A stretch of 64,000 nucleotides of DNA from an uncultured archaeon (GTDB lineage Archaea > Aenigmatarchaeota > Aenigmatarchaeia > CG10238-14 > SCSR01): positions 9,127 to 73,126 of the forward strand of contig CAZYHQ010000002.1 of NCBI GenBank assembly GCA_964646855.1, given 5' to 3'. The notes under the pieces were generated by a model that had not been told where the DNA came from, made no database searches, and was given only the letters and a program-made list of their open reading frames with translations. Made by a program: the position numbers and the translations under genes. Position 1 is the stretch's first letter; every line of letters begins with the position of its first letter. Shown piece by piece: positions 1 to 64,000 of this stretch.

Positions 1-65
1 TGAATTCTAAAAATTCTTAAAATCTTTCAATAAAGATTTTCAGGCAAAACCTTTTACATTTTCCA

Positions 66-914
66 TTATCCGGCCAATAGGAAAATTATGATGCCGGCAA
101 AAACCATGAAGAAGCTGTGCTTTATCCCGGCGATTATCGCGCCTTCTGCCATTTTGCCTACCGCGAGCCCGGCAAACAGTCCCTGCACCACAATCAGGTT
201 CCTGAAAATTTCTTTGTAGGCTGGCCCCAAGTTTTCTTGCGCCGCGCCAAGCCCGGCACCCCCAAGCTGCAGTGGAGAAACATCTTCCAGGCTTGGAACC
301 AGGAATTTTTCCAGACCGATTATGACCAGAAGAAAAACAAAGAAAACTATGTACCCGGTTATTAGCTGCGAGTTTAGGTACAATTTTCTTTCCTGCCTAA
401 GCTTCTCGACTTCCAACGCAGTTCCGCTCAGCGCCTCAAAAGTTTCAGCAAGATTTCCGCCAAAATTGTGGCTTTCGATTACAGAAGATACGATCCTGCC
501 GATAAGTTTTGATCTGGTTTCTTTTATAAATTTAGTTAAGACTTTGTCGACCGGAATTCCCCACTCAAGCTGGGCAGACATTTTTTTAATGTACGGCGTC
601 AAACTTTTGTAGTCATTGCCAGAAACAGTTTTCAATGCCTGCGGCACAGACATGCCGCTTCGTATCGTCTCGACAAAGTCCCTGAGGAAAACAGGGAAGA
701 GCTCTTCCAACTGCTTGCCCCTGTTGTACTCAACATACTTTACAAGGACTATCGGGAAAATGAAAATGAAAGCCGCGAGTATGTATACCAGCTGGCTGAC
801 CAATTCCAAACCTGTCAAATACAAATAAGTGAGTACCATCATCGATGCTGCTATTCCCGCATTTGCAAGAATCAAATACCAAAACTTTTTTTCAATTCCG
901 AACAAAGCCTTCAT
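66..914 (-). CDS. T2SS-F domain membrane protein (type IV pilus/archaellum platform, FlaJ/TadC-like half)
   Basis: 282-aa polytopic ORF. A helical cytoplasmic domain (RDFVETIRSGMSVPQAL...) lies between TM segments, as in T2SSF/TadC. Its ATG overlaps the upstream ORF stop (ATGA at 911-914). Confidence 0.75.
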   Translation of the reverse strand: MKALFGIEKKFWYLILANAGIAASMMVLTYLYLTGLELVSQLVYILAAFIFIFPIVLVKYVEYNRGKQLEELFPVFLRDFVETIRSGMSVPQALKTVSGNDYKSLTPYIKKMSAQLEWGIPVDKVLTKFIKETRSKLIGRIVSSVIESHNFGGNLAETFEALSGTALEVEKLRQERKLYLNSQLITGYIVFFVFLLVIIGLEKFLVPSLEDVSPLQLGGAGLGAAQENLGPAYKEIFRNLIVVQGLFAGLAVGKMAEGAIIAGIKHSFFMVFAGIIIFLLAG

Positions 915-1783
915 ATCTCCACCTCGACGCTCTGCAAGAATATCAGAAACACGCTATTCATTATCGGGACAATTGCATAGATGCTAAGTTTTGTCAGGAA
1001 CAAGATGTCGTAGCCGGCAATCTGCGGCTGGATCATGTTCATTACTGCAAACAGCGCGATTATGAACAACGGCGCGGCGATGAGCAGGCCAGTGTAGAAT
1101 TCTGCGTACGCAGAAAGTTGCTGCAGGAACCTTTCGCGTTTAATCCTCCATTCAAACAAGGCTTGGTTTCCCGCGTTTTTCAAGAAAAGTTTTATATCCC
1201 CGCCGGACTCCGTTGTCGAAATGAAACCCAACAGCAGCTGGCGAAAAGAGTCGGAGGGAGTTCTTTCTGCAACTTCTTTCACAGCAGTCAGCGGGTCGCT
1301 GCCAAAATTTTCTATGTTTCTCACTACTTTTCTCATCTCGACTGCAACTTCTCCGTATTCTTTGAATCCGCCGATGAGTTTGAAAATTACATAAGGCGGC
1401 ACGCCCGACTCGGCAACCGCTCCCATGTGCGTCAGGACAAAAGGCAAATTGGACTCGATGCTTTTCTTCCTTGAAGAGGATTTCTGGTACGGATAAAAGG
1501 CAAGGACCGCAAAAGTTGCCATCGCAGTGATTATCGGGACGAACGCGTAGTACCCGATTTGCAGAAACGTGGTCAGCTGTAGATACCTTAAAGCTAGCGG
1601 CAACATGGCCAACGTCGAGAAATAGGCTATGATGCAGGTGAAAAAAATCACGCTCAGATAAGTCCTGTATGGAATTTTTATGTCTGCCCTAGGCAGGCTG
1701 ACCTTGATAAAATTAAAACTTTGCGCGTTTGCATCGGCAAAACCTCCAAAGAGTCTTGTTGCGAACCCGCTGTAGTTGAACAT
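911..1783 (-). CDS. T2SS-F domain membrane protein (FlaJ/TadB-like half)
   Basis: 290 aa with the same TM-helical domain-TM architecture (MGAVAESGVPPYVIF...). Translationally coupled to the ATPase gene (TAATG overlap at 1783). Confidence 0.75.
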   Translation of the reverse strand: MFNYSGFATRLFGGFADANAQSFNFIKVSLPRADIKIPYRTYLSVIFFTCIIAYFSTLAMLPLALRYLQLTTFLQIGYYAFVPIITAMATFAVLAFYPYQKSSSRKKSIESNLPFVLTHMGAVAESGVPPYVIFKLIGGFKEYGEVAVEMRKVVRNIENFGSDPLTAVKEVAERTPSDSFRQLLLGFISTTESGGDIKLFLKNAGNQALFEWRIKRERFLQQLSAYAEFYTGLLIAAPLFIIALFAVMNMIQPQIAGYDILFLTKLSIYAIVPIMNSVFLIFLQSVEVEI

Positions 1784-3588
1784 TATTTCTCCCTAATTAT
1801 TTTGAAACCCAAAAGTTCCAGTATCGAAGTTCTGCTCGGCCTTTCTTTCTCCTTGATCTCCACCGGCACGGCCTGCGGCAGCGGCACAGGTTCAGTCATT
1901 TTTGGCTTCTCCGTCTTGGCCGGGACGGCTGGCGCAAGCGGCGATGCGAGCTCCGGCTTGGTAAAATGTTCTCCTATTTCGGCAAACAGTTTTTCTGGCT
2001 CTTTGTAGTAGCGGTTGACTATTTTTGCAACTTCCAAATAATCTTTAACTCCTTTCGCCTGCATCCATTCAATCACCTTTTTTCTTTGCTCAATTTCTTT
2101 CACGGCCGCATCCATTGTTGCTCCGCGTGCTGTTGCAAATTTTTCAATTTTTACGCTGTCGTTCACCTTTTCGTATCCGTCGGTTATTGGATTCCAACGG
2201 AAAATCACGTTCGTGTTTACCTCTCCGGTTTTCGGATCCACGCCAACAATTTCTACAACTTCCTTGGTTCTTCTTGCAGACTTCCCCTTTTCTCGCGCGT
2301 GGGTTAAGATCGTGATGACATCCAGGCTTTCTAGCAAGGTCGGAGACAGATCTATTGGCGGGGTGGTAAGTCTTTTGATCACAGTGTCGACAGAACCTGC
2401 GTGGAACGTGCTCATTGACGGATGGCCAGATGACATACCCTGAAACATGACATAAGTCTCCTCGCCTCTGACTTCCCCGACGATAACATAGTCAGGATTT
2501 TGCCTGAAACTTTCTTTCAGCAAGTCAAAAAGAGTAACCTCTCCGTACTTTTCCCCTGACGGCAGCGGAATGCCGAAGCCCACACGGGCCAGTCCTGGAA
2601 TCCAGTGTTCGTGGGGAATTCTTATTTCCCTTGTGTCCTCTATCGAGACAATTTTCGCCTCGGGGGGGATGAATATTGATATTGAATTCAGCAAGGAAGT
2701 CTTCCCAGTCGCCACACCACCCACGACTAGCATTGACGCGCCGTGTTCAATCAAATACCAAAAGTAAGCTAGGATTTGCGCGTCGACAGTGTTCAATTCA
2801 ATCTGCTCTATCGGAGAGAACGGTTTTTCGCTGAACTTTCTTATTGTGAACGTCGGTCCGTGGGTTACCACATCACCGGCTATGTTGGCAGAAATTCTGC
2901 TTCCGTCAGGCAGGGTGCTGGCAAGTATCGGCTCGGCATAGCTCACATACCTTCCGGAGCGCTCAGCTAGCTTGACAATGAATTCTCTTAGGTTTTCCGT
3001 TTTGTCGTAAACTACGTTTGTCTTCAGCGAACCGTATTTCCTGTGAATGATGTAGACTGGTGTGTTGACCCCGTCGCACGATATGTCCTCGATGTTGGGA
3101 TCCTGCAAAAGGGGCTCGATTTCATTGAAACCTACAAAATTTCTGTAAATGTAGTACATGACCTTTGTATACTGATTTTGAGTTAGCGACAAACCAAAAT
3201 CGTGGATGACTTTCGCAATCTGTTTTTCCAGATATTCTATTGTCTTAGTCGGTTCTTTTATCGAAGTCAGACCGATTTCTACGAGCTCTATTAGCGCATC
3301 GGAAATTTTTTCTATTAATGACTGCTCCTCTGTTGTTAGCTGGGGCTCAACTAGGTTGTACAAAAGCTCTTTGTTTACCGCATCCCACGTGATGTTTGCG
3401 TATGCGAAAGGCTCGATTAACGGATAAGTAATATTTATTTTTGTCAAATCTGCTGTGGAAGGGAACTCGATTATCCTTTTCGGTTTTTCTACAGCAAACC
3501 CTGGAATTATTTCTTCCGGCTTTTCCTTGGTTTCGACAGTCTTCCTGTAAAGCGCTCCCCTAAGAGCTTTAATTTTTTCAAATACCAT
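1783..3588 (-). CDS. FlaI/PilB/VirB11-family secretion ATPase (type IV pilus/archaellum assembly)
   Basis: 601 aa. Walker A GGVATGKTSLLNS, VirB11/GspE-like core (VGEVRGEE, HPSMSTFHA), and an extra Pro/Ala/Lys-rich C-terminal tail. Confidence 0.85.
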   Translation of the reverse strand: MVFEKIKALRGALYRKTVETKEKPEEIIPGFAVEKPKRIIEFPSTADLTKINITYPLIEPFAYANITWDAVNKELLYNLVEPQLTTEEQSLIEKISDALIELVEIGLTSIKEPTKTIEYLEKQIAKVIHDFGLSLTQNQYTKVMYYIYRNFVGFNEIEPLLQDPNIEDISCDGVNTPVYIIHRKYGSLKTNVVYDKTENLREFIVKLAERSGRYVSYAEPILASTLPDGSRISANIAGDVVTHGPTFTIRKFSEKPFSPIEQIELNTVDAQILAYFWYLIEHGASMLVVGGVATGKTSLLNSISIFIPPEAKIVSIEDTREIRIPHEHWIPGLARVGFGIPLPSGEKYGEVTLFDLLKESFRQNPDYVIVGEVRGEETYVMFQGMSSGHPSMSTFHAGSVDTVIKRLTTPPIDLSPTLLESLDVITILTHAREKGKSARRTKEVVEIVGVDPKTGEVNTNVIFRWNPITDGYEKVNDSVKIEKFATARGATMDAAVKEIEQRKKVIEWMQAKGVKDYLEVAKIVNRYYKEPEKLFAEIGEHFTKPELASPLAPAVPAKTEKPKMTEPVPLPQAVPVEIKEKERPSRTSILELLGFKIIREK

Positions 3589-3609
3589 TTTTATCGCATT
3601 ATCAGTTGG

Positions 3610-3891
3610 TTATCGCATATGTTTTTTACGTATGCTTTTTCCAGGCTGGACTATGCCCCTGAACCTGGCGCATGACGGACACACATGCATTTTTCGCTGT
3701 AGCATGTGAACCATCCTTCTGTCCACCTGCTGCAAAATCGCCGGGTCGGAAATTCTGAATCCCCTAGTTATTGAAAATGTTTTGTATTTCGGAACTTCCC
3801 TGTTGCAATAATCGCAGCGGACTGTGGTTTCGCTGCCGCGGCTTTTCGTGTGCCAATATTTCCTTGTATATGGGGCTGTACTAATCGGCAT
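3610..3891 (-). CDS. rps26e: 30S ribosomal protein eS26
   Basis: 93 aa. RCDYCNREVPKYK ... HVCPSCARFRGIV aligns with the eukaryotic/archaeal S26e zinc-ribbon pattern (RCxxCxxxVPKDK ... YCVSCAIH). Confidence 0.7.
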   Translation of the reverse strand: MPISTAPYTRKYWHTKSRGSETTVRCDYCNREVPKYKTFSITRGFRISDPAILQQVDRRMVHMLQRKMHVCPSCARFRGIVQPGKSIRKKHMR

Positions 3892-3949
3892 TTTCTCTAT
3901 AATTATTTGGTTTTTAATCTTATTATTTGCTTAAAATGAAAAGGTAATT

Positions 3950-4609
3950 ATGGGCGTTCTGGATAAAATCAAATGGTTCGGCCACGCAAGTTTTTCGTTG
4001 GAAAACAGCAACAAAAATTTCTACTTTGTGGATCCTTTTGACTTGAAAAGCAAGCCCAAAGAAGAAGCCGACGCTGTTTTCATAACCCACGCGCATTACG
4101 ACCACTGGAGCCCGAAAGATATAGAAAAAACTTTGGGCAAAGAGACAATTGTTGTACTAGTGAACGGTTGTGAAACTGCTTTGCCAGTTTCTACAGTCAA
4201 AATAATTAAAACAGAACCCTTTCGCGAGATAAATGTTGGCGGTATAAAAGTTCTTACTGTGCCTGCGTACAATACAAAACCAGAAAGAAAAAATTTCCAT
4301 CCAAAAGAAAACAAATGGGTCGGCTACATCTTTGAATTGGACAACGCAAGAATCTACCATGCAGGTGATACAGATTTTATTCCTGAAATGAAAGAGTTAG
4401 GGAATTTGGATGTTGCGATGTTGCCGATTGGTGGTACGTACACGATGGACGTAAGCGAAGCAATAGAAGCAGCAAATGTAATTAAATCAAAAATCACTGT
4501 ACCGATGCACTATCGCAGATTGCTGGGTGTAAAAGCAAAAGACGCGGAAGAAAAATTTGTTTCTAGTGTGAAAGGCAGAGTGGAAATTCTAGAAGAAGTT
4601 TCTTTGTAA
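3950..4609 (+). CDS. MBL-fold metallo-hydrolase
   Basis: 219 aa with the HAHYDH motif (FITHAHYDHWSP) and downstream GDTD and H residues typical of the beta-lactamase fold. Confidence 0.8.
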   Translation: MGVLDKIKWFGHASFSLENSNKNFYFVDPFDLKSKPKEEADAVFITHAHYDHWSPKDIEKTLGKETIVVLVNGCETALPVSTVKIIKTEPFREINVGGIKVLTVPAYNTKPERKNFHPKENKWVGYIFELDNARIYHAGDTDFIPEMKELGNLDVAMLPIGGTYTMDVSEAIEAANVIKSKITVPMHYRRLLGVKAKDAEEKFVSSVKGRVEILEEVSL

Positions 4610-4720
4610 GTTTTAAATAGTTTGATATTTAATTTATTCAAAGCGTGTGCTCGGCGGAATTTCAACGCAAACGAGTGCATGCGGACTTGTTCTGCATGTG
4701 TTTGATTAGTGGTGAATTTA

Positions 4721-6193
4721 ATGCCGTTTAATCAAAATCTGAAAAAACCTGAATTCAAGAAAATTTCAGACGTAGTCTGGGAAATTCCTACAAGTTTTAA
4801 GAAAGGAATGAAAGTTCCTGCTAGAATTTACGCTACAAAAAAATTGATTGACGAAATGGATTTGGCAGTTTTCGATCAGATAACAAACGTTGCAACACTT
4901 CCTGGAGTAATTAACTATGCTTTTTGCATGAGTGACGGTCACTCTGGCTACGGTTTTCCAATCGGCGGGGTAGCCGCAATGGATACAGAAACTGGTGTAA
5001 TTTCACCAGGCGGAGTAGGCTTCGACATAAACTGCGGGATGCGATTGGTTTTGACTAATCTGACTTACGACGACGTCAAACCGCATTTGAAAGAAGTGGT
5101 TGACAATTTGTTCCAGCAGGTGCCAGCAGGAGTTGGCAGCTCGGGTTTTGTTAAGTTGACTCCAGAAAAATTTGTCGAGGTCGCGGAAGACGGCGCGGTA
5201 TGGGCAATCGAAAACGGCTATGGTTGGAAAAAGGATTTGCAGCGAACTGAAGAAAACGGAAAAATGCAGGCAGACTCTTCAAAAATTTCTAAAAAATCGA
5301 TCCAGCGTGGTATGACTCAGGTTGGAACACTCGGCTCGGGTAATCACTATTTAGAAATTCAGGTTGTCAAGCCAGAATTTATTTACGATGAAAAAATTGC
5401 AAAGGCTTTCGGAATTTTCCCAAATCAAGTTGTGATTATGTTCCACTGTGGAAGCAGGGGTTTTGGTCATCAGGTCGCAAGCGATTATCTTGAGTTGGCG
5501 TTAAGCGTGATGGAAAGAAAATACGGGATAAAAGTTATTGACAGAGAGCTTGCAGCACTGCCGTTCAACTCGAAGGAAGGTCAGGATTATTTTGCAGCGA
5601 TGAAATGCGGAGTCAACATGTCCTTTGCAAACCGCCAAGTTATTCTGCACAGAATTCGCGAGGTTTTTGCAAAAGTTTTCAAAAAGGACGCAGAGAGTCT
5701 TGGAATAGAAATGGTTTATGATGTTGCGCACAACACGGCAAAACTAGAGAAGCACAAAATTGACGGCGAGACGAGGGAGGTTGTTGTCCATAGGAAAGGG
5801 GCAACTAGAAGCTTCGGCCCAAACAGGGAGGAAATCATAACAAAAGAATTCATGCCAGTTGGCCAGCCGGTGATTATCGGCGGAAGCATGGAAACCGGAA
5901 GCTATCTTTTGGTTGGGACTGACAAAGCGATGGACGAGACTTTTGGGAGCACTTGCCACGGTTCAGGCAGAACAATGAGCAGAACGCAAGCTCGCAGGCA
6001 GTATAGAGGGGAAACTTTACAGAGAGATATGGAAAAGCGAGGAGTTTATGTAAAATCAGTTTCTTTCTCAGGTTTGGCAGAAGAGGCAGGACCTGCGTAC
6101 AAAGATATTGATGATGTTATTGATGCTGTGCACACGGCTGGAATTTCCAAAAAAGTGGTAAGATTTATACCAATCGGAAATGTTAAGGGTTAG
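4721..6193 (+). CDS. rtcB: RNA-splicing ligase RtcB
   Basis: Motifs GFDINCGMR, GSGNHYLE, HCGSRGFGH, HNTA. The ORF track begins at GTG 4709; ATG 4721 (MPFNQNL) was chosen. Confidence 0.95.
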   Translation: MPFNQNLKKPEFKKISDVVWEIPTSFKKGMKVPARIYATKKLIDEMDLAVFDQITNVATLPGVINYAFCMSDGHSGYGFPIGGVAAMDTETGVISPGGVGFDINCGMRLVLTNLTYDDVKPHLKEVVDNLFQQVPAGVGSSGFVKLTPEKFVEVAEDGAVWAIENGYGWKKDLQRTEENGKMQADSSKISKKSIQRGMTQVGTLGSGNHYLEIQVVKPEFIYDEKIAKAFGIFPNQVVIMFHCGSRGFGHQVASDYLELALSVMERKYGIKVIDRELAALPFNSKEGQDYFAAMKCGVNMSFANRQVILHRIREVFAKVFKKDAESLGIEMVYDVAHNTAKLEKHKIDGETREVVVHRKGATRSFGPNREEIITKEFMPVGQPVIIGGSMETGSYLLVGTDKAMDETFGSTCHGSGRTMSRTQARRQYRGETLQRDMEKRGVYVKSVSFSGLAEEAGPAYKDIDDVIDAVHTAGISKKVVRFIPIGNVKG

Positions 6194-6194
6194 T

Positions 6195-6527
6195 ATGGAA
6201 GATTTGACAAAAAAGAAGTGTGTTCCATGCGAAGGTGGAACACCGCCGTTCACAACCAAAGAGGCCGAAGATTATCTAAAGCAGGTCAAGGATTGGAAAT
6301 TGGTTGGAAACAAAATTGAACGAGATTTGAAATTCAAGGATTTTGTTGCAGCAATGAAGTTTATTAACAAAGTTGCTGATTTGGCTGAACAAGAACAGCA
6401 CCATCCTGACATAACCGTTTATTCTTGGAACAAAGTAAAGCTTGTCACGTATACTCATGCCATAGGCGGTTTGTCAGAAAACGATTTCATTCTTGCTGCA
6501 AAAATCAATAAACTTTTGAAAAAGTAA
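6195..6527 (+). CDS. Pterin-4-alpha-carbinolamine dehydratase (PCD/DCoH family)
   Basis: About 110 aa with the EQEQHHPD motif and the family's beta-alpha fold pattern. ATG 6195 lies just after the rtcB stop. Confidence 0.8.
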   Translation: MEDLTKKKCVPCEGGTPPFTTKEAEDYLKQVKDWKLVGNKIERDLKFKDFVAAMKFINKVADLAEQEQHHPDITVYSWNKVKLVTYTHAIGGLSENDFILAAKINKLLKK

Positions 6528-6535
6528 GTATTCTT

Positions 6536-6967
6536 ATGCCGTACAAATTTTTGGAGGGTTTGACAGTCGCGGATGTCGCATTCGAAGCCACAGGCAAGAC
6601 TCTGAAGGAACTTTTTCAATCTGCTGCTGATGCAACAACAGAAACGATGGTTAGGGATCTTTCTTCTGTAAAGCAAACTGTAAAAAAGAAATTTGAAGTC
6701 GAAGCTGAAAACGTCGAAATGCTGCTCTACAAATTTTTGCAAGAAATAATTTTTTATAAAGATGCAGAAATGCTGTTGTTCAGCAAGTACGAATTAGATT
6801 TTATTCCACAAAAAAAAAGATGGAAGCTAATTGCACTAGTGCACGGCGAGAAACTTGACATGAATAAGCACGAACTTATAGTCGACGTGAAAGCAGTAAC
6901 TCTTCACAAATATTCGGTTGAAGAAGGTAGCAACGGATGGAGAGCACAAGTAATTCTAGATATTTAA
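6536..6967 (+). CDS. Archease (RtcB activator)
   Basis: 143 aa. The N-terminus MPYKFLEGLTVADVAFEATG and C-terminus KAVTLHK...VILDI are typical of archease. Confidence 0.9.
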   Translation: MPYKFLEGLTVADVAFEATGKTLKELFQSAADATTETMVRDLSSVKQTVKKKFEVEAENVEMLLYKFLQEIIFYKDAEMLLFSKYELDFIPQKKRWKLIALVHGEKLDMNKHELIVDVKAVTLHKYSVEEGSNGWRAQVILDI

Positions 6968-6976
6968 TTATGCAAC

Positions 6977-7423
6977 TTAATATGTTGTTGAATTTTTTTT
7001 CGTTAACTTTAAAAACTGGTTATGCGTGTCAATCGCATCATGAAAAACCTTAATTTCCAACTCCCTGCCACCGATTAATTCTGCAACATGCCTGATTTCT
7101 TGGCAAAAAATTCTCCAATTCGTATACTGTCGCGATTTCTCCCCCCTCGAAAAATATTTGGAAACCGAATCTAAGGAGTGCAATAATAAGAGATATCTAT
7201 TCTGCTCCTTTGACGCAATACCAAGAGCCCTGACAACGTAAAAAAGATGTGGCAAACAGCCATCAGGACTCGTAATATCCGACAATTTTGCATAATTTTT
7301 AAGACAGTCTTCTTTGATGCCCAATCGTTGTAAAAAAGCATCATTTAACCCTCGAATTTCCTCTTCAGGAGTTTTCTTTTTCACACCATTGTATATCGGG
7401 TTTCTTGCCTTCTGCATAAACAA
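6977..7423 (-). CDS. Hypothetical protein
   Basis: 148-aa ORF with no recognisable motif. It lies 20 nt downstream of the 7443..8156 ORF on the same strand. Confidence 0.5.
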   Translation of the reverse strand: MFMQKARNPIYNGVKKKTPEEEIRGLNDAFLQRLGIKEDCLKNYAKLSDITSPDGCLPHLFYVVRALGIASKEQNRYLLLLHSLDSVSKYFSRGEKSRQYTNWRIFCQEIRHVAELIGGRELEIKVFHDAIDTHNQFLKLTKKNSTTY

Positions 7424-7442
7424 GCCGATTTTATTTTTGTTA

Positions 7443-8156
7443 TCAACCGTCGTCTTTCGGCTCCAACCCTTTACCTATGTTAGAGTACCAAAAATCATCT
7501 TGAAAATCATCAAATTCCGGATCAATAACGACTGGGAAATGTTCTTCTTCACCTACAGTAGCAGAAGGAAATTGTTTTCCGGCACGTGAAATCTCTTTCC
7601 ACAATTCTATTTTTCTTTTTTCACGTCCAACTCTCTTTGCCTGTCTTTCAAACAGCTCCCTACTTAGATATGGTGCTGTCTTATGCCAGTCCACCACTTG
7701 TACACTTCTGTAATCGACACTGCCTTTGGACGGCATTCCCTTCACACGTACTTTTATCGTGTAATTTCCTTGAAGATCCAATGCAGCCAACGCATCATAA
7801 AATATTTTTAGGCTTTCCAAATCTCCCTCATGCAGATTTTTTGGATTTAACCTACCAGCGTAAATGCGTTCTTTATCGTCCATGTCATAAACAATTAAAA
7901 ATGGGGGCAACTTTCTTCTGTTTTTATGCAGATAGTTTCTAATTTGGAGTAAGGCATCCGCTACTACAGTCTCTCTGACAATCTCTTCTTTTCTAAGTTC
8001 CATTTTTATTCTAAAAGGTATTTCAGTTTCGTAACTGACAGTTGTCCCATTTATTTTTAACCCTGAGGGATCGAAAGGGACAGCACCATCGTATTTTCTA
8101 TCTAAAAATCGTCCGGTAAGCTCTACTAGGTCGAGATCGTTTTTCATTGCCCTCAA
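7443..8156 (-). CDS. Hypothetical protein with acidic C-terminal tail
   Basis: 237-aa ORF with no recognisable family. The C-terminus DPEFDDFQDDFWYSN is strongly acidic and aromatic. Confidence 0.55.
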   Translation of the reverse strand: MRAMKNDLDLVELTGRFLDRKYDGAVPFDPSGLKINGTTVSYETEIPFRIKMELRKEEIVRETVVADALLQIRNYLHKNRRKLPPFLIVYDMDDKERIYAGRLNPKNLHEGDLESLKIFYDALAALDLQGNYTIKVRVKGMPSKGSVDYRSVQVVDWHKTAPYLSRELFERQAKRVGREKRKIELWKEISRAGKQFPSATVGEEEHFPVVIDPEFDDFQDDFWYSNIGKGLEPKDDG

Positions 8157-8287
8157 TTAAAATTTAAAAATTACAGATTTAAACCTATCTTTTTTTAAGG
8201 ACCAGCTACTCATTTACCACAATATTTATAAACTAAAATTTACTAATTTAACTTGTATACTTTTCGTGTTAATTAATTCTAAAAATT

Positions 8288-10000
8288 TTACTTCAAACTT
8301 TTCAACATTTTTTCTGCCGACAGCGTATTAATGACATCTTTTGCTTCAGCCCATCCTCTGCGAGCTTGCGCAATTCCGAATTCCAAGTAACGAAAATGCA
8401 GTTTGCTGTGCGCGTCGGAGTCGATGGAAAGTTTGCAACCAATTTCCACAGCTTTTTTAACGTGCTCATCCTTCAAATCTAATCTGTCTGGATAAGAATC
8501 AATCTCCAAAACAGTTCCTGTATCTTTAGCCGTTTGCAAAATTTTTTCGATGTCAACATCAATAGGTTCTCTTTGTTGTATCTGCCTGCCGGTGACATGA
8601 AACAAGATATCCACGTTTTCATTTTCCATAACAGCAATTAGCCTTTTTGTCTGCTCTGATCGAGGCAGTTTGAAATAGCCGTGTACTGCTGCACCAACAA
8701 CGTCAAGCTGTGCAAGTGTTTTGTTATCAATGTCCAGTTTACCGTCTTTCAAGATATTCACTTCAGCACCCGACAAAATTTTTATTCCCGACAACTGCTT
8801 GCCAATTTTTTCAATTTCGGTTTTTTGTTTCAACAATTTTTTCTCATCCAAACCCCCGGTCATTGCAAGCGATTTCGTGTGATCGGTAATAACAACGTAC
8901 TCAAGTCCGAATTTCTTAGCTTCTTCGGCCATTTCCTTTATGTTGTTGTTCCCATCAGTCCAATTTGTTTGCACCTGCAAATCCCCTTTCAAATCTTTGT
9001 ATCCAATTAAGTTCGGCAACATGTTTTTCTTGGCGGCATCGATTTCCCCTGCGTTTTCTCTAAGTTCCGGCGGCATCCATCTCAAACCAAGTTTCTCATA
9101 AACTTCTTCTTCTGTTTCTCCAGCAATTTGCTTGGTTCCCTTGAAAATGCCGTACTCGTTCAGCTTCCAACCTTTTTCGATCGCAATTCTTCTCAGAGCA
9201 ACATTGTGATCTTTGTTGCCAGTGAAGTATTGCATCGCCGACCCAAAACTTTTTTTATCTACTACCAGCAAATCGGCATCCAAACCAATTTTCAGCCTTA
9301 CAAGAGTTTTTCTTTCACCCTTTCCATAGACATGCGCGACTTCTGGCATCGAAACAAAAAAATCCATAACTTTCTGCGGATGTTTTGCCACCACCAAAAA
9401 GTCTACATCTCCGATAGTCTCCTTCATTCTTCTGGTGCTGCCCCCAATAACAACTTTTTCAGTTTCAGGGAATTCTTTCAGCTTGTTTTCCATTTCTCTC
9501 AGTACAGGCAAAACAAAACCAAGGACAAATCTTCCTTTGCTGCGTTTGAAAAATTCTATGCCCTTCAAAATTTTTTCTTCGCTTTTTTCGCCGAAATGTT
9601 CAAGCTTTCTGATTTTCCCGGCCTTTACGGCTTTCTCCAAATCGTCAACGGTTTTTATTTTTAGTTTTTTGTAAAGCGTCAACACAATTTTCGGCCCGAC
9701 GCCCTCTATCGCAGTTAGACTTTCTAAGTCAACAGGGATTTTTTTCTTCAGTTGTTCGTAGTAAGAAATCTTTCCAGTTTTCAGAGCTTCTTCGATTTTT
9801 TCCGCAATGCTCTGCCCAACCCCAGGAATTTCTAACAGCGCTTTAAATCCGCCACGGATGTAAATCTCTCTGACTTCCTGATCGAGTGCCTCAATCGAAT
9901 GCGCAGCACGCTCGTATGCCCTCGGTTTGAATTTTTCGCCTTTCATTTCTTCGAATATTCCGATGTTGCGCAGAATTTTTGCAATTTCAAAATTTTTCAT
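8288..10000 (-). CDS. polX: DNA polymerase X family with C-terminal PHP domain
   Basis: 570 aa. N-terminal HhH region (KPRAYERAAHSIE, GVGQSIAEKI, GVGPKI), nucleotidyltransferase GDVDFLV, and a PHP histidinol-phosphatase-like C-terminal half. Confidence 0.9.
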   Translation of the reverse strand: MKNFEIAKILRNIGIFEEMKGEKFKPRAYERAAHSIEALDQEVREIYIRGGFKALLEIPGVGQSIAEKIEEALKTGKISYYEQLKKKIPVDLESLTAIEGVGPKIVLTLYKKLKIKTVDDLEKAVKAGKIRKLEHFGEKSEEKILKGIEFFKRSKGRFVLGFVLPVLREMENKLKEFPETEKVVIGGSTRRMKETIGDVDFLVVAKHPQKVMDFFVSMPEVAHVYGKGERKTLVRLKIGLDADLLVVDKKSFGSAMQYFTGNKDHNVALRRIAIEKGWKLNEYGIFKGTKQIAGETEEEVYEKLGLRWMPPELRENAGEIDAAKKNMLPNLIGYKDLKGDLQVQTNWTDGNNNIKEMAEEAKKFGLEYVVITDHTKSLAMTGGLDEKKLLKQKTEIEKIGKQLSGIKILSGAEVNILKDGKLDIDNKTLAQLDVVGAAVHGYFKLPRSEQTKRLIAVMENENVDILFHVTGRQIQQREPIDVDIEKILQTAKDTGTVLEIDSYPDRLDLKDEHVKKAVEIGCKLSIDSDAHSKLHFRYLEFGIAQARRGWAEAKDVINTLSAEKMLKSLK

Positions 10001-10031
10001 ATTAATTACTTGGATTTAAAATGTAATTAGC

Positions 10032-10619
10032 CTAAATTTTTGGCCGAGTCTTGTCTTTACCGTACGTTTTTAGAAGGTACGCCACTTTGGCCCAGTCTTT
10101 TTTAGGTACGATCTTCATCAAGTCCTGTTCTATTTTATCTGGATTTTTATTTTTAGTCCACCCAAACTGTTGCGACAATTTAATTACCCAAGTGTCGACT
10201 GGAATTCCTTCTACGATTCCGTAAGCGTTAATCAAAATCGTGTTGGCAGTTTTTCTCCCTATTCCAGGCAAGGCAGTCAACTCTTCCATAGTTTTAGGTA
10301 TCTTTCCGCCATGTTTTTCCACAAGTGTTTTGCAGGCTTCTTTGATGAACTTGGCTTTGTTCGCAGCAAATGTTACTGAACTTATGTCTTTTGTTAATTC
10401 TTGCAAATCAGCTTCAGCATACTCTTTCGCAGTTTTGTATTTAGCAAAAAGTTTTGGTGTCAATGCATTGACAACCTTGTCTCTTACTTGGGCGGACAAA
10501 ATCGCAGCAACCATCAATTCTAGAGGATTAGAAAAATTTAGATAGTATTTTGCATTGGGATATTCTTTTTTCAGTTTCTGCAAAACTTCAGAGACTTTAT
10601 GCCGGCCAGAAAGTTTCAT
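10032..10619 (-). CDS. HhH-GPD superfamily DNA glycosylase (endonuclease III-like, no Fe-S cluster loop)
   Basis: 195 aa with the HhH motif LPGIGRKTANTIL and a following catalytic Asp region. No C-terminal Cx6Cx2Cx5C cluster is present. Confidence 0.75.
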   Translation of the reverse strand: MKLSGRHKVSEVLQKLKKEYPNAKYYLNFSNPLELMVAAILSAQVRDKVVNALTPKLFAKYKTAKEYAEADLQELTKDISSVTFAANKAKFIKEACKTLVEKHGGKIPKTMEELTALPGIGRKTANTILINAYGIVEGIPVDTWVIKLSQQFGWTKNKNPDKIEQDLMKIVPKKDWAKVAYLLKTYGKDKTRPKI

Positions 10620-10637
10620 AATATACTATACAATTGC

Positions 10638-10802
10638 CTAGACGAATAAAAATTTGACTATAAGTTCAAAAACAACAACACCCACAACTATGCCAACCAC
10701 ATGCTTTGGCGTCATTTTTATGAGCTGTTCCTCTTCCTCAGAGTACCTGATCAGTCCACCCATGCCTGAGGGCATGTAAACTTTCTCGCTATCTTTAGCC
10801 AT
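10638..10802 (-). CDS. secG: Preprotein translocase subunit Sec61beta (SecG)
   Basis: Absent from the ORF track (54 aa): MAKDSEKVYMPSGMGGLIRYSEEEEQLIKMTPKHVVGIVVGVVVFELIVKFLFV. It has the archaeal Sec61beta signature GLIRY followed by a C-terminal TM anchor. Confidence 0.85.
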   Translation of the reverse strand: MAKDSEKVYMPSGMGGLIRYSEEEEQLIKMTPKHVVGIVVGVVVFELIVKFLFV

Positions 10803-10837
10803 ACTCTTCACTTAGTTTTTACACTTAAATTTTCTTG

Positions 10838-10993
10838 CTATTTGCCTTTTTTCAGCAAAAACAGGGTCGAAAGAGCAATCAATACAAGAACTCCGCCACC
10901 GCTAACTGTTGCCAAATCATGAGCCAGAACAGTTGGAGCAAGCGTCGAACTTCCAATCAGCAAACCAGCAAGAAAGCTTTTGAGTTTTTGCAT
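10838..10993 (-). CDS. Small hypothetical exported/anchored protein
   Basis: Absent from the ORF track (51 aa): MQKLKSFLAGLLIGSSTLAPTVLAHDLATVSGGGVLVLIALSTLFLLKKGK. Signal-like N-terminus, Gly-rich linker, and a C-terminal TM helix followed by KKGK. Confidence 0.3.
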   Translation of the reverse strand: MQKLKSFLAGLLIGSSTLAPTVLAHDLATVSGGGVLVLIALSTLFLLKKGK

Positions 10994-11038
10994 AATTATC
11001 TATTGGTTAGACAATTTAAAAAGCTTGAATAAAAAGTA

Positions 11039-11329
11039 GGCGTGCTGGTCATAGCCTCTCTTCTGTTTTTGCGTTCGCAGCCTTTTACAGCAGAAAACAC
11101 ATAGGTAGCATTTGTCTGAGCGCTCAACGCTTGCATCCAATTCACACTGTACCGTTTCATCCTGCTTTATCCCAACTCGCTTGCGCACATCGTTAACGGA
11201 ACAAAGCGGTGCCGTTTCTGATTACAGTGTAACCCTCTCGGGCTGCCTGTTATTCGGCGAATTAGCGGATGGAGAGAACTTCCTCACCCTGCGTTTGAAG
11301 GCAGAGCGAAGCTACCCAACCAGCTCGCC
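11039..11329 (-). ncRNA. rnpB: RNase P RNA
   Basis: GC-richer segment of about 291 nt.
- P1: 5' GGCGAGCUGGU pairs with 3' ACCAGCACGCC (one mismatch).
- P2: GGUAGC pairs with GCUACC.
- P3: hairpin CUCUGC..GCAGGG.
- CR-I-like GAGGAAGUUC; CR-II/III-like AGGAUGAAACGGUACAGUG; CR-V-like ACAGAAGAGAGGCUAU. Confidence 0.8.
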
Positions 11330-11364
11330 TGAAAATTAGTAGTATTCCTGCTTTATAAAATTAT

Positions 11365-11952
11365 CTACACGTGAATCCCAGTTGCATGTTCCTCTCCACC
11401 ACAGCCGTCAGATAAATTCCAAACATCTGCTATCTGTGCAGAATTAAATCCATAATTTTTGATCAAATATTTAGCAAGACCCTCATACACATACCATCTC
11501 CAGCACATACAGCAGCAAGGCCCACCTTCATCCGACATTTTCATAGCTTCATCGTAAATTTTCTGCTCCTCAGATGTTAAAATTATACTGGTGTCATAAT
11601 TTAGTAATTCTTTTGCAAGACCCACAGTAATGTTGTAGGGATCTGTAGGAATTTTATCTATGTGCGAATATTTTTTCAATCCCTCAATTTGCTCATCGTA
11701 TCTGTGCAAGCTCATTTCGTCGCAACAAGATCCTTTCAAGGTTTCAGAATCAGATTTTCGTAAAACAGCATCCGGTCCGAAACAAAAAACATTTCCATTT
11801 GTGCTCAACTCTTCAAACCTTGCAACTATATTTTTATCTACGCCAGATATGGAAGCACTCTGACTAGTCTTATACGGTGCACCAACGAAAACAGAAATCA
11901 GTACAATTAATGAAACACTTACTGCTAAAATGTAAAAATAACTGTTTTTCAT
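11365..11952 (-). CDS. Membrane-anchored Cys-rich protein (PCC/CxC motif, possibly PCYCGC-family-like), paralog of 13148..13639
   Basis: N-terminal TM anchor, then motifs GSCCDE, GGPCCCMCWRW, YEGLAKYLIKNYG and SDGCGG. ATG 11952 (MKNSYFYIL) was chosen because it avoids overlap with the upstream gene. Confidence 0.65.
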   Translation of the reverse strand: MKNSYFYILAVSVSLIVLISVFVGAPYKTSQSASISGVDKNIVARFEELSTNGNVFCFGPDAVLRKSDSETLKGSCCDEMSLHRYDEQIEGLKKYSHIDKIPTDPYNITVGLAKELLNYDTSIILTSEEQKIYDEAMKMSDEGGPCCCMCWRWYVYEGLAKYLIKNYGFNSAQIADVWNLSDGCGGEEHATGIHV

Positions 11953-11959
11953 TTTTATT

Positions 11960-12715
11960 TCAAATCCCTTTATTTTCGGAATAAAAAATGTCAATTTTTC
12001 TTTTGACCGATTTCAAGTAAAAACTTGTTCCTTGTTCCTTCACGGTAAAACCATCTGCAAATTTTTCTTCTTTACTCGAATCATGATAGAATTTTACAAA
12101 AACTGAAAGCGGCGAGAAAAATCTTAGGATAGAAAAAGACAATTTTAGCAACGAACTTTTTCTTGCAATGTGTGCAATCTCGTGCAGCAAAACAGCTTCG
12201 AGCTCCTTTCTGTCAAGTACATCAAGCAAACCTACCGTGAAAAAGATTGCAGATTTAAAATTTCTGAAAGAGAACGCAGCAGGGATCGCTTTGTTCAGAG
12301 CATAGATTTTTGGGATCGGAAAATTTAATTTACTTGCATAACGCGTTACAATCTTCGTCATCCAGCTTATTTTTATTTCTCTGCTTTTGTTTGAAAAAAT
12401 ATAGTATGAAGGAATTACAATTGCGCCCACCAAAGTGCTCGCCAGAAAAGTAGTTGGCAAGGCCAGCAAAGTTAGACTTGTCAGATTGTTCTGACAAGGT
12501 GCGCACGCCACACTGCAGCCAACATTTGTTGTGAACAAGACAAACGGGAAAAACAGAAATGTAAGATGGCTGTAAATCAAAGCCAATTTGGTTTTCGTTC
12601 CGAAATTAGTACCTTTCAAAAAAATTAAAGTCACTATTGCGAGAAAGAAAGAGAAGACGGATAGCAGAACTTTGTCGTCAACCACTAATGGTATGCCAGC
12701 GAAGCAGCCAATCAT
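11960..12715 (-). CDS. BlaR1/MecR1-like M56 (M48-clan) zinc metallopeptidase without sensor domain
   Basis: 251 aa with N-terminal TM helices and the HExxH motif LLHEIAHIARK. A GCSVACAPC motif sits between TM helices. The ORF ends about 70 aa after HExxH. It overlaps the BlaI-like gene by 4 nt. Confidence 0.75.
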   Translation of the reverse strand: MIGCFAGIPLVVDDKVLLSVFSFFLAIVTLIFLKGTNFGTKTKLALIYSHLTFLFFPFVLFTTNVGCSVACAPCQNNLTSLTLLALPTTFLASTLVGAIVIPSYYIFSNKSREIKISWMTKIVTRYASKLNFPIPKIYALNKAIPAAFSFRNFKSAIFFTVGLLDVLDRKELEAVLLHEIAHIARKSSLLKLSFSILRFFSPLSVFVKFYHDSSKEEKFADGFTVKEQGTSFYLKSVKRKIDIFYSENKGI

Positions 12716-13089
12716 TTTTTCCTCCCTCTAAACCTTTCGTTAAAGTAAGTGACTGCTGCAGACCCGAAATCGTCGATCAACTTGTTTACAGTTTTTTCTA
12801 TTATGGACTGCTCTAAAGTAGCTTTAGAGAATTTTGGAAAATAAATGTAGTGCGCTCCCCCCCTCCCAACTTCTACCTTCCTCTCGACTATGCCTTTTTT
12901 GTGCAGCCTGTCCAAAATTACTGCGACACTCGTGAGCGCAACTTTCCTCCTCCGCTTTAAAATTTTGTGCAATTCCCTCACCCTTGATTGCTCCTTCTTC
13001 CAAAGAATTTCCAGAACATCGCACTCGAGGGGGCTTAGAAGAGACTTCACGCCGCTTTTATCGAAACTCATCTTGTTTACGCCAAGCAT
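12712..13089 (-). CDS. BlaI/MecI/CopY-family winged-helix transcriptional repressor
   Basis: 125 aa. LSPLECDVLEILWKK..RVRELHKIL......TSVAVILDRLHKKGIVERK matches the Penicillinase_R pattern. It is first in an operon with the M56 peptidase. Confidence 0.8.
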   Translation of the reverse strand: MLGVNKMSFDKSGVKSLLSPLECDVLEILWKKEQSRVRELHKILKRRRKVALTSVAVILDRLHKKGIVERKVEVGRGGAHYIYFPKFSKATLEQSIIEKTVNKLIDDFGSAAVTYFNERFRGRKK

Positions 13090-13147
13090 ATTTATTTAAA
13101 TATAGCTACCAGTATTTATAAGTATTACAAAATTTGTAAAGGATAGC

Positions 13148-13639
13148 ATGCAGCCCAAAAATGGAAATTTCATAGCGGCAATTGCAGTCGTTGTAGCAAT
13201 TTTCGTCGGGTTCCAAGTGTGGATTCTTTCCGGGGTTTACAGCGATCCTTATCAAGAGAAATTCGGTGCAGGACTTTTCGGTCTTGTAGATCATTCTGGA
13301 GTTAGCTCAAAATCTGGCATTGGCAAATACAGCAATCTTCCTCTTGGCGAAGATGGTTTCAACACAATGGTCGAATGGGACAAAACAATAACTTTAAGCG
13401 ACGAACAGAAAAAGCAATTTGCCGGGTTTAACACGAGATTGCCTTGCTGCGGTTTCGGTTTAACAACCGAGGACGAATTTAGCGACTGCAGATGCGGACA
13501 CCATCTTGCTTACGCCGGTTTGATTAAGTATGGTTTGACGAATGGTTGGGCGCGAGGGCAAATACAAGAAGAAATTGATCAATGGAAAACGGTATTTTAT
13601 CCAATCTGTTCGCAAAATCCAAAATTGTGTGATTTATGA
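13148..13639 (+). CDS. Membrane-anchored Cys-rich protein (PCC/CxC motif), paralog of 11365..11952
   Basis: 163 aa with an N-terminal TM anchor. Shares with the paralog the block WDKTITLSDEQKK...LPCCGFG...DCRCGHHLAYAGLIKYGLTNGW. Confidence 0.7.
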   Translation: MQPKNGNFIAAIAVVVAIFVGFQVWILSGVYSDPYQEKFGAGLFGLVDHSGVSSKSGIGKYSNLPLGEDGFNTMVEWDKTITLSDEQKKQFAGFNTRLPCCGFGLTTEDEFSDCRCGHHLAYAGLIKYGLTNGWARGQIQEEIDQWKTVFYPICSQNPKLCDL

Positions 13640-14151
13640 TGGGTAAATTAACATTAGGTTTGAAAATGCTGTTTAATGAAATGCGTTATGCCGCACTCAT
13701 TGTAATTTCTTCTGTAACCATTTCAATTTTGTTCATGTATTCGATGGGCGCGTTGTACCTAGATCCTTTATTTTTCAATTACTTTGAATTCTTTGAAGAC
13801 GGGTTGCTGAACATATCGTTGAATTTTGTTTATGTAACAATTGCGCCGATATTTGCGGGCATAACAGTTGCAAGCATTGTGTACAAGTTAGTAAACTTCA
13901 AAAAAAGTGTTTTCAAAGAAGGAAGCGCAGGATCTTTAGGTTTTGCATCTGCAGCTTTTGTAACAACATGCTCGAATTGCGTGCCTGTTGCATTATATTC
14001 TTTGGGGATAACGTATGGTTTATTTCAAGCAGCATTCGCTCCATTTGTTTTGCCGTTCAAACTTCTGACAATTGCAATAATATCTTTATCTTTTTATTTT
14101 GCCACAACTAGTTTAGGACAATTTTGTAAACTGAAAAAAACTCGGAGGTGA
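13636..14151 (+). CDS. Polytopic membrane protein with TM-embedded CSNC motif
   Basis: 171 aa with about 5 hydrophobic helices and GSAGSLGFASAAFVTTCSNCVPVAL. ATGA overlap with the upstream ORF. Confidence 0.6.
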   Translation: MMGKLTLGLKMLFNEMRYAALIVISSVTISILFMYSMGALYLDPLFFNYFEFFEDGLLNISLNFVYVTIAPIFAGITVASIVYKLVNFKKSVFKEGSAGSLGFASAAFVTTCSNCVPVALYSLGITYGLFQAAFAPFVLPFKLLTIAIISLSFYFATTSLGQFCKLKKTRR

Positions 14152-14155
14152 ATGA

Positions 14156-14332
14156 ATGAAATTTGATTTGACAATGGTAATGATAATTGCCGTGTTGGCC
14201 CTAGTTTCTGTCCAGACCATCCAACTTGTCGGGGTTATGTCAACAGTAAGCTCGCTGACTACAGGCAATTTGGCAACAGCAGCTACCGCTGCCAGCAGCT
14301 CACAGGCAATTTCAGGAATTGGTGGGTGCTAA
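14156..14332 (+). CDS. Small membrane peptide ending in Cys
   Basis: Absent from the ORF track (58 aa): MKFDLTMVMIIAVLALVSVQTIQLVGVMSTVSSLTTGNLATAATAASSSQAISGIGGC. A strong SD, GGAGGTGA, ends 5 nt before the ATG. Confidence 0.5.
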   Translation: MKFDLTMVMIIAVLALVSVQTIQLVGVMSTVSSLTTGNLATAATAASSSQAISGIGGC

Positions 14333-14370
14333 ATTTTTTTAGATGAAGCCAACTAAGGAGTCGAAAGATT

Positions 14371-15504
14371 TTGAAATCTATCAAGAAACACAAAGAGAAA
14401 GTTTTAGCAATAGAATTGAAGGATTTTGATTTGAAGAGAATCATTCTCTTGATACTTACAGTCATATTGATTGTAGAAGTTCTTGTTACGTTCAATATCA
14501 ACACAACAATATTCAACAAACTCCGCCCCTCGAATCTGGAACTCATTCGTGTCGTTGACTCTTCTTGCTCGGATTGTCTTAACATAGACACAATTTCTTC
14601 AAAAATCCAGGACCAAAATGTAAAAATCTTGTCGGACAAGACTTTGGAAAGAAACTCTGCAGAAGCACAACAGATTATAAACAAATACGGATTAAAGAGG
14701 GTTCCAGTACTTTTGGTTTCCGGCGAAATAAGCAGAGACGAAAATCTAAAAAGCTCTTTCATCCAACTCGGCGGCATGATGACTCAGGATGTCATCCTTA
14801 TCGAAACCGAACCACCTTACGTGGACTTGTCTATGGAAGAAGTCAGGGGAAGAATTGCAATTACGAATATTATTGACAGTTCCTGCGACCTTTGCAGCAG
14901 CTTTGACGGCTTTGTCAGTACACTCGAAAATAATGGAGTTAGGATAACAGAAAGGAAGACACTCGAATATACTGCCACCGAAGCCAAAGATTTGATAAGC
15001 AAATTTTCAGTCCAAAAAATTCCAGCGATTGTCCTGTCGGCGGACATAGTCGAATACAAATTTGTCCAGAGTTTCTGGTCTCAGCTGAACGCCACAGAAA
15101 AATCTGGATTTTTCGCGCTGCACACAACCACACCACCTTACAGGAACACTTCAACAAACAAAATAGACGGGTTGGTTACCCTGTATACAATTACTGATGA
15201 CAGCTGCGCAAATTGTTACAACGCTTCCGTCCACAAACAAATTTTGCTCAGCTTCGGCATCAAACCGCAAAAGGAGTCAGTGATAGATATTTCTTCGCCG
15301 AGCGGCAAGGAAATCACAATCAAGTACAACATAACAAAAGTGCCTACGATTATGCTTTCGCCTGATGCGTCTCTGTATTCGTCTCTTGTGCAAATATGGC
15401 CTACAGTCGGTACAGTGGACAAGGACGGCTGGTTCGTTTTCAGAAATGTAGAAATAATGGGAACATACAAAGATTTGTCTAGTGGTAAAATTGTTGCCGG
15501 CTAA
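14371..15504 (+). CDS. Membrane-anchored protein with three tandem thioredoxin-fold CxxC modules
   Basis: 377 aa with a TM anchor. Three repeats of about 95 aa each carry D-S-C-x-x-C (SSCSDC, SSCDLC, DSCANC), a cis-Pro-like (V/I)P (KRVPVLLVS, QKIPAIVLS, TKVPTIMLS), and the first two end in PPY. TTG start is preceded by AAGGAG. Confidence 0.75.
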   Translation: MKSIKKHKEKVLAIELKDFDLKRIILLILTVILIVEVLVTFNINTTIFNKLRPSNLELIRVVDSSCSDCLNIDTISSKIQDQNVKILSDKTLERNSAEAQQIINKYGLKRVPVLLVSGEISRDENLKSSFIQLGGMMTQDVILIETEPPYVDLSMEEVRGRIAITNIIDSSCDLCSSFDGFVSTLENNGVRITERKTLEYTATEAKDLISKFSVQKIPAIVLSADIVEYKFVQSFWSQLNATEKSGFFALHTTTPPYRNTSTNKIDGLVTLYTITDDSCANCYNASVHKQILLSFGIKPQKESVIDISSPSGKEITIKYNITKVPTIMLSPDASLYSSLVQIWPTVGTVDKDGWFVFRNVEIMGTYKDLSSGKIVAG

Positions 15505-16099
15505 ATACAGGATTATTGCTCTGCTTGCAGCAGTAATCATAATCTCTGGTGCAGTTTATTCAAACATGTCGGCGAAAGACGCAACTCAAAAAACAAAGCA
15601 AAGTACTTTATCCACGATTACAGCCCTTGTGAGTATAAGCCAGCACAGGATACTCACACCTTCAGACTTTTCTGAACTTTCAAAAATGGTTGAAGGAGAC
15701 GCCATTGCTTCCAAGCAAGTGAAATATGCAATATGGTTTTCAGAGAACGGTATAGCAGAACACATGTCCCACAAGCTAGGAGACTTGTACAATTATATCG
15801 ATAAGGGCCAATACGAAGTTTGCATACCGCACGAAGTAGAACATATTCTGGATTACATAACGCTTGGGGATTCAGAAAAGCTAAAGGAAACTTTAGATGT
15901 TATCGATGACAATTACCAAGGGTGGTTCTCGAAATCATATTCTTTGAAACAGCAATATCCAAATACGTATGCCGCCTTGGACCAAGTCGTACTTGCAATA
16001 AATTCTGCCCTGACAAAACTAAAAAATGAAAATTACCAGATAGCTGCAGAAGTCGGTTTTATCAAAGGCTACAGCGAGCTTGGCTGTTCAGGTTTGTAA
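15482..16099 (+). CDS. Membrane-anchored hypothetical protein (His-containing helical ectodomain)
   Basis: 205 aa with an N-terminal TM anchor and motifs EHMSH and IPHEVEH. No family recognised. GTG start overlaps the upstream gene by 23 nt. Confidence 0.5.
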   Translation: MVKLLPAKYRIIALLAAVIIISGAVYSNMSAKDATQKTKQSTLSTITALVSISQHRILTPSDFSELSKMVEGDAIASKQVKYAIWFSENGIAEHMSHKLGDLYNYIDKGQYEVCIPHEVEHILDYITLGDSEKLKETLDVIDDNYQGWFSKSYSLKQQYPNTYAALDQVVLAINSALTKLKNENYQIAAEVGFIKGYSELGCSGL

Positions 16100-16144
16100 T
16101 CACAAAGAATAAATACTAACTTTTACAAATCTTGTAAAGGTAAA

Positions 16145-16744
16145 ATGCAAACTAAAATAAAAAAGACGCATTTTGCAATAATTGTTGTCGCTTTAGTCGT
16201 CTTGGTTGCAGCATCGGGATACTTTTTGTTAAATCCGTTTGGGACTTCTGGCGACGTGTTTTCTGCGAAAAGTTCACCTGCTTCTACTGGCGTAAGTCAG
16301 TCCTCATCCAAGGGCTTGTCGCCAGGCAACAAGGCACCAGATTTTGAGGTTACTACTGTTGACGGCAAAAAAATAAGTTTGGCTTCCCTAATCCAACAGA
16401 AGAAACCTTTTGTTTTATATTTTTTTGCAAGCTGGTGCCCATTTTGTACTGATGAGCTGACTAGACTGAAAGGCATCTACCCGGATTATCAGGATAAAGT
16501 AGGATTCGTTGCGGTGGATTTAGATTTGCAGGAAACTGAAGAAACAGTGACCAAATACAAGCTTTCGCACCAGTTTTTGGGCGACTTCGCTGCTGGCAAC
16601 AGGGACATATTGATAAATTACATGGTCATTGCAACCACAACAAAATATTTCATTGACAGCGACGGAGTTATTCTTACAAAGGGTTCGGGGGAAATTTCAG
16701 ATGCCCAGTGGAAGGCGCTGTTCCAAGATTTGGTAAACTTGTGA
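16145..16744 (+). CDS. TlpA/ResA-like membrane-anchored thiol-disulfide oxidoreductase
   Basis: 199 aa with a TM anchor and the redoxin-fold motif FVLYFFASWCPFCTDE. Confidence 0.85.
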   Translation: MQTKIKKTHFAIIVVALVVLVAASGYFLLNPFGTSGDVFSAKSSPASTGVSQSSSKGLSPGNKAPDFEVTTVDGKKISLASLIQQKKPFVLYFFASWCPFCTDELTRLKGIYPDYQDKVGFVAVDLDLQETEETVTKYKLSHQFLGDFAAGNRDILINYMVIATTTKYFIDSDGVILTKGSGEISDAQWKALFQDLVNL

Positions 16745-16748
16745 TTGT

Positions 16749-17432
16749 ATGGTAGATTTTGTACTGCTGTCATTAGCTCTAGCAGCCGGGGCTGCAGCCT
16801 TTTTTAATCCGTGCGGATTTGCAGTTCTGCCTGCTTACATTTCAAATTATTTTTCAAAATCTCAAAAGAAAAGTTCTCCAGCGAAAAGTCTTTTCAGTGG
16901 TGTTTCAGTCGGTGTCATAGCAACTTTAGGTTTTATTTTTCTTTTTGTAATCCTTGGAATGCTGCTGAAATTTGTAAGTCGGGATATCGGAAATTATATC
17001 CCGTGGATTGATTTTGTTCTAGGGCTGGTTTTAATTGGATTTGGATTACTGTTGATAGTCGGTAGGGGTTTTGGTTTTACAGTTCCAGTAAGATCCTTGC
17101 CTTTAGAAAACAATTTCTCCTTTTTCCAATACGGAATTGTTTATGGTCTAGCATCTTTAGGATGCACTCTGCCGATCTTCTTGTCTGTCGCATTCGGCTC
17201 GCTGGCCGCAACTTTTGTTGAAGGAATTTTCATGTTTTTTGCCTATGCTATAGGAATGAGTCTACCGTTTATTGCAGTCACGATCGCTACAGTTCTGTCT
17301 AAAGATATTTTCGTCAGCAAACTGCAGTCTTATCTTAAGTATATGAAAACAATCAATGCAATCATACTGATTTTCGTCGGTCTTTATTTGATTTACTTCC
17401 AACTAAATGCTGGTTTGTTGGTTAGAGTATGA
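16749..17432 (+). CDS. ccdA: CcdA/DsbD-family transmembrane thiol-disulfide electron transporter
   Basis: 227 aa, polytopic. The two conserved TM cysteines lie in FFNPCGFAVLPAYI and LASLGCTLPIFL. Confidence 0.85.
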   Translation: MVDFVLLSLALAAGAAAFFNPCGFAVLPAYISNYFSKSQKKSSPAKSLFSGVSVGVIATLGFIFLFVILGMLLKFVSRDIGNYIPWIDFVLGLVLIGFGLLLIVGRGFGFTVPVRSLPLENNFSFFQYGIVYGLASLGCTLPIFLSVAFGSLAATFVEGIFMFFAYAIGMSLPFIAVTIATVLSKDIFVSKLQSYLKYMKTINAIILIFVGLYLIYFQLNAGLLVRV

Positions 17433-17481
17433 AAATAAAACCAAAATAAGGCAATAAATATTTAAAAATAAAAGTGATTAC

Positions 17482-18150
17482 ATGGAAAAAGCTGAATGCA
17501 AACATTGCGGAAAAAAGTTCGACTCATCAAGATCTTTAGAGCAGCATATAGCAGCTAAACATTCTGGCACCTACCAGTCAGCGAAAGTTGTCAAGAAAAA
17601 ATTTACATACAAGAGTTTGATTTTGTATGCAATAATTTCTTCGATAGCTGGCATTGGAATTTACGGCATTATCTGGGCTGTAACTTCGCCAAGTCAGATT
17701 GGTCCCATAGGATCCACACACATACATGCAGACATAGCAGTTTTTCTTGACGGAAGGCAGATAACTCCGTTTGGTCCGCAATACTACGTGCGAGCCAGCC
17801 ATGTTCATGTCGAATCTGGCCCTGGGGAAGGTACTGTGATCCACATACATGCAACTGGTGTGCCATTGGGAAACTTCTTCAGCACTTTGGGAATGAAGTT
17901 TAACAAAGACTGCTTTGTTAGTGACAACAAAGTTAATTACTGCAATTCTGATAGCAAAACTTTGAAAATGTTTGTAAAGCATGAAGGCGGCAATTGGACA
18001 CAAAACTTTGATTATGATAAATATGTGTTTACCGATTTGGACAAAATTTTAGTAACATACGGAGGCGAAACTCCAGACCAATTAGAATTGCATATGAACG
18101 CAGTTACGGATTTCTCGAAGGACAATTCAGGTAGAAAAATGCCCGTGTGA
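17482..18150 (+). CDS. C2H2 zinc finger - TM helix - His-rich ectodomain protein
   Basis: 222 aa. N-terminal CKHCGKKFDSSRSLEQHIAAKH (Cx2Cx12Hx4H), one TM helix, then an ectodomain with THIHADIAVF and HVHVESG..GTVIHIHATG. Confidence 0.6.
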   Translation: MEKAECKHCGKKFDSSRSLEQHIAAKHSGTYQSAKVVKKKFTYKSLILYAIISSIAGIGIYGIIWAVTSPSQIGPIGSTHIHADIAVFLDGRQITPFGPQYYVRASHVHVESGPGEGTVIHIHATGVPLGNFFSTLGMKFNKDCFVSDNKVNYCNSDSKTLKMFVKHEGGNWTQNFDYDKYVFTDLDKILVTYGGETPDQLELHMNAVTDFSKDNSGRKMPV

Positions 18151-18154
18151 TTTG

Positions 18155-18289
18155 ATGCAAGATCCAGTTTGTAAAATGGAAGTTGGTGAGGCAGGAATTA
18201 AAGCAGAGCATAAAGACAAAACTTATTATTTTTGCAGCGAAAACTGCAAAGCAGAATTTTTGATCAATCCGAAAAAATTCGCGAAGTGA
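18155..18289 (+). CDS. YHS/TRASH-domain metal-binding mini-protein
   Basis: Absent from the ORF track (44 aa): MQDPVCKMEVGEAGIKAEHKDKTYYFCSENCKAEFLINPKKFAK. The pattern matches the N-terminus of the CopA at 22488 (DPVCGM...YFCSEVC). Confidence 0.7.
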   Translation: MQDPVCKMEVGEAGIKAEHKDKTYYFCSENCKAEFLINPKKFAK

Positions 18290-18292
18290 GAT

Positions 18293-18835
18293 ATGAAAAA
18301 TAAAATTTTCGTACTTGTCCTTGTGGCAGTTGTATTAGCTTCGAGTAGCGTGTTAGCCCACCAAGTCGAAAAAACAAAGACAGTCGAAGAAATTCTCGCA
18401 GAAATTACGAGAGAACAAAATGTTGTTGCTGTGAGTCAGATCGACTGCAATAAAGTTTCTAATTTGCAATTTGAAGACCTTGGGGATGCTGTAATGGAAA
18501 GAATGGTTGGTAGCCACGAGCAGCATGAACAAATGGATGCAATGATGGGCGGAGAAGGCTCAGCTAGTCTTGTGCAAATGCACACGATTATGGGAAAAAA
18601 TTGGTTGAGTTGCAACAATTTGCAGGGAATGATGGTTGTAGGAATGACAGGAACTAACATGATGCCAATGATGATGAGAATGATGGGGAATTACTATCCA
18701 GCGTACTACAGCAGATACGATTCCTTGTTGGTTTTTACTTTAATCGGATGGGCACTCGCAATAATTCTGCTTGTGGTGTTATTAATTTTTTCAACAACTG
18801 GAAAATTAAAATTCCGAAAGAGAAGAATTGAATAA
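18293..18835 (+). CDS. Exported Met/His-rich protein with C-terminal TM anchor (putative Cu(I) binding)
   Basis: 180 aa with a signal peptide, then HEQHEQMDAMMGGEG and GMMVVGMTGTNMMPMMMRMMG, and a C-terminal TM helix. Confidence 0.6.
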   Translation: MKNKIFVLVLVAVVLASSSVLAHQVEKTKTVEEILAEITREQNVVAVSQIDCNKVSNLQFEDLGDAVMERMVGSHEQHEQMDAMMGGEGSASLVQMHTIMGKNWLSCNNLQGMMVVGMTGTNMMPMMMRMMGNYYPAYYSRYDSLLVFTLIGWALAIILLVVLLIFSTTGKLKFRKRRIE

Positions 18836-18870
18836 CTTATAAATAGTCTTCGTTTGTTATATCTAATTGT

Positions 18871-19368
18871 ATGTCTCGATTTTTTTCAAACACAAATAGA
18901 GTTTTAGGTTTTTTGATTATTGTCGTTTCTGTAATTTCCTTTCTTTCCCTTTACAATGTCACTATGAAAATAGCCGAGACCACACACACGCAATGCTTAG
19001 CAGTTCACACTGAAACAAGCTGTACGGTTTTAGGGCATATACCATACGAGTCTTTTCTGGGTTTAGGCGGTCTGACTTTTCTAGGTTTCAGTGGCATGTA
19101 CATAATTCTCAAAGAGGGGGCGAAACTTAGGTCTACAAGCAGGACAATCAGGAACGTTAATGAGGCATTGAAAAATCTTGATGGCGAGGAAAAAACTATT
19201 TACGGCCAAATAAAAGATTCTGACGGTTTCATCTTCCAAAACGATCTGATACAAAAAACTGGGTTTTCGAAAGTAAAAGTTAGTAGATTGTTAGATAAAC
19301 TAGAAGCAAAAAATTTAGTTGAGAGAAGAAGGCGCGGAATGAGCAACGTTGTCGTTTTGAAATACTGA
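18871..19368 (+). CDS. Membrane-tethered winged-helix transcriptional regulator
   Basis: 165 aa with two N-terminal TM helices and a C-terminal wHTH (LIQKTGFSKVKVSRLLDKLEAKNLVERRRRG). Confidence 0.65.
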   Translation: MSRFFSNTNRVLGFLIIVVSVISFLSLYNVTMKIAETTHTQCLAVHTETSCTVLGHIPYESFLGLGGLTFLGFSGMYIILKEGAKLRSTSRTIRNVNEALKNLDGEEKTIYGQIKDSDGFIFQNDLIQKTGFSKVKVSRLLDKLEAKNLVERRRRGMSNVVVLKY

Positions 19369-19431
19369 GCAGAAGCAGGTGAAACTAGTTTCACTTAAAA
19401 TGTTATATGCTATTTCTTGTATTGAAAATGC

Positions 19432-19884
19432 ATGGAAGTAAAAATAAAAAACAGTACAGCAGTGGCAATAAGCTTGGTGATAATCGCTGCTCTGATAGGT
19501 GCTACAGGTTTTTTGTTGGCGCAGATGTACCTGCCTAAAACCGGATACGTTGTTTCAGCCGGACAAGTTGCGGTACCCACTGGCGTTGACCAGTCAAACA
19601 TCTTTGAAGGTAAGATAACCAGTCCAAAAGTCAGCCCTGGAAAATTGGAAGGGGTCACGACGTACGATGCAAACTGTGTTGGTAACGAAATTACTCAGTG
19701 TGATTCTGGCATAATGACCGTGGAATATGGCGTGCTCAATTTCCATTACTCGCACAAGATGGAAATCCAACCTTGCTTGCACATGTTCGGACCTGAGAAA
19801 GTTATTGTAGACATCCTAGATTCAGATGGGAATGCAAAAATTACAAGGACCATCGACGTCAGCATGATGGGTCATCACGAGTGA
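19432..19884 (+). CDS. Membrane-anchored hypothetical protein (Cys/His ectodomain)
   Basis: 150 aa with a TM anchor. The ectodomain has 3 Cys, HYSHKME, and a C-terminal MMGHHE. Confidence 0.5.
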   Translation: MEVKIKNSTAVAISLVIIAALIGATGFLLAQMYLPKTGYVVSAGQVAVPTGVDQSNIFEGKITSPKVSPGKLEGVTTYDANCVGNEITQCDSGIMTVEYGVLNFHYSHKMEIQPCLHMFGPEKVIVDILDSDGNAKITRTIDVSMMGHHE

Positions 19885-20042
19885 ATTGCGTGGTAGGATT
19901 ATTCGGATTTGGCAAACCAAAATGTGCACAATGCGGAATGGCGTTGGGAGAACAGACATACGAATGGGAAAACAGAAAATTCTGTTGCCATGACTGCAAA
20001 ACAGCTTTCAGAAAGGGCAAGTCAAAAGCAAGCTGTCATTAA
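19881..20042 (+). CDS. TRASH-like zinc-ribbon mini-protein
   Basis: Absent from the ORF track (about 53 aa): ...KCAQCGMALGEQTYEWENRKFCCHDCKTAFRKGKSKASCH. GTG start overlaps the upstream stop (GTGA); the exact start is uncertain. Confidence 0.5.
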   Translation: MNCVVGLFGFGKPKCAQCGMALGEQTYEWENRKFCCHDCKTAFRKGKSKASCH

Positions 20043-20050
20043 GTGATTTC

Positions 20051-20581
20051 ATGAAAACTCTGCTGGTAAAGGTTTCGTTTACGGTAATTTTTTTAGCGTT
20101 ATTCTTGAACTTTGTCCAGCCAGTCTATGCACATTGCCCGTTGTGCACAGCTGCAACTGGCGCGGCTATAGCAGTAACGCGTTGGTACGGAATTGACGAT
20201 TCTGTGGTAGGTTTGTTTGTAGGTGGAATGATAATCTCAACAGCATTTTGGTTCAACAACATCTTGAAAAAGAGAAACAAAGGGAAAGAGTATATTGCCT
20301 ACCAAGGTTTGATTTTGATTTTCATCTCTTTGCTTTCTACCCTTGTATCATTTTACTTTGGTGGTCTGATCGGCACAGGCATTTATATTTTGTACGGAAT
20401 TGACAAACTATTGATAGGTATTTTCATCGGCTCATTTTTAACTTGGTTCGCATTTTACTTGCACGACATGTTAAGGCAAATTAATAGAGATAAAAATTAC
20501 ATACCGTTCCAGGCTATCGTACTGGCTTTTGTGTTTCTATCAACAGCGAGCGTCAGCTTTTATTTTGCAGGGTGGCTGTAA
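20051..20581 (+). CDS. Polytopic membrane protein with N-terminal CPLC and an internal two-fold repeat
   Basis: 176 aa with a signal-like N-terminus ending VYA|HCPLCTAATG. Two units of about 70 aa share (W/L)YGID..G.F.G...N(K/R).K.YI..Q...L.F......SVSFYF.G. Confidence 0.6.
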   Translation: MKTLLVKVSFTVIFLALFLNFVQPVYAHCPLCTAATGAAIAVTRWYGIDDSVVGLFVGGMIISTAFWFNNILKKRNKGKEYIAYQGLILIFISLLSTLVSFYFGGLIGTGIYILYGIDKLLIGIFIGSFLTWFAFYLHDMLRQINRDKNYIPFQAIVLAFVFLSTASVSFYFAGWL

Positions 20582-20986
20582 ATGGACGAAAATAAAAAAG
20601 TTGACTTGACACAAAAGGAGGACATGAGCATCGCTGTTATGAATCTAATCAGCCTGGAAGAACATTTTGCGTTTACTGCGATGAAAACCGGAAATGAAAT
20701 TTATCTGGAGGTTTTGAAAGAAGTGAGAAAAATACGAGTCAGCTTGATGAAAAGGTTAGTTGTGAACACCGAAGGCGAGCTGTGGTGCATCAGCAAACAC
20801 TTGCTTGCAGCTACAATAAGGCTGATGGAGACTTCCACCAAATACCTCGACTCCGATGTGAAACTTGCTATGCAGACTGAAAAGCAGGCGCTTGATCTGT
20901 ACAGCCTATTTTGGTTTTTGCAAAAGACCGGTGAAAAAAATGCTGCTAGAAAATTTAAGCAAGCGACTAAAAAAGTCAAAAAATAA
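20582..20986 (+). CDS. Hypothetical cytoplasmic helical protein
   Basis: 134-aa ORF that starts on the base after the upstream stop. No TM helix and no recognised motif. Confidence 0.5.
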   Translation: MDENKKVDLTQKEDMSIAVMNLISLEEHFAFTAMKTGNEIYLEVLKEVRKIRVSLMKRLVVNTEGELWCISKHLLAATIRLMETSTKYLDSDVKLAMQTEKQALDLYSLFWFLQKTGEKNAARKFKQATKKVKK

Positions 20987-21016
20987 AATTTCACAAACAA
21001 TGAAAGAGGTTTTGGA

Positions 21017-21439
21017 ATGTTGTTTGGAAAAATAAACAGGTTAAAAGGGAAATTGTCAGCTGTATTTGGAAATGCCGCTGGTGTCGGCAGCATCATCTCC
21101 GCGCACAACGTTTGTCATTGGCTGTGCCTTGCTGCGGTAGCCGCACTTTCTGTTTTTGGTATTGCAGTCTCGAGTACGGCTTTGATGTTTCTAGAAGATT
21201 ACAATTTACTTTTTTGGGGTATGGGTTTGGCCTTTCTTGCCGTTAGTTTGTTTCTTTACTCAAAAAATCCAAAATGCATTTCAAAAAAACTTATTTTGTT
21301 TAACGTTGGTTTGCTTGTTATCGGCACGCCCTTCGTTGCACAGTTCAGTTCATTTTTTTGGCTTACCGGAGGTTTAATTGTCGCCATGACTTCTGGATTT
21401 TATTTCAAAGAAAAATTTTTTGCTGGTGAAAAAGAATGA
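21017..21439 (+). CDS. Polytopic membrane protein with TM-embedded CHWLC motif
   Basis: 140 aa with GNAAGVGSIISAHNVCHWLCLAAVAAL. This resembles GSAGSLGFASAAFVTTCSNCVPVAL in ORF 13636..14151. Confidence 0.55.
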   Translation: MLFGKINRLKGKLSAVFGNAAGVGSIISAHNVCHWLCLAAVAALSVFGIAVSSTALMFLEDYNLLFWGMGLAFLAVSLFLYSKNPKCISKKLILFNVGLLVIGTPFVAQFSSFFWLTGGLIVAMTSGFYFKEKFFAGEKE

Positions 21440-21666
21440 AAAACCGAAATGCGAAACTGATCTACATTGCATTAGTCGCAATCGCTGCAATTTTTATTTT
21501 TACTGTTTACGTATACTACCAGACTTATTTCGGTACAGAATATACGCGGGCTGTTTCAAGTCAGAACACAAACAACATTTGTCAAGTCCCTCTGGGCTAC
21601 ACAGAGGAAGCGTGGAAAGAACACATGAGCCATCATCCAGATCAGTATAGAGAGTGTCTCAGATGA
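21436..21666 (+). CDS. Small single-TM protein with Cys/His tail
   Basis: 76 aa with a TM anchor, then NNICQVP...EEAWKEHMSHHPDQYRECLR. ATGA overlap with the upstream ORF. Confidence 0.45.
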   Translation: MKNRNAKLIYIALVAIAAIFIFTVYVYYQTYFGTEYTRAVSSQNTNNICQVPLGYTEEAWKEHMSHHPDQYRECLR

Positions 21667-22037
21667 AGAAAGTAACATACGCAATAACTATTTTAGTTAT
21701 TGCGGTAGTAACGATTGCATATTACTTATTTTCACAATCTGCAAGCGGGCTAGGGAAGTACGATGATTTTGCAAAATGTATCACTGAAAAAGGGATAGTT
21801 GTTTACGGCGCATACTGGTGCCCGCACTGTTTGAATCAAAAAAACATATTTGGTAGCAGTTGGAAATACGTTGACTACGTTGAGTGCGACCCGAAGGGTA
21901 TAAATGCAAACCTGCAACTCTGCCAAGAAAAGGGAATCAGCGGATACCCAACCTGGGATATCGGCGGTAGACAATACGCAGGTGAACTAACTTTGTCTAG
22001 TTTGGCGAAACTTTCCGGCTGCAGCCTGCCAAAATAA
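21654..22037 (+). CDS. Membrane-anchored thioredoxin-like protein of the type fused to bacterial VKOR
   Basis: 127 aa with a TM anchor. YGAYWCPHCLNQKNIFG...YVECDPKG...LCQEKGISGYPTW.IGG matches the Trx-like domain appended to cyanobacterial VKOR homologs. Confidence 0.75.
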   Translation: MSQMKKVTYAITILVIAVVTIAYYLFSQSASGLGKYDDFAKCITEKGIVVYGAYWCPHCLNQKNIFGSSWKYVDYVECDPKGINANLQLCQEKGISGYPTWDIGGRQYAGELTLSSLAKLSGCSLPK

Positions 22038-22121
22038 ATTAGTGTTCACATACACATTTGCAGACTGCCTCATTTTCACAGCCACAATCACAGACGTGTT
22101 TATTCTCAGCTCTCATAGCCA
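22038..22121 (-). CDS. Metallothionein-like mini-ORF (tentative)
   Basis: Absent from the ORF track (27 aa): MAMRAENKHVCDCGCENEAVCKCVCEH, a symmetric H-x-CxCxC-x5-CxCxC-x-H. It starts 13 nt downstream of the Trx gene on the same strand. There is no clear SD, and the sequence is CA-rich on the plus strand. Confidence 0.35.
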
Positions 22122-22133
22122 TTAACCATTAAA

Positions 22134-22445
22134 TTATTTCATTTTAGAAAGGCTGATTCCTGCTCTGGCCGTATGCTCATTCCCAATCGCCCATTTCTTC
22201 AGATTTTCGTACGAAGTTGCCCCGCAAATCCACTTTCCTGTTCGCTTGTTGAAGAAAAACGGGACCCCGCCGCAGAAGTCTTTGTCGAATTCCATCATCG
22301 TTTCAGCGTTTTTTTCGTTGTGCCAGACTTCAAGTTTTTGCACTTTCAATCCTATTTCTGATTCTAGCTTTTGAACAAGTGGATCCATATCGTGGCAGTG
22401 AGGACACTCTGTTCCGTAGAATTCTAACAAATCACTTTCAAGCAT
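22134..22445 (-). CDS. Thioredoxin-fold protein (CPHC)
   Basis: 103 aa: EFYGTECPHCHDM ... GGVPFFFN (cis-Pro), a glutaredoxin/thioredoxin_3-like small protein. Confidence 0.8.
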   Translation of the reverse strand: MLESDLLEFYGTECPHCHDMDPLVQKLESEIGLKVQKLEVWHNEKNAETMMEFDKDFCGGVPFFFNKRTGKWICGATSYENLKKWAIGNEHTARAGISLSKMK

Positions 22446-22487
22446 ACTTATTCTTTGTTTTTATAAAATAAATGTTGTGTATAATTT

Positions 22488-24554
22488 ATGGCAACCGATC
22501 CTGTTTGTGGAATGCACGTTGATGAAAAGAAAGCAGTGTTCAAAAAAGAAGTTGATGGTAAGACAGTATATTTCTGCAGCGAGGTTTGCTTGAGGACTTT
22601 TGAAAAACCTGAAGCTGAGTTGAAAAGATTAAAACTTTTAGTAATTTTGGGTGCAATAATTTCTATTCCGACTATTGCGCTCTCCTTTTTTATAAAAATC
22701 CCTTACAACAATTTTGTTTTGTTAATTTTGTCGGCTCCTGTCCAATTCTATGCAGGCTGGAGATTTTACAAAGGTACGTTTGATGCGCTGAAAGCAAAAT
22801 ACGCGAATATGGATACACTAATTGCAACAGGCACAACAGCAGCCTGGCTTTATAGTACAGCAGTGACTTTCTTTCCAACAATAATTCAAGGCGAAACTTA
22901 CTTTGACGTTTCTGTAATAATTGTGACTTTGATTTTGTTCGGCCGTTATCTCGAAGACATCGCAAAGGGCAAAGCATCTTCTGCAATCAAACGACTGATG
23001 GGTCTACAACCAAAAACAGCAACAGTCATTCGCGCAGGAAAAGAAATCGAAGTCCAGATAGAGGATTTAAAAGTTGGGGATATCGTAGTTGTCAAACCTG
23101 GTGAAAGAATTCCGGTTGATGGTATTGTTGTTGAAGGGCATTCCTCGGTTGACGAATCAGCAATTACTGGAGAGAGCATGCCTGTTGGCAAAAAAATCGG
23201 TGACGAAGTTATCGGAGCTACTATCAATAAATCTGGTTTGCTAAAATTCAAAACGACAAAAGTTGGTAAGGATACAGTTCTGTCGCAAATAATACAAATA
23301 GTCCAGCAAGCATTGACAACCAAAGCACCAATTCAGCGTCTGGCAGACAAAGTGTCATCCTATTTTGTACCAGCTGTAATTTTAGTTGCACTAGCTTCTT
23401 TCTTCTTATGGTTCTATTTGACTGGTTTCAACTTTTTGTTCGCTCTAACAATTACGATTGCAATCTTGATCATTGCCTGCCCGTGTGCTTTAGGAATAGC
23501 AACACCAACTGCGATTCTTATTGGAACAGGACTGGGAGCAGAAAGCGGGATTCTAATCAAAGGTGGAGAGGCTTTGGAAACCACGCACAAACTTACAACT
23601 GTTGTTTTTGACAAGACTGGCACTCTAACAAAAGGTCAACCATCAGTCACAGATGTGATACCTGTTGGAGTCGAACAGAAGGAAGCTCTGATGCTTGCAG
23701 CTGTAGCTGAAAAAGGATCTGAACACCCGATTGGTGAAGCAATAGTAAAACGTGCAGAAGAACTGAAAATAAAATTAGCAAATGTAAAGAACTACGAAAC
23801 AATTGCAGGCAAAGGGATAAAAACAAAATATCTGAACAAAATAATTTTGGTAGGAAATAGGGAATTCATAAAGGAAAACAAAATCGATGCAGAAAAAATT
23901 GAGAGCACGCTGCAAAAATTAGAAGGGGAAGGAAAAACTGCAGTTATCGTTTCGTTCGGAGGCGTAGTCAAAGGTGTCATTGCAGTTGCGGATACGCTGA
24001 AGAAGTTTTCAAAGGAAGCAGTAGAGGAGCTGCACAAAATGGGTAAAGAGGTTATTATGATTACTGGTGACAACGAAAGAACTGCCGACGCGATCGCAAA
24101 GCAAGTTGGTATCGATAGAGTTTTTGCACGAGTTCTGCCCGGTGAGAAAGCGAGCATTGTCAAGAAATTGCAGGAAGAGAAAAAAATTGTTGCAACTGTC
24201 GGCGACGGCATTAACGATGCACCAATGCTTGCTCAAGCCGATGTCGGGATTGCCATAGGCAGCGGTACGGATGTAGCATTGGAAACTGGGAAAATAGTTT
24301 TGATAAAAAATGATTTGCGGGATGTGGTTACTGCAATAGATTTGAGCAAATTCACAATAAACAAAATAAAACAGAATTTATTTTTGGCTTTTGTTTACAA
24401 TGTTGCAGGCATACCGATTGCTGCTGGTCTGCTTTATCCTTTCTTCGGATTCCTGTTGAGTCCGATAATTGCCGGAGCGGCCATGGCTTTCAGCTCTGTT
24501 TCTGTTGTAGGCAACTCACTGCTGATGAAAAGATATAAACCCAAATTGCGTTAG
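22488..24554 (+). CDS. copA: Copper-translocating P1B-type ATPase with N-terminal YHS/TRASH domain
   Basis: 688 aa. N-terminus [12 protein letters not shown]...YFCSEVC, TM CPC motif ([13 protein letters not shown]), [18 protein letters not shown]. Confidence 0.95.
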
Positions 24555-24561
24555 TGGATTT

Positions 24562-24846
24562 ATGCTCGACAAAAAAACTGTTTTGAAGGCTTTGGAGAGG
24601 GTGACAGATCCGGAGGTAAACGTTTCTATAACAGAAATGCAGTTGGTAGACAAAGTTGAAATCGACAAGGGAAATGTTTTTGTCGAATTCCATGTCACAA
24701 CCCCAGCCTGCCCTCCTGTTTTTGCAGTAAAGCTTGCAATGGATGTGAAGGACGCAGTTTCTAAACTTGAAGGAGTGAAAGCAGTAAAGCTGAAAGTCAC
24801 TGGCCACTACATGACAGATTTCATCAACAAAGAAGTAAACAAATAA
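24562..24846 (+). CDS. DUF59/MIP18 (SufT-like) Fe-S assembly domain protein
   Basis: 94 aa: VTDPEVNVSITEMQLV ... TTPACP, typical of the DUF59 family. Confidence 0.75.
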   Translation: MLDKKTVLKALERVTDPEVNVSITEMQLVDKVEIDKGNVFVEFHVTTPACPPVFAVKLAMDVKDAVSKLEGVKAVKLKVTGHYMTDFINKEVNK

Positions 24847-25116
24847 TTATTTTATCTCAAACTTATCGTAATCACCACGAACTTTTTCCTCTTTCAATTC
24901 GATTTTGTCAACTCTTGACATTTCTGGTCCTTGCTTGCAAAATTCAACAATTTGGTTCACTTCTGCATCATTTCCCTCTGCCAAAATTTCCACAGTCCCG
25001 TCAAAATTATTTTTTGCAAAGCCCCTTACCCCCAACCTGTCAGCAAGCTCCTTTGCGGAATAGCGGAAGAAAACTCCTTGGACCTTTCCGAAAACTTTTA
25101 TCCTTACTCTCTTCAT
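24847..25116 (-). CDS. acyP: Acylphosphatase
   Basis: 89 aa: VFGKVQGVFFRYSAKELADRLGVRGFAKNNFDGTVEI matches the acylphosphatase signature (V.G.VQGV.FR...G..G...N..DG.V). Confidence 0.9.
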   Translation of the reverse strand: MKRVRIKVFGKVQGVFFRYSAKELADRLGVRGFAKNNFDGTVEILAEGNDAEVNQIVEFCKQGPEMSRVDKIELKEEKVRGDYDKFEIK

Positions 25117-25153
25117 AATTCGTTACTGATGACCGAAAGCCTTAAATACTTAT

Positions 25154-25189
25154 ATATGAATTTAATTTCATATGAAATTAAATTCATAT
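25154..25189. promoter_or_regulatory. 36-bp perfect palindrome (putative ArsR-family operator)
   Basis: ATATGAATTTAATTTCAT|ATGAAATTAAATTCATAT was verified base by base. Its symmetry centre (25171/25172) coincides with the annotated ATG of the ArsR-family gene, in the divergent intergenic region shared with acyP. Confidence 0.6.
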
Positions 25190-25489
25190 GTTTTGTTTGT
25201 TAGGGCATTCGGGAGTCCCTTAAGATTGCAAATTCTTGAAGTGTTAAAGAAATCGCCTAAATCTGTAACGCAAATTTGTGATGAACTGGGAGTCGAACAA
25301 AGCAAGATTTCTCATAACTTAAGATGTCTTGTAGATTGCGGTTTTGTGAAAAACAAGAAGGAAGGTAGGAAGCGAGTTTATTCTTTAAATAAAGAAACGG
25401 TTTTCCCGTTGATGAAAATCATAGATAGACACATCGACAAATACAAAGACCATTTAGTTGCTTGTGGTGTGATAAAGGAGGTTGTATAA
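25172..25489 (+). CDS. ArsR/SmtB-family metalloregulator
   Basis: 105 aa: FGSPLRLQILEVLKKSPKSVTQICDELGVEQSKISHNLRCLVDCGFV (wHTH) with C-terminal Cys residues. It lies immediately upstream of merA. Confidence 0.85.
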   Translation: MKLNSYVLFVRAFGSPLRLQILEVLKKSPKSVTQICDELGVEQSKISHNLRCLVDCGFVKNKKEGRKRVYSLNKETVFPLMKIIDRHIDKYKDHLVACGVIKEVV

Positions 25490-25570
25490 ATGAAAACGAA
25501 AACATTGTGTGGCAATGAGGGAGAAGGCGGTTGTTCTCCATTCGTTCCAGATAATTTTAAAAAAATGTGA
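25490..25570 (+). CDS. Mini-ORF with Cys pair, in frame with merA across a TGA
   Basis: Absent from the ORF track (26 aa): MKTKTLCGNEGEGGCSPFVPDNFKKM. The strong SD AAGGAGGT ends 7 nt before the ATG. Its TGA stop (25568-70) is in the same frame as the merA ORF. Confidence 0.4.
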   Translation: MKTKTLCGNEGEGGCSPFVPDNFKKM

Positions 25571-25600
25571 GGTGAAAAAATTATACAAGAAAAATTTGAC

Positions 25601-27001
25601 TTGATAATTCTAGGACAAGGGTCAGCTGCTTTCGCCGCAGCGATAAAAGCAAATGATTTGGGAATAAAAACAGCTATGGTTGGAGGCAATGCAACTCCTG
25701 GCACAGTTATTGGTGGAACTTGTGTTAATGTCGGTTGCATGCCGAGCAAAAATCTGATCACAGTAGGAACTCTCTACTATCATGCTATGAACAATTCTTT
25801 TGAAGGCATTAAATACGAGAAAGGAAGGCTCAATTTCAAGAAAGTTATTGAACAAAAAGATAGGCTAGTAAAGAAATTCAGAAAAGAAAAATATGCTAAT
25901 GTTATAAAAAGCTTAGAGAATGTCACCCACTACGAAGGTAGAGGAAAGTTCGTTTCGAAAAACGAAGTAAAAGTTGGAAATAAAGTTTTGCTCGGAGGAA
26001 AATTTGTAATTGCAACGGGTGCGCGAGCACACATTTTACCGATAAAAGGAATTGAAAAGATTGGTTATCTGACGAACGAAGAAGCTTTGGATTTGAAAGA
26101 ATTACCGAAGTCCATGTGTGTGATCGGTGGGCGTGCGTTGGGTTTGGAATTCGCACAGATGTACGCACAATTCGGAACGAAAGTTACTGTTTTGCAGCGT
26201 AGTGAAAGAATATTACCAGAAGACGAACCGGAAATTTCTTTAGCACTTACACGATACCTCGAAGAAATAGGAATAAAAATTCATACCAACACTTCAATAA
26301 ATTTCGTTGCTAAGAAAAGTAAAAATAAGATAATCAACTTCACTACTGGCGGTCGGACGAAAGAAATTGTATGTGAACAACTTCTATTAGCTACTGGTAG
26401 AAAACCCAACACTGAATATCTTGACTTGGAAAAAGTTGCAGTGAAAACTAATGAGAAAGGTTTTATTCTGGTTAACAACGAAATGCAAACATCTACTTCG
26501 CATATTCGGGCTGCTGGAGATGTGATCGGCGAGCCTATGCTTGAAACCATAGCAGCAAAAGAAGGGGCTGTTGCCGTGGAAAACACATTCACCAAAAATA
26601 AAAAGAAAATTAATTTTACAGAAGTACCAAGTGCCGTTTTCACCTATCCTGAAGTCGCTCGCGTTGGACTGACGGATGCCGAGGCTGTCAAACAAGGCAT
26701 AAGATGTAATTGTGGAGTTCTGCCGTTAGAATTAGTTCCAAAAGCGCATGTTATCGGCGATACGAGAGGGCTAGTAAAAATCGTAGCCAACAATGATACA
26801 AAACAGATATTAGGTGTGCACATATTGGCTCCGCATGCCGCAGACTTGATACACGAGGGAGTACTTGCAGTTAAAAATAAACTCACCATTGATGATATAA
26901 TCGACACTGTTCACATTTTCCCCACATTATCGGAAGCTATTAAATTAGCTGCACAGTCATTCTACAAGGACGTAAGTAAATTAAGTTGTTGTATCGAGTG
27001 A
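25601..27001 (+). CDS. merA: Mercuric reductase core (no NmerA domain)
   Basis: Redox-active GGTCVNVGCMPSK, FAD and NAD(P) Rossmann motifs, and a C-terminal vicinal Cys pair (KDVSKLSCCIE) diagnostic of MerA. The start is uncertain: TTG 25601 truncates the KFDLIILGQGSAAF strand (see finding). Confidence 0.85.
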   Translation: MIILGQGSAAFAAAIKANDLGIKTAMVGGNATPGTVIGGTCVNVGCMPSKNLITVGTLYYHAMNNSFEGIKYEKGRLNFKKVIEQKDRLVKKFRKEKYANVIKSLENVTHYEGRGKFVSKNEVKVGNKVLLGGKFVIATGARAHILPIKGIEKIGYLTNEEALDLKELPKSMCVIGGRALGLEFAQMYAQFGTKVTVLQRSERILPEDEPEISLALTRYLEEIGIKIHTNTSINFVAKKSKNKIINFTTGGRTKEIVCEQLLLATGRKPNTEYLDLEKVAVKTNEKGFILVNNEMQTSTSHIRAAGDVIGEPMLETIAAKEGAVAVENTFTKNKKKINFTEVPSAVFTYPEVARVGLTDAEAVKQGIRCNCGVLPLELVPKAHVIGDTRGLVKIVANNDTKQILGVHILAPHAADLIHEGVLAVKNKLTIDDIIDTVHIFPTLSEAIKLAAQSFYKDVSKLSCCIE

Positions 27002-27006
27002 TATGA

Positions 27007-27165
27007 ATGGTAAAAAGAATAGCACATGAAGGGGTAAATTATTTTGCATGCAACATCTGCGATTTCAGATATGCAGATAAAAAAACCGCAGAGGAGTGCG
27101 AAAATTATTGCAGAACTCACAAGAGCTGTTCGATGGAAATCACGAAGCATGCCGTGAAGATTTAA
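27007..27165 (+). CDS. Small Cys-rich zinc-ribbon-like protein
   Basis: Absent from the ORF track (52 aa): MVKRIAHEGVNYFACNICDFRYADKKTAEECENYCRTHKSCSMEITKHAVKI (CxxC...CxxxC...C). It begins 6 nt after the merA stop. Confidence 0.5.
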   Translation: MVKRIAHEGVNYFACNICDFRYADKKTAEECENYCRTHKSCSMEITKHAVKI

Positions 27166-27197
27166 ATTGTAAATAGCGAATAAATAAAAGAGGCTGT

Positions 27198-27449
27198 TTG
27201 ATGACCAAAGTAACTGTGGTTTACACAAAGACATGCCAGTATTGTCCAATTGCTAAGACATTGTGGAAAAGTTTGCAGAAACAACTGAAATTCGATTACG
27301 AAGAGGTTGACGCGGTTTCTACCAAAGGCCAACAGCTGGTGGCAAAATTCGGCATAATGGCTGTGCCGACAACGATAATCAATGACGGCAAAGATGTCAT
27401 CGTAGGCGTGCCGTCAAAAGAAAAAGCGATTGCAGCTGTGAGCAAGTGA
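27198..27449 (+). CDS. Small thioredoxin/glutaredoxin-like protein (CQYC)
   Basis: 83 aa: VVYTKTCQYCPIAK ... MAVPTTIIND, a thioredoxin fold with cis-Pro. Confidence 0.8.
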   Translation: MMTKVTVVYTKTCQYCPIAKTLWKSLQKQLKFDYEEVDAVSTKGQQLVAKFGIMAVPTTIINDGKDVIVGVPSKEKAIAAVSK

Positions 27450-27453
27450 TGAA

Positions 27454-27585
27454 ATGGCGGAAGAAGTTAAACATGTCGGTGAAAAAACCCAGCTAATTTT
27501 CGAGTGTGCAGTCTGCAAAAAAATTTACAAGCAGCCTGGCATGTGTGCCGAGTGCCAATTAATTCTAAAGCCCAAGGGCGGTTGA
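27454..27585 (+). CDS. Small CxxC...CxxC zinc-ribbon protein
   Basis: Absent from the ORF track (43 aa): MAEEVKHVGEKTQLIFECAVCKKIYKQPGMCAECQLILKPKGG. Confidence 0.4.
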   Translation: MAEEVKHVGEKTQLIFECAVCKKIYKQPGMCAECQLILKPKGG

Positions 27586-27589
27586 TCGA

Positions 27590-28681
27590 TTGCAGCAATT
27601 GTTAGAGAAACCAAAAGACATAGAAGAAATTAGTAGCGAAACTGTTCAAACTACTGTTCAAATTCAGCCTGCAGAAGAAGAGAAAGATGTATACGACACA
27701 ATAATCGTAGGCGGCGCCGGAGCAGCACTGACAGCAGCAATTTACGCTGCACGACGTGCGATGAAGACTTTAGTCGTAATGAAGGGATTGGGAGGGCAAG
27801 CTGCTATGACTGACCAGATTGAAAATTATCCAGGTTTTCTTAATGTCGGTGGCCTGCCACTGATGCAGAGATTTTTGAAACAAGCAACAAAATCCGGCGC
27901 CGAAGTTCTTACAGGTTTGGAAGTAAAAGAAATTATAGAAGAGAAGGGAACCGACGGCAAGCCAGAATTTATTGTGAAAGCCGACTCGTCAGAGTACAGG
28001 GCGAAAACTGTAATACTTTCATTTGGAAAAACTCCGAGAAATTTGGATGTTCCTGGTGAGGACAAATTCGGGAACAAGGGAGTCTCCTACTGTGCCACCT
28101 GCGACTTGCCGTTGTTTGCGAATAAAACTGTTGCTGTTGTAGGCGGAGGAAATTCTGCTCTCGATGCCGCAACTTATGCGTCAAAAATTTGCAAAAAAGT
28201 CTACCTCATTCATAGGCGAGACGAATTTCGTGGGTTCGAATATTTGATTGAAAGGGCAAAGACTGATCCAAAAATCGAAATTCTGTACAGCAATGTTGTA
28301 AAAGAAATAAAAGGCGAAGTCAAGGTCCATTCGGTCGTTGTGCAAGATTTGAAAACAAATCAGACGAAAGAAATTTCTGTAGAGGGGGTTTTCGTCGAAG
28401 TTGGCTCTATCGCAAAAACGGACTTTATAAAAAGCTTGGTCAAGCTGGATAATATCGGACAGGTAATCATAAGCAGAAATTGTGAAACGTTTTATCCAGA
28501 CAAAGATGAAATCCGTCCCGGAATATTCGCTGCAGGCGACTTGACAACCACACCTTTCAAGCAGATTGTTGTTTCAGCCGGCGAAGGTTGCATTGCTGCC
28601 CTGCAGGCGTATAATTATCTACATGAACTACAACCTACTTTTGTTGCGGACTGGGTTGCAAAGAAACATGTCAAGAAATAA
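27590..28681 (+). CDS. trxB: Thioredoxin-disulfide reductase with acidic N-terminal extension
   Basis: 363 aa with GGAGAA FAD motif, redox CATCD, and GGGNSALD NADPH motif. TTG start, and an extension of about 35 aa (QPAEEEKDVYD) precedes the Rossmann fold. Confidence 0.9.
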   Translation: MQQLLEKPKDIEEISSETVQTTVQIQPAEEEKDVYDTIIVGGAGAALTAAIYAARRAMKTLVVMKGLGGQAAMTDQIENYPGFLNVGGLPLMQRFLKQATKSGAEVLTGLEVKEIIEEKGTDGKPEFIVKADSSEYRAKTVILSFGKTPRNLDVPGEDKFGNKGVSYCATCDLPLFANKTVAVVGGGNSALDAATYASKICKKVYLIHRRDEFRGFEYLIERAKTDPKIEILYSNVVKEIKGEVKVHSVVVQDLKTNQTKEISVEGVFVEVGSIAKTDFIKSLVKLDNIGQVIISRNCETFYPDKDEIRPGIFAAGDLTTTPFKQIVVSAGEGCIAALQAYNYLHELQPTFVADWVAKKHVKK

Positions 28682-28705
28682 ATCTGTAACGTCTATTATG
28701 TTTTT

Positions 28706-29866
28706 ATGTCATTGCGTGAAGATTCTCTAAAAATTCACAAAGATCTTCGAGGTAAAATTGAAATAAAAAACAAAATTTCTGTAAAAAATTTTGATGAATT
28801 GAAATTGATTTACACTCCAGGAGTCGCTGAGGTTAGCAAGGAAATTGCTGCAAACAAAGAAAAGGTTTACGAATATACTTCAAAATGGAATAGTGTTGCG
28901 ATAGTTACGGACGGTTCACGGGTTCTGGGTTTGGGAAACATCGGACCTGAAGCGGCCTTACCTGTTATGGAAGGCAAGTCGTTGCTGTTCAAAACTTTTG
29001 CAAATGTAGATGCTTTTCCCATTTGTCTGCGTACGCAAGACACCGAAGAAATCATCGCAACTGTAAAGAATATAGCACCAGTTTTCGGAGGCATAAACAT
29101 CGAAGACATAGATTCTCCAAAATCATTTGAAGTTGAAGAACGACTAGAAAACGAACTTGATATTCCAGTTTTTCAGGATGACCATTATGGAGTAGGTATT
29201 GTAACGTTGGCCGCATTGAGTAATGCTCTAAAGGTAGTCGGAAAAAAATTTTCTGACGTAAAAATTACTATAGCTGGCGCAGGTTCTGCAGGATTTGGTA
29301 TAGCTAGGATGTTAAAAACAACGAAAACAAGCATACTTGTTGTTGATTCAAAAGGAATAATTTCTGCTGGCAGAAAGGATTTGAACAAATATAAGCAGAG
29401 TTTGCTTGAATTCACAAATAAAGAAAATTTAGAGGGTACACTGAAAGATGCGATGAAAGACTCCGATGTTTTCATAGGTGTGTCGGCAGTTCCAAACCTG
29501 ACTGATGTGGGAATGATTAAGACAATGGCAGACGATTCTATTGTTTTCGCTCTTTCGAACCCCGACCCTGAAATTGATCCTGAAGAAGCGAAACGAGTTG
29601 CAAAGATTGTTGCCACAGGAAGATCCGATTATCCTAATCAGGTGAACAATGCACTAGTCTTTCCAGGTTTGTTTCGTGGAGTTTTAGACGCACATGTAAA
29701 AAAAATTACAGAGGAAATCAGACTAACCGTGGCAGATACTTTGACTAAGCTTGTAAATGAAAACGAACTTAACGAAGAAAACATAATACCAAAAATTTTT
29801 AATAAGAATGTTGTATTAAGTATTGCTGAAGCAGTTTCAAACGCTGTGAAAAGCAAAAAATGTTAA
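28706..29866 (+). CDS. NAD(P)-dependent malic enzyme (short form)
   Basis: 386 aa: IYTPGVA, DGSRVLGLGNIG, GAGSAG, typical of malate dehydrogenase (oxaloacetate-decarboxylating). Confidence 0.9.
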   Translation: MSLREDSLKIHKDLRGKIEIKNKISVKNFDELKLIYTPGVAEVSKEIAANKEKVYEYTSKWNSVAIVTDGSRVLGLGNIGPEAALPVMEGKSLLFKTFANVDAFPICLRTQDTEEIIATVKNIAPVFGGINIEDIDSPKSFEVEERLENELDIPVFQDDHYGVGIVTLAALSNALKVVGKKFSDVKITIAGAGSAGFGIARMLKTTKTSILVVDSKGIISAGRKDLNKYKQSLLEFTNKENLEGTLKDAMKDSDVFIGVSAVPNLTDVGMIKTMADDSIVFALSNPDPEIDPEEAKRVAKIVATGRSDYPNQVNNALVFPGLFRGVLDAHVKKITEEIRLTVADTLTKLVNENELNEENIIPKIFNKNVVLSIAEAVSNAVKSKKC

Positions 29867-29888
29867 AAAACAAAGAGTCGATTGAATT

Positions 29889-30653
29889 ATGTTGCTGAAA
29901 GGGAAAGTTGCAATAGTTACAGGTTCAACAAAAGGTAATGGAAAAGCAATTGCAGAGATTTTCTCCGAGCACGGCGCAAATGTCGTCATAACAGGTAGAA
30001 ATGAGCAAGAGATACAAAGCGTTACTGAAGGAATAAGAAAAAAGTACAAAACTAATCCACTGGGTTTACGAATAGACGTGTCTTCGATAAACGATGTCAA
30101 ACAACTTGTTAGAAAAGCAACAGACAAATTTAAAAAAATAGACATACTTGTGAACAACGCTGGCTATCCGATTGCGAACGAATTGTGGGATGTCGCATTC
30201 GAAAAGATTTCCGACGAAGACATAGAAAAAGTTTTTAATGTTGATACCTTGGGCACTTATCGTTGTTGTCGAGAAGTGTTGCCAATAATGGTAAAACAAA
30301 AGTCAGGAGTAATAATAAACATTTCATCAACCCCAGCTATTAGTGGTTATGACAAAGGTGCGCCTTACACTGTTGCAAAATCTGCAAATCTTGGAATAAC
30401 AAAACACATTGCAAAAGAATACGGCAAATATGGGATTCGTTGCAACACAATAGCTCCCGGCACTATTGCAACACAAAGAAACTGGGAAAGACTTTCAGAA
30501 AAAGAGAAGAAAGAACTTCTATCAACAATTCCATTAGGTAGACCTGGAAAGCCAGATGAAATTGCAGGAGTTGCATTAATGCTTGCTAGCGACTATACAT
30601 CGTTTGTCAATGGTCAGACAATTGTCGTTGATGGTGGAGAAGTTACATTGTAG
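29889..30653 (+). CDS. SDR-family oxidoreductase (FabG-like)
   Basis: 254 aa: TGSTKGNGKAIA, NNAG, catalytic YTVAKSA (YxxxK). Confidence 0.85.
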   Translation: MLLKGKVAIVTGSTKGNGKAIAEIFSEHGANVVITGRNEQEIQSVTEGIRKKYKTNPLGLRIDVSSINDVKQLVRKATDKFKKIDILVNNAGYPIANELWDVAFEKISDEDIEKVFNVDTLGTYRCCREVLPIMVKQKSGVIINISSTPAISGYDKGAPYTVAKSANLGITKHIAKEYGKYGIRCNTIAPGTIATQRNWERLSEKEKKELLSTIPLGRPGKPDEIAGVALMLASDYTSFVNGQTIVVDGGEVTL

Positions 30654-30685
30654 ATAGTTAATTTATATTAATTTCAAATAAAATT

Positions 30686-31837
30686 ATGGAAATAGAAAAA
30701 TTTGCGGATGAGTTCGGTCCTGAGCTTGTCCTTGAAGTTTACAATAAAAAAGTCGGCTTGAAAGGGATTTTAGTTATTGATAACACAGCGCTAGGTCCTG
30801 GCAAGGGAGGAATACGTATGACCCCTACTCTTGATGTGGAAGAAGTTTTTCGTCTGGCGAGAACAATGACTTGGAAAACTGCGCTTGCCGAATTGCCTTT
30901 TGGCGGAGCCAAGTCAGGAATAATTGCAGATGTAAAAAATATTTCTAAAGAAAAAAAGAAAGAACTGATCCAAAATTTTTCTCGGGAATTGAAAATTGTT
31001 TCACCAAAAAAATACGTAGCTGCACCAGATGTGAACACAGCAGAAGAAGAGATGCGATGGTATGTTGAAGCAAACGGAAACTGGAGATCTGCCACTGGCA
31101 AGCCAGCGAATTTGTGCATGAAACTTTTTGGTAAGTCCGGAGAGAAGTGCGGCATCCCTCACGAATACGGTTCGACTGGCTTTGGAGTTGCACATGCGAC
31201 TCTGGTTGCCGTAGAGCATTTGCGTTTAGAAGAAACTCTTACTGTAGCGATAGAAGGTTTCGGCAATGTCGGGAGTTTTGCTGCAAAATATTTGTCTGAT
31301 TTTGGCTTGAAAATTGTTGCGGTCAGCGACAGCAAAGGCTGCATTTATGTTCCTGAAGGAATCGATGTTAAACGTCTGCAGGAAATAAAAGAAAAAACAG
31401 GTTCTGTGATAAATTATACAGGTGGGAAATCCCTGCCGGCAAAAGAATTGTTCGGGTTGCCGGTTGACGTGGTCATACCCGCTGCGCTCCCAGATTCGAT
31501 AAACATGGACAATGTAAACAGAATTAAAGCAAAGATTGTTGTGGAGGCTGCCAACATTCCTGCAACTGTTGAGGTTGAAGACCGCCTAGATAAAAATGGA
31601 ATTTTAGTCATTCCGGATTTTGTTGCCAACTCAGGCGGGGTCATTTCTTCTTACGCGGAATACCGTGGATACAACCCGCACAGGATGTTCGAACTTGTCC
31701 AGAAAAAAATCAGAAAAAACACGAAACTGGTTTTGCAGCTAGCAAAAAAAGAAAATATTAAACCAAGAGACGCCGCATTATCAATAGCTCAAGACAGAGT
31801 AAAAAAGGCAATGGAAAAAAAGAAAATGGACTGGTGA
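30686..31837 (+). CDS. Glu/Leu/Phe/Val dehydrogenase family (glutamate dehydrogenase-like)
   Basis: 383 aa: GPGKGGIRM, PFGGAKSGI, GFGNVG nucleotide-binding motif. Confidence 0.85.
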   Translation: MEIEKFADEFGPELVLEVYNKKVGLKGILVIDNTALGPGKGGIRMTPTLDVEEVFRLARTMTWKTALAELPFGGAKSGIIADVKNISKEKKKELIQNFSRELKIVSPKKYVAAPDVNTAEEEMRWYVEANGNWRSATGKPANLCMKLFGKSGEKCGIPHEYGSTGFGVAHATLVAVEHLRLEETLTVAIEGFGNVGSFAAKYLSDFGLKIVAVSDSKGCIYVPEGIDVKRLQEIKEKTGSVINYTGGKSLPAKELFGLPVDVVIPAALPDSINMDNVNRIKAKIVVEAANIPATVEVEDRLDKNGILVIPDFVANSGGVISSYAEYRGYNPHRMFELVQKKIRKNTKLVLQLAKKENIKPRDAALSIAQDRVKKAMEKKKMDW

Positions 31838-31838
31838 C

Positions 31839-32648
31839 ATGGCTTCAAAAACTCGTAGTAGTTCGCGGACAAAAATCTTGATTGTTATTTTGGTTTTGTT
31901 AATTGGTAGCTCGTCGTATTTTCTTTACACATTCTCGCAAAAAATTACAGAGCAGAACAATATAATCCAAAATTTGGAAATGAGCTTAGCGAACAAAAGT
32001 CTGACTGTTGAAAATTTGCAGGAAGAAATTGATAAATTAAATCTTGACGCAAAAACAAAACAATCGCTGATAAGGTACCTGAGCGACAGATTGCAGTTAA
32101 GCGAAATAGAAGTCCAGGGACTGACTCCTGTCATAAAACGTTACTATGCAGCCGCAGTCAGAGAAGATGGAAGCGGATCAATAATACCATTTGAAATAAA
32201 ACTTCTCAAGGGCACAGGTGCAGTTTCTATCAACATAAAAAATGTTGCCCCGCTAACTGGCGTGCAGGATTCGATAAGAATCGCCGCAAAAGTTGCAGGC
32301 GATTTTACTAATGTTGACATGTCTAAAAAAGACATTGATGTTACTTTTATCAACGAAGGCGGTGGAATTGTTGTGGTTGACGGCCCATCAGCAGGCGCAG
32401 CGATGACTGTGGCAATCATTGCTGGTCTGGAAAACAAAACAATCAACACAAAAATTTTCATGACAGGAACAATTAATGAAGACGGCACATCGGGACCTGT
32501 TGGTGGAATACAGCAGAAAGCCGCAGCTGCAAGGGATTTTGGGGCGAATACTTTCCTTGTGCCGGAGGGCCAGAAATCCCAAGTTACTGGGATAGAAGTT
32601 GCAGAATATGGCAACATCGTATCTGCAGTTAGCTTGGTTTTGAAATAA
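31839..32648 (+). CDS. Membrane-anchored S16 (Lon C-terminal) serine protease domain protein
   Basis: 269 aa with a TM anchor and coiled coil. The Lon proteolytic domain has DGPSAGAAMTVAI (Ser) and GGIQQKAAAA (Lys). Confidence 0.8.
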   Translation: MASKTRSSSRTKILIVILVLLIGSSSYFLYTFSQKITEQNNIIQNLEMSLANKSLTVENLQEEIDKLNLDAKTKQSLIRYLSDRLQLSEIEVQGLTPVIKRYYAAAVREDGSGSIIPFEIKLLKGTGAVSINIKNVAPLTGVQDSIRIAAKVAGDFTNVDMSKKDIDVTFINEGGGIVVVDGPSAGAAMTVAIIAGLENKTINTKIFMTGTINEDGTSGPVGGIQQKAAAARDFGANTFLVPEGQKSQVTGIEVAEYGNIVSAVSLVLK

Positions 32649-32677
32649 ATTTATTACTTGCTTGTATAATGTAAATT

Positions 32678-33367
32678 ATGCAAAAGGTCGCAATCTGTTC
32701 TACAGGCAATAAAAAGTTTCTGTCCTCCGAACTTAGAAAAGCCGGGTTTAAAATTGTAGACGAAAAACCTGATTGGGTATTATCCTATGGAGGGGACGGA
32801 ACAATACTCTATGCCGAGCGCAAATTTCCCGGTGTGCCCAAGCTGGCAGTAAAGAACACAAAAATCTGCCACCGCTGTGAAATAAAATCAGACGGATTGA
32901 AAGGCCCGCTTGCCAGCATCAAGTCGCACAATTACACGATCACAAAGGAAACTAAACTCGAGGCTGCAGTCGGTAGACAAAAGGTGGTCGCGTTAAACGA
33001 AATCCAAATACACAACAAGCTTCCGACAAGGGCTATAAGATTTTCCATGCAGGTTGACGAAAAAAAGTTTGACGACTTGATCGGAGACGGAGTCATCACT
33101 GCAACTCCTTACGGCTCGACAGCCTACTACCAGTCAACCGGAGGGATTCCTTTTGAAGCAGGCATCGGCATCTCCTTCAATAATTTGTTCTTGAAAAAAG
33201 TTAGCAGTTTTATTGTTAGCGATAATTCTGTGATAAAAATTAAAATCGGGCGCGGGCCAGCTTTGCTGATTGCTGACAACAGCGAAAAATTTATTGAATT
33301 GAAAGACGGGGATGTTGTAGAAGTCAAGAAGTGCGAAGAGAAAGCACAATTTATCAAAATTTACTAA
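32678..33367 (+). CDS. nadK: NAD kinase
   Basis: 229 aa: SYGGDGTILYA (GGDGT), NEI, TPYGSTAY. Confidence 0.8.
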   Translation: MQKVAICSTGNKKFLSSELRKAGFKIVDEKPDWVLSYGGDGTILYAERKFPGVPKLAVKNTKICHRCEIKSDGLKGPLASIKSHNYTITKETKLEAAVGRQKVVALNEIQIHNKLPTRAIRFSMQVDEKKFDDLIGDGVITATPYGSTAYYQSTGGIPFEAGIGISFNNLFLKKVSSFIVSDNSVIKIKIGRGPALLIADNSEKFIELKDGDVVEVKKCEEKAQFIKIY

Positions 33368-33537
33368 AAATCACTTTGGCACGATAGGGCCATTTATGGT
33401 GTCATTTGCGGGCCCTGTTTTTACCGGTCCCTAAAACGACCCGTATTTGACCCTGTCAAATTAAATATAAAAAAGACGTCGGAGGAACTTCCGCTTTTAG
33501 CGAAAGTTTCGAACCCGCGAGCCTTTTTTATTTTTCC

Positions 33538-34200
33538 TTACAATTTTTCTAAAATTTCTGGTAATTCGGTCAATGCAGTTACAATATAACTAGCTCCAGC
33601 TTGTTCAAGACTTTTTGAATCTGTTGTGCCGATCCTGCCAATCCCGACTATACCAAGCCTCTTTGCTAGCTCCATATCGGGTTTTCCGTCACCTACAAAC
33701 ACAACAGTTTTCCTAAAATCTTCTTCTGAAAGATCGTAAATTCTTTTCACATGATCAAAGTGTTCTTCTTTTCTCTTGAAACCGTTCGTGCCAAAATAAT
33801 GGTCCAAATGTTTTTCCAAACCGTGGTGCAATACTCTGCCGTTCAAAATATCTTGTCTGGTATTCGTTGAAATTATCCTTTTGTGACCCGCCAATTTTTC
33901 AAAAGCAGGTTTTATATCAGGAAATATATCAGGAACATTCTTTGCAGCCAATTCAAAAAATTCATTTACAAGTTCTTGAATTTTGTCAGTTGGTTTTCGG
34001 TGTTTTGTTAGCATCATCTCAAATTGTTTTCCCAACGGAATTCCTGCTGATGAGTTATACAAAATTGAGCTATCCTCTCTCGGAATTCCAAATTTTCTTT
34101 CCAGTTGACCCGAAAATATCTCGGTATAAATTGGCATGGAGTTGAAGATTGTTCCGTCTGCATCAAATACAACAATTAAAACTCCAGTCATGACAATCAA
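33538..34200 (-). CDS. HAD-superfamily hydrolase
   Basis: 220 aa: VFDADGTIF (DxDxT), STNT, GDGKPD. Confidence 0.85.
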   Translation of the reverse strand: MIVMTGVLIVVFDADGTIFNSMPIYTEIFSGQLERKFGIPREDSSILYNSSAGIPLGKQFEMMLTKHRKPTDKIQELVNEFFELAAKNVPDIFPDIKPAFEKLAGHKRIISTNTRQDILNGRVLHHGLEKHLDHYFGTNGFKRKEEHFDHVKRIYDLSEEDFRKTVVFVGDGKPDMELAKRLGIVGIGRIGTTDSKSLEQAGASYIVTALTELPEILEKL

Positions 34201-35096
34201 CCAGGCGCTTTATACGGATTTTCCTCAACTATTTTGAAGCCAAGCTCATTCAACTGGCTCACCAAATCATCGTGCCATTTTCTGCCAAATCTCAATCTGC
34301 CATGCAACAGAGTAGCCCCGATTCCATTACCTACAAAATTAGACGCATCATTTAAAACAAAATCGTGCAAAACTTTTTCATCAAGCTGCTTCGGAATTAG
34401 TCTTTCGCTTTCTTCTTCAGCCGTTAAGTTTTTTGCTACTTGATATTTTTCTCTCACCTGCTCCGAAGTTTTCGGTGTGTTCATGATGAAAACTAACGCC
34501 GGGTTCCAAGACTCCATCCTGTCTCTAACAACTCCTATCAGTGAAACGTCAGTCTCGTGCATGTCTTTGCTATCAAAACCAACCTCTTTGTTTGCTCTCT
34601 GGTACAAACCTTCAATAGGAGTTTGCATCTTTCCGCTACATTCGTAATCTTCCAAATTTCCAGCAGGAAGCTGAATAATTTTACCTGGCACTTGGACTGA
34701 CTTGCCTCTAACTTCGTAAATAGTTTGATAGTCTGACGTTTCGATTATGCCGATGAAACCAATGGCTGCAACATACTTGGCAAGCGTTTCTCGCCCGCCT
34801 TCGTCTAGTCTTTTAGGTACTTTTCTTGCTCCAAAAAGCGTTTTCATATCACTCAAGTTGTAACCAATCTTAAGATGGCCGGGGGCATACTCGAGATTTT
34901 GCAAATTAGCAACCCATGTGTTTTTTCTCGGTTTTTCAGCACCGACCTCCGCTTCAACCCAATCGGGCAATCCTGGAACCTTCTGATAAGGAAAGTCTAC
35001 TTTGTGCAGGCTTGTAAAAAACGGATTCAACGCAAATTCTATCTGGTCCTGTTTTATTGGAGCCTCAAAATACTCGATTATATCTATTCTGTTCAT
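34197..35096 (-). CDS. Hypothetical protein
   Basis: 299-aa ORF overlapping the HAD gene start by 4 nt. No confident motif was found, and a Nudix-like resemblance is too weak to call. Confidence 0.5.
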   Translation of the reverse strand: MNRIDIIEYFEAPIKQDQIEFALNPFFTSLHKVDFPYQKVPGLPDWVEAEVGAEKPRKNTWVANLQNLEYAPGHLKIGYNLSDMKTLFGARKVPKRLDEGGRETLAKYVAAIGFIGIIETSDYQTIYEVRGKSVQVPGKIIQLPAGNLEDYECSGKMQTPIEGLYQRANKEVGFDSKDMHETDVSLIGVVRDRMESWNPALVFIMNTPKTSEQVREKYQVAKNLTAEEESERLIPKQLDEKVLHDFVLNDASNFVGNGIGATLLHGRLRFGRKWHDDLVSQLNELGFKIVEENPYKAPG

Positions 35097-35207
35097 TAAA
35101 ATCTATAAACAACTTAAAAATTAAAGATTTAAAACTTGTTATGGGATGGGCGAATTATCAAAGAATTCAGTTTGAAATAATATTTATTCACAACTCCAAA
35201 AGATATT

Positions 35208-36209
35208 ATGGCTGAAATTTTAAACGGTATAGTTCTTGCTTTGTTGGCCGGGTTATTTCAAGGAACATGGGCTCTTTTCTTAAAATACACTGGCCCGTGG
35301 AAATGGGAAAATTTTTGGAGCGTATATTCCGTTGTAGCATTAATCGCATTTCCCGTGCTTTGGACAGCGGTAGCAGTTCCAAATTTTGTTGCGATATTAT
35401 TTTCTGTATCCAGCGTAGATCTGTTGGTGCCTTTGATTTTCGGCTCAATATGGGGAATCAGTAGCGTACTCTTTGGGCTCTCGGTCGTACGACTTGGATT
35501 GTCACTCACCTATAGTGTTGTTGTTGGAATGAGCGCCTTAATCGGCACAGTTTCTCCGTTGTTCATCAATGGAATTTTCCCCGCAGGCAATGTGTTAATT
35601 GCTTTCGTAGCTGGTTTATTGGCGATGTTGCTAGGAATAATATTGAGCGGCTATTCTGGCTATGTTAAGGAAAAAAAATTCAGCAAAGTCCAAAAAACAA
35701 CTTCGAAAGCATACCTGCACGGATTGTTAATAGCTATAGCTGCAGGATTCATGTCACCTATGCTGAACGTAGGGTTTGTCTACGGCAACCAAATCAGTGA
35801 AACTGCAATAAAGTTCGGTGCTTCGATAAACGATGCTACTTTACCTGTTTGGATTATAGTACTTCTTGGCGGCTTCGTACCAAACATTTTTTATGCAGTT
35901 TATCGACTTTTCAAAAACAACACGCTAAAATTATTTTTATCCACCAAACCAAAAGCAGCGTTGAGTGCAACGGTTGCCGGATTACTTTGGTTCGGTGCAT
36001 TCGGACTATTTGGAATATCCACAGTACTTCTCGGAAATTTGGGGGCATCAGTCGGATGGGCCATTTTAATGGGCTCGATGATAATCATCAGTAATGGCTG
36101 GGGTATTTTCACGGGCGAATGGAAAGCGGCTAAAAAACCTTTGGCAATTCAACTAGCTAGCATTTTTATTTTGATCGTCGGTATCGTCACACTATCCTCA
36201 ACACTCTAA
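35208..36209 (+). CDS. RhaT-family sugar:proton symporter-like membrane protein
   Basis: 333 aa with about 10 TM helices. The N-terminus GIVLALLAGLFQGTWALFLKYTGPWKWENFWSV...PNF resembles L-rhamnose-H+ transporter RhaT. Confidence 0.7.
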   Translation: MAEILNGIVLALLAGLFQGTWALFLKYTGPWKWENFWSVYSVVALIAFPVLWTAVAVPNFVAILFSVSSVDLLVPLIFGSIWGISSVLFGLSVVRLGLSLTYSVVVGMSALIGTVSPLFINGIFPAGNVLIAFVAGLLAMLLGIILSGYSGYVKEKKFSKVQKTTSKAYLHGLLIAIAAGFMSPMLNVGFVYGNQISETAIKFGASINDATLPVWIIVLLGGFVPNIFYAVYRLFKNNTLKLFLSTKPKAALSATVAGLLWFGAFGLFGISTVLLGNLGASVGWAILMGSMIIISNGWGIFTGEWKAAKKPLAIQLASIFILIVGIVTLSSTL

Positions 36210-36469
36210 ATCAACTGTTCTCCAGTTTCCAGATCAAAAATATGTATGACAGCAACAGGGCAGACTCTTGCTGCTTCCATGTTTGCTTTCAAATCTTCCT
36301 CATCGATTATCAGTTCAAAATTCTTTGTTTTAGGATTTTCAACACCGCCGATTAAAACTGCCTTTTCCAATTCTTCATCCATCTTCCAATGTTTGGGGTT
36401 AGCTACCGCGCACGGTCCGGCATTGATGCAGCCAGCCATGTCGTAAACAATCTTGTATTTCTTGCCCAT
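36206..36469 (-). CDS. Small mono-cluster ferredoxin
   Basis: 87 aa: AGCINAGPCAV ... EAARVCPVAVI, the divergent single [3Fe/4Fe-4S] ferredoxin pattern. Confidence 0.65.
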   Translation of the reverse strand: MGKKYKIVYDMAGCINAGPCAVANPKHWKMDEELEKAVLIGGVENPKTKNFELIIDEEDLKANMEAARVCPVAVIHIFDLETGEQLI

Positions 36470-36473
36470 AGCA

Positions 36474-36554
36474 AACTATTTGCAGTTAAAGTTTTATAAC
36501 GTTTCCGAACCTTCGCTTGAATCCTTTCTTGTACTGTTTATGCTTCTTCTTTTT
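36474..36554. repeat. 81-bp perfect direct repeat, copy 1
   Basis: AACTATTTGCAGTTAAAGTTTTATAACGTTTCCGAACCTTCGCTTGAATCCTTTCTTGTACTGTTTATGCTTCTTCTTTTT is identical to 37574..37654. It begins 5 nt upstream of the ferredoxin ATG. Confidence 0.95.
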
Positions 36555-36590
36555 TCTCTCCGGCATTACTTCGTCAATGTCTAATTCCAT
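36486..36590 (-). CDS. Tentative small basic ORF partly encoded by repeat copy 1
   Basis: 34 aa: MELDIDEVMPERKKKKHKQYKKGFKRRFGNVIKL. The last 23 residues (KKKKHKQYKKGFKRRFGNVIKL plus part of the preceding R codon) lie inside the repeat. Confidence 0.25.
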   Translation of the reverse strand: MELDIDEVMPERKKKKHKQYKKGFKRRFGNVIKL

Positions 36591-36640
36591 TTGTACCACT
36601 AAATCTTAAATATTATAACTACAAGTAATTAATTGATTGC

Positions 36641-37105
36641 GTGCCACTACTGTATAAATTTTTTAATCTAATCGACAAAATCAAACCAGCTAAGACAGCA
36701 TACGCGCACTGTGACATACCATGTGGAATTTACAACAGCTTTCCGTCAATGATGGCAGCACAGACTGTGTTGAAGATGGTCCAAAAAATTAAGGAGCTTA
36801 CCAAAGATCCCGACAAGATGACTGTCAACGATAGAAACAATTTTGTTCGTATGGTTAACGTAAAGGAAGAGCACGCGCAACTCTGCAAAAAAGAAATACT
36901 AATTTTGTGGACTGACTACTTCAAACCCGAACATTTGAAAATGTTTCCAGATTTGCATGAAAAAGTTTGGAATGCATGCAAACTATGCTCGAAGAACAAG
37001 CAGGAAATTAATGAGGGTGTTGCAAATGAGTTAATTGAAGCAGTTCACGAAATCGGTCATATGTGGGAACAAGCTGAAGAGGCTAAAAGGAAAGTTTCTA
37101 AGTGA
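36641..37105 (+). CDS. sodN: Nickel superoxide dismutase precursor
   Basis: 154 aa with a GTG start. A pro-peptide ends ..TAYA, followed by the Ni-hook HCDIPCGIY. ILWTDYFKPEHL matches Streptomyces NiSOD (VLWSDYFKPPHF). Confidence 0.9.
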   Translation: MPLLYKFFNLIDKIKPAKTAYAHCDIPCGIYNSFPSMMAAQTVLKMVQKIKELTKDPDKMTVNDRNNFVRMVNVKEEHAQLCKKEILILWTDYFKPEHLKMFPDLHEKVWNACKLCSKNKQEINEGVANELIEAVHEIGHMWEQAEEAKRKVSK

Positions 37106-37121
37106 TTTTGTGTTTCCCCTG

Positions 37122-37394
37122 ATGCGATTTAAAATTCGAGATGAAAGTATGCTCCCAACTCTAAAGCCAGGAGACTATCTTTTTGTAAATAAATTTTCCA
37201 AAAAACTTTTTACAATGGACATTATCGTTTTTAAACACGATGATAAATTTCTTGTAAAGAGGATTGAAAAAATTTTTGGAGATAAAATTTTCGTGATTGG
37301 TGACAACACATCATCAAGTACTGATAGCCGGACACTTGGTTACATCGATAAAAATTCTGTAGTCGGAAAAGTTCTCATGAAAGCGAGGCAATAA
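37122..37394 (+). CDS. sodX: S26-family signal-peptidase-like NiSOD maturation protease
   Basis: About 90 aa: MRFKIRDESMLPTLKPGDYLFV (catalytic Ser in SMLPT), VKRI, GDNTSSSTDSR. The track ORF (from 37035) overlaps sodN, so ATG 37122 was chosen. Confidence 0.8.
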   Translation: MRFKIRDESMLPTLKPGDYLFVNKFSKKLFTMDIIVFKHDDKFLVKRIEKIFGDKIFVIGDNTSSSTDSRTLGYIDKNSVVGKVLMKARQ

Positions 37395-37398
37395 AACT

Positions 37399-37566
37399 TC
37401 AGACACCTTTGACCAGCACAACTACACCCACAATCCAGAAGAAGCTGTAATTAATTCCAGAATACATAGCAAACATCACGACCCCTGTCAGCACATCAAT
37501 TATTCCAAGTAGGTCGTACTGGAAGCCACTTCCCAGTGCAGCAAGTATAGACCAACCACCTTTTGA
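37399..37566 (-). pseudogene. 5'-truncated paralog of the 101-aa membrane protein gene at 38940..39245
   Basis: Encodes SKGGWSILAALGSGFQYDLLGIIDVLTGVVMFAMYSGINYSFFWIVGVVVLVKGV*, about 70% identical to residues 40-94 of ORF 38940..39245. There is no start codon; the frame is closed by TGA next to repeat copy 2. Confidence 0.75.
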
Positions 37567-37573
37567 TCACATG

Positions 37574-37654
37574 AACTATTTGCAGTTAAAGTTTTATAAC
37601 GTTTCCGAACCTTCGCTTGAATCCTTTCTTGTACTGTTTATGCTTCTTCTTTTT
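37574..37654. repeat. 81-bp perfect direct repeat, copy 2
   Basis: Identical to 36474..36554 and offset by exactly 1100 bp. It abuts the stop codon region of ORF 37660..38256. Confidence 0.95.
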
Positions 37655-37659
37655 AGGCA

Positions 37660-38256
37660 CTATGTCTTCGTTGTTATTTCTAATTGTTGCGGCCCTTCAA
37701 AACTTTCAGAATCACTTGAAGCAATCATTTGTTCTTTTCTAGCCGCCATTTCTTTATCTGAGCTTGATGCTTTTGATGAATGAAAAACACGCACTTTATA
37801 TGCTGTTCCTTGTGAAATTCCCTTCTTTTTTAATTGCCTGCCTACCCATGTCAAATTGTACGGTGATATGTGAAATTTTGAACCCACTGACGTTCGTGCA
37901 ACTGCCTTATTTTCCTCCACATAATTTTTAATTTCTTCCATTTGCCTTTGCAGACCGTAACAATCTGATAATATATCGTGCATTCTTTCCAGAGCCAGCG
38001 TAGCGTATTTTCCTGTTCCTATTCCAGGCTCCTCGCGAACAAGATGCCAGTGAGCGTCTGCGTACTCTGAAAGATTTTTGAACTGGTTGTAATCCGGGGT
38101 GCACCCGAATTTCACCAGAACGTCAGGATTTCTACGCATATATTTACAGAGTGATTTGAGACGTTTAGATGAATGCGCGCCGTTTTTTGTCCTAAAAACA
38201 ACGTAGTCTAAACAAGCTTTTGTATCGAGACTTTCATACATACTTTGCGTCTGCAT
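37660..38256 (-). CDS. Hypothetical protein
   Basis: 198-aa ORF with no recognised family and a Ser-rich C-terminal region. It ends at TAG just before repeat copy 2. Confidence 0.55.
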   Translation of the reverse strand: MQTQSMYESLDTKACLDYVVFRTKNGAHSSKRLKSLCKYMRRNPDVLVKFGCTPDYNQFKNLSEYADAHWHLVREEPGIGTGKYATLALERMHDILSDCYGLQRQMEEIKNYVEENKAVARTSVGSKFHISPYNLTWVGRQLKKKGISQGTAYKVRVFHSSKASSSDKEMAARKEQMIASSDSESFEGPQQLEITTKT

Positions 38257-38276
38257 GAGATATCACATAAAGAATG

Positions 38277-38891
38277 CTACTTGCTGAATCTTTTCTCAAC
38301 GTCGTCCCAATTTACAACATTCCACCATGCCGCCACATAGTCCGCCCTTTTGTTTTGGTACTTCAGATAATAAGCGTGTTCCCATACATCCAAACCTAAG
38401 AGAGGAATCAATTTAAGCGCTCGTGGACTGTCTTGATTAGGCGTTGTAATAAATTCTACTTCGTTGCTTTGCGGATTGAAAACAAGCCAGCCCCAACCGC
38501 TTCCCTGAATAGCTGTCGTATCTTTTGAAAATTTTTCTTTGAAACTTGCAAAATTCTTGAAAGAAGAAATTATAGCATCGGCAATTTTTCCTCCGGGCTC
38601 CCCTCCCCCGTCTGGCTTCATGTTCGTCCAAAATATTCTGTGGTTGTCATACCCTCCTCCATGAAAATTCACAGCTTTTCGTATGCTCTCCGGAACTTTT
38701 GAAATATTTTCGAGGATTTCTTCAATGCTGTTCGCCAGCAACTGTGCTTCTGGACTTTCAAGGGCAATGTTCAGTCCGTTAACATAAGCCTGATGATGTT
38801 TGGTGTGGTGAATTTCCATTGTTCTTGCATCAATATGCGGTTCTAACGCATCATACGCATAAGGCAAGGGAGGCAGTTCATATTTTTTCAT
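38277..38891 (-). CDS. sodA: Fe/Mn superoxide dismutase
   Basis: 204 aa: HHTKHHQAYVN, FNGGG-like HGGGYDNH, DVWEHAYYLKYQNKRADY. Confidence 0.95.
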   Translation of the reverse strand: MKKYELPPLPYAYDALEPHIDARTMEIHHTKHHQAYVNGLNIALESPEAQLLANSIEEILENISKVPESIRKAVNFHGGGYDNHRIFWTNMKPDGGGEPGGKIADAIISSFKNFASFKEKFSKDTTAIQGSGWGWLVFNPQSNEVEFITTPNQDSPRALKLIPLLGLDVWEHAYYLKYQNKRADYVAAWWNVVNWDDVEKRFSK

Positions 38892-38939
38892 AATCCTTTA
38901 TTGAACGAACTGTTTTAAATTCTTTTACGCAGCCGCAGT

Positions 38940-39245
38940 TCACGAGAGTGAAAAAAACGAACTCCACACTCCTTTCAGCAACAGTACTGCTCCAACGACC
39001 CAAAAGAAGCTGAAGCTAATTTCAGAATACATTATGAACATGACAAATCCAGAGAGCACGTCAATAATTCCAGGAATATCAAAATAAAATCCGCTTCCCG
39101 CAGCAGTAAGCACAGACCAGCCGCCTTTTGCCAAGTGGAACAGCGCAAGGTAAAAATAGAACAGCGATCCGAAAATCGGCAGAGAAGGATAAATTATACT
39201 TACTCCTGCGAGGACGTCCATAGCTGACAAAAACATCAAGAGCAT
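38940..39245 (-). CDS. Small polytopic membrane protein (unknown family)
   Basis: 101 aa with about 3 TM helices. A truncated paralog lies at 37399..37566. Confidence 0.55.
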   Translation of the reverse strand: MLLMFLSAMDVLAGVSIIYPSLPIFGSLFYFYLALFHLAKGGWSVLTAAGSGFYFDIPGIIDVLSGFVMFIMYSEISFSFFWVVGAVLLLKGVWSSFFSLS

Positions 39246-39295
39246 TTTGATTTTGATTCACCAAAAATTTTATGCAAAAAATCTAAAAAAATCTT

Positions 39296-42200
39296 TTAGC
39301 TGCAACCGCTAGTCGTGCCGCATGACGTGCACACGTAACACGTGCCGCTTCTGACCATCATGCCTCCGCATTCGTAGCAAGTCGGCGCATCCCCGCTCAT
39401 GTCGAAATTGTCCTTCTCCTGCTTGGTGAAAACTTTTAGGTTCACGATTTCACTGCTTTGAGTTTTCGATTCCTCAGCTGTTTCATTAGTTTCCATGAGT
39501 TTCTCGCCGTTCAGCAAGCCAAGCTCTTTCAAATCTTCCTTTGGAAGGAACTTGAACGCCATCCATTTGAAAATGTAATCCATTATTGATTTTGCCACAG
39601 GCACTTCAGGATTGTCGGTCCAACCCTGCGGTTCGAATCTTGTGTTGGTGAATTTTTGTATCCAGACTTTCAGCGGCACCCCGTACTGCAATCCAACTGA
39701 AATAGCGATAGCAAACGAATCCATCAACCCGGACAGGGTGCTGCCCTGCTTGGCCATTTTGACAAACAATTCTCCGGGCGAACCATCTTCGAACAATCCG
39801 ACATGCAGATAGCCTTCCTGGTTTCCTACTCGGAATTTGTGTGCTATTGCTTTTCTTTCTTCTTGCAATTTTCTCCTAACTGCTTTGAATTCCTCTTTCT
39901 TTTCTCTGAAAACCGCCAGCGGCTGGACAACTTTGCTTCCGTCCCTGTAAAGTGCAACAGACTTGAGCGCGAGCCTCCAAGATTCAAAGTAAACTTGTTT
40001 TATGTCTTCCACAGTTGCGTGGTTGGGCATGTTTATTGTTTTGCTGATGCTGCCTGAAAGCAGCGGCTGGGTCACGGCCATCATTTTGACATGAGCCATG
40101 TAGTCTATGTACCTAACTCCTTTCTTTCCGCACCTGTTCGCGCAATCGAAAATCGGGTAATGTTCCAACTTCAGGTGCGGCGAACCTTCTATTGTCTGTG
40201 TGCCGCAGATGAATTCTGTAGCTGCTTCAATCTCGTCATCTCTAAATCCGAGAGCTTTCAGCAAATTGAAATCATGCGAGGAGTACTGGGATTCTCTGAA
40301 TCCCAACTTTTCCAAACATTCTTTGCCCAAAGTGTTAATGTTGAACACAAAAGACAAATCCAGGGCAGTAGGCAAAACAGCTTCCATCTTAGCTATGTCA
40401 CTATAAGCGAACCCTTTTGTCTTCAATGCGAATGTGTTGATATGCGGAGCTCCTTCAAAAGTTCCGCTGCCGACCACGTATTTTGTCATGTCTTTTATTT
40501 GTTCTTCCGTGTAGCCAAGTCTCTTCAATGAACCGGGCACGCTCTGGTTCACGATTTTGAAATAACCGCCGCCAACCAATTTTTTGAACTTCACTAATGC
40601 AAAATCAGGTTCGATCCCAGTCGTATCCGCACCCATGACCAAACTTATTGTTCCTGTCGGAGCAATCAAGGTTGCCTGCGCGTTTCTGTATCCATAGCGC
40701 TCGCCAAAAGCCAGCGCCCTGTCCCAAGATTCGATTGCCGCCTTGAGCAAATACTCCGGGCACTGCGTGTGTTCTATCCCAGGCGGTACTGTGTTCAAGC
40801 CTTCGTACTCTTCCTTCGGCGCATTGTAAACAATTCTTCTGTGGTTTCTGACAACTTTCAGCATGTGTTCCTTGTTCTTTTCGAAAGCGGGAAACGGACC
40901 GAGGAAGCCTGCGATTTCAGAACTGGTTGCATAACTTTCTCCAGTCATCACCGCTGTTAGCACTGCGGAGATGGCTCTTGCTTTGTCCGAATCGTACGGA
41001 ATTCCCATCAGCATCAACAGCGAGCCGAGGTTTGTGTAGCCCAGTCCAAGAGTTCTGTATTCATAACTCAACTGCGCGATTTCTTTTGACGGATACTGGG
41101 CCATCAGCACAGAAATTTCCAGGACAATCGTCCACAACCTTGCCGCATGTTTGTAACCTTCCACATTGAAAGTTCCATTTTCCAAAAACTTTGCAAGGTT
41201 TATTGATGCGAGATTGCAGGCTGTGTTGTCCAAAAACATGTATTCGCTGCACGGGTTGCTAGCGTTTATCCTGCCGGAAGCAGCACATGTGTGCCAGTCG
41301 TTTATCGTTGTGTCGAACTGCAACCCAGGGTCTGCGCACTCCCATGCCGCTTGTGCAATCTTGTCCCACAGTTGCGCAGCCTCAACTGTTTTTGCAGTTC
41401 TTCCATCAGTCCTCCAAGTCAGATTCCATTCTTTGCCGTTGATAACAGAGTTCATGAAGTCATCAGTCACACGAACAGAGTTGTTTGAATTCTGCCCGAA
41501 AACATGCTCGCCTGCCGACTCGACGCTGTCAGCTTTCACCAACCCCATTTGTACGAGTGCAGAGAATTTTTTCTCTTCGTTGGCCTTCCATCGGACAAAT
41601 TCCTCGACCTCCGGATGATCGACATTCAAAATTACCATCTTCGCCGCTCTTCGTGTGGTCCCGCCAGATTTTATCGCACCTGCAACTTGGTCGTAAATTT
41701 TTAGGAAAGACATCACGCCGCTTGAAATTCCACCGCCAGACAGGTGCTCACCTTTTGCTCGCAACGATGAAAAATTTGTACCGGTTCCGCTTCCATACTT
41801 GAAAATTCTCGCCTCTCTTGTGGCAAGATCCAGAATCCCGCCCTCGTTGACTAAGTCGTCCCTAACTGGCTGGATGAAGCACGCATGGCATTGCGGATGC
41901 GAGTAAGCGTCTGCAGACTGCGTCAGCAATTTCGTATCGGGATCAACATACCAGTGTCCTTGCGAAGGTCCTGCGATGCCGTAAGCCCAATTCAATCCTG
42001 TGTTGAACCACTGCGGCGAGTTCGGTGCAGCAAACTGGTGCAGCAGCATGAACGCGATCTCGTCGTAAAACGCCTTCGCATCTTCTTCTGTAGCAAAGTA
42101 GCCGTACTTTTTGCCCCACCATGTCCAACAGCCTGCAAGCCTGTGTACAGTCTGCCTAGCTGAAGTTTCGCTGCCGAGAATTTGTTTGCCCGTTGCATCT

Positions 42201-42481
42201 AAAATTGGATTTCCGTTTGTATCAAACTGCGGGACCCCGCGCTTCCTAAAATATTTTTGTGCGAGAATGTCCGTTGCTGTTTGCGACCAAAATTCAGGAA
42301 CTTCGACATTGTCCATTTTGAAAACTGTCGTTCCGTCCGGATTCTTTATCAAAGAAGTTCTCTTTGTCCATTTGCAAGTATCGTAAAGATTTTGATCCGC
42401 TTTTGTGAAAAGCCTAGGTATTTTCAAGCCTTTTGCTTCACCAACGAGAGCAACGCGCTGACTTAGATCAAAGCCGTCCAT
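39296..42481 (-). CDS. nrdJ: Class II (adenosylcobalamin-dependent) ribonucleotide reductase, long form with C-terminal zinc finger
   Basis: 1061 aa with an RNR barrel (NPCSEYMFLDNTACNLASINL, GLGYTNLG). C-terminus CYECGGMMVRSGTCYVCTSCG. Visibly GC-richer than its neighbours. Confidence 0.9.
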   Translation of the reverse strand: MDGFDLSQRVALVGEAKGLKIPRLFTKADQNLYDTCKWTKRTSLIKNPDGTTVFKMDNVEVPEFWSQTATDILAQKYFRKRGVPQFDTNGNPILDATGKQILGSETSARQTVHRLAGCWTWWGKKYGYFATEEDAKAFYDEIAFMLLHQFAAPNSPQWFNTGLNWAYGIAGPSQGHWYVDPDTKLLTQSADAYSHPQCHACFIQPVRDDLVNEGGILDLATREARIFKYGSGTGTNFSSLRAKGEHLSGGGISSGVMSFLKIYDQVAGAIKSGGTTRRAAKMVILNVDHPEVEEFVRWKANEEKKFSALVQMGLVKADSVESAGEHVFGQNSNNSVRVTDDFMNSVINGKEWNLTWRTDGRTAKTVEAAQLWDKIAQAAWECADPGLQFDTTINDWHTCAASGRINASNPCSEYMFLDNTACNLASINLAKFLENGTFNVEGYKHAARLWTIVLEISVLMAQYPSKEIAQLSYEYRTLGLGYTNLGSLLMLMGIPYDSDKARAISAVLTAVMTGESYATSSEIAGFLGPFPAFEKNKEHMLKVVRNHRRIVYNAPKEEYEGLNTVPPGIEHTQCPEYLLKAAIESWDRALAFGERYGYRNAQATLIAPTGTISLVMGADTTGIEPDFALVKFKKLVGGGYFKIVNQSVPGSLKRLGYTEEQIKDMTKYVVGSGTFEGAPHINTFALKTKGFAYSDIAKMEAVLPTALDLSFVFNINTLGKECLEKLGFRESQYSSHDFNLLKALGFRDDEIEAATEFICGTQTIEGSPHLKLEHYPIFDCANRCGKKGVRYIDYMAHVKMMAVTQPLLSGSISKTINMPNHATVEDIKQVYFESWRLALKSVALYRDGSKVVQPLAVFREKKEEFKAVRRKLQEERKAIAHKFRVGNQEGYLHVGLFEDGSPGELFVKMAKQGSTLSGLMDSFAIAISVGLQYGVPLKVWIQKFTNTRFEPQGWTDNPEVPVAKSIMDYIFKWMAFKFLPKEDLKELGLLNGEKLMETNETAEESKTQSSEIVNLKVFTKQEKDNFDMSGDAPTCYECGGMMVRSGTCYVCTSCGTTSGCS

Positions 42482-42485
42482 AAAC

Positions 42486-42935
42486 CTATGCTCCTTTCTT
42501 CAACTCTTTGAGTTCCTTTTCCAAGGATTCTATGTCTTTAAACTTTTTATAGACTGATGCAAAGCGGATGTAAGCAATGTTGTCCAATTCCTTAAGTTTC
42601 TCCATTACCAAGTCTCCAACAATTTTAGATTTTATCTCTGTAGTGTCCATGTTTTTCAATTCGGCTTCGATTTCATCGACAGTTTTTTCTATCCGATCTT
42701 GCGAAATTGGCCGTTTGCCACAAGCAGTCATAACGCCTTTCAAAATTTTGTTTCTGTTGAAAGGTTCTCTCCTGCCGTCCTTTTTTATTATTATCAATGG
42801 TTTTCCTTCAAATCTTTCGTATGTCGTGAATCTTTTTTTACAATCATCGCATTCTCTGCGTCTTCTGATTGTTTCCGCCGTCTCCCTCGAGTCAACCACT
42901 TTTAGTTTGTCGCTTTGGCAAAATGGACATTGCAT
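42486..42935 (-). CDS. nrdR: Transcriptional repressor NrdR
   Basis: 149 aa. Zinc ribbon MQCPFCQSDKLKVVDSRE...RRRECDDCKKRFTTYE followed by an ATP-cone. It lies 4 nt upstream of nrdJ. Confidence 0.9.
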   Translation of the reverse strand: MQCPFCQSDKLKVVDSRETAETIRRRRECDDCKKRFTTYERFEGKPLIIIKKDGRREPFNRNKILKGVMTACGKRPISQDRIEKTVDEIEAELKNMDTTEIKSKIVGDLVMEKLKELDNIAYIRFASVYKKFKDIESLEKELKELKKGA

Positions 42936-42996
42936 GCATTATATTGTGTCCTTGTAGCTATTTATACACAATCTGTAGTGCTACTATATGTTGTGG
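42934..42996. promoter_or_regulatory. Candidate NrdR boxes upstream of nrdR-nrdJ
   Basis: Three 16-mers resemble the ACACnATATATnGTGT-type box:
- 42934-49 ATGCATTATATTGTGT
- 42966-81 ACACAATCTGTAGTGC
- 42981-96 CTACTATATGTTGTGG
The first two are 32 bp apart centre to centre. Confidence 0.45.
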
Positions 42997-43103
42997 TTGA
43001 AAATTTCAAAAGCCACAAGATACAGTTCAGCTTTTTACTTATAAACCATTTTCGTTAGGACAACTTATATTATGCAGACGATGATTCTGTAGTCACACAC
43101 TAG

Positions 43104-43742
43104 TTATGATTCGTCAACCTGTGCAAATTTTTGCTCGTCCAACGATTTGCCGCCTGCAAAGTCTTCAATTTTATAATTGAACTCCTGATAGCTTTTTATT
43201 TTGTCCCGCTCTTTCAAGATTTCCCTCGCAAGCAGCCAGAACAAAGTTGCTAGCGAGCGCCTGCCGTTGTTGTTGGCCGGAATTATTATATCAACATCCC
43301 GCGTTTCATTGAACGTATCTGACAACGCAACCACAGGAACGCGGGCTTTCACAGCTTCGCGGAGCGCCTGCACATCGGCCAGAGTATCTACAATGAATAT
43401 CGCATCTGCCTCAAAAAATTTTTTGTATCTGGGATTAGTCAGAGTGCCAGGCATAAACCTGCCTGTGATGACTTCGGTGCCAACAATCTCAGCGAATTTT
43501 TTTATCGCATCTACCGCAGCAGGTTTTCTGCTTACAACCATTATCTTGCTTAGCCTTGCCAGGAATTTTGCAGCAGTCTTTATCCGCTGATCAATTTTGC
43601 TCAAATTCAAAACTGCCAGTCCGTCGGGACGAATTTTATAGATGAATTCCTTCATCTGCGCAGTTCTCTGCTTCATACCGATATGTACGCCGGAAGCCAG
43701 GTACTCTTCCCTTGAAAGCAAAAGTTTCGTAGGCATATTCAA
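43104..43742 (-). CDS. rps2: 30S ribosomal protein uS2
   Basis: 212 aa: LLSREEYLASGVHIGMKQRT, IFIVD, archaeal S2 pattern. Confidence 0.9.
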   Translation of the reverse strand: MNMPTKLLLSREEYLASGVHIGMKQRTAQMKEFIYKIRPDGLAVLNLSKIDQRIKTAAKFLARLSKIMVVSRKPAAVDAIKKFAEIVGTEVITGRFMPGTLTNPRYKKFFEADAIFIVDTLADVQALREAVKARVPVVALSDTFNETRDVDIIIPANNNGRRSLATLFWLLAREILKERDKIKSYQEFNYKIEDFAGGKSLDEQKFAQVDES

Positions 43743-43806
43743 CTATTTGTTAGAATAAGTTTTTAAACATTAGATGCAACTTAACTCAGGTTTTAAAATT
43801 TTTGGA

Positions 43807-44607
43807 TTAACCAATGTAAGTCAATTTATCCTTTTCTTCCCCAGGTTTTCCTGTAGGTGCGCTATGCATCATCTGCATCATTGTCCTCTTTTCAACGTCC
43901 TGTATTTTCTTTATGAATTCTTCCATTTCCTTTACTTTCTTGTCCAGTCTGCTAGTGTCGATTTTCAAATTTAAAATTTTCGCCAGCACCTTCAAAACCA
44001 CTTCCGCGCTTTTCGGATCAGGAATAATAGGAAAACCAACGGTTTCCCCGAGCAAACAAATGCCTTTTATCCCGTAGTACCTGCCTATGCCGATAAGCAA
44101 ACCCGAAGCGCCCACTATAGTGCCGACTCTGCTGCCAGCATCAAAATCGATTCCAGCGTCTTTGTACTTTTTTATCAAATCAGGGTCGCTGACAGCGCCG
44201 ATCACTTTTGGAGTTTTCACTTCCTGTCCGACCGACAAACCGGCAAGAGTAATCATATCCTTTGTCCCAAATTTTTTTACGAACGTTAAAATTTCGTGGA
44301 CAATTTCGTAATGCCCATCCGGATCTATCGACTGGCTGTCGCCGATTAGAATTATCAAATCCCTCTGCCCTTTTTTGCCTTTCAGATAATAAAACTCGTT
44401 TTTCAAAACGTGCACTGCTGACGACTGGTGCAGCAGTACAAAAGGCATGAAATGGGACGAAGTAAGGTCGGCAAATTTTTTCGCACCAAGCTCCTCGACA
44501 ATATAACCAGCTGCTATCCTGCCGACGTTTCCTACCCCAGGAAGGCCTTCGATGAAGATTGGATTGTTCAACTTCGGTTTTTCGAACTCAACAATTTTTG
44601 TTGCCAT
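43807..44607 (-). CDS. PAC2-family proteasome assembly chaperone
   Basis: 266 aa: FIEGLPGVGNVGRIAAGYIVEEL and the overall PAC2 (COG1938) pattern. Confidence 0.75.
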   Translation of the reverse strand: MATKIVEFEKPKLNNPIFIEGLPGVGNVGRIAAGYIVEELGAKKFADLTSSHFMPFVLLHQSSAVHVLKNEFYYLKGKKGQRDLIILIGDSQSIDPDGHYEIVHEILTFVKKFGTKDMITLAGLSVGQEVKTPKVIGAVSDPDLIKKYKDAGIDFDAGSRVGTIVGASGLLIGIGRYYGIKGICLLGETVGFPIIPDPKSAEVVLKVLAKILNLKIDTSRLDKKVKEMEEFIKKIQDVEKRTMMQMMHSAPTGKPGEEKDKLTYIG

Positions 44608-44703
44608 GTATAATGAATTTTGTGCTGCTGGTATTTATTGTTTCCTGAAAATAGATAATTTAAACTTTCGTTAGCTATTTACAGATTACAACAGCGATAA
44701 AAT

Positions 44704-45834
44704 ATGGACAAATTAAGAGCGGCTATACTAGGCGCAACCGGTCGTGAAGGACAAGAATTCATAGAAGCGCTTTATGAACATCCGTTATTTGAATTGACTA
44801 CTTTAGCAGCATCAGAAAGATCTGAAGGCAAACTTTATGGAGATGCGTGCAAATGGTTGCTTGACAATGACGAGATTAGAGAATTCGCAGCTAAAGAAAG
44901 AGTAATCAATGCTTCTCATGTTGATTTGTCCGGGTCTGACATAATATTTTCTGCTTTGCCGACAGACAAACCAGAAGACAAAGAATATACTCAAAAAATT
45001 GAGGCGGAGTATGCCAAAAAATTACCGGTCTTTAGCATTACCTCAGCTCATCGCTATGACGAAGATGTCCCAATAATTATACCAGAAGTTAATGCAGAAC
45101 ATTATAAGCTGATTGAAGCTCAACGGAAAAATAAGGATTTCAAGGGATTTATCGTAACCGGACCGAACTGCACGACAGTAGGTCAGGCAATTTCTTTGGC
45201 TCCTGTATATACCGGCTCTAATTTGAGATTAGTTGTCATGACTTCGATGCAGGCTATCTCAGGTGGAGGGCAAAGGTTAATAGAATTGCGTGACAGACAG
45301 GAGGCTAACAATTTTGTGGAAGGCGAAGTGATTTTAAAAAGAAATGTTGTTCCCTACATACCTAATGAAGAAGAAAAAGTCCGGCGAGAGACTTTAAAAA
45401 TACTTGGCAAATACGACAGAGGCACTTCTAAAATAATTGATGCTGGTTTTCAAGTCGAACCAAGTTGCAATAGAGTTGATACAAAGGATGGACATTTGGA
45501 GAGTATGACAGTTTTCTTTAATTCTAATTACTCCCCAGAAGATTTTGTTGAAGCTATAGATATTTTTAATCGCCGATCTGGACAAGCATTCGGCAATCTT
45601 TATTCTGCACCCAAAGAGACTATCCACGTCTTTGGCGATCCTTACAGACCACAACCTTTGTTAGATGCAAAATTAGGGAATGGTATGACGACGTCTATAG
45701 GGAGAATTAGGCATGGTGACACCAAGAATTGTATAAAGTATACCGTTTTATCTAACAATTCAGTAAAAAGCGGGTCTGGAGGAGAAGTCATGGTAGCAGA
45801 ACTTTTTCATCGAGAAGGTTATTTATTTCATTAG
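44704..45834 (+). CDS. asd: Aspartate-semialdehyde dehydrogenase
   Basis: 376 aa: [15 protein letters not shown](P) motif, active-site GPNCTT, and a C-terminal dimerisation domain. Confidence 0.8.
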
Positions 45835-45966
45835 CCTTCTGTATTTTCCGTACTTGTCCTCTGGAGAAAATCTTGGCGGGTGCGGATTCGATGTCTTATT
45901 GCTGCAAACAGAACAAATTTCTTTGAAAGTGTAACGTTCGCAGTTTTCGCATTTTTTCAGTTTCAA
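45823..45966 (-). CDS. nop10: H/ACA RNP protein Nop10
   Basis: Absent from the ORF track (47 aa, TTG start): [47 protein letters not shown], the canonical Nop10 zinc ribbon plus PxRFSPxDKY. It starts 4 nt after the aIF2alpha stop. Its 3' end overlaps the asd 3' end by 12 nt. Confidence 0.85.
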
Positions 45967-45970
45967 AAAA

Positions 45971-46750
45971 TCACTTCACGAATTTGTAGCTGCCTTCTCC
46001 GTGAAGCTGCTTTATAGTTTTGAGTGCTGATTCCAAGTTTTCTCTCAATTTTTTTTCGTCGTGTTTCGGATCCTTGGTTTTCAACTCTATTCTATACTTT
46101 GGCGCAGAAATGTATCTAACGTTTGCTCCGGAGTTTTGCAAATCCGACAATAATTTTTTAATGTCATTTATTCCGCTACCGCTGTAACTCTTCAACTCAA
46201 GCTCGGCCTTCAAAACAATTTCCTTTTCTTTAATGGTTTTTTCAATGATTTCGACTAACACATCGGTCCATTTTTTTGGAATGTTTAGCTTGTCTAAAAC
46301 TTTTTTGTCTTTCTTTATCTCTTCCACGGCAACGAACAGCTCTCCAAATTTTTCCTGAAGCAGGTAGCCGACTTCTTCGTAGGCTTGCTGAAGGTTCTTC
46401 CCTAGAATTTGCGCAGACTGTTCGAGAATCTTTTCTGCCCGCTGCTCCTTGCGGAAGGAATTCAGCTTGTTCTTTTCTTCGTTTTTCGAAACTTTTTTGA
46501 TGCTCAGATTTATTATTCCTTTCTCCTCGTCTATCCGCACAACTTTTGTTACGTATTGCTTGTTTTGCTTTACAAACTCGCGGATGTCGTGGACCCACTT
46601 CCCTGCAACTTCGGAGATATGAATCATGCCCTCCAAATTCTCGTACTCGTCCAGAGTGCACCAGGCAGCATATGGAGAAATTTTGCTAACTGTGCACAAA
46701 ACAAGTTCTCCGAATGTCGGCAAACCTTTTCGTTTAATCATTGGAACCAT
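45971..46750 (-). CDS. eif2a: Translation initiation factor aIF-2 alpha
   Basis: 259 aa with an S1 domain (GELVLCTV...[22 protein letters not shown]) and helical plus alpha-beta domains. Confidence 0.9.
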
Positions 46751-46780
46751 TTTAAAGCTGTAAAGTTATATTTTTTAACT

Positions 46781-47521
46781 ATGGTCTCATTTGTTTATAT
46801 ACTGTTTTTTGTCGTGGTCAGCAGCCTTTTGGGCCTGACAGGCGGGGTCCTGCTCCTGCTGAATAAAAAACTCGCCTACAAAATTTCAAAGTACATGATG
46901 AGTTTTGCCGCAGGAGCGTTGATTGGGGTCGCCTTCCTTGACTTGTTGCCTGAGGCTGTGACAAAAGTTGGTTTTGAATCAGCGTCGATTTTTACGCTGG
47001 CAGGTTTAGTAATTTTTCTTGTAATCGAAATTGCTGTGTGGCATCACCATCATGCCTATGGAAAAGAAACTCATTCGTTCAGTTCCATCGTTATTTTGGG
47101 CGACACGTTGCACAATTTCATAGACGGAATAATTCTTGCTATAACATTTTTGGTTTCCGCACCGCTCGGAATAGCAACTTTTGTTGCAGTAATCTTGCAC
47201 GAAATACCTCAGGAGATAGGTGACTTTAGTGTGCTTTTGTATGCAAAAATGAAAAAACCAAAAATAGTTTTCTACAACATTCTATCAGCTTTAATTTCAG
47301 TTTTTGGGGCGGCATTAGCCTATTTTGTACTTCAGCCGATGACATCCGTAATCTACTTTTTAGTCGCATTCGTTGCCGGGGGCTTCATTTACATTTCAGC
47401 AGCAGATCTGATTCCTGAAACAAGAAAAGAGACGAAATTCAAAAAATCAATAGTTAACATTATTTTGCTGCTGTTCGGAATCTTGGTTATGTGGTACGTC
47501 GGATTTATTTTTGCCGAGTAG
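46781..47521 (+). CDS. ZIP-family divalent metal transporter
   Basis: 246 aa from ATG 46781 (MVSFVYILFF). Has HHHH loop and HEIPQEIGDF. The track ORF 46409.. is an artefactual 5' extension antisense to eif2a. Confidence 0.85.
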   Translation: MVSFVYILFFVVVSSLLGLTGGVLLLLNKKLAYKISKYMMSFAAGALIGVAFLDLLPEAVTKVGFESASIFTLAGLVIFLVIEIAVWHHHHAYGKETHSFSSIVILGDTLHNFIDGIILAITFLVSAPLGIATFVAVILHEIPQEIGDFSVLLYAKMKKPKIVFYNILSALISVFGAALAYFVLQPMTSVIYFLVAFVAGGFIYISAADLIPETRKETKFKKSIVNIILLLFGILVMWYVGFIFAE

Positions 47522-47573
47522 CCCGTATTTAAAACTGCAAAGCTTATATTTGCCTTTAACATAAAAGTAACTA

Positions 47574-48371
47574 ATGACGCAACATCCTATCAGCAAAAAT
47601 ATTATTTACATTATAGCGGCGATCTTGCTTGGTGTTGGAATTTTAATTTATTCTCAGTACGGCGCCCAAAAAACCAGTACATCTGAGCAACAAACAGATG
47701 CCAAACAATCAAGCCTCAGTGTTAGTTCGCAGCCTCTAGTTGGAAATGAAATTACGATCGACAGTTTGTATTTGGACAAGCCTGGTTATGTCGTTGTGCA
47801 CAAAGATGCTGAAGGCAGACCTGGAGCCGTCATAGGTCACAGCGATCTGATATCCGGCGCGAAAACAAATCTTAAGATAAATGTCAACGCAAATCAATCA
47901 GGTACAAAAGTTTTTGCGATGCTCCACTACGATGACGACAACGACGGTGTGTACGGATTTCCAGACGAGGACAAACCTGTAGTGCTTGAAGGCAACGTAG
48001 TAGTCAAACCGATTACGGTTATCACTGAACAGATAACTCCGCAAACCCAGCAACAAACACAAACGATAACAGGAAGTGTTACTGCAGCAAAAGAATTTTC
48101 AATTGAGGCAGACGACAACAAATTCAGTCCATCAAGCATTACAGTAAATAAAGGTGACACTGTCAAGATAACTTTTAAATTTTTAGATTCGAATATATAC
48201 TTTGGTGGTTTGGACGTCAAAAGCCCCAAGTGGCCAACAGTTGAATACAAAAAGGGCTCTGCAACTAACGAGAAGACCGTCGAGTTTACTTCAGACAGCA
48301 CTTTTACATTTTCATCTTATTGGCCAGCTTCCGGCGTCAAGAAAGCTGATGGGCAAGTAATTGTAAAGTGA
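47574..48371 (+). CDS. Membrane-anchored protein with a C-terminal cupredoxin-like fold that lacks Cu ligands
   Basis: 265 aa with a TM anchor. The N-terminal beta domain is LDKPGYVVVHKDAEGRPG...MLHYDDDNDGVYGFPDED. The C-terminus FSPSSITVNKGDTVKITFKF is homologous to the next ORF but has no Cys/His/Met ligand set. Confidence 0.6.
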   Translation: MTQHPISKNIIYIIAAILLGVGILIYSQYGAQKTSTSEQQTDAKQSSLSVSSQPLVGNEITIDSLYLDKPGYVVVHKDAEGRPGAVIGHSDLISGAKTNLKINVNANQSGTKVFAMLHYDDDNDGVYGFPDEDKPVVLEGNVVVKPITVITEQITPQTQQQTQTITGSVTAAKEFSIEADDNKFSPSSITVNKGDTVKITFKFLDSNIYFGGLDVKSPKWPTVEYKKGSATNEKTVEFTSDSTFTFSSYWPASGVKKADGQVIVK

Positions 48372-48375
48372 TTTC

Positions 48376-48822
48376 ATGGCTAGAAAAGTCGAAGGTGCGC
48401 AGGATTTCAAAAAAACTTTGATACTGGTAGCGATAGCAGTTGTAATTCTCGTGGGTGGAGTCTACTTCGTGCAAACTGGTGGATATCAGCCTGCACAGAC
48501 TTCGGAGCAACAAAAAACTTCACAACCAACTGTAACAGAAACTTCTGCAGGAGTAAAAGAAATTACCATTCACGGGAAGAGTTTTGATTTTGACTCGAAT
48601 ACGATTACTGTGAACAAGGGCGACAGAGTAAAAATAACTTTTATTTCTGATGATGTTTCACACGACATATGTGTTGAAGGCTACGGCTGTAGTGAAGTAA
48701 TCTCCAAAGGTCAGACTACTACCTTGGAATTCGTTGCAAAAGAGTCTGATAAGTTGAAATTTTTCTGCTCTGTAGACGGCCACAGACAATTCGGAATGGA
48801 AGGCGACCTCGTAATTCAATAA
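48376..48822 (+). CDS. Membrane-anchored type-1 (blue) copper cupredoxin-domain protein
   Basis: 148 aa with a TM anchor: TITVNKGDRVKITFISDDVSHD ... KFFCSVDGHRQFGMEG, giving a His, Cys, His, Met ligand pattern. Confidence 0.75.
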   Translation: MARKVEGAQDFKKTLILVAIAVVILVGGVYFVQTGGYQPAQTSEQQKTSQPTVTETSAGVKEITIHGKSFDFDSNTITVNKGDRVKITFISDDVSHDICVEGYGCSEVISKGQTTTLEFVAKESDKLKFFCSVDGHRQFGMEGDLVIQ

Positions 48823-48853
48823 ATTTTTCTTCTTCTAAAACAATTCTCAATTA

Positions 48854-49642
48854 ATGAATTTGTCCGAAGCTTACAAAAATTTTGATGTTTACTGGCAGAT
48901 GATTGTCACCCTTGTTGTTCTCGCTGGTTTTGGTGTATACAAATACGGTTTTGCTGACACCCTGCCTCAGCTTGCTGTCGCCGTAGCGGTTGCAACAGTT
49001 TCGGATTTGCTGATAAATTTTTTCCTTCACAAGCAGAGAGTTTTTTCCAAGTCAGCAATAATTTCCGGCTTGTTTGTTGGCATGCTGCTGAACGTAGGAC
49101 TAGTTTGGTACGCTTCAGCTATTGCGGCTTTGCTCGCCATACTGACAAAGCACCTAATCCGTTTCAGAAGAATTAACATCTTTAATCCGGCGGCACTCGG
49201 GGTTTTGATAACTTTGTTCTTGTTTCCAAATTCAAGCGCGTGGTGGGGAGGCGAGCAGATGATTGCGATTATTGTCTTGGGTCTGCCGATTTTGTACAGG
49301 ATTAAAAGGCTGCAGATGGTAGCAATATTTCTTGTTTCTTACGCCGTCGTCTCTTTGGTTTACGACCGGTCTCTGGTAAATGTTTCTTCACTGCAAAACT
49401 TAATACTCAATCCGACTTTGTTATTCTTTTCATTTTTCATGCTGACCGAACACAAAACAAATCCTTTTACCAGTAGAGGCAGGATTATTTATGCGCCTGT
49501 AGTTGCAGCAATTTCTTTCTTCAGTTTAATTTTCTTACCACAATACAATTTTATTTTAGGATTAGTGATTAGCAATTTGATTTCTGTTTTGCTGAATCAG
49601 ATTAGAACAAAAACTTCATCACCAACAACTTTAACTTCGTAA
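48854..49642 (+). CDS. RnfD/NqrB-like polytopic membrane protein
   Basis: 262 aa: SAIISGLFVGMLL, INIFNPAALGVLI, FFMLTEHKTNPFTSRGRIIYA. These resemble RnfD/NqrB family blocks (FNPA..., F..TDP.T.P). The 3' end overlaps the convergent Rieske gene by 46 nt. Confidence 0.55.
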   Translation: MNLSEAYKNFDVYWQMIVTLVVLAGFGVYKYGFADTLPQLAVAVAVATVSDLLINFFLHKQRVFSKSAIISGLFVGMLLNVGLVWYASAIAALLAILTKHLIRFRRINIFNPAALGVLITLFLFPNSSAWWGGEQMIAIIVLGLPILYRIKRLQMVAIFLVSYAVVSLVYDRSLVNVSSLQNLILNPTLLFFSFFMLTEHKTNPFTSRGRIIYAPVVAAISFFSLIFLPQYNFILGLVISNLISVLLNQIRTKTSSPTTLTS

Positions 49643-49902
49643 GTAGGCTCGTCTTCCTCTGCAGGCGGTGCTAAAACTTTTCCAGTCTTCACATCAAACT
49701 GAGCATAATGGCAATGACAAGTCAACACATTTCCTTGAAGTATGCCTTCTGCAAGCGAACATTCTTCATGAGTACAAACATCGCCTATAGCATACAACTT
49801 GCCGTCCAAATTTGTAATCATTATGTCCTGCCCGTTTACAACAACTCTTTTCTTGTCGTTAGCTGGAAAGTCAGACAACTTGCCGACCTTTACCTGTGTC
49901 AT
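49597..49902 (-). CDS. Rieske [2Fe-2S] ferredoxin
   Basis: 101 aa: CTHEECSL (CxH) and CHCHYAQF (CxxH). Confidence 0.85.
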   Translation of the reverse strand: MTQVKVGKLSDFPANDKKRVVVNGQDIMITNLDGKLYAIGDVCTHEECSLAEGILQGNVLTCHCHYAQFDVKTGKVLAPPAEEDEPTYEVKVVGDEVFVLI

Positions 49903-49998
49903 AAAAATTTTATGTCAGATTTGATATTTAAGTTTAAAATCTTTAGTGAAAAGTATCACGGCGTTATATTTAAATAGTTTTAAGCTGAAGAATAAACC

Positions 49999-50373
49999 AT
50001 GCGTGTGCTTTGCGAGGTTGTGGTTTCTGATATCCTACCTACCTTGCGGTCTTTGATTACTCGAGAACTCGTACGAAATTACAAACTAAGTCAGGTTGAC
50101 ATATCTAAAAAATTAGGCATCACACAGCCGGCTGTTTCACAATACAAAAGTGGAATGAGGGCTTCGAAGGCCAAAAAAATTACCGGGAATAAGACAATCA
50201 TGAGCGCCATAAAAAAGCTGTCTGCTGATATTGCTAGCAAGGAATTCTCTCCTGTCGACGTGCACGTGAGAATTTGCCAGTTATCCGAAAAATTAATCGA
50301 AGAAAAAATTTTTACTGACGAGGAAATTTCTCCAGGGCCTTGTATTATTGATAGAAAAAGGTTTGGAAAATGA
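49999..50373 (+). CDS. HTH (XRE-like) transcriptional regulator upstream of the suf operon
   Basis: 124 aa: LSQVDISKKLGITQPAVSQYKSG HTH, with C-terminal Cys residues. ATGA overlap with sufC. Confidence 0.65.
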   Translation: MRVLCEVVVSDILPTLRSLITRELVRNYKLSQVDISKKLGITQPAVSQYKSGMRASKAKKITGNKTIMSAIKKLSADIASKEFSPVDVHVRICQLSEKLIEEKIFTDEEISPGPCIIDRKRFGK

Positions 50374-51125
50374 GTTTGGAAATTAAAAACCTACACGTTT
50401 CGGTTGATGGAAAAGAAATTCTGAAAGGTATAACTCTGCAGATGGAAAAGGGAGAAGTTCATGCGTTGATGGGGCCTAACGGAAGCGGAAAAACTTCGTT
50501 GTCTTTCGCTTTGATGGGGCATCCCAAGTACAAAATTGAGCGCGGAGAAATTGTTTTTGAAGGTCAGGACATCACAAAACTCTCCACGGATAAGCGAGCA
50601 AAGCTAGGTTTGTTCTTGGGTTTCCAGTACCCTGTTGCTGTTTCGGGCGTTACAGTTTCAAATTTTTTGTGGACTGCATATAAAAATCTTCAATCCAACG
50701 GCAACCAAAAATTCGTCTCTCGCATAGATTTCAACGACCTGCTTTCTGAAAAGCTGAAACTCCTGGGTATGGACTCTAGTTTTGCTGATCGACACTTGAA
50801 CGATAACTTTTCTGGCGGGGAAAAAAAGCGAACAGAAATTTTGCAGCTTGCAGTGTTGCAGCAACCGTTTGCACTTTTGGATGAAACCGATTCTGGTACC
50901 GACATAGATGCGCTGAAGATAATATCCAATGGAATAAACCGTTTGGTAAATGAACAGAAAATGGGGATACTCCTAATCACGCACTACAACAGGATTTTGA
51001 ATTACGTGAAGCCGGACTTTGTCCACATCCTAGTTGACGGTAGGATAATCAAAAGCGGAAAAGCAGAACTCGCCGATGAGATCGAAGCCAAAGGCTACGG
51101 CTGGTTGGAAAATAATTCAAGCTGA
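50370..51125 (+). CDS. sufC: Fe-S cluster assembly ATPase SufC
   Basis: 251 aa: Walker A GPNGSGKTS, signature FSGGEKKR, Walker B LLDETDSG. Confidence 0.95.
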   Translation: MSLEIKNLHVSVDGKEILKGITLQMEKGEVHALMGPNGSGKTSLSFALMGHPKYKIERGEIVFEGQDITKLSTDKRAKLGLFLGFQYPVAVSGVTVSNFLWTAYKNLQSNGNQKFVSRIDFNDLLSEKLKLLGMDSSFADRHLNDNFSGGEKKRTEILQLAVLQQPFALLDETDSGTDIDALKIISNGINRLVNEQKMGILLITHYNRILNYVKPDFVHILVDGRIIKSGKAELADEIEAKGYGWLENNSS

Positions 51126-51131
51126 TTGCAT

Positions 51132-52541
51132 ATGAACCAAATTGGAATACGAGAAAGCTATGCAGAAAAGTTCGGTTTTAAGTTTGCAGACAAATCTGTG
51201 CACAAATCAGAACCAGGTCTGTCCAAAAAAACTGTGAATGAAATTTCAGAAATCAAAAATGAAAACAAAGAAAACGAGTGGATAAATAAATTCAGACTTC
51301 AGGCATTGCAACATTTTTTTAACAGGCCGATGCCAACATGGGGGGCCGACATTTCCAGTATAAATTTCGACGACATCACTTACTATGTGAAACCTACTGA
51401 GAAAGCGGAATCCAGTTGGGAAGATTTGCCCAAGGAAATTAAACAAACTTTTGACAAACTTGGGATACCAGAAGCAGAAAGAAAGTTTCTAGCTGGCGTC
51501 GGCGCTCAATACGACTCTGAAGTTGTTTACCACAAAATTCAAGAGGATTTGGCTAAGCAAGGTGTTATTTTTGTTGACCCTGATACGGGTTTGCAGAAAT
51601 ATCCGCACATTTTCAAAAAATGGTTCGGAACAATCATCCCATCCAACGACAACAAGTTTGCTGCATTGAATTCCGCGTGTTTCAGTGGTGGAAGTTTTAT
51701 CTACATACCACCAAATGTTGAAGTCAAACTGCCGTTACAAGCATACTTCAGGATAAATGCGGATGCAATGGGACAATTTGAAAGAACGTTAATTATTGCT
51801 GACCGTGGAAGCAAGGCCCACTACATCGAAGGTTGCTCAGCCCCAGTTTATTCAAGAGATTCTTTGCACGCAGCAGTAGTAGAAATTGTTGCATTGCCCG
51901 GGGCACACATTCGCTATACAACTCTGCAAAATTGGTCCAACAATGTTTACAATCTTGTCACCAAGCGCGCCCATGCGTTTGAAGGGTCTACTGTTGAGTG
52001 GGTGGATGCGAATATTGGAAGCAAGGTAACGATGAAATTCCCAAGCGTGTTCATGCTGGGCGCGAAATCCAAAGCTGACATTTTGTCTGTCGCGTTTGCA
52101 GGCAATGGCCAGCATCAGGACACTGGAGGAAAGGCGGTGCATCTCGCCCCTGACACGACTTCAAGGATAACTGCAAAATCCGTAAGCAAAGATGGCGGCA
52201 GGACAACTTACAGGGGTTTGCTGCGAGTTGCAAAAAACGCTACCAACGTTAAGTCAAGCGTCAGGTGTGACGCCTTGTTGCTAGACGAATTGTCGAAAAC
52301 TGACACCTACCCATACAATCAGATTGAAAACGAGAGCGCAGCCATCACGCACGAAGCAACAGTAGGAAAAATTGGAGAAGAACAATTGTTTTACCTCATG
52401 TCCAGAGGCTTGACAGAAAACGAAGCATTAAATCTCATAGTGATGGGTTTTTTCGATGCGTTTGCCAAAGAAATTCCTCTTGAATATGCAATCGAGTTCA
52501 ACAGGCTTATCCAACTAGAAATGTCCGGCTCTGTCGGCTGA
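51132..52541 (+). CDS. sufB: Fe-S cluster assembly scaffold SufB
   Basis: About 469 aa: GGSFIYIPPNV, EGCSAP, typical SufB C-terminal beta-helix. ATG 51132 was chosen over TTG 51126. Confidence 0.95.
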   Translation: MNQIGIRESYAEKFGFKFADKSVHKSEPGLSKKTVNEISEIKNENKENEWINKFRLQALQHFFNRPMPTWGADISSINFDDITYYVKPTEKAESSWEDLPKEIKQTFDKLGIPEAERKFLAGVGAQYDSEVVYHKIQEDLAKQGVIFVDPDTGLQKYPHIFKKWFGTIIPSNDNKFAALNSACFSGGSFIYIPPNVEVKLPLQAYFRINADAMGQFERTLIIADRGSKAHYIEGCSAPVYSRDSLHAAVVEIVALPGAHIRYTTLQNWSNNVYNLVTKRAHAFEGSTVEWVDANIGSKVTMKFPSVFMLGAKSKADILSVAFAGNGQHQDTGGKAVHLAPDTTSRITAKSVSKDGGRTTYRGLLRVAKNATNVKSSVRCDALLLDELSKTDTYPYNQIENESAAITHEATVGKIGEEQLFYLMSRGLTENEALNLIVMGFFDAFAKEIPLEYAIEFNRLIQLEMSGSVG

Positions 52542-52550
52542 GGTGTTTGC

Positions 52551-53774
52551 TTGCAGATAAAAGAAGCTTTTCAGAATTCTTTAAAAAATGGGCAGGAATT
52601 TTCAAAAGACTTTAGAAAGAAATCTTTTGAAAACTTTGAAAAGTTGCCAACAGAAAGCTCCCAGGTTTTCAAATATGAAACTTATTTCAACAATTTTGAT
52701 TTCGATATGCAGACAACGAGCGAAAAAAATAACGTAATGGTAAGCTCTGACGGCCTGGTCGTGCGCAGTATCGAAGAAATGATTGCTGAAAATCCAAAAG
52801 AATTGGAAAATTTTCTTCACGTTTCAGACGACAAGTTTCTGAGTTTCAACAACGCCATGTTTGACTCAGGATATTACGTTTACATACCTAAGAACACCGC
52901 GGTCGCGACGCCACTTGTGATAAGAAAAGAATTTCAGGAGAACAGCTTTTCAAAATTAATTATTGTTGTTGACGCAAACAGCAGCTTGAATGTCATAGAA
53001 GAGCTTACTTCCTCGCCCGACAAAATTCTGTGCAGCGAGTCGACTGAAATCGTTTTGAAGGAAAATGCTGAATTGAAATTTTTATCCGTGCAAAATCTTG
53101 GAAAAAATACCGTACATCTGACAAACAAAAACGCATACTGCTCCCGAGATAGCAAAATTTTTTGGAACATCGGGCTTTTCGGTTCGGGCAAAGTCAGATC
53201 ACGGATTAACAATTTTCTTGAAGGCGACGGCTCAAATTGCGAGGATGTGGAATTGGTTTTTTCTGACGGTGAGCAGACGTTTGACACATTTTCTAGTCTT
53301 ATTCATAAAGGAAGGCATACCACCGGTAAAGTTTTGTCTAAAAGTGTGTTGAAGGACAAATCGGCATGTGTGTTCAAGGGTATGATTAAAATCGGTTCAA
53401 ATGCAAAAAATACCAACTCCTTCCTTGCGGAGCATGCCATGCTGCTGGGCAAAGATGCAAGAGCCAATGCGATTCCTAGTTTGGAAATTGAAACAAACGA
53501 TGTGAAAGCAACTCATGCGGCCTCGGTTTCGCAGATTGACGAGGAAAAAATCTTTTATCTCATGTCCCGAGGACTAGACGAAGACACCGCAAGAAAACTT
53601 ATAATTTTTGGATTTTTCGACCCGCTGATAATGAGAATTTCAGATAAAAACATTAGGGAAAAAATTGTTCAGGTGATTGAAAGTAAATGGTCAGGCAAAC
53701 TTGGCGATTATCAAACAATTGACAGTAAATTAAAATCCACTGACATGTTTGAAGGTCATTACAAATACAGGTGA
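52551..53774 (+). CDS. sufD: Fe-S cluster assembly protein SufD
   Basis: 407 aa, a SufB/D-family beta-helix paralog (GYYVYIPKNT, FYLMSRGL). TTG start. Confidence 0.85.
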   Translation: MQIKEAFQNSLKNGQEFSKDFRKKSFENFEKLPTESSQVFKYETYFNNFDFDMQTTSEKNNVMVSSDGLVVRSIEEMIAENPKELENFLHVSDDKFLSFNNAMFDSGYYVYIPKNTAVATPLVIRKEFQENSFSKLIIVVDANSSLNVIEELTSSPDKILCSESTEIVLKENAELKFLSVQNLGKNTVHLTNKNAYCSRDSKIFWNIGLFGSGKVRSRINNFLEGDGSNCEDVELVFSDGEQTFDTFSSLIHKGRHTTGKVLSKSVLKDKSACVFKGMIKIGSNAKNTNSFLAEHAMLLGKDARANAIPSLEIETNDVKATHAASVSQIDEEKIFYLMSRGLDEDTARKLIIFGFFDPLIMRISDKNIREKIVQVIESKWSGKLGDYQTIDSKLKSTDMFEGHYKYR

Positions 53775-54997
53775 GTTTTCTGGATATTGAAAAAATTAGG
53801 CAAGATTTTCCAATACTTAATAGAAAAATAAACGGAAAGCAACTGGTTTTTTTGGACAATGCTTCAACTTCGCAAAAGCCACGACAGGTTATTGATGCGA
53901 TTAAAAATTACTACGAAGAACATAATGCAAATCCTCATAGGTCAATTTACAAACTTTGTGAAGAAGCAACAGAAATTTATGAGAAGTCGCATGAAGACGC
54001 TTCAAAATTCATTAAAGCCTCAGGCAAAGAAGAAATTGTTTTTGTTCGAAATACAAACGAGGCAGTAAATCTTGTGTTGCATTCGTGGGCCATTGACAAT
54101 TTGAAAAAGGGCGACGAGATACTGCTGACTATGATGGAGCATCATGCAAACATCGTACCCTGGCAGTATCTCCAAAAATTTGGAATCAAATTAAAATTTG
54201 TCGGTCTGAATGGTAACGGCACTTTGGATTCGGATGATTTTGAGAAACAGCTCACAAAAAATGTGAAATTGGTCTCTTTAACTCATTGTTCGAATGTTTT
54301 GGGTACAATAAACGGCGTGAAAGGGATTTCCAAATTAGCGCATGATAACGGCAGTTTGTTCTTTGTAGACGGAGCGCAGTCGGTTCCGCACATGCCTGTT
54401 GACGTAAAAGATATTGGTTGCGATTTTCTTGCATTTTCTGGGCACAAGATGCTCGCACCTATGAACATCGGCGTTCTGTACGGCAAAAAGGAGCTCCTAG
54501 AAAAAATGGAGCCATTCATGCGCGGCAGCGACATGATCAAAGAAGTTAAAACCACTGGAGCAACTTGGAATGATTTGCCATGGAAGTTTGAAGCCGGCAC
54601 GCCGAACGTTGAAGGCGCAGTCGGACTTTCTGCGGCCATTGATTATTTGAAAAAATTAGGCATGGAAGAAATCGAGAAGCACGAAGAAGAATTAACTGAG
54701 TATGCTTTAGAAAAATTGTCTGCTATCGATGGTATAGCAATTTACGGCCCGAATGGTGGAGAAAAAAGAGCAGGAATAATTTCTTTCAATTTGAAAGGCG
54801 TCCATTCTCATGATACCGCGCAAATTCTCGATGATTTTGGAATTGCAATAAGGTCAGGCCATCATTGTGCTATGCCTCTTATGGAATTTTTAGGAATACA
54901 ATCTGCTGCACGGGCCAGTTTCTATTTGTATACGACCAAAGAAGAGATTGATGCTCTGGTGAGCGGTTTGCATAAAGTCAGACAGGTGTTCAAATGA
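53771..54997 (+). CDS. sufS: Cysteine desulfurase SufS
   Basis: 408 aa, class V aminotransferase: FLDNASTSQKP, FSGHKM (PLP Lys), RSGHHCAMPL (catalytic Cys). GTG start overlaps the sufD stop. Confidence 0.9.
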   Translation: MSFLDIEKIRQDFPILNRKINGKQLVFLDNASTSQKPRQVIDAIKNYYEEHNANPHRSIYKLCEEATEIYEKSHEDASKFIKASGKEEIVFVRNTNEAVNLVLHSWAIDNLKKGDEILLTMMEHHANIVPWQYLQKFGIKLKFVGLNGNGTLDSDDFEKQLTKNVKLVSLTHCSNVLGTINGVKGISKLAHDNGSLFFVDGAQSVPHMPVDVKDIGCDFLAFSGHKMLAPMNIGVLYGKKELLEKMEPFMRGSDMIKEVKTTGATWNDLPWKFEAGTPNVEGAVGLSAAIDYLKKLGMEEIEKHEEELTEYALEKLSAIDGIAIYGPNGGEKRAGIISFNLKGVHSHDTAQILDDFGIAIRSGHHCAMPLMEFLGIQSAARASFYLYTTKEEIDALVSGLHKVRQVFK

Positions 54998-55377
54998 ATT
55001 CAGACTTGTACCAGGAAAATATTTTGGAACATTTCAAGAATCCTGCAAACCGCGGAAAGTTGGACAATGCAGATGCAAAATCCTACGAAGTTAATCCATT
55101 ATGCGGCGATGAAATCGAAGTTGCGATAAAGGTAAACGGTGGCCATATTTCAGAAGCAAAATTTAACGGCGTGGGCTGCGCAATCAGTCAGGCATCAGCG
55201 GATATTTTGTTAGATCAGGTGAAAGGGAAACTAGTAAAAGATGCGGCAACACTTGACAAAGACAAGTTTCTAAAAAGTTTAGGCATCGAACTTAGTGCAC
55301 TTCGATTGAAATGCGCACTGCTCGCATTTAAAGCCCTCAAGCTTGCAGCAATAAAAATGATTTCAAAAGGCGAATGA
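54994..55377 (+). CDS. sufU: SufU/IscU-like sulfur acceptor/scaffold
   Basis: 127 aa: NPLCGDEIEV, GVGCAISQASA, RLKCALLA. Confidence 0.85.
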   Translation: MNSDLYQENILEHFKNPANRGKLDNADAKSYEVNPLCGDEIEVAIKVNGGHISEAKFNGVGCAISQASADILLDQVKGKLVKDAATLDKDKFLKSLGIELSALRLKCALLAFKALKLAAIKMISKGE

Positions 55378-55680
55378 ATGCAATTCCAGGAAAAAGTTTG
55401 GAAGCTGATGAAAAGAATTCCTGAGGGAAAAATAACTACTTATAAAATTATTGCGGAAAAACTTGGAACTAAGGCTTATCGTGCTGTTGGTAACGCCTGC
55501 GCAAACAACCCTTACTCTCCAGAAGTCCCATGTCATCGCGTAGTTAATTCTGATGGACGTGTTGGAAACTTCTCTGCGCCTGGTGGCATACAAGCAAAGA
55601 TAAAACTATTGCAGTCAGAAGGACTAGAAATTAAGCGTGGTGTTGTCGTGTCATTTGAAAAAAGTTTATTCAAATTATAA
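55378..55680 (+). CDS. ogt: MGMT-family methylated-DNA--protein-cysteine methyltransferase domain protein
   Basis: 100 aa, C-terminal MGMT domain only: IPEGKITTYKIIA...NPYSPEVPCHRVV (PCHR active site). Confidence 0.8.
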   Translation: MQFQEKVWKLMKRIPEGKITTYKIIAEKLGTKAYRAVGNACANNPYSPEVPCHRVVNSDGRVGNFSAPGGIQAKIKLLQSEGLEIKRGVVVSFEKSLFKL

Positions 55681-55869
55681 ATCTTTGTCGAGAACTCGGA
55701 CACCACAGTATTCCAGTGCTCTTTTGCGAGCTTCCGACTTTTCAACATTCGCCCCTAGAAGCCCTATATATTTTTCTTTGAATCTTTCAAGGTTCCCCTT
55801 TTCAGATAATTCAGAGTATACAGAGTCTCCAAGAACCCAGTAGATTTTCATTGTTGACAATCTTCCCAT
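55675..55869 (-). CDS. Hypothetical small protein
   Basis: 64-aa ORF with no motif. Its 3' end overlaps the 3' end of the convergent ogt gene by 6 nt. Confidence 0.35.
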   Translation of the reverse strand: MGRLSTMKIYWVLGDSVYSELSEKGNLERFKEKYIGLLGANVEKSEARKRALEYCGVRVLDKDL

Positions 55870-55905
55870 TTTAGAATGAACGTAAGAAAGAGATTTAAAC
55901 CTTTG

Positions 55906-56004
55906 TGCAGGAGGCCGGATTTGAACCAGCGAAGGGACTAACCCACGAGGTTTCTTCCTGATGACCTAAGCCTCGCGCCATTGACCAGACTAGGCGACTC
56001 CTGC
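55906..56004 (-). tRNA. tRNA-Leu (anticodon UAG) with a canonical-position intron of about 13 nt
   Basis: GCAGGAG/CTCCTGC acceptor, D arm GCC..GGC, anticodon stem CGAGG/CCTCG. The loop CUUAGG is interrupted after position 37 by TCATCAGGAAGAA. Long variable arm, T arm GCTGG-TTCAAAT-CCGGC. 99 nt total. Confidence 0.85.
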
Positions 56005-56042
56005 GTAAAAAAATAATAACACGCTTCACTTATAAACTATTA

Positions 56043-56489
56043 ATGGTGGAGCTGAATTATCCCTTTCTCGTTTTGATATTTGCGCTTGTATTTGTCACTG
56101 TTTTTCTTGCATACTATAAATCCGATAAAAAATTTGCAGTTGTCGAAATCGATGGCATTAAGGTGAATGCAGAAGTTGCGAATAATTTTGCTAAACAAGC
56201 GGTCGGATTGATGTTCAGAGAAAAACTCGGGAAGAACGATGGTATGATTTTTGTATTTGGCAAAGAGGATTACCACAAATTCTGGATGATGAATGTGAAA
56301 TTCCCGCTTGATTTCATTTGGATTAGCGGCAACAAAACTGTTGTTGATGTGACAGAGAATGCACAGCCCTGTTTGATTAATTGTACCAGCTTTACATCCA
56401 AAGGAAAAGCACAGTATGTGTTAGAACTGAATACAGGATTTGTTAAAGAAAATAAAATTAAAGTTGGGGATAAAGTTAAAGGCATCTAG
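56043..56489 (+). CDS. DUF192 domain protein
   Basis: 148 aa with a TM/signal N-terminus: GLMFRE...DGMIFVF...FWMMNVKFPLDFIWI, typical of DUF192. Confidence 0.75.
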   Translation: MVELNYPFLVLIFALVFVTVFLAYYKSDKKFAVVEIDGIKVNAEVANNFAKQAVGLMFREKLGKNDGMIFVFGKEDYHKFWMMNVKFPLDFIWISGNKTVVDVTENAQPCLINCTSFTSKGKAQYVLELNTGFVKENKIKVGDKVKGI

Positions 56490-57094
56490 AATCCTAGTTT
56501 TTCCTTTACAAAAATCAAAGTTATTCTTCCGGCTATCTTTTCCTTGTTAATAATTAGAAGTTTATTGACACCACTGCCTACGCCGTACGCTTTTTTCGCT
56601 CGTTCATCCTCAAGTGGAAAAGTATACTCGTAAATTCGCTTTATTCCGTCTTCAACATTCTTTACAATTTTCTGTGTGCCTACAACCCAGATAACTTTTT
56701 CTGCAGCGTAGGCATACGCAGGCAACTGACTTCCACTTGCAGAAGCTATCAAAACACTGCCATCTTCAGCAACAGCATGCACACTTCCCACCGTAATCTG
56801 CGGTGCTGCTCCTACAGCATTCATATCCCTGCTTTGTGTTTTCTTGTCCATCGACATCAGCTTATTGCGAACAGAATTAAATTTTGCAGATTCGTTTATT
56901 TCCTTTGTCAATCCCAAAGAGTCGAGAGTGGTAGAACTCATCGTCATCACTTCGGCTCCAGCAGGAATTATTTCCAAAACTTTCTTTTTCGTCTGGTCAC
57001 CATTTTCAACTACTGACGCTTCAATTCCATTTACCTTCAAAGCTTTGATAGTTTTTTCTATTGTTTCGTTGTCAGCCAATTTGTCCCATGCCAT
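56486..57094 (-). CDS. LUD (lactate utilisation B/C-like, DUF162) domain protein
   Basis: 202 aa from ATG 57094 (MAWDKLADNET). The track ORF extends to 57145, into the tRNA-Glu gene, and was trimmed. Confidence 0.65.
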   Translation of the reverse strand: MAWDKLADNETIEKTIKALKVNGIEASVVENGDQTKKKVLEIIPAGAEVMTMSSTTLDSLGLTKEINESAKFNSVRNKLMSMDKKTQSRDMNAVGAAPQITVGSVHAVAEDGSVLIASASGSQLPAYAYAAEKVIWVVGTQKIVKNVEDGIKRIYEYTFPLEDERAKKAYGVGSGVNKLLIINKEKIAGRITLIFVKEKLGF

Positions 57095-57114
57095 AGTAAG
57101 TCTCCAAAAATTCA

Positions 57115-57189
57115 TGCTCCCTACGGGATTTGAACCCGTGTCCACGGCTCGAGAAGCCGCTATCCTTGGCCGGACTAGACGAAGGGAGC
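57115..57189 (-). tRNA. tRNA-Glu (anticodon CUC)
   Basis: 75 nt: GCTCCCT/AGGGAGC acceptor, anticodon arm GCGGC-TTCTCGA-GCCGT, T arm ACGGG-TTCAAAT-CCCGT. No intron. Confidence 0.9.
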
Positions 57190-57223
57190 GTTAATGAATA
57201 ATTACTCTAAATAAATTAAATAA

Positions 57224-57694
57224 TTAAAATTCTTGCGGCGGCAGATATTCCCACACCCAAGGTTTTTTATCTTCTATAGAAACAACTTCTTTATTCTTTT
57301 TAAGTATTGTCAAATAGTGTGCAATTGCGCCTGTTCCAAACCCCAGATCATTTGCAGCCTGCCTCGCTCGAATTCTAATCTTAGATTTGAGGTAGGCTCT
57401 CAATTTTGCAAGGATCTCTTCACCTAACTTCTTATGATCATTATTCTTGCGATTATAACTTGCAGTTGCGGCTATTTCGGAAGTATAAACTCTTCGCAAA
57501 ATTCCGAGCTTCACCGATTCGTTATAAAATGTTCTAGTATTGCTAACAAATTCATTAATTTCAGACTTGGTCAAAGGTCCGTGTAGAAAATGTTCGTATA
57601 TTGAGTCTTTCAATAGTATATCTCCACTTTCTAGTTTTTGTCTCCAGCGTTCAGTCAATTCGTATTTTTCCATAGAATTATTTTTTAATAACAA
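57224..57694 (-). CDS. Hypothetical protein (possible C-terminal wHTH)
   Basis: 156-aa ORF: ARQAANDLGFGTGAIAHYLTILKKNKEV is HTH-like. No family recognised. The start could be M8 (57673). Confidence 0.5.
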   Translation of the reverse strand: MLLKNNSMEKYELTERWRQKLESGDILLKDSIYEHFLHGPLTKSEINEFVSNTRTFYNESVKLGILRRVYTSEIAATASYNRKNNDHKKLGEEILAKLRAYLKSKIRIRARQAANDLGFGTGAIAHYLTILKKNKEVVSIEDKKPWVWEYLPPQEF

Positions 57695-57710
57695 AACTTA
57701 TAAATATCAT

Positions 57711-58652
57711 ATGTTTGAAAAACCTGCCATAGAGTTTGAAGGCATAAAAACCTGGATAAATTCTCCCCCACTAACTCTACAAAAACTAAGAGGAAAAGCT
57801 ATCCTTCTGGATTTCTGGACCTACAGCTGCGTTAACTGCATACGTACTCTGCCTGCGCTCAAGGCAATGCACGAAAAGTATTCGAAGAAAGGTTTGGTAA
57901 TTGTAGGGGTACACACTCCTGAATTCGGATTTGAAAAAGATTTGAAGAACGTGCAAGCTGCAGTCGATAAGCATGGCATAAAGTATCCCGTTGCGCTAGA
58001 CAGCGACAACGCAACATGGCAGTTGTATGGAAATCGGTATTGGCCACGAGCAACTCTGATTAACCAGGAAGGAAAAATCGTTATGGAGCACATCGGAGAA
58101 GCCGGATACGACGAAATTGAAGAAAGGATTGCAGAACTATTAAAAATCCATACTGATGTTCCAGAAGAAGAAAGAGAGTTTGCATTAATTCCAATCACTC
58201 CGGAAATTTACACCGGCTCTCTGCGAAGCGGCGGATTCGGCAGTTCGCAGGTATGCGCGCTCGATGGCAGCTGTGATGTGCACGTTGACCAAGGTGAACA
58301 CCAGAGAGACGTAGTTTATCTCAGCGGTGAATGGAAACAAGAGCCAGAGAGAATTGTTCACATTCAAAATAAAGAAGGCTATGTTCTCCTCAAGTACTCT
58401 GCCCGAGTTGTCAATGCAGTTATGCTGCCCGCAAGTGGAAAAAAATTTACTGCAGAAATTTTGCTGGACGGCAAACCCCTACAAAAATCGCAGGCAGGTA
58501 AGGATATTAAATTTGCAGGCAAAAAAAGTTTTGTTGAAGTTGATCATGCAGACATGCACGAGCTTGTGAATACGAAAACTGTAGAAACCCACGAAATAAA
58601 AATTGTTACTAATTCCCCAGAGTTTACTCTTTATACTTTTACCTTTGGATAA
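57711..58652 (+). CDS. DipZ-C-terminal-like thioredoxin-fold protein with an additional beta domain
   Basis: 313 aa from ATG 57711: AILLDFWTYSCVNCIRTLP, GVHTPEFGFE, YPVALDSDN..W..YGNRYWP. The track ORF 57540.. is a 5' over-extension. Confidence 0.8.
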   Translation: MFEKPAIEFEGIKTWINSPPLTLQKLRGKAILLDFWTYSCVNCIRTLPALKAMHEKYSKKGLVIVGVHTPEFGFEKDLKNVQAAVDKHGIKYPVALDSDNATWQLYGNRYWPRATLINQEGKIVMEHIGEAGYDEIEERIAELLKIHTDVPEEEREFALIPITPEIYTGSLRSGGFGSSQVCALDGSCDVHVDQGEHQRDVVYLSGEWKQEPERIVHIQNKEGYVLLKYSARVVNAVMLPASGKKFTAEILLDGKPLQKSQAGKDIKFAGKKSFVEVDHADMHELVNTKTVETHEIKIVTNSPEFTLYTFTFG

Positions 58653-58734
58653 ATATATTAAAAAAACATGAAGTTCTAGACAAAGTTCAGTTGGACCTTA
58701 TAAAAAAATTTAGAAAAGTCAAAAGTGAATACAA

Positions 58735-59289
58735 ATGAATTTAAAAAATTATTTTGTACCGTTCATAATTTTAGCTATAGGAACATTCGCTTTCTTTTTG
58801 ATTGGTAATTTTGCTATTGCTACTATTTATCTATTTATTTGGGTCGATAAAACATTTTTAGGAAAACTACAACTTCCAGGAGAATTTGGTCTGGAGCTTA
58901 CTTTTCTACCTTCGATTTTGTCTGGCATACTCTATGGTCCTGCTGTTGGTTTTCTTTTCTCGTTCTTGGCAATTCCAGTAATAGGGAGTTTGATAGACAT
59001 CGTATATGCACGACGCAGCGGATTTATTGATACGAAACATGAGATATTCTTTCCAAACTTGGATACGTTCATCAACGGCATGATGGCTGTGCTAGCCAGC
59101 TTCCTAAAAGCTTCATTACCATTCCTTTTAGTTGCTGTGGTTTGCATAGCAATTAAGAATACAATAAATCTAATCAAAGGTATTATGTCCGGTCAAACTC
59201 CAATTGTGAAAATTCTTATTAACTTAGGATTAAATATCGGTGTCGCTTTTTATATTCAAAGCTTCATCCCCTTTATTTTAGGAACTTAG
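58735..59289 (+). CDS. Polytopic membrane protein (unknown family)
   Basis: 184 aa with about 5 TM helices and no motif recognised. Confidence 0.5.
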   Translation: MNLKNYFVPFIILAIGTFAFFLIGNFAIATIYLFIWVDKTFLGKLQLPGEFGLELTFLPSILSGILYGPAVGFLFSFLAIPVIGSLIDIVYARRSGFIDTKHEIFFPNLDTFINGMMAVLASFLKASLPFLLVAVVCIAIKNTINLIKGIMSGQTPIVKILINLGLNIGVAFYIQSFIPFILGT

Positions 59290-59334
59290 AAGCAAGAAAA
59301 TATATTTTATGACAAATATATTAAATTATCTTTG

Positions 59335-59420
59335 TGGCCCCGACGGGACTCGAACCCGCAACCGGAGGTTGCCTCCCGCAGTCCGAAGCCTCCTCGGTTA
59401 TCCAATTACCACACGGGGCC
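59335..59420 (-). tRNA. tRNA-Arg (anticodon UCG) with a canonical-position intron of about 13 nt
   Basis: GGCCCCG/CGGGGCC acceptor, anticodon stem GGAGG/CCTCC. The loop CUUCGG is interrupted by ACTGCGGGAGGCA. T arm GCGGG-TTCGAGT-CCCGT. 86 nt. Confidence 0.85.
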
Positions 59421-59487
59421 GATAATATCGTTGGTAATTTAATATAAGAACTTTTGTGAAATTAACCTTAATTGAAATTTGTTAAAA

Positions 59488-60468
59488 CTACTTTTCTTGA
59501 AAATATGGAATTACTTTTTCTCCCACCAAACGTATAGCAGAAAGAATATTTTCATGCGATATTTTTTCGTTAAAAGAAGGTCTAAGAACTATGTGGTCAA
59601 CATTGATTTCCTTTTTGTATTTTTCAATTTCAGCAATAGCTTCGTCTGGATTTCCTACAATAAACATGTCCTTACCATCTTCCCGTGGATTAAAATCTTG
59701 TTTAATTACGGGATGTCCGTGGTTCGCATAATCTAGATACGAACGAGTCAAAGCGGGCTCGCAAGCATTCCACGCAGAATCAGCATCATTAGCAACGAAC
59801 GAGTCTCGAGTCAAAATAATTTTAGGTCCTTTACCAATTTTTTGTGATTCTTCAGTGTAAGTTCTCGAATACTCGACTACGTCAGATCTAAAACTTGCAG
59901 GCCCCTCTATCCATCCGTCTCCCAATTTTGCCGCTCTTGTCAGAGCAGCCCTCGACCTACCACCAACATAAATTGATGGACCATTTTTATCAACTGGTCT
60001 TGGCTCAATCCTAACATCTTTTACTCTATAAAATTTTCCTTCATGCGCCACAGATTCTTCTGACCAACATTTTCTCAGAAAAGGTATAGTTTCATCCAGC
60101 CATCCGCCTCTTCTCTTGTACAAATCTGGCAAACCTAGAGCTTCATATTCTTCTGGTCTATAGCCTATGCCTACTCCCAAAACAAACCTTCCGCCGGAAA
60201 TAACATCAAGATGAGCAACATCTTCAGCCAATCTCACAGGGTTGTAGAGGGGCGCAATAAGTATGTTCGTCCCCAAGATCATACCTTCGAGTTCGCCAGC
60301 CAAAGCAGTCAACGCCTTTAAAGGGGAAGAAAGATAACCTGCCTTATCGTACCCGTGATGTTCCATGAACCAAATAGACGAAAAACCTAATTTTTTCGCA
60401 AGTAAAGCTTGCTCTAGAGCTTCGTTATAGAAGTTACCCCACTGTTTAGTGTTTAACCCGAATTTCAT
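59488..60468 (-). CDS. LLM-class (luciferase-like) flavin/F420-dependent oxidoreductase
   Basis: 326 aa: MKFGLN...LGFSSIWFMEHHG, GRFVLGVGIGY. Confidence 0.85.
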   Translation of the reverse strand: MKFGLNTKQWGNFYNEALEQALLAKKLGFSSIWFMEHHGYDKAGYLSSPLKALTALAGELEGMILGTNILIAPLYNPVRLAEDVAHLDVISGGRFVLGVGIGYRPEEYEALGLPDLYKRRGGWLDETIPFLRKCWSEESVAHEGKFYRVKDVRIEPRPVDKNGPSIYVGGRSRAALTRAAKLGDGWIEGPASFRSDVVEYSRTYTEESQKIGKGPKIILTRDSFVANDADSAWNACEPALTRSYLDYANHGHPVIKQDFNPREDGKDMFIVGNPDEAIAEIEKYKKEINVDHIVLRPSFNEKISHENILSAIRLVGEKVIPYFQEK

Positions 60469-60499
60469 ATCTACAGTTAATTAAGCAAATATTTAAAAT

Positions 60500-60721
60500 C
60501 TAAATTTTTTTTACAATCATGTATCTTACTTTCTGCGGATCAGCCCTGCCAAAAGATTTTTTCATTGCAATGGAAACGAGCTTTTCCAGCGCAGATGCCA
60601 TACCAGCTCTGTACTCGAGAATAAGTTTGCTGTTCGATTCTATAACTTCGTTGACAAGCTTTTCTAAATCAATTTCCACCGGGAGTTTCAAAAAGACTTC
60701 CTCCTTTCTCCTGCCGCTCAT
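60500..60721 (-). CDS. Stand-alone GatB/YqeY-like C-terminal domain protein
   Basis: 73 aa: LILEYRAGMASALEKLVSIAMKKSFGRADPQKVRYMIVKKI resembles the GatB_Yqey tail (..G....lvGqvMK...G+A.P..v...l). Confidence 0.6.
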   Translation of the reverse strand: MSGRRKEEVFLKLPVEIDLEKLVNEVIESNSKLILEYRAGMASALEKLVSIAMKKSFGRADPQKVRYMIVKKI

Positions 60722-60755
60722 AATTCAGAGTTGATTTCAAAGGATAAAAACGACT

Positions 60756-61859
60756 CTAATTTTTACGTCTGGGCAATTCTGCGAAGGCGTACCAGCCCAA
60801 TGTTTTTCTGCCATCGCCTCGCCGCTTGATGCCAAAATAGCTTTCTTCCAGCGGATGTGCGATCTCTTCCGGGGCAAAAATTCTGTATTTCGGGAGCATG
60901 GACATTGCTGATGCGTACTTGTGCAGGTAGACAAGGTTAGTTCCTTCTGTCAACGCAGGTATTGAATGTATATAGTCTGCCTGCTCCTTTTCTGTGTAAT
61001 GCGAAACGTAAGAATCTGGTCGAAAAATAGTTTCACTCTTTTTGTAGTTCTTGCTCATGTCCAGCAAAGCTCTGACCTCCTGTGATTTTGTTCTCGACCA
61101 CAAAAATTTCATGAAAAACTCCAGATTGGAAAACACATTTTTCGGCAGACTCGGTCCGCACGGGCATCCAGTTTCGGTTATGACCAAAGGGCCACCAACA
61201 TCTTTTTTCACCTCTGCGATGAAATTCTTAACTTCATCAGAGCTTGGCTCGAAGAATTTTGGATACTGCGGGTAGAAATTCAGGGACGGAAAATCGACGA
61301 AATTGCGCAGCTTCTTGAATGCAGTCAAATCTTTTTCGTAGAACCCACTCCTTTTGGGTTTTAATAGGTCCGTGTTGATTGTTATCAAGGCATCCGGATT
61401 CCCGTCTCTAATTGCTCCGCACATCTCTCTGGCAAGTTCGTACTTAAAGTCACCGTCGCGGTCTAACCAGTCCTTGTCACGCCAGCCAATCATGGCGTGA
61501 ACTTGAGAGTGATTGAGTTCATTTTCGGGTTGAAAAATTTTGACCACGCCGCGAAGTTTTCTCGCAATCTTCCCAGCCTGATTTGAAGCATATTCAATAT
61601 ACTTTTCTGGTTCTGATAGCGGGCCACGTGTTACGTCTTTGTATCCGCACAATATCGGTAGCATGATTGAGATGCCTTGCTTCTGCAGCAATCTGATTAT
61701 CTCATCCTGTCGAACCTGGTTGCTGTACCACCTTAATCTGAAATGCCTAACGCCGAATTCCTGCAGTTCGTTAACAGACTCCCGGTTTACGTCACAAAAA
61801 TCAATGTTAATTCCGTACATCTGCCTTTCTGCTGTTCGTAATGTTTCTAAGAATTCCAT
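60756..61859 (-). CDS. TIM-barrel glycoside hydrolase (clan GH-A-like)
   Basis: 367 aa from ATG 61859 (MEFLETL): FQPENELNH (acid/base NE) and LVITETGCP (nucleophile E). The track ORF ran into the tRNA gene and was trimmed. Confidence 0.6.
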   Translation of the reverse strand: MEFLETLRTAERQMYGINIDFCDVNRESVNELQEFGVRHFRLRWYSNQVRQDEIIRLLQKQGISIMLPILCGYKDVTRGPLSEPEKYIEYASNQAGKIARKLRGVVKIFQPENELNHSQVHAMIGWRDKDWLDRDGDFKYELAREMCGAIRDGNPDALITINTDLLKPKRSGFYEKDLTAFKKLRNFVDFPSLNFYPQYPKFFEPSSDEVKNFIAEVKKDVGGPLVITETGCPCGPSLPKNVFSNLEFFMKFLWSRTKSQEVRALLDMSKNYKKSETIFRPDSYVSHYTEKEQADYIHSIPALTEGTNLVYLHKYASAMSMLPKYRIFAPEEIAHPLEESYFGIKRRGDGRKTLGWYAFAELPRRKN

Positions 61860-61888
61860 TAGAATAAATTGAAAGTTAAAAATAAATG

Positions 61889-61977
61889 CGCCCTCGGGGG
61901 GATTTGAACCCACGACCAACCGGTTAACAGCTTCACCTGCTATAGCATCGGGTGCTCTACCGCTGAGCTACGAGGGC
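61889..61977 (-). tRNA. tRNA, probably Asn (GUU), with an atypically placed insertion/intron
   Basis: 89 nt: acceptor GCCCTCG/CGAGGGC, D arm GCTC-AGCGGTA-GAGC, T arm GTGGG-TTCAAAT-CCCCC (one mismatch), and a perfect loop CUGUUAA followed by CCGGT. About 17 extra nt (ATGCTATAGCAGGTGAA) lie 5' of the loop inside the 5' anticodon-stem strand. Confidence 0.65.
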
Positions 61978-61986
61978 TTACTTAAA

Positions 61987-63285
61987 TTATGGATAAATTC
62001 TATTTATTAGCCTTGGGAAGAGGATTGCATCCCGTATGTGGTCAAGCTTGCAAATCCATGCAACTACACGCTCCACACCAAATCCGAATCCCGAGTGCGG
62101 GACGCTTCCATACTTTCGCAAATCGATATACCACTGGTAGGCTTTTGTGTCAAGTTTTTCTTCCTTTATTCTCTGCAGCAATTCCTTGTAGTCATGAATC
62201 CTCTGCCCGCCCCCTGTGATTTCCCCGTACCCTTCAGGCGCAAGCAAATCCGCAGACAAAGTCACTTCCTTTCTTTTCGGATCTGGTTTGTGGTAAAATG
62301 CCTTTATCCCCTTCGGAAAGTGGGTCAAGAAAAACGGTTTGTCAAAATGCTGTGTAAGAACTTTTTCAAGTTCCCATGTTATGTCGTCTCCCCACTTGAT
62401 TTTTACTTTATCTTTTTTCAACAGTTCAATTGCCTCGTCATATGTAACTCTTTTGAATGGAGGTCTGACAGATTTCAAAAACTCCGGGTCTCTGCCGAGC
62501 TTTTTCAATACTTCTGGCATATCTTCTGCAAGTTTCTGGCAAATAAAACTGACCAACTGCTCTTCGGTTTTCATTATGCAATCCAAATCACACCACGGCT
62601 CTTCAGCTTCCAAGTGCCAGTATTCTGTTAGATGCCTGCGTGTGCGAGATTTTTCTGCTCTGAACGACGGAGCAACAGTAAAAATTTTTCCGAGTGCAAC
62701 TATTACAGCTTCTGCATACAGTTGCCAGGATTGAGTCAAGTAAGCTTTCTGGTCAAAATATTTTAGTCCGAACAAGGTAGACCCACCTTCGACAGCAGCA
62801 CCGACAATTGTTGGAACTTGTATTTCAGTATAACTGTGTTTTTCAAACCATTCTCTTGCCGCATGTAAAATTTTCGCCTTTATTCTCATAACCATTTGTA
62901 GTTTCTCACTTCGTATGTAGAAATGTCTCTGGTCAAGCAAAAAATCCGGACCATGTTTTTTCTTAGCAATCGGAAAATCTTCTGCAGCTTTGTCTTCTAC
63001 AGAAATTTTTTCAACTACAATTTCGTATCCTCCAGGAGCACGCGGATCTTTTTTTGCAGTTCCAGAAATTTCAACAACAGATTCTACCGGAAGCTTTTCG
63101 ATCTCATCGAAAGTTTTTTCTCCAGTTTTGTCTTTCCGCAAAGTGCACTGTACCATACCGCTGCCATCTCTCAAAATCAAAAATTGAATGCCACCAGACG
63201 AGCGCTTGCTGTGAATCCACCCGTGTACTGCTACTTGACCTTCTTTTCCAGAAAGAACCTTCGAGATTTCAGTAAACTCTGTCAT
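61987..63285 (-). CDS. asnS: Asparagine--tRNA ligase (class IIb; AspRS not fully excluded)
   Basis: 432 aa from ATG 63285, preceded by AAAGGAGGAT. OB fold, motif 2 FRAEKSRTRRHLTEYWHLEAE (AsnRS-like S.T.RHL.E.W..E.E), GGGQRIH, GFGFGVER, FPR. Confidence 0.75.
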   Translation of the reverse strand: MTEFTEISKVLSGKEGQVAVHGWIHSKRSSGGIQFLILRDGSGMVQCTLRKDKTGEKTFDEIEKLPVESVVEISGTAKKDPRAPGGYEIVVEKISVEDKAAEDFPIAKKKHGPDFLLDQRHFYIRSEKLQMVMRIKAKILHAAREWFEKHSYTEIQVPTIVGAAVEGGSTLFGLKYFDQKAYLTQSWQLYAEAVIVALGKIFTVAPSFRAEKSRTRRHLTEYWHLEAEEPWCDLDCIMKTEEQLVSFICQKLAEDMPEVLKKLGRDPEFLKSVRPPFKRVTYDEAIELLKKDKVKIKWGDDITWELEKVLTQHFDKPFFLTHFPKGIKAFYHKPDPKRKEVTLSADLLAPEGYGEITGGGQRIHDYKELLQRIKEEKLDTKAYQWYIDLRKYGSVPHSGFGFGVERVVAWICKLDHIRDAILFPRLINRIYP

Positions 63286-63464
63286 CGAATATCCTCCTTT
63301 AGAATTTGTTCGCACGGGTAGAAAAGAGTTTTGGCTGAGCAAAAGTCAGAATCAGTTAAGCAGATTTTGTCTATCGCCTTTCATTTTTTCCCACCGATAT
63401 AGCTTGTTTGTAGCAGATAGTATTTAAAGATTAGTATTTAAATTTAGTTTCGGCAACAATTTTT

Positions 63465-64000
63465 ATGACTAAACAAAAAACGCGCGAACAATTCGATGAA
63501 GAGCTATTCAATGAGCAATTGTTGAAAGAAGTTCTTGGTGAAGGCAGGGCTTATGTGAGCAAGCATGCCAAGGCTTTGGACATCCCTATCACAGCCGTGC
63601 AGCATGAGATAGCCACAAGCACATGCAAGGAAAAATCGGATTTATTGAGACGCACGCACGGAGACTACTGGACACCAGACAGAATTGTCAAAGCACTGTA
63701 TTTCGCGTTTGCAAATCGGTTAAAGCGTGAGGTGTACGGGTTTGTAGTGCCCGAACTTGGGAAAAGATTAGATGCTGACGTTGTCCATGGTGTGATTGCT
63801 GCAAAAAATAATAGATCTCCAAGCTATGACGCAGTTTATATGGGATTGAATGGACAAGGCCCCTTCGGTCATTATATTCCAAATGAGATGGCAAGAGGAA
63901 CCTGCACACCGTTTCCAACTGCAGGTGAGATGGATCAGATCTCAAGGATATACATACACAACATGCCTTCGCTCAGTGGACGTCCCGTTGACATCTCCAT
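63465..64000 (+). CDS. Hypothetical protein, 3'-truncated by the window end (weak YbaK/ProX-like editing-domain resemblance)
   Basis: Open frame from ATG 63465 to the window edge (178 codons, no stop). It is absent from the ORF track because it is incomplete. KALYFAF...VVPELGKRLDADVV is only loosely YbaK-like. Confidence 0.55.
   Translation, partial: MTKQKTREQFDEELFNEQLLKEVLGEGRAYVSKHAKALDIPITAVQHEIATSTCKEKSDLLRRTHGDYWTPDRIVKALYFAFANRLKREVYGFVVPELGKRLDADVVHGVIAAKNNRSPSYDAVYMGLNGQGPFGHYIPNEMARGTCTPFPTAGEMDQISRIYIHNMPSLSGRPVDIS

What the first reader, a model, noticed from the sequence alone, without database searches (positions are those of the whole stretch)
14371..15504. One polypeptide with three tandem thioredoxin-fold CxxC modules on a membrane anchor
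After an N-terminal TM helix the protein consists of three repeats of about 95 aa, at approximately nt 14533-14820, 14848-15141 and 15169-15468.

Each repeat has a D-S-C-x-x-C active site (SSCSDC, SSCDLC, DSCANC). Each has a cis-Pro-type (V/I)P strand about 45 aa later (KRVPVLLVS, QKIPAIVLS, TKVPTIMLS). The first two end in a PPY motif.

This is a PDI-like multi-domain architecture. Its position in the same run as CcdA and TlpA suggests an extracytoplasmic disulfide isomerase or reductase relay. Eukaryotic PDI-style tandem Trx proteins are not a described feature of DPANN-type archaea.
Basis: seen in the sequence. Interest (0 to 1): 0.65.

Follow-up and report, generated by a model that had tools for sequence, protein, structure and literature searches.

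The report
Membrane-anchored triple thioredoxin-fold CxxC protein
A DPANN archaeon encodes a surface-exposed protein of three fused thioredoxin-like modules, each with an intact Cys-x-x-Cys site; it is the signature gene of a widespread, uncharacterised, repressor-controlled gene cassette that probably protects or handles cysteine thiols outside the cell under metal or oxidative stress.

Summary
ORF 14371-15504 (+) encodes 377 aa: a Lys-rich N-tail, one TM helix, then three homologous ~106-aa thioredoxin-fold modules. Its only six Cys form three CxxC motifs. All six Cys and the three putative cis-Pro are invariant in 39 aligned homologues.

AlphaFold gives pLDDT 90.5. Foldseek's best matches are multi-Trx proteins: PDI, calsequestrin, archaeal PDO.

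The modules are closest to the N-terminal unit of archaeal protein disulfide oxidoreductase (PDO), not to PDI. The family is large (796 50%-identity clusters at E<=1e-30), occurs in DPANN archaea and Patescibacteria, and has 2, 3 (usual) or 4 modules.

CcdA-like genes are nearby in 10/29 loci and TlpA-like genes in 3/29; both are absent from the closest relative.

The conserved partners have no Pfam or PDB match:
- a Cys-rich membrane protein, split here into two ORFs;
- a small TM peptide ending in -GGC;
- a His-rich zinc-finger/TM protein;
- a BlaI/BlaR1-like pair with a TTACA-N5-TGTAA operator.

Cupredoxin fusions, P1B ATPases and MerA point to thiophilic-metal stress.

Best reading: an inducible extracytoplasmic thiol-disulfide reductase/isomerase analogous to ScsC/DsbC. 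A metal relay and a DsbA-like oxidase are not excluded.

The parts
14371..15504 (+). ORF of the triple thioredoxin-fold protein (377 aa plus stop, TTG start)
   Evidence: 100% identical cluster P0001 and 49 homologues. 1392 representative clusters at E<=1e-3.
14440..14493 (+). Single TM helix (aa 24-41, IILLILTVILIVEVLVTF) after a Lys-rich N-tail (aa 1-23): a type-II signal anchor with the ectodomain outside
   Evidence: Sequence. AF2 helix at aa 21-51. Topology is inferred from the positive-inside rule.
14527..14844 (+). Trx module 1 (aa 53-158). CxxC = CSDC at nt 14566-14577; putative cis-Pro P112 at nt 14704-14706; PPY at aa 148-150.
   Evidence: Pfam Thioredoxin_3 1.4e-8 over aa 59-120. 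Invariant C66, C69 and P112. AF2 secondary structure.
14845..15165 (+). Trx module 2 (aa 159-265). CxxC = CDLC at nt 14884-14895; P218 at nt 15022-15024; PPY at aa 255-257. This middle module is the one absent from 2-module relatives and doubled in 4-module relatives.
   Evidence: NCBIfam PDO model TIGR02187 matches aa 155-224.
15166..15501 (+). Trx module 3 (aa 266-377). CxxC = CANC followed by invariant Tyr, at nt 15205-15216; P325 at nt 15343-15345; conserved C-terminal G-x-YKDL motif.
13125..13139 (.). Putative BlaI-type operator TTACAAA-A-TTTGTAA, 9 nt before the ATG of the first cassette gene, in the divergent BlaI / cassette intergenic region
   Evidence: Two matches in 64 kb against 0.08 expected; no shuffle reached 2. 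The same motif lies 23-32 nt upstream of the A/B gene in L001, L003, L012, L014, L017, L025, L026 and L034.
12712..13089 (-). BlaI/CopY-family (Penicillinase_R) repressor, divergent from the cassette
   Evidence: NCBIfam CopY_TcrY 1.3e-9 and BlaI 4.7e-7, both below cut-off. The 89%-identical L001 homologue carries PF03965. Found within 8 kb in 15/29 loci.
11960..12715 (-). BlaR1-like membrane M48/M56 zinc protease (HEIAH) without a penicillin-binding domain; two conserved Cys in a loop
   Evidence: Pfam Peptidase_M48 3.2e-13. Cys conservation at >=80%.
13148..13639 (+). 'A' protein: TM anchor plus an extracytoplasmic Cys-rich domain. Family motif C-[DE]-[YF]-C-C-G-x8-11-C-G-C-x-H; the window copy reads PCCG...CRCGHH. 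No Pfam family.
   Evidence: A or B lies within 3 kb of the multi-Trx gene in 33/40 loci.
13636..14151 (+). 'B' protein: 4-TM protein with an intramembrane CxxC (family CPxCQG; CSNC here) and a cytoplasmic-side Cys. In most relatives it is fused with A into one 400-500 aa protein.
   Evidence: AF2 of the fused form gives pLDDT 76. No PDB fold match below E = 2. Weak MerTP hit, E = 0.02.
14156..14332 (+). 58-aa peptide: TM helix, Ser/Thr/Ala linker, strictly C-terminal ...GIGGC (family consensus LPxMVGGC-stop)
   Evidence: Alignment of 36 homologues. An ORF ending in -GGC lies within 4 kb in 31/40 loci. The tail is fused to the A domain in L038, L044, L050, L059 and L062.
15482..16099 (+). 205-aa membrane-anchored protein overlapping the 3' end of the Trx gene by 23 nt; lineage-specific
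   Evidence: Homologues only in L001, L002 and L036.
16123..16137 (.). Second copy of the operator motif (TTACAAATCTTGTAA), directly upstream of the TlpA-like gene
   Evidence: The same arrangement occurs upstream of TlpA and H222 in L034.
16145..16744 (+). TlpA/ResA-like membrane-anchored thiol-disulfide oxidoreductase (WCPFC). Accessory, not core.
   Evidence: Pfam AhpC-TSA 3.8e-18; NCBIfam ResA 9e-19. Present in 3/29 loci. Absent from L001.
16749..17432 (+). Divergent CcdA/DsbD_TM-like membrane protein (NPCGF...LGCTLP). Accessory.
   Evidence: The window copy itself gets only a weak SfLAP hit. Its homologues from related loci pass Pfam DsbD_TM at 28-68 bits. Present in 10/29 loci.
17482..18150 (+). 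'H222': N-terminal C2H2 zinc finger, TM helix, extracytoplasmic His-rich domain (HxH...HxHxE...HxH, two Cys)
   Evidence: Weak Pfam zf-C2H2 hit. Alignment of 30 homologues. Found within 8 kb in 19/29 loci.
18293..18835 (+). Met-rich secreted/anchored protein (MMPMMMRMM)
   Evidence: Sequence. Recurs in 9 related loci, sometimes between A/B and the Trx gene. The Cu(I)-type reading of the Met motif is inference.

Best explanation
The gene encodes a type-II membrane-anchored, outward-facing protein built from three fused thioredoxin-fold modules. The modules derive from the N-terminal unit of archaeal protein disulfide oxidoreductase, and each keeps a CxxC and the facing Pro.

It is the signature gene of an inducible envelope cassette. 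A BlaI-like repressor binding TTACA-N5-TGTAA, paired with a BlaR1-like Cys-bearing membrane protease, controls an operon that encodes:
- a Cys-rich membrane protein (B plus A);
- a membrane-tethered peptide ending in -GGC;
- the triple-Trx protein;
- a His-rich zinc-finger/TM protein;
- in this genome, also TlpA-like and CcdA-like genes.

I propose that the three CxxC sites perform thiol-disulfide exchange on exported cysteine-containing proteins. That would be a reductase/isomerase activity like ScsC, DsbC or PDI. It would keep those proteins reduced or correctly paired when thiol-reactive agents (Cu, Hg, oxidants) hit the envelope.

Reducing power would come through the membrane from the CcdA-like protein, where one is present, and/or from the B-A protein with its intramembrane CxxC.

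Shown: architecture, fold, conservation, synteny, operator motif. Inferred: topology, direction of electron flow, substrates, inducing signal.
For: Fold and active sites.

Every module keeps the CxxC and the Pro 44-49 aa downstream in 171 three-module relatives. This geometry is typical of catalytic Trx-fold oxidoreductases.

CcdA-like genes (Pfam DsbD_TM) are recurrent neighbours, within 8 kb in 10/29 loci and directly downstream in L035, L038, L045, L046, L066 and L069.

In the window the same operator motif precedes both the cassette and the TlpA-CcdA pair: 2 hits against 0.08 expected.

The operator lies between BlaI and the cassette in related loci, at 0.064 per kb in BlaI-containing loci against 0.011 per kb in the others.

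The sensor protease carries a conserved Cys pair.

Eight of 193 relatives carry a C-terminal cupredoxin. Six of these have the full His-Cys-His-Met type-1 copper ligand set, which is an electron-transfer site.

The surrounding region is a metal island: a P1B ATPase, ArsR-MerA, a Met-rich protein and a TRASH-like peptide.

Precedent: copper-induced Scs systems use a DsbD-like ScsB to drive ScsC. ScsC is a trimer, so three Trx catalytic domains act per unit in Proteus and Caulobacter, and it also binds Cu(I) (PMC5524982, PMC8900818, PMC10907172).
Against: The XX dipeptide of the CxxC is hypervariable. It is mostly S/T/K/A/E/D followed by D/E/K/N, never His, and rarely Pro or Gly. Characterised oxidoreductase families conserve this dipeptide because it sets the redox potential. 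Such variability is more typical of metal-binding CxxC sites.

CcdA-like genes are missing from about two thirds of the loci, and from the closest relative.

The best-conserved partners (A, B, the -GGC peptide, H222) have no known function or fold. The electron path is therefore conjecture.

There are no biochemical data and no cultured host.
Confidence: 0.45

Rival explanations
1. Thiophilic-metal handling. The three CxxC sites bind Cu(I) or Hg(II) in two-Cys coordination. They pass the metal, or buffer it, between the outside, the -GGC swinging-arm peptide, the Cys/His cluster of the A domain and the intramembrane CPxC of B. This would be a MerP/MerT-like or metallochaperone-like relay built on a Trx scaffold.
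For: - The CxxC dipeptide is hypervariable and sits in an acidic context, D-S-S-C-x-[DE]-C-[FY]-[DN].
- Cupredoxin fusions occur in relatives.
- The best family hit of the repressor is CopY/TcrY.
- Met-rich and His-rich cassette proteins are present.
- P1B ATPases lie in 8 of 63 related loci, and the window has a YHS-ATPase plus ArsR-MerA (548 bits against a cut-off of 454, with a C-terminal CC).
- L038 has a MerT/HMA-like neighbour.
- The B region gives a weak MerTP hit, E = 0.02.
- ScsC and ScsB themselves bind Cu(I) tightly (PMC8900818).
Against: - No known metal-trafficking family uses this PDO-like module.
- The conserved Pro facing each CxxC, and the association with CcdA-like genes, are redox hallmarks.
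- ATPase and MerA neighbours occur in a minority of loci (3/29 with full flanks) and are not syntenic in the closest relative.
- The MerTP hit is at noise level.
Confidence: 0.3
2. An oxidative folding catalyst. The modules act like DsbA and introduce disulfides into secreted proteins. They are re-oxidised by the B-A membrane protein (a DsbB/VKOR analogue with an intramembrane CxxC) or, in fused forms, by the type-1 copper domain.
For: - The residue before the putative cis-Pro is V, I or L, as in DsbA, PDO and Grx, rather than the Thr of Trx. This comparison rests on my own knowledge of those families.
- B has a CxxC inside a TM helix plus a further Cys, and is the most tightly linked partner (33/40 loci).
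- Cupredoxin fusions supply a high-potential electron acceptor.
- A membrane-anchored Trx with the DsbA-type CPHC motif lies in the window (21654-22037). Its homologues sit between the -GGC peptide gene and the multi-Trx gene in L036, L041, L042, L047 and L063.
Against: - There is no DsbA helical insertion and no CPHC in the modules themselves.
- Acidic residues flank the Cys, which would be expected to stabilise the disulfide rather than make it oxidising (inference).
- The B-A model matches neither DsbB nor VKOR.
- A housekeeping oxidase would not be expected behind a repressor/protease stress switch.
Confidence: 0.15
3. A non-catalytic role. The CxxC pairs are structural disulfides, or the protein is a holdase or scaffold on the cell surface, comparable to the three Trx-fold domains of calsequestrin or the b domains of PDI.
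For: Calsequestrin, which has exactly three Trx-fold domains, is among the top Foldseek matches (E about 3e-6). The XX dipeptide is not conserved.
Against: - All six Cys and the three Pro are invariant over sequences down to 30% identity. That is unexpected for mere structural disulfides in a fold that does not need them.
- Ectodomain pI is about 5.0, and acidic residues make up 12% of it (39 of 327), so it is not calsequestrin-like.
- The partners are Cys-rich, and the cassette is regulated with redox and metal genes.
Confidence: 0.07

Closest known systems
Archaeal/Aquificae protein disulfide oxidoreductase (PDO; PfPDO 1A8L, P. horikoshii 1J08, Aquifex 2AYT/2YWM; NCBIfam TIGR02187)
   Same: Tandem Trx-fold units in one chain, each with a CxxC. 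The module profile finds the N-terminal PDO unit as the best solved relative (3e-9 to 2e-6). Foldseek probability is 1.00. The whole protein hits TIGR02187 at 8e-8.
   Different: - Three (or 2 or 4) units instead of two.
- N-terminal membrane anchor with a predicted outside location, whereas PDO is cytoplasmic.
- No conserved CPYC C-unit.
- Scores 31.8 bits against the family cut-off of 185.
- Different partners: PDO works with thioredoxin reductase (own knowledge).
Eukaryotic protein disulfide isomerase family (PDI, ERp57, ERdj5, ERp44)
   Same: A multi-Trx-domain exported or luminal protein. PDI is the top Foldseek match (8pko_B, E 6e-8).
   Different: - All modules are catalytic.
- No CGHC sites.
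- No non-catalytic b/b' substrate-binding domains.
- TM-scores are low (0.12-0.17), so the domain arrangement differs.
- No sequence-level family match.
Suppressor-of-copper-sensitivity system (ScsB/ScsC/ScsD/ScsA) and DsbD-DsbC
   Same: The working analogy. Scs is a stress-induced envelope thiol-oxidoreductase set with:
- a DsbD-family membrane electron conduit (compare the CcdA-like gene);
- a membrane-tethered TlpA-like protein (compare the TlpA-like gene);
- a small CxxC membrane protein of unknown role;
- a catalyst that presents three Trx domains per functional unit (trimeric ScsC) and also binds Cu(I).
Sources: PMC5524982, PMC8900818, PMC10907172.
   Different: - No homology beyond the Trx fold.
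- ScsC has a DsbA-type domain with a helical insertion and trimerises through a stalk; here three minimal modules are fused in one chain.
- The regulator is BlaI/BlaR1-like or MarR, not CpxRA.
- The most conserved partners (A, B, the -GGC peptide, H222) have no Scs counterpart.
CcdA-ResA/TlpA/CcmG reducing pathways
   Same: The window encodes both a CcdA-like and a TlpA/ResA-like protein behind the same operator motif.
   Different: The triple-Trx modules do not match the Redoxin/AhpC-TSA families. The CcdA and TlpA genes are accessory (10/29 and 3/29 loci).
MerP/MerT mercury relay and HMA metallochaperones
   Same: Exposed CxxC pairs with a variable XX dipeptide. A membrane partner with an intramembrane Cys pair and a cytoplasmic-side Cys. 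MerA, ArsR and a P1B ATPase lie in the same 16-kb region.
   Different: A thioredoxin fold, not the ferredoxin-like HMA fold. There is no significant sequence match. The association with mer genes is not conserved.

Membership tests
Thioredoxin-fold superfamily | beta-alpha-beta-alpha-beta-beta core fold | tested here: met
   AF2 pLDDT 90.5, with three repeated beta-alpha-beta-alpha-beta units. Foldseek matches PDI, PDO, calsequestrin, ERp44 and the AhpF N-terminal domain. Pfam Thioredoxin_3 scores 35.1 bits against a cut-off of 24.8.
Thioredoxin-fold superfamily | CxxC at the start of helix 1, with a Pro-containing loop before strand 3 facing it | tested here: met
   The CxxC follows strand 1 in each module. 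The Pro lies 46 aa downstream, directly before strand 3. Both are invariant in homologues. The cis conformation itself cannot be read from the tool output.
PDO (TIGR02187 equivalog) | Score above the curated family cut-off | tested here: not met
   31.8 bits against a cut-off of 185.
PDO (TIGR02187 equivalog) | Two Trx units, soluble cytoplasmic protein of about 226 aa, conserved CPYC in the C-terminal unit | tested here: not met
   Three units, an N-terminal TM helix and 377 aa. The dipeptides are SD, DL and AN, and are variable across the family.
PDO (TIGR02187 equivalog) | Homology of the individual unit | tested here: met
   The module profile A5 hits the N-unit of 1j08 and 1a8l at 3e-9 and 9e-9.
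Eukaryotic PDI | a-b-b'-a' architecture with CGHC catalytic sites and non-catalytic b domains | tested here: not met
   All three modules carry a CxxC. No His occurs in any XX dipeptide among 513 sites. NCBIfam pdi_dom does not hit this protein.
DsbA / ScsC | Trx fold with an inserted helical domain; CPHC or CPYC motif | tested here: not met
   Each module is about 106 aa, with no inserted helical domain. Pfam DSBA and Thioredoxin_4 do not hit the window protein.
TlpA/ResA/CcmG (Redoxin, AhpC-TSA) | Pfam Redoxin/AhpC-TSA match, WCxxC motif | tested here: not met
   No Redoxin or AhpC-TSA hit; Thioredoxin_8 only at E = 0.013, below cut-off. The neighbouring gene at 16145-16744 does meet this feature.
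Glutaredoxin | Pfam Glutaredoxin above cut-off; CPYC and glutathione-binding motifs | tested here: not met
   16.8 bits against a cut-off of 22.9, for module 3 only. There is no CPYC.
Thiol-disulfide oxidoreductase (functional class) | Redox-active dithiol/disulfide with measurable exchange activity | not testable with these tools
   Needs biochemistry.
BlaI/BlaR1-type regulon (context) | Penicillinase_R repressor next to an M56/M48 membrane protease, with a TACA/TGTA-type dyad operator at the target promoters | tested here: met
   The penicillin-binding sensor domain of true BlaR1 is absent (251 aa), so this is BlaR1-like only.

The most novel reading that the evidence does not exclude
The triple-Trx protein, the B-A membrane protein and the membrane-tethered -MVGGC peptide together form a previously undescribed transmembrane thiol relay shared by DPANN archaea and Patescibacteria.

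The B-A protein carries a cytoplasmic Cys, an intramembrane CPxC, and an external C-x2-CC...CGCxH cluster.

This would be a DsbD/VKOR-independent way to move reducing equivalents, or thiophilic metals, across the membrane. The C-terminal Cys on a flexible arm would act as a tethered substitute for a low-molecular-weight thiol, in organisms that may lack soluble thiol buffers (my assumption, not checked here).
Probability: 0.3. Interest if true: 0.8.

Novelty: new variant of a known kind. Interest (0 to 1): 0.58.

Why it matters
DPANN archaea and Patescibacteria are ultrasmall, mostly episymbiotic organisms whose biology happens at the cell surface. How they manage cysteine chemistry outside the cell is essentially unknown.

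This family is large (about 800 clusters at 50% identity) and conserved. It comes with three to four partner families that have no Pfam model and no structural relative, all under a recognisable repressor/protease switch.

If the cassette is an envelope thiol-repair or metal-relay system, it would be a new solution to a problem handled by Dsb/Scs/Ccd systems in model bacteria. It would also assign a function to several abundant 'hypothetical' families at once.

The fused three-site design offers a natural single-chain comparison with trimeric ScsC and dimeric DsbC, useful for asking why isomerases are multivalent.

Tried and rejected
1. The search for related loci with the 39-sequence alignment failed because no stretch was conserved enough. 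It was repeated with 12 closer sequences.

2. A single-sequence homologue search with the window's B protein gave only 4 hits. A profile of B, A and fused forms then gave 261.

3. Pfam and NCBIfam found nothing significant for A, B, the -GGC peptide, the extracytoplasmic part of H222, or ORFs 11365-11994 and 15482-16099. PDB sequence search found nothing for a fused B-A protein. Foldseek with the B-A model gave no match below E = 2.

4. A calsequestrin-like Ca-binding role was rejected. Ectodomain pI is 5.2, the family median is 5.0, and only 39 of 327 ectodomain residues are acidic.

5. A second 376-aa ORF in the window (44704-45834) is not a paralogue. No other window ORF matches any cassette protein, and none ends in -GGC.

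6. CcdA/TlpA as the core partner was rejected on synteny counts.

7. PDI, DsbA, TlpA and glutaredoxin membership were rejected (see the membership table).

8. Six literature searches found no description of this family or cassette.

9. Some TPA MAG records carry the labels 'Gammaproteobacteria' and 'Methanosarcinales'. I did not take these at face value and did not check them.
Full report
**1. The observation**

The ORF at 14371-15504 (+) is real: 377 aa with a TTG start. AGGAG lies about 10 nt upstream. A 77%-identical homologue starts with the same MKS(I/V)KKHKEK, so the start is well placed.

The protein has a Lys-rich N-tail (aa 1-23), one hydrophobic helix (aa 24-41), and then three segments of about 106 aa. 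It contains exactly six Cys, all in CxxC motifs:
- aa 66-69, SSCSDC
- aa 172-175, SSCDLC
- aa 279-282, DSCANC

A V/I-Pro lies 46 aa after each first Cys. PPY closes modules 1 and 2.

The three segments are clearly homologous. Local alignment scores are 141, 89 and 119, against shuffle means of about 26, giving z = 14-26.

**2. Fold**

Pfam places module 1 in Thioredoxin_3 above threshold. Modules 2 and 3 get weak Thioredoxin and Glutaredoxin hits. NCBIfam's best hit is the PDO model, far below its cut-off.

AlphaFold2 was run with a 39-sequence alignment. It gives mean pLDDT 90.5 and pTM 0.76, an N-terminal helix at aa 21-51, and three repeated beta-alpha-beta-alpha-beta units.

Foldseek against the PDB returns only multi-thioredoxin-fold proteins at the top:
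- PDI, E 6e-8
- calsequestrin
- Pyrococcus and Aquifex PDO
- ERdj5 and ERp44
- the AhpF N-terminal domain

Global TM-scores are low (0.12-0.17 normalised to the query), so the domain arrangement is its own.

I built a profile from 45 individual modules. Its best solved relative is the N-terminal unit of Pyrococcus PDO (1j08 3e-9, 1a8l 9e-9), followed by Aquifex PDO (2e-6). The modules are therefore PDO-N-unit-like, not PDI-like.

**3. The family**

A word-indexed search found 50 relatives. Those that carry a name are called 'hypothetical', 'cupredoxin domain-containing', 'thiol-disulfide isomerase/thioredoxin' or, in one case, 'serine kinase of HPr protein'.

An exhaustive profile search found 1392 representative clusters at E<=1e-3 and 796 at E<=1e-30. 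Most are 360-410 aa and match the whole profile.

All six Cys and the three Pro are invariant in 39 aligned sequences. Of the 193 sequences in hand, 171 have three CxxC, four have four (about 483 aa), and 17 have two.

Two-module forms keep a module-1-like and a module-3-like unit. Four-module forms have two middle units. All forms keep the N-terminal anchor.

Loci come from Aenigmatarchaeota, Woesearchaeota, Pacearchaeota, Nanoarchaeota and Micrarchaeota. The two-module forms come from Patescibacteria. The window itself is archaeal: it holds an archaeal RNase P RNA at 11040-11328 and a Sec61-beta gene.

The active-site context is D-S-S-C-x-[DE]-C-[FY]-[DN]-[ILV]. The XX dipeptide is hypervariable. 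Among 513 sites His never occurs, and Pro and Gly are rare. This is unlike any characterised oxidoreductase class, and I count it as evidence against a finely tuned redox catalyst.

**4. Genomic context**

I fetched 69 loci, of which 63 are non-redundant. I searched their ORFs with iterated profiles of the window's neighbouring genes.

The conserved core is not CcdA/TlpA. It has four parts.

(i) A Cys-rich membrane protein, split in the window into 'A' (13148-13639) and 'B' (13636-14151). In most relatives the two are fused into a protein of 400-500 aa.
- B has four TM helices, an invariant CPxCQ in TM3 (CSNC in the window copy), and an invariant Cys after TM4.
- A is an external domain with the nearly invariant motif C-D-Y-C-C-G-S-P-x-P-T-x-I-T-x-C-G-C-A-H.
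- A or B lies within 3 kb of the multi-Trx gene in 33/40 loci.

(ii) A peptide of 55-90 aa (14156-14332) with a TM helix, a Ser/Thr/Ala-rich linker, and a strictly C-terminal LPxMVGGC.
- An ORF ending in -GGC lies within 4 kb in 31/40 loci.
- In five loci the same tail is fused to the C-terminus of the A domain.

(iii) 'H222' (17482-18150): a C2H2 zinc finger, a TM helix and an external His-rich domain. It is found in 19/29 loci.

(iv) A divergent BlaI-family repressor plus a BlaR1-like M48/M56 protease (15/29 loci), or a MarR-type regulator. BlaI or MarR is present in 18/29 loci.

CcdA-like genes are present in 10/29 loci, and their relatives pass Pfam DsbD_TM. TlpA-like genes are present in 3/29. 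P1B ATPases are present in 3/29 loci with full flanks, and in 8 of 63 overall. The 77%-identical relative (L001) has the same gene order but lacks TlpA and CcdA.

None of A, B, the peptide, or the extracytoplasmic part of H222 matches Pfam or NCBIfam. The AF2 model of a fused B-A protein has pLDDT 76 and no PDB neighbour below E = 2.

**5. Regulation**

A perfect dyad, TTACAAA-A-TTTGTAA (13125-13139), ends 9 nt before the ATG of the first cassette gene. It lies in the intergenic region shared with the divergent BlaI gene.

The pattern TTACA-N5-TGTAA occurs only twice in the 64-kb window, against 0.08 expected. The second copy (16123-16137) lies directly upstream of the TlpA-CcdA pair.

In related loci the motif sits 23-32 nt upstream of the A/B gene, often with a second copy near BlaI. 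In L034 it also precedes H222 and TlpA. Its density is 0.064 per kb in BlaI-containing loci and 0.011 per kb elsewhere.

The half-sites are those of BlaI, MecI and CopY operators (own knowledge); the spacing differs.

The protease lacks a penicillin-binding domain. It carries two Cys that are conserved at >=80% from archaea to Patescibacteria. A thiol-reactive signal is a reasonable guess.

**6. Metal links**

- Eight of 193 relatives carry a C-terminal cupredoxin. Six of these have the full His-Cys-His-Met type-1 copper ligand set.
- The repressor's best family hit is CopY/TcrY.
- A Met-rich protein (18293-18835, MMPMMMRMM) recurs in the cassette.
- Downstream in the window lie several related genes:
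  - a TRASH-like 53-aa peptide;
  - a 4-TM protein with CHWLC, which recurs in 14 loci;
  - a membrane-anchored CPHC thioredoxin;
  - a YHS-domain P1B ATPase (TIGR01525, 655 bits);
  - an ArsR regulator;
  - a bona fide MerA (TIGR02053, 548 bits against a cut-off of 454, with CVNVGC and a C-terminal CC).

These distal genes are not syntenic in the closest relative, so they give colour rather than proof.

**7. Mechanism**

What is shown:
- a surface-anchored protein with three intact CxxC/Pro Trx sites;
- tight coupling to Cys-rich membrane partners;
- a repressor/protease switch;
- a recurrent but not universal association with a DsbD-family conduit and with copper or mercury genes.

My preferred reading (0.45) is an inducible extracytoplasmic thiol-disulfide reductase/isomerase. 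It would repair or protect exported cysteines under thiol-reactive stress, and would be fed by CcdA and/or the B-A protein.

The best functional analogue is the copper-induced Scs system. There a DsbD-like ScsB drives ScsC. In Proteus and Caulobacter ScsC is a trimer, so three Trx catalytic domains act per unit, and it also binds Cu(I) (PMC5524982, PMC8900818, PMC10907172).

The rivals are:
- a metal relay or buffer (0.30), favoured by the variable XX dipeptide and the metal context;
- a DsbA-like oxidase re-oxidised by B-A or by cupredoxin (0.15);
- a non-catalytic role (0.07).

The first three are not mutually exclusive. The Scs proteins show both redox and Cu-binding activities.

**8. Novelty and verdict**

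The fold and chemistry are of a known kind. A tandem-Trx protein (PDO) is already known in archaea, so the 'PDI in DPANN' framing overstates the case.

What is new:
- the membrane-anchored, all-catalytic, three-module architecture as a large unannotated family;
- above all, its conserved cassette of unknown partners, including a strictly C-terminal -GGC peptide, shared between DPANN and CPR.

I file it as a new variant of a known kind, with interest 0.58. The cassette as a whole could turn out to be a new envelope thiol or metal relay (probability about 0.3).

Noticed in passing
window 13125-13139 and 16123-16137: The dyad TTACA-N5-TGTAA occurs only twice in 64 kb (0.08 expected). One copy precedes the cassette and the other precedes the TlpA-CcdA pair. 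It sits at the same position in many related loci. This is a candidate operator of the BlaI-like repressor.
   Followed up: yes
window 14156-14332 (+): A 58-aa ORF with a TM helix, a low-complexity linker and a C-terminal ...GIGGC. Relatives all end in LPxMVGGC-stop, and the tail is sometimes fused to the Cys-rich A domain. The role of a strictly C-terminal Cys is unexplained.
   Followed up: partly
window 13148-14151 (+); relatives P0198-P0317: The Cys-rich A and B proteins are fused in most relatives (400-500 aa, about 53% mean column identity). They carry an intramembrane CPxCQ and an external CDYCCG...CGCAH cluster. They have no Pfam or NCBIfam family and no PDB fold match.
   Followed up: partly
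window 25172-27001 (+): An ArsR-family regulator is followed by a mercuric reductase. MerA scores 548 bits on TIGR02053 (cut-off 454). It has the CVNVGC active site and a C-terminal CC, and lacks an NmerA domain. This is a mer module in a DPANN-type genome.
   Followed up: partly
window 22488-24554 (+): A heavy-metal/copper P1B-type ATPase with an N-terminal YHS domain (TIGR01525, 655 bits). P1B ATPases also lie near the multi-Trx gene in 8 related loci.
   Followed up: partly
window 21654-22037 (+): A membrane-anchored thioredoxin with YGAYWCPHC, which resembles the Trx domain attached to bacterial VKOR (own recollection). Homologues sit between the -GGC peptide gene and the multi-Trx gene in L036, L041, L042, L047 and L063.
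   Followed up: partly
window 21017-21439 (+): A 140-aa 4-TM protein with C-x3-C (CHWLC) in the first helix. Homologues are found in 14 related loci. It has no family assignment.
   Followed up: no
window 19881-20042 (+): A 53-aa ORF with CxxC...CCxxC spacing reminiscent of TRASH/YHS metal-binding domains. It is conserved in L001. Pfam gives only a weak zinc-finger hit.
   Followed up: no
window 11365-11994 (-) and 19432-19884 (+): Further membrane-anchored Cys-rich ORFs flanking the cassette. The first reads GSCC...GGPCCCMCW, and the A-domain profile also matched its L001 homologue. The second is 50% identical over 40 aa to an A-like ORF of L001.
   Followed up: partly
window 17482-18150 (+): A protein with a cytoplasmic C2H2 zinc finger, one TM helix and an external His-rich domain (HxH...HxHxE...HxH). 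It could be a membrane-tethered sensor or regulator, or a metal-binding protein. It is conserved next to the multi-Trx gene.
   Followed up: partly
window 18293-18835 (+): A Met-rich protein (MMGGEG..., MMPMMMRMMGNYYP) with a signal peptide and a C-terminal TM helix. The Met motifs resemble Cu(I)-binding Met motifs.
   Followed up: no
window 11040-11328 (-): Archaeal RNase P RNA (Rfam RF00373, 101 bits). It confirms an archaeal origin for the window.
   Followed up: yes
window 55906-56004, 59334-59420, 61888-61977 (-): The tRNA calls disagree between tools. Rfam finds tRNAs at 55906-56004 and 61889-61977. ARAGORN calls the latter tRNA-Pyl(cta) and finds a tRNA-Arg at 59334-59420 that Rfam misses. 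These long genes (87-99 nt) may carry introns.
   Followed up: no
relatives P0013, P0052, P0053, P0098, P0135, P0179: These family members have a C-terminal cupredoxin domain with the full type-1 copper ligand set (His, Cys, His, Met). P0017 and P0021 have lost the Cys.
   Followed up: yes

Follow-up and report, generated by a model that had tools for sequence, protein, structure and literature searches.

The Cys-motif membrane proteins encoded beside a VKOR-type thioredoxin (Trx) in this aenigmarchaeotal DNA, ORFs A and C, are not specific partners of that protein, ORF E, and belong to two independent two-gene modules, A-B and C-D. The genes lie in the window we analyzed (the whole 64-kb stretch; coordinates refer to it, and genes are on its plus strand unless a minus strand is given), where ORFs A–E are the distal genes of a soft-metal island (copper, plus mercury) of ~16 kb at about 11.4–27.0 kb in a tiny, Aenigmatarchaeota-like DPANN archaeon. 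The initial annotation had suggested that A or C could be the missing membrane oxidant of ORF E, an idea that we found to be poorly supported. The modules of A and C are more probably concerned with metals than with standing in for VKOR. We tentatively consider ORFs A–E to be part of an Scs-like copper/mercury envelope defense island built from undescribed families, a reading to which we give somewhat less than an even chance.

ORF E (21663–22037, 124 aa) is an outward-facing, membrane-anchored oxidoreductase of a clade that usually lies beside, or is fused to, VKOR. Its N-in TM anchor precedes an outward Trx-like domain that matched the Synechococcus VKORC1/thioredoxin domain protein in a phmmer search of the PDB (3kp8_A, E = 2.2e-23; 3kp9_A, E = 5.9e-23) over residues 38/44–125, with the YGAYWCPHC, YVECDP and GYPTW blocks all aligning with 3kp8. 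These matches (E = 2e-23) confirm its earlier description as a Trx-like domain of the VKOR-homolog type, and the N-terminal hydrophobic helix and absence of a VKOR domain confirm that it is stand-alone and TM-anchored. The best start is the ATG at 21663, which overlaps the stop of ORF D as ATGA, rather than the GTG at 21654 chosen earlier; the resulting 124-aa form is the one called on independent contigs and present in the protein collection. Full-domain similarity, the CxxC, the cis-Pro loop and a structural Cys pair place ORF E in the VKOR-associated clade, and within the 64-kb window it is neither fused nor adjacent to VKOR. WCPHC, the cis-Pro loop GYPTW and YVEC...LC were invariant across six DPANN homologs, and two further Cys pairs are conserved besides WCPHC (C39/C120 and C75/C87, A5 numbering). 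The Trx domain of Synechococcus VKOR (3KP8/3KP9) and plant LTO1 share WCPHC, YVEC...C and GYPTW with ORF E, and the VKOR Trx domain or partner is likewise membrane-tethered and outward-facing, whereas ORF E is unfused, lies in a metal island, is coupled to ORF D and has the extra pair C39/C120.

The reported absence of VKOR and DsbB from the window also held. A tblastn search with an aenigmarchaeotal VKOR query gave a best E of 0.34, an HMM of three aenigmarchaeotal VKORs gave a best E of 0.64 against all stop-to-stop frames of at least 40 aa, and Pfam revealed no VKOR or DsbB among the island ORFs or most other multi-TM ORFs of the window (the scans did not extend to two long polytopic ORFs lacking Cys motifs, 35208–36209 and 46409–47521). 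The window represents 64 kb of an 86-kb contig from an incomplete MAG. As a positive control, the VKOR of locus L013 scored 6e-16 in the Pfam scan. No VKOR was found over at least the 21 kb upstream and the 42 kb downstream of ORF E. The position in which a VKOR gene follows the E-type Trx in most other loci is occupied by a gene for a soluble Trx-like protein with ECPHC (22134–22445, minus strand, 103 aa; PF00085, E = 1.7e-5), convergent with ORF E.

In the E-centered survey, which covered the 79 nearest metagenomic loci with an E-type Trx, VKOR was present in 48 (15/21 when well flanked), usually as the next gene, and the closest metagenomic relatives of ORF E are separate genes directly upstream of a VKOR gene. 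With VKOR as the default neighbor of this Trx clade, a serious, if unlikely, explanation is that ORF E is served by a canonical VKOR elsewhere in the genome, while A-B and C-D are unrelated cargo brought next to it by island shuffling. In three related Aenigmatarchaeota loci (L013, L021 and L022) a VKOR or VKOR-Trx gene lies 2–4.5 kb from the E ortholog, and their DoxX/CcdA-like/VKOR block is missing from the window between ORF E and the FeS_assembly_P gene. Shuffling would also suit the island gene order, which was rearranged between genomes in our survey centered on ORF A, and the closest relative (L005), which has A-B-C-D and lacks E. Against it, C, D and E are translationally coupled in the window (A and B abut; C/D and D/E overlap as ATGA), and E-type Trx genes recur in seven copper islands with no adjacent VKOR (the window, L006, L049, L084, L100, L106 and L162), a recurrence that suggests functional recruitment rather than accident. 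Among the well-flanked E loci lacking VKOR, four of six adjoin a DUF7343 regulator and/or CopA.

ORF A (20051–20581, 176 aa) consists of a signal-like helix (residues 2–21), the segment AHCPLCTAA with HCPLC at residues 28–32, a short amphipathic helix and four TM helices. The signal-like peptide, HCPLC and two repeats noted earlier were all borne out, as the repeats (residues ~44–103 and ~113–172) are 40% identical over 60 aa (BLASTP, E = 2e-17) and hhalign of the two half-alignments gave a probability of 99%. The protein is a tandem 2+2-TM duplication with the repeat pattern YGID(D/K)-TM-basic loop 'K..N..K.YIPFQ'-TM. A27, H28, C29 and C32 are invariant among 27 homologs, down to 34% identity; both Cys motifs singled out earlier are therefore conserved, that of ORF A (C29/C32) in 27 homologs and that of ORF C (C33/C37) in 25. 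The CxxC of ORF A is predicted to be on the outer face, and the TM helices contain no conserved Cys, Met or His in the 27-homolog alignment. The AF2 model has a pLDDT of 88 and a pTM of 0.77, with pLDDT below 50 at residues 25–28 only (the putative cleavage site). Searches for a family or fold in Pfam, NCBIfam, PDB sequences and, with Foldseek, PDB structures (best E 3.1) returned no match.

The start of ORF B (20582–20986, 134 aa) abuts the stop of ORF A at a TAA-ATG junction. Its product is soluble, predicted to be cytoplasmic and helical by sequence pattern, with D8, D14, E26-E27-H28, R49, R52, E66, W68-C69-x-S71-K72-H73, R80 and E83 invariant, and most homologs end in a ...DCCKE tail that is absent from the window copy. 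The family comprises at least 7,845 clusters at 90% identity, carries no precomputed Pfam domain, has source names that are all "hypothetical" among the 120 matches listed, and gave no match in Pfam or the PDB. ORFs B and D were missing from the earlier account; they proved to be the true conserved partners, B that of A and D that of C.

The A-centered survey comprised 79 loci (77 on GTDB contigs, with one genome per species, together with the window, L005 and L006; L004 was dropped as a duplicate of L021), of which 33 were well flanked, and the GTDB survey placed A-family loci in 77 DPANN/CPR species. B was immediately downstream of A in 59/79 loci with a gap of about 0–5 nt, B or a membrane substitute was present in 73 (31/33 well-flanked), a DUF7343 regulator lay upstream on the same strand in 62 (31/33 well-flanked), and a Cys-rich ectoprotein was encoded in 56, mostly within 1 kb upstream of A. 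This four-gene unit of DUF7343 regulator, CC...CxCxH ectoprotein, A and B is DPANN-wide, with A-B as its core. One or more genes with a metal signature (CopA, YHS, Met-rich, PCYCGC, DUF411, small HH protein, ArsR or MerA) occurred in 57/79 loci and in 26 of the 33 well-flanked ones (79%), CopA alone in 35/79 and 17/33, and a Pfam scan confirmed PF13798 and PF04214 on neighbors. MerA was near A in at most 7/79 loci, and part of those matches are not MerA.

The window has its own version of the unit. The membrane-bound wHTH regulator, usually the first gene, is at 18871–19368 (DUF7343/MarR_2; PF24034, E = 5e-11) and has two TM helices and a conserved Cys pair in its outer loop. The Cys-rich ectoprotein gene (13148–13639; C100, C101, C114, C116 and H118 invariant), usually directly upstream of A, is displaced here to 6.4 kb upstream and is followed by that of a membrane protein with CSNC (13636–14151); the ectoprotein showed no relationship to the PDB, Pfam or PCYCGC. 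A TM-anchored Cys/His ectoprotein with no assigned family (19432–19884, 150 aa) has homologs just upstream of A in 15 Aenigmatarchaeota-type loci, the one in L004 being 55% identical. Directly upstream of A, a 53-aa ORF with a zinc-ribbon/TRASH-like CxxC...CCxxC pattern (19881–20042) is probably a real small gene; a homologous ORF has the same position in the window and seven other loci, it has only a weak zinc-ribbon Pfam match, and the gene caller passed over it on L001.

Co-occurrence with ORF E had been set beforehand as the test of A or C as its oxidant, and it failed from both sides. An E-type Trx was within 10 kb of A in 6/79 A loci, with a true VKOR (PF07884) also within about 6 kb in three of the six, while homologs of A and C were found in 1/79 and 2/79, respectively, of the nearest E-type loci. 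Where a VKOR or VKOR-Trx fusion is present in those three loci, A is no VKOR replacement. That A is nonetheless a new-fold functional analog of DsbB/VKOR, its outward CPLC re-oxidizing E and Cys-rich ectoproteins and passing electrons either to a cofactor in the membrane or, through B, into the cytoplasm, strikes us as improbable. In its favor are the outward CxxC and the presence of an E-type Trx gene upstream of A in L006 (immediately) and L049 (about 0.9 kb, across the regulator), loci with no VKOR in their available flanks. The invariant CxxC has Pro at +1 and Thr after it, CPLCT being the active site of aenigmarchaeotal VKORs, and in the model CPLC is at the N-terminus of a membrane-surface helix in a 4-TM architecture. 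The three conserved Cys pairs of ORF E suggest that it needs external oxidation, the 64 kb contain no VKOR, and the constant neighbor of A is an ectoprotein with four invariant Cys. However, a five-residue identity is at chance level, A has a single Cys pair with no shuttle pair and lacks a conserved polar pocket close to the outer leaflet, its pLDDT-88 model found nothing in Foldseek better than E 3.1, Pfam gave no VKOR/DsbB signal, and copper genes dominate its neighborhood.

DsbB is a 4-TM protein with two redox Cys pairs in two outer loops. ORF A resembles DsbB and VKOR in its four TM helices, its outward CxxC at a helix start on the membrane surface and, in three loci, its position next to a DsbA-like Trx; it differs in having one Cys pair rather than two and a tandem 2+2 duplication, and a true VKOR co-exists in some of its genomes. 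Foldseek comparison of the confident (A) and moderate (C) models revealed no likeness to VKOR or DsbB. As candidate VKORs (PF07884) both were rejected: the VKOR HMM reached a best E of 0.64 in the window, A has only C29 and C32, C has only C33, C37 and C87, all predicted on the inner face, and neither had a Pfam match or a VKOR chain among its Foldseek results. Both were rejected as DsbB as well, with no match in Pfam, PDB-sequence or Foldseek searches and with the one pair of A being N-terminal to TM2 and not in a loop between TMs. On a four-helix bundle, the VKOR family has a conserved Ser/Thr and four conserved Cys, namely a CxxC and a pair in a loop (Goodstadt and Ponting, as summarized in PMC4555120).

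We attach similarly little weight to A and B as a signaling pair, in which A would sense external metal or oxidant via HCxxC and control B, which would modulate the DUF7343 regulator. The nearly constant association of A and B with the regulator (in 31/33 well-flanked loci), the lack of ligand residues in the TM helices of A, and its basic loops, which together with the acidic invariants of B suggest docking, are consistent with this model. Yet the regulator has an external Cys pair of its own, making a separate sensor unneeded, B occurs next to an E-type Trx in a locus lacking A (L100), and the invariant charged, Cys and His residues and CC tail of B resemble a binding or catalytic site.

ORF C (21017–21439, 140 aa) has four TM helices and N- and C-termini predicted to be inside. 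Its CHWLC is, as noted earlier, within a TM helix (residues 33–37, first hydrophobic helix), and H30, N31, C33, H34, C37 and C87 are invariant in 25 homologs of a family with 144 representatives. The predicted topology puts H30-N31-x-C33-H34-x-x-C37 where TM1 ends on the inner side, with C87-x-S89 likewise placed in TM2, so that the Cys/His cluster is predicted, from the positive-inside rule and the topology of C+D fusions, to face the cytoplasm. This is the wrong face for oxidizing an external Trx and speaks against ORF C in that role. Foldseek of its AF2 model (pLDDT 74) against the PDB found no match (best E 2.2). ORF D (21436–21666, 76 aa), which overlaps the stop of ORF C (ATGA), has an N-in TM anchor and a small ectodomain with the conserved pattern C..P.GYT..W(K/R)EHMxHHPDxYxxCL; homologs occur in 28/79 A loci. 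C and D are fused in proteins P0088 and P0090, and C-family proteins are fused to a His-rich ectodomain of the 17482–18150 type in P0137, P0165, P0172 and P0182. None of ORFs A, B, C and D matched any Pfam, NCBIfam or PDB family.

The C-D pairing of an external Cys-bearing domain with a small polytopic protein is like that of MerT/MerP (and MerF/MerC). MerT has Cys in TM1 and at the cytoplasmic end of TM2, as C would by its predicted topology (CHxxC in TM1 and the single C87 after TM2), and MerA and ArsR genes are 4–5 kb downstream of C-D in the window. The commonest NCBIfam match of the C family was merT_RC607, a weak match that was not significant (14/25 members, best E 0.02). ORF C of the window scored E = 0.69 against NF033560 (10 bits; cut-off 130), had no match to Pfam MerT (PF02411), and gave a probability of 2% in hhalign against a Tn501 MerT sequence. 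In contrast to MerT, its motif is CHxxC rather than CC, it has four TMs rather than three, and D has no HMA fold by sequence; unlike in Mer systems, MerA is absent from most C and A loci.

CcdA and DsbD carry two PCxxP-type half-sites with essential Cys in a 3+3 TM repeat. A and C resemble them as small polytopic Cys proteins, CcdA and DsbD working with external Trx-like proteins, but lack duplicated PCxxP half-sites, the duplication of A being Cys-free and the Cys of C all predicted on one face. We think it very improbable that C, with D, is a CcdA/DsbD-like conduit from a cytoplasmic reductant to external Cys pairs in the His-rich ectodomain, D or E, rather than a mover of metal. In favor of this, C has three invariant Cys located in or at a membrane helix, the ectodomains fused to it each have a conserved Cys pair, and its operon position is beside E. 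Against it, the inner face is the predicted place of all three of these Cys, with none mid-membrane or outer as opposed to the two half-sites of CcdA, C shows neither an internal repeat nor a Pfam signal for DsbD, its invariant His and Asn beside the Cys resemble a metal site, and the island already encodes a CcdA-like protein.

That protein (16749–17432, six TM) belongs to a putative envelope thiol-redox block at 14371–17432, in which Pfam matches were to PF13192, PF00578 and PF08534. The block comprises a triple Trx_3-like ectoprotein (14371–15504), an ORF without assigned identity (15482–16099), a TM-anchored AhpC/TSA-TlpA-like protein with WCPFC (16145–16744) and the CcdA-like protein, a candidate by its NPCGFAVLP and GCTLP motifs only, with no DsbD Pfam match, a negative PDB search and a weak SfLAP Pfam match. 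Next are three metal-handling ectoproteins: one with a C2H2 finger, a TM and a His-rich ectodomain (17482–18150), a 45-aa YHS/TRASH protein (18152–18289; YHS, PF04945) and a Met-rich (MMPMMMRMM) membrane-anchored protein (18293–18835). Beyond ORF E are a CopA-type P1B ATPase with an N-terminal YHS domain and a CPC motif (22488–24554), an FeS_assembly_P protein (24562–24846), an acylphosphatase-like ORF (24847–25116, minus strand), an ArsR regulator (25172–25489) and a core MerA (25601–27001). The MerA assignment is based on best similarity (4ywo, E = 1e-106; 5x1y, E = 1e-104; 1zk7, E = 9e-80, all ahead of dihydrolipoamide dehydrogenases), the redox CxxxxC (GGTCVNVGC) and the C-terminal Cys pair (...LSCCIE). 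The island also encodes a BlaI/CopY-type repressor and at least three Trx-like proteins.

We therefore return to copper/mercury envelope defense as our preferred, still tentative, reading. Conserved residues of ligand type are found throughout: H28, C29 and C32 in A; E-E-H, W-C-x-S-K-H and the CC tail in B; CC, CxC and H in the ectoprotein; H, N, C, H, C and C in C; and C, H, HH and C in D. We hypothesize that, beside an outward-sensing DUF7343 regulator, A would display His-Cys-x-x-Cys at the outer membrane surface on its duplicated 4-TM scaffold, while its two basic cytoplasmic loops would dock the acidic, Cys/His-bearing and usually CC-tailed B. With the ectoprotein, A and B might form a thiolate-based device for capture and hand-over, or sensing, of thiophilic metal ions across the membrane. 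C-D may work in the manner of MerP/MerT, with D or the His-rich domain as the external Cys/His domain beside 4-TM C, whose putative His2Cys3 cluster at the inner face may pass Hg(II) or Cu(I) inward to MerA or YHS-type chaperones. E, with a CPHC active site that appears DsbA-like, may have been recruited so that, under metal stress, exported Cys-rich proteins stay correctly paired and/or Cu(I) is bound, as with Salmonella ScsC, and could be recycled either by a VKOR from another part of the genome or, reductively, by the CcdA-like and TlpA-like proteins of the island. The suggested functions of A, B, C and D draw on motifs, topology and neighborhood, their sequences showing no homology to a metal-binding or transport family. 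Several further points weigh against the metal reading: an uptake device is counter-intuitive in a copper-resistance island, redox-active sites just as typically have a CxxC that follows a helix N-cap and has Pro at +1, the likeness of C to MerT is below significance, MerA is seldom near A, the CcdA assignment is by motif, and the lack of conserved Cys, Met or His in the TM helices of A makes metal transport through it doubtful, so that A may be no more than a scaffold or sensor.

A close known parallel is the Scs system (PMC8900818), with copper-induced Dsb-like proteins, a Cu(I)-binding ScsC and an uncharacterized CX2C membrane protein, ScsA. The Scs proteins of Salmonella, Proteus and Caulobacter (ScsA, ScsB, ScsC and ScsD) and, by its gene content and copper-gene neighborhood, the island are both copper-linked envelope sets of Dsb-like proteins, each with a DsbD/CcdA-type conduit, a membrane-anchored TlpA-like Trx and a DsbA-like Trx able to bind Cu(I), the last ability being presumed for E. 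ScsA and A, compared by description only, are both CX2C membrane proteins lacking a Trx fold, and ScsA is linked to tolerance of peroxide and not of copper. The island differs in belonging to an archaeal cell lacking an outer-membrane-bounded periplasm, in having DUF7343, ArsR and BlaI-type regulators where Scs has CpxRA, and in containing many more undescribed families.

There is a slim chance that A, B and the CC...CxCxH ectoprotein constitute a DPANN-wide membrane thiol relay of new fold, an analog of DsbB/VKOR. To our knowledge, the organisms concerned mostly lack quinone synthesis of their own. If such a relay existed, it would make or repair disulfides outside the cell, those of the orphan Trx E among them. 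A-B and C-D are themselves widespread, undescribed gene modules.

The last of the five same-strand (+) ORFs, E, ends at 22037 and most likely starts at ATG 21663, since this codon overlaps the stop of the preceding ORF, D (21436–21666, +), as ATGA and yields a 124-aa form. Gene calling on independent contigs gave this same 124-aa protein, which is also present in the protein collection. As the initial annotation had suggested, E is a thioredoxin (Trx)-like domain of the type that partners VKOR: it matched the Synechococcus VKOR structure 3kp8_A (E = 2.2e-23) and 3kp9_A (E = 5.9e-23), with the 3kp8_A alignment spanning residues 44–125 and the WCPHC, YVEC and GYPTW blocks aligned. The Pfam Thioredoxin score of E was sub-threshold; E adds a new member to a known kind of Trx. 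That the window holds no VKOR was borne out by tblastn with an aenigmarchaeotal VKOR (best E = 0.34) and by an HMM of three aenigmarchaeotal VKORs searched against all stop-to-stop frames of ≥40 aa (best E = 0.64). Neither VKOR nor DsbB was found in Pfam scans of the island ORFs (see below) and most other multi-TM ORFs of the window, a set that left out the long polytopic ORFs without Cys motifs at 35208–36209 and 46409–47521.

Metagenome contigs were scanned with an alignment of six E-type proteins and the 79 closest loci were kept. VKOR was present in 48 of these, and in 15 of the 21 loci with ≥4 kb on both sides, nearly always as a separate gene of ~175–190 aa starting less than ~100 nt downstream of the Trx. 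Two loci of related Aenigmatarchaeota, L013 and L022, carry a VKOR-Trx fusion 2–3 kb from the E ortholog (Pfam VKOR, 6e-16 for the L013 fusion), accompanied by DoxX and a CcdA-like gene; in L021 the VKOR is not fused, has a Trx of its own next to it and lies 4.4 kb away. The VKOR/DoxX/CcdA-like block of L013 and L022 is missing from the window, where E is followed instead by a soluble Trx gene in convergent orientation and by copA. This makes E an orphan within a clade that has VKOR as default partner. Four of the six well-flanked VKOR-less E loci adjoin a membrane-bound DUF7343 regulator and/or CopA, which indicates that recruitment of this type of Trx into copper islands is recurrent. The active-site string of the aenigmarchaeotal VKORs (L013:16355-17389, L022:7147-8187 and L021 (=L004:14587-15096), two of the three fused to a Trx domain) is ICPLCT. 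We also observed a ~150-aa N-terminal membrane domain fused to three different Trx folds, namely E-type, DsbA-like and the soluble type of window 22134–22445 (L084:9548-10378, L078:3537-4466 and L110:807-1460 (−)). The VKOR HMM does not recognise this domain, which has conserved Cys pairs at ~C31..C41 and ~C102..C108 and is without a homolog in the window; its role could be that of a further membrane redox partner or simply of an anchor.

The five ORFs form the end of a gene block, ~11.4 to 27.0 kb, that is a soft-metal and envelope-thiol island. Its upstream edge is a BlaI/CopY-type repressor (Penicillinase_R) with a membrane M48/M56 peptidase (11960–13089, −); the same pair flanks the island of L005. 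The island also contains a Cys-rich ectoprotein (CC...CxCxH; 13148–13639) and a membrane protein with CSNC. It further encodes an ectoprotein with three Trx_3-like domains, an anchored protein of TlpA/AhpC-TSA type, a six-TM protein that is CcdA-like by motif only, a protein with zinc finger, TM and His-rich ectodomain (17482–18150), a YHS mini-protein, a Met-rich protein and the DUF7343 regulator. Downstream of E are genes for a soluble CPHC Trx (22134–22445), a CopA ATPase with YHS, FeS_assembly_P, ArsR and a core MerA; in PDB, this MerA was most similar to mercuric reductases (E = 1e-106). Nearly all parts of the island belong to families absent from Pfam, NCBIfam and PDB. Pfam and NCBIfam had no family for A, B, C, D and neighbours, and A–D and the Cys-rich ectoprotein had no match in these databases or PDB; PDB sequence and profile searches with A, B, C and the ectoprotein returned chance matches only (APP, stomatin, TrbC). 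Nothing relevant was found in plasmids by tblastn with A and C, and literature searches on DUF7343, and on DPANN with VKOR or copper, yielded nothing on families A–D or the ectoprotein.

The window is archaeal based on its archaeal RNase P RNA, and the closest relatives of A, B and C are from Aenigmatarchaeota and other DPANN lineages. Outside the island, the ORF at 48854–49642 (+) matched the NQR2/RnfD/RnfE family (E = 1e-21), a member of which is unexpected in a DPANN-like genome, given its reduced metabolism. ARAGORN called a 90-nt "tRNA-Pyl (cta)" at 61888–61977 (−), where Rfam found a generic tRNA only. Since TAG ends 8 of 50 confident window genes, the call is probably a mis-typed, intron-containing tRNA and not a sign of amber suppression. 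An assignment of the window to Methanosarcinales, to which the call had pointed, was rejected because the closest homologs are from DPANN and TAG serves as an ordinary stop.

ORF A (20051–20581, +) is internally duplicated, as initially noted: its halves (~44–103 and ~113–172) share 40% identity across 60 residues (BLASTP E = 2e-17), and the half-alignments match each other at 99% hhalign probability. Its Cys motif is conserved, with A27, H28, C29 and C32 invariant in 27 homologs. The AF2 model (pLDDT 88.4, pTM 0.77) was of low confidence only at residues 25–28, the putative signal-peptidase site. Weak matches of A to YedE, in 3 of 27 members, were rejected as compositional. The pattern AHCPLCTAA identified 77 loci in one-genome-per-species GTDB contigs, from Aenigmat-, Woese-, Pace-, Nano-, Alti-, Iain- and Micrarchaeota, two Paceibacterota and one Acetothermia. 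With L005, L006 and the window added, and L004 dropped as a duplicate of L021, six-frame ORFs of 79 A loci were searched with the window's proteins. ORF B was the next gene in 59 loci (gap ~0–5 nt) and a CAIC membrane protein replaced it in 14; the ectoprotein lay directly upstream in 56 and the regulator upstream in 62. CopA was present in 35 loci, D in 28 and C in 17. Among the 33 loci with >6 kb on both sides, B or its substitute and the regulator were each present in 31, any metal-signature gene in 26, and any Trx, VKOR or CcdA-type gene in 14. Unbiased clustering of the neighbours also yielded PCYCGC (PF13798), DUF411/CopG-like (PF04214) and DUF5676 proteins; the ectoprotein was rejected as a divergent PCYCGC (hhalign probability 1%). 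Directly upstream of A is a 53-aa ORF with a CxxC...CCxxC pattern (19881–20042, +), which overlaps the end of 19432–19884 by 4 nt, has homologs at the equivalent position in seven other loci and is without a gene call on an identical Logan contig.

Clustered at 90% identity, the family of B (20582–20986, +) comprises 7,845 or more clusters, and the 120 matches listed were all named "hypothetical" and had no Pfam domain. Its invariants are D8, D14, E26-E27-H28, R49, R52, E66, W68-C69-x-S71-K72-H73, R80 and E83, and most members end in ...DCCKE. In L100:9534-10360, a locus that lacks an A-family gene and has CopA and DUF5676 nearby, the B-family gene runs into the start of an E-type Trx gene, which indicates that B can work without A and can couple directly to a Trx. 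Exported island proteins, both ectoproteins and tiny TM-anchored ones, recurrently end in ...(P)GMVGGC-COOH (L006:7422-7592, L049:13345-13572, L019:11058-11300 and the C-termini of alignment A4), and with the predicted cytoplasmic DCCKE of B, Cys-bearing tails occur on both membrane sides.

The Cys motif of C (21017–21439, +) is likewise conserved, with H30, N31, C33, H34 and C37, and a third Cys, C87, invariant in 25 homologs. When 1.84 billion representatives were searched with a profile, 144 C-family proteins were identified, several of them natural fusions to D (P0088, P0090), to a His-rich ectodomain of the 17482–18150 type (P0137, P0165, P0172, P0182) or to a third ectodomain, one that carries S-x-HH (P0117, P0122). 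These fusions place the C-terminus of C in the cytoplasm and have the single TM of D export its domain. From this topology and the positive-inside rule we infer that HNxCHxxC and C87 lie at the inner ends of TM1 and TM2. NCBIfam merT_RC607 matched 14 of the 25 members (E = 0.02 at best, and 10 bits where the cut-off is 130), which is not significant as the members are not independent, and hhalign of C against one MerT sequence gave 2%. C was thus rejected as a MerT, being sub-threshold with the most distant members included. In several Aenigmatarchaeota (L013:10862-11533, L022:3874-4563, L028:10877-11596, L100:8426-8833), a membrane protein with ACC(A/V)H(H/Y)...P.LG in a TM helix, without Pfam match, takes the place of C, fused to a D-type ectodomain.

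The proposal that A or C is the missing membrane oxidant for E is poorly supported: the Cys motifs are conserved, as it requires, but co-occurrence with the Trx speaks against it from both sides. E-type Trx occurred in 6 of the 79 A loci (4 of the 33 well-flanked) and VKOR in 3, while from E's side A was found in one and C in two of the 79 loci. The AF2 models of A and C (the latter moderate, pLDDT 74.1) had no Foldseek match in PDB below E = 2 (best E = 3.1 and 2.2, respectively) and none to a VKOR or DsbB chain. C is further disfavoured by the likely inner-face position of its Cys residues. For A, the predicted outward-facing CxxC would suit a DsbB/VKOR analogue of new fold formed by A and B, as would L006, where E-type Trx is directly upstream of A, and L049, where it is ~0.9 kb upstream with the regulator between, neither with VKOR in the available flanks. 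We nevertheless consider such an analogue improbable: A coexists with a bona fide VKOR in L013, L021 and L022, and so is not its replacement there, the loci shared with E are few, and the identity of its CPLCT to the active site of aenigmarchaeotal VKORs covers five residues, which is at chance level.

Overall, the regulator-ectoprotein-A-B and C-D units are tightly coupled and lie among copper genes, conserved Cys/His sets occur on both membrane faces, and E belongs to the VKOR-partner clade. Among copper/mercury-linked envelope thiol systems, the island as a whole represents a new variant. That A-B and C-D handle thiophilic metals within such a system is a tentative reading, to which we give slightly less than an even chance, and its individual steps are less certain still. 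It is weakened by the lack of homology to any characterised metal protein, by the TM helices of A being without ligand residues, and by CPxC being equally typical of redox and metal sites. On this metal-handling reading, A would display His-Cys-x-x-Cys outside with B docked inside, possibly through the two basic KKxNxGKxYIPFQ loops of A against the acidic invariants of B, and A, B and the ectoprotein may form a thiolate-based device that hands over or senses thiophilic metals. C-D might operate in the manner of MerP/MerT and perhaps supply MerA or YHS chaperones. E could act like ScsC or DsbA, with either a distal VKOR or the CcdA-like/TlpA-like pair recycling it. The nearest precedent for this role is the Cu-induced Scs proteins, among them ScsC, which binds Cu(I), and ScsA, a CX2C membrane protein that is uncharacterised (PMC8900818).

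These data indicate a rule for the Trx clade of E, that VKOR is normally the next gene, and orphan copies are therefore useful as probes for alternative redox partners. Despite their tiny genomes, many DPANN archaea, which have little redox metabolism of their own, keep a multi-gene, Cys-rich envelope island. We know of no membrane proteins described from Archaea that hand over Hg(II) or Cu(I), and the A-B and C-D modules could thus supply them; their workings would show how exported thiols are protected from copper and mercury in cells without an outer membrane.
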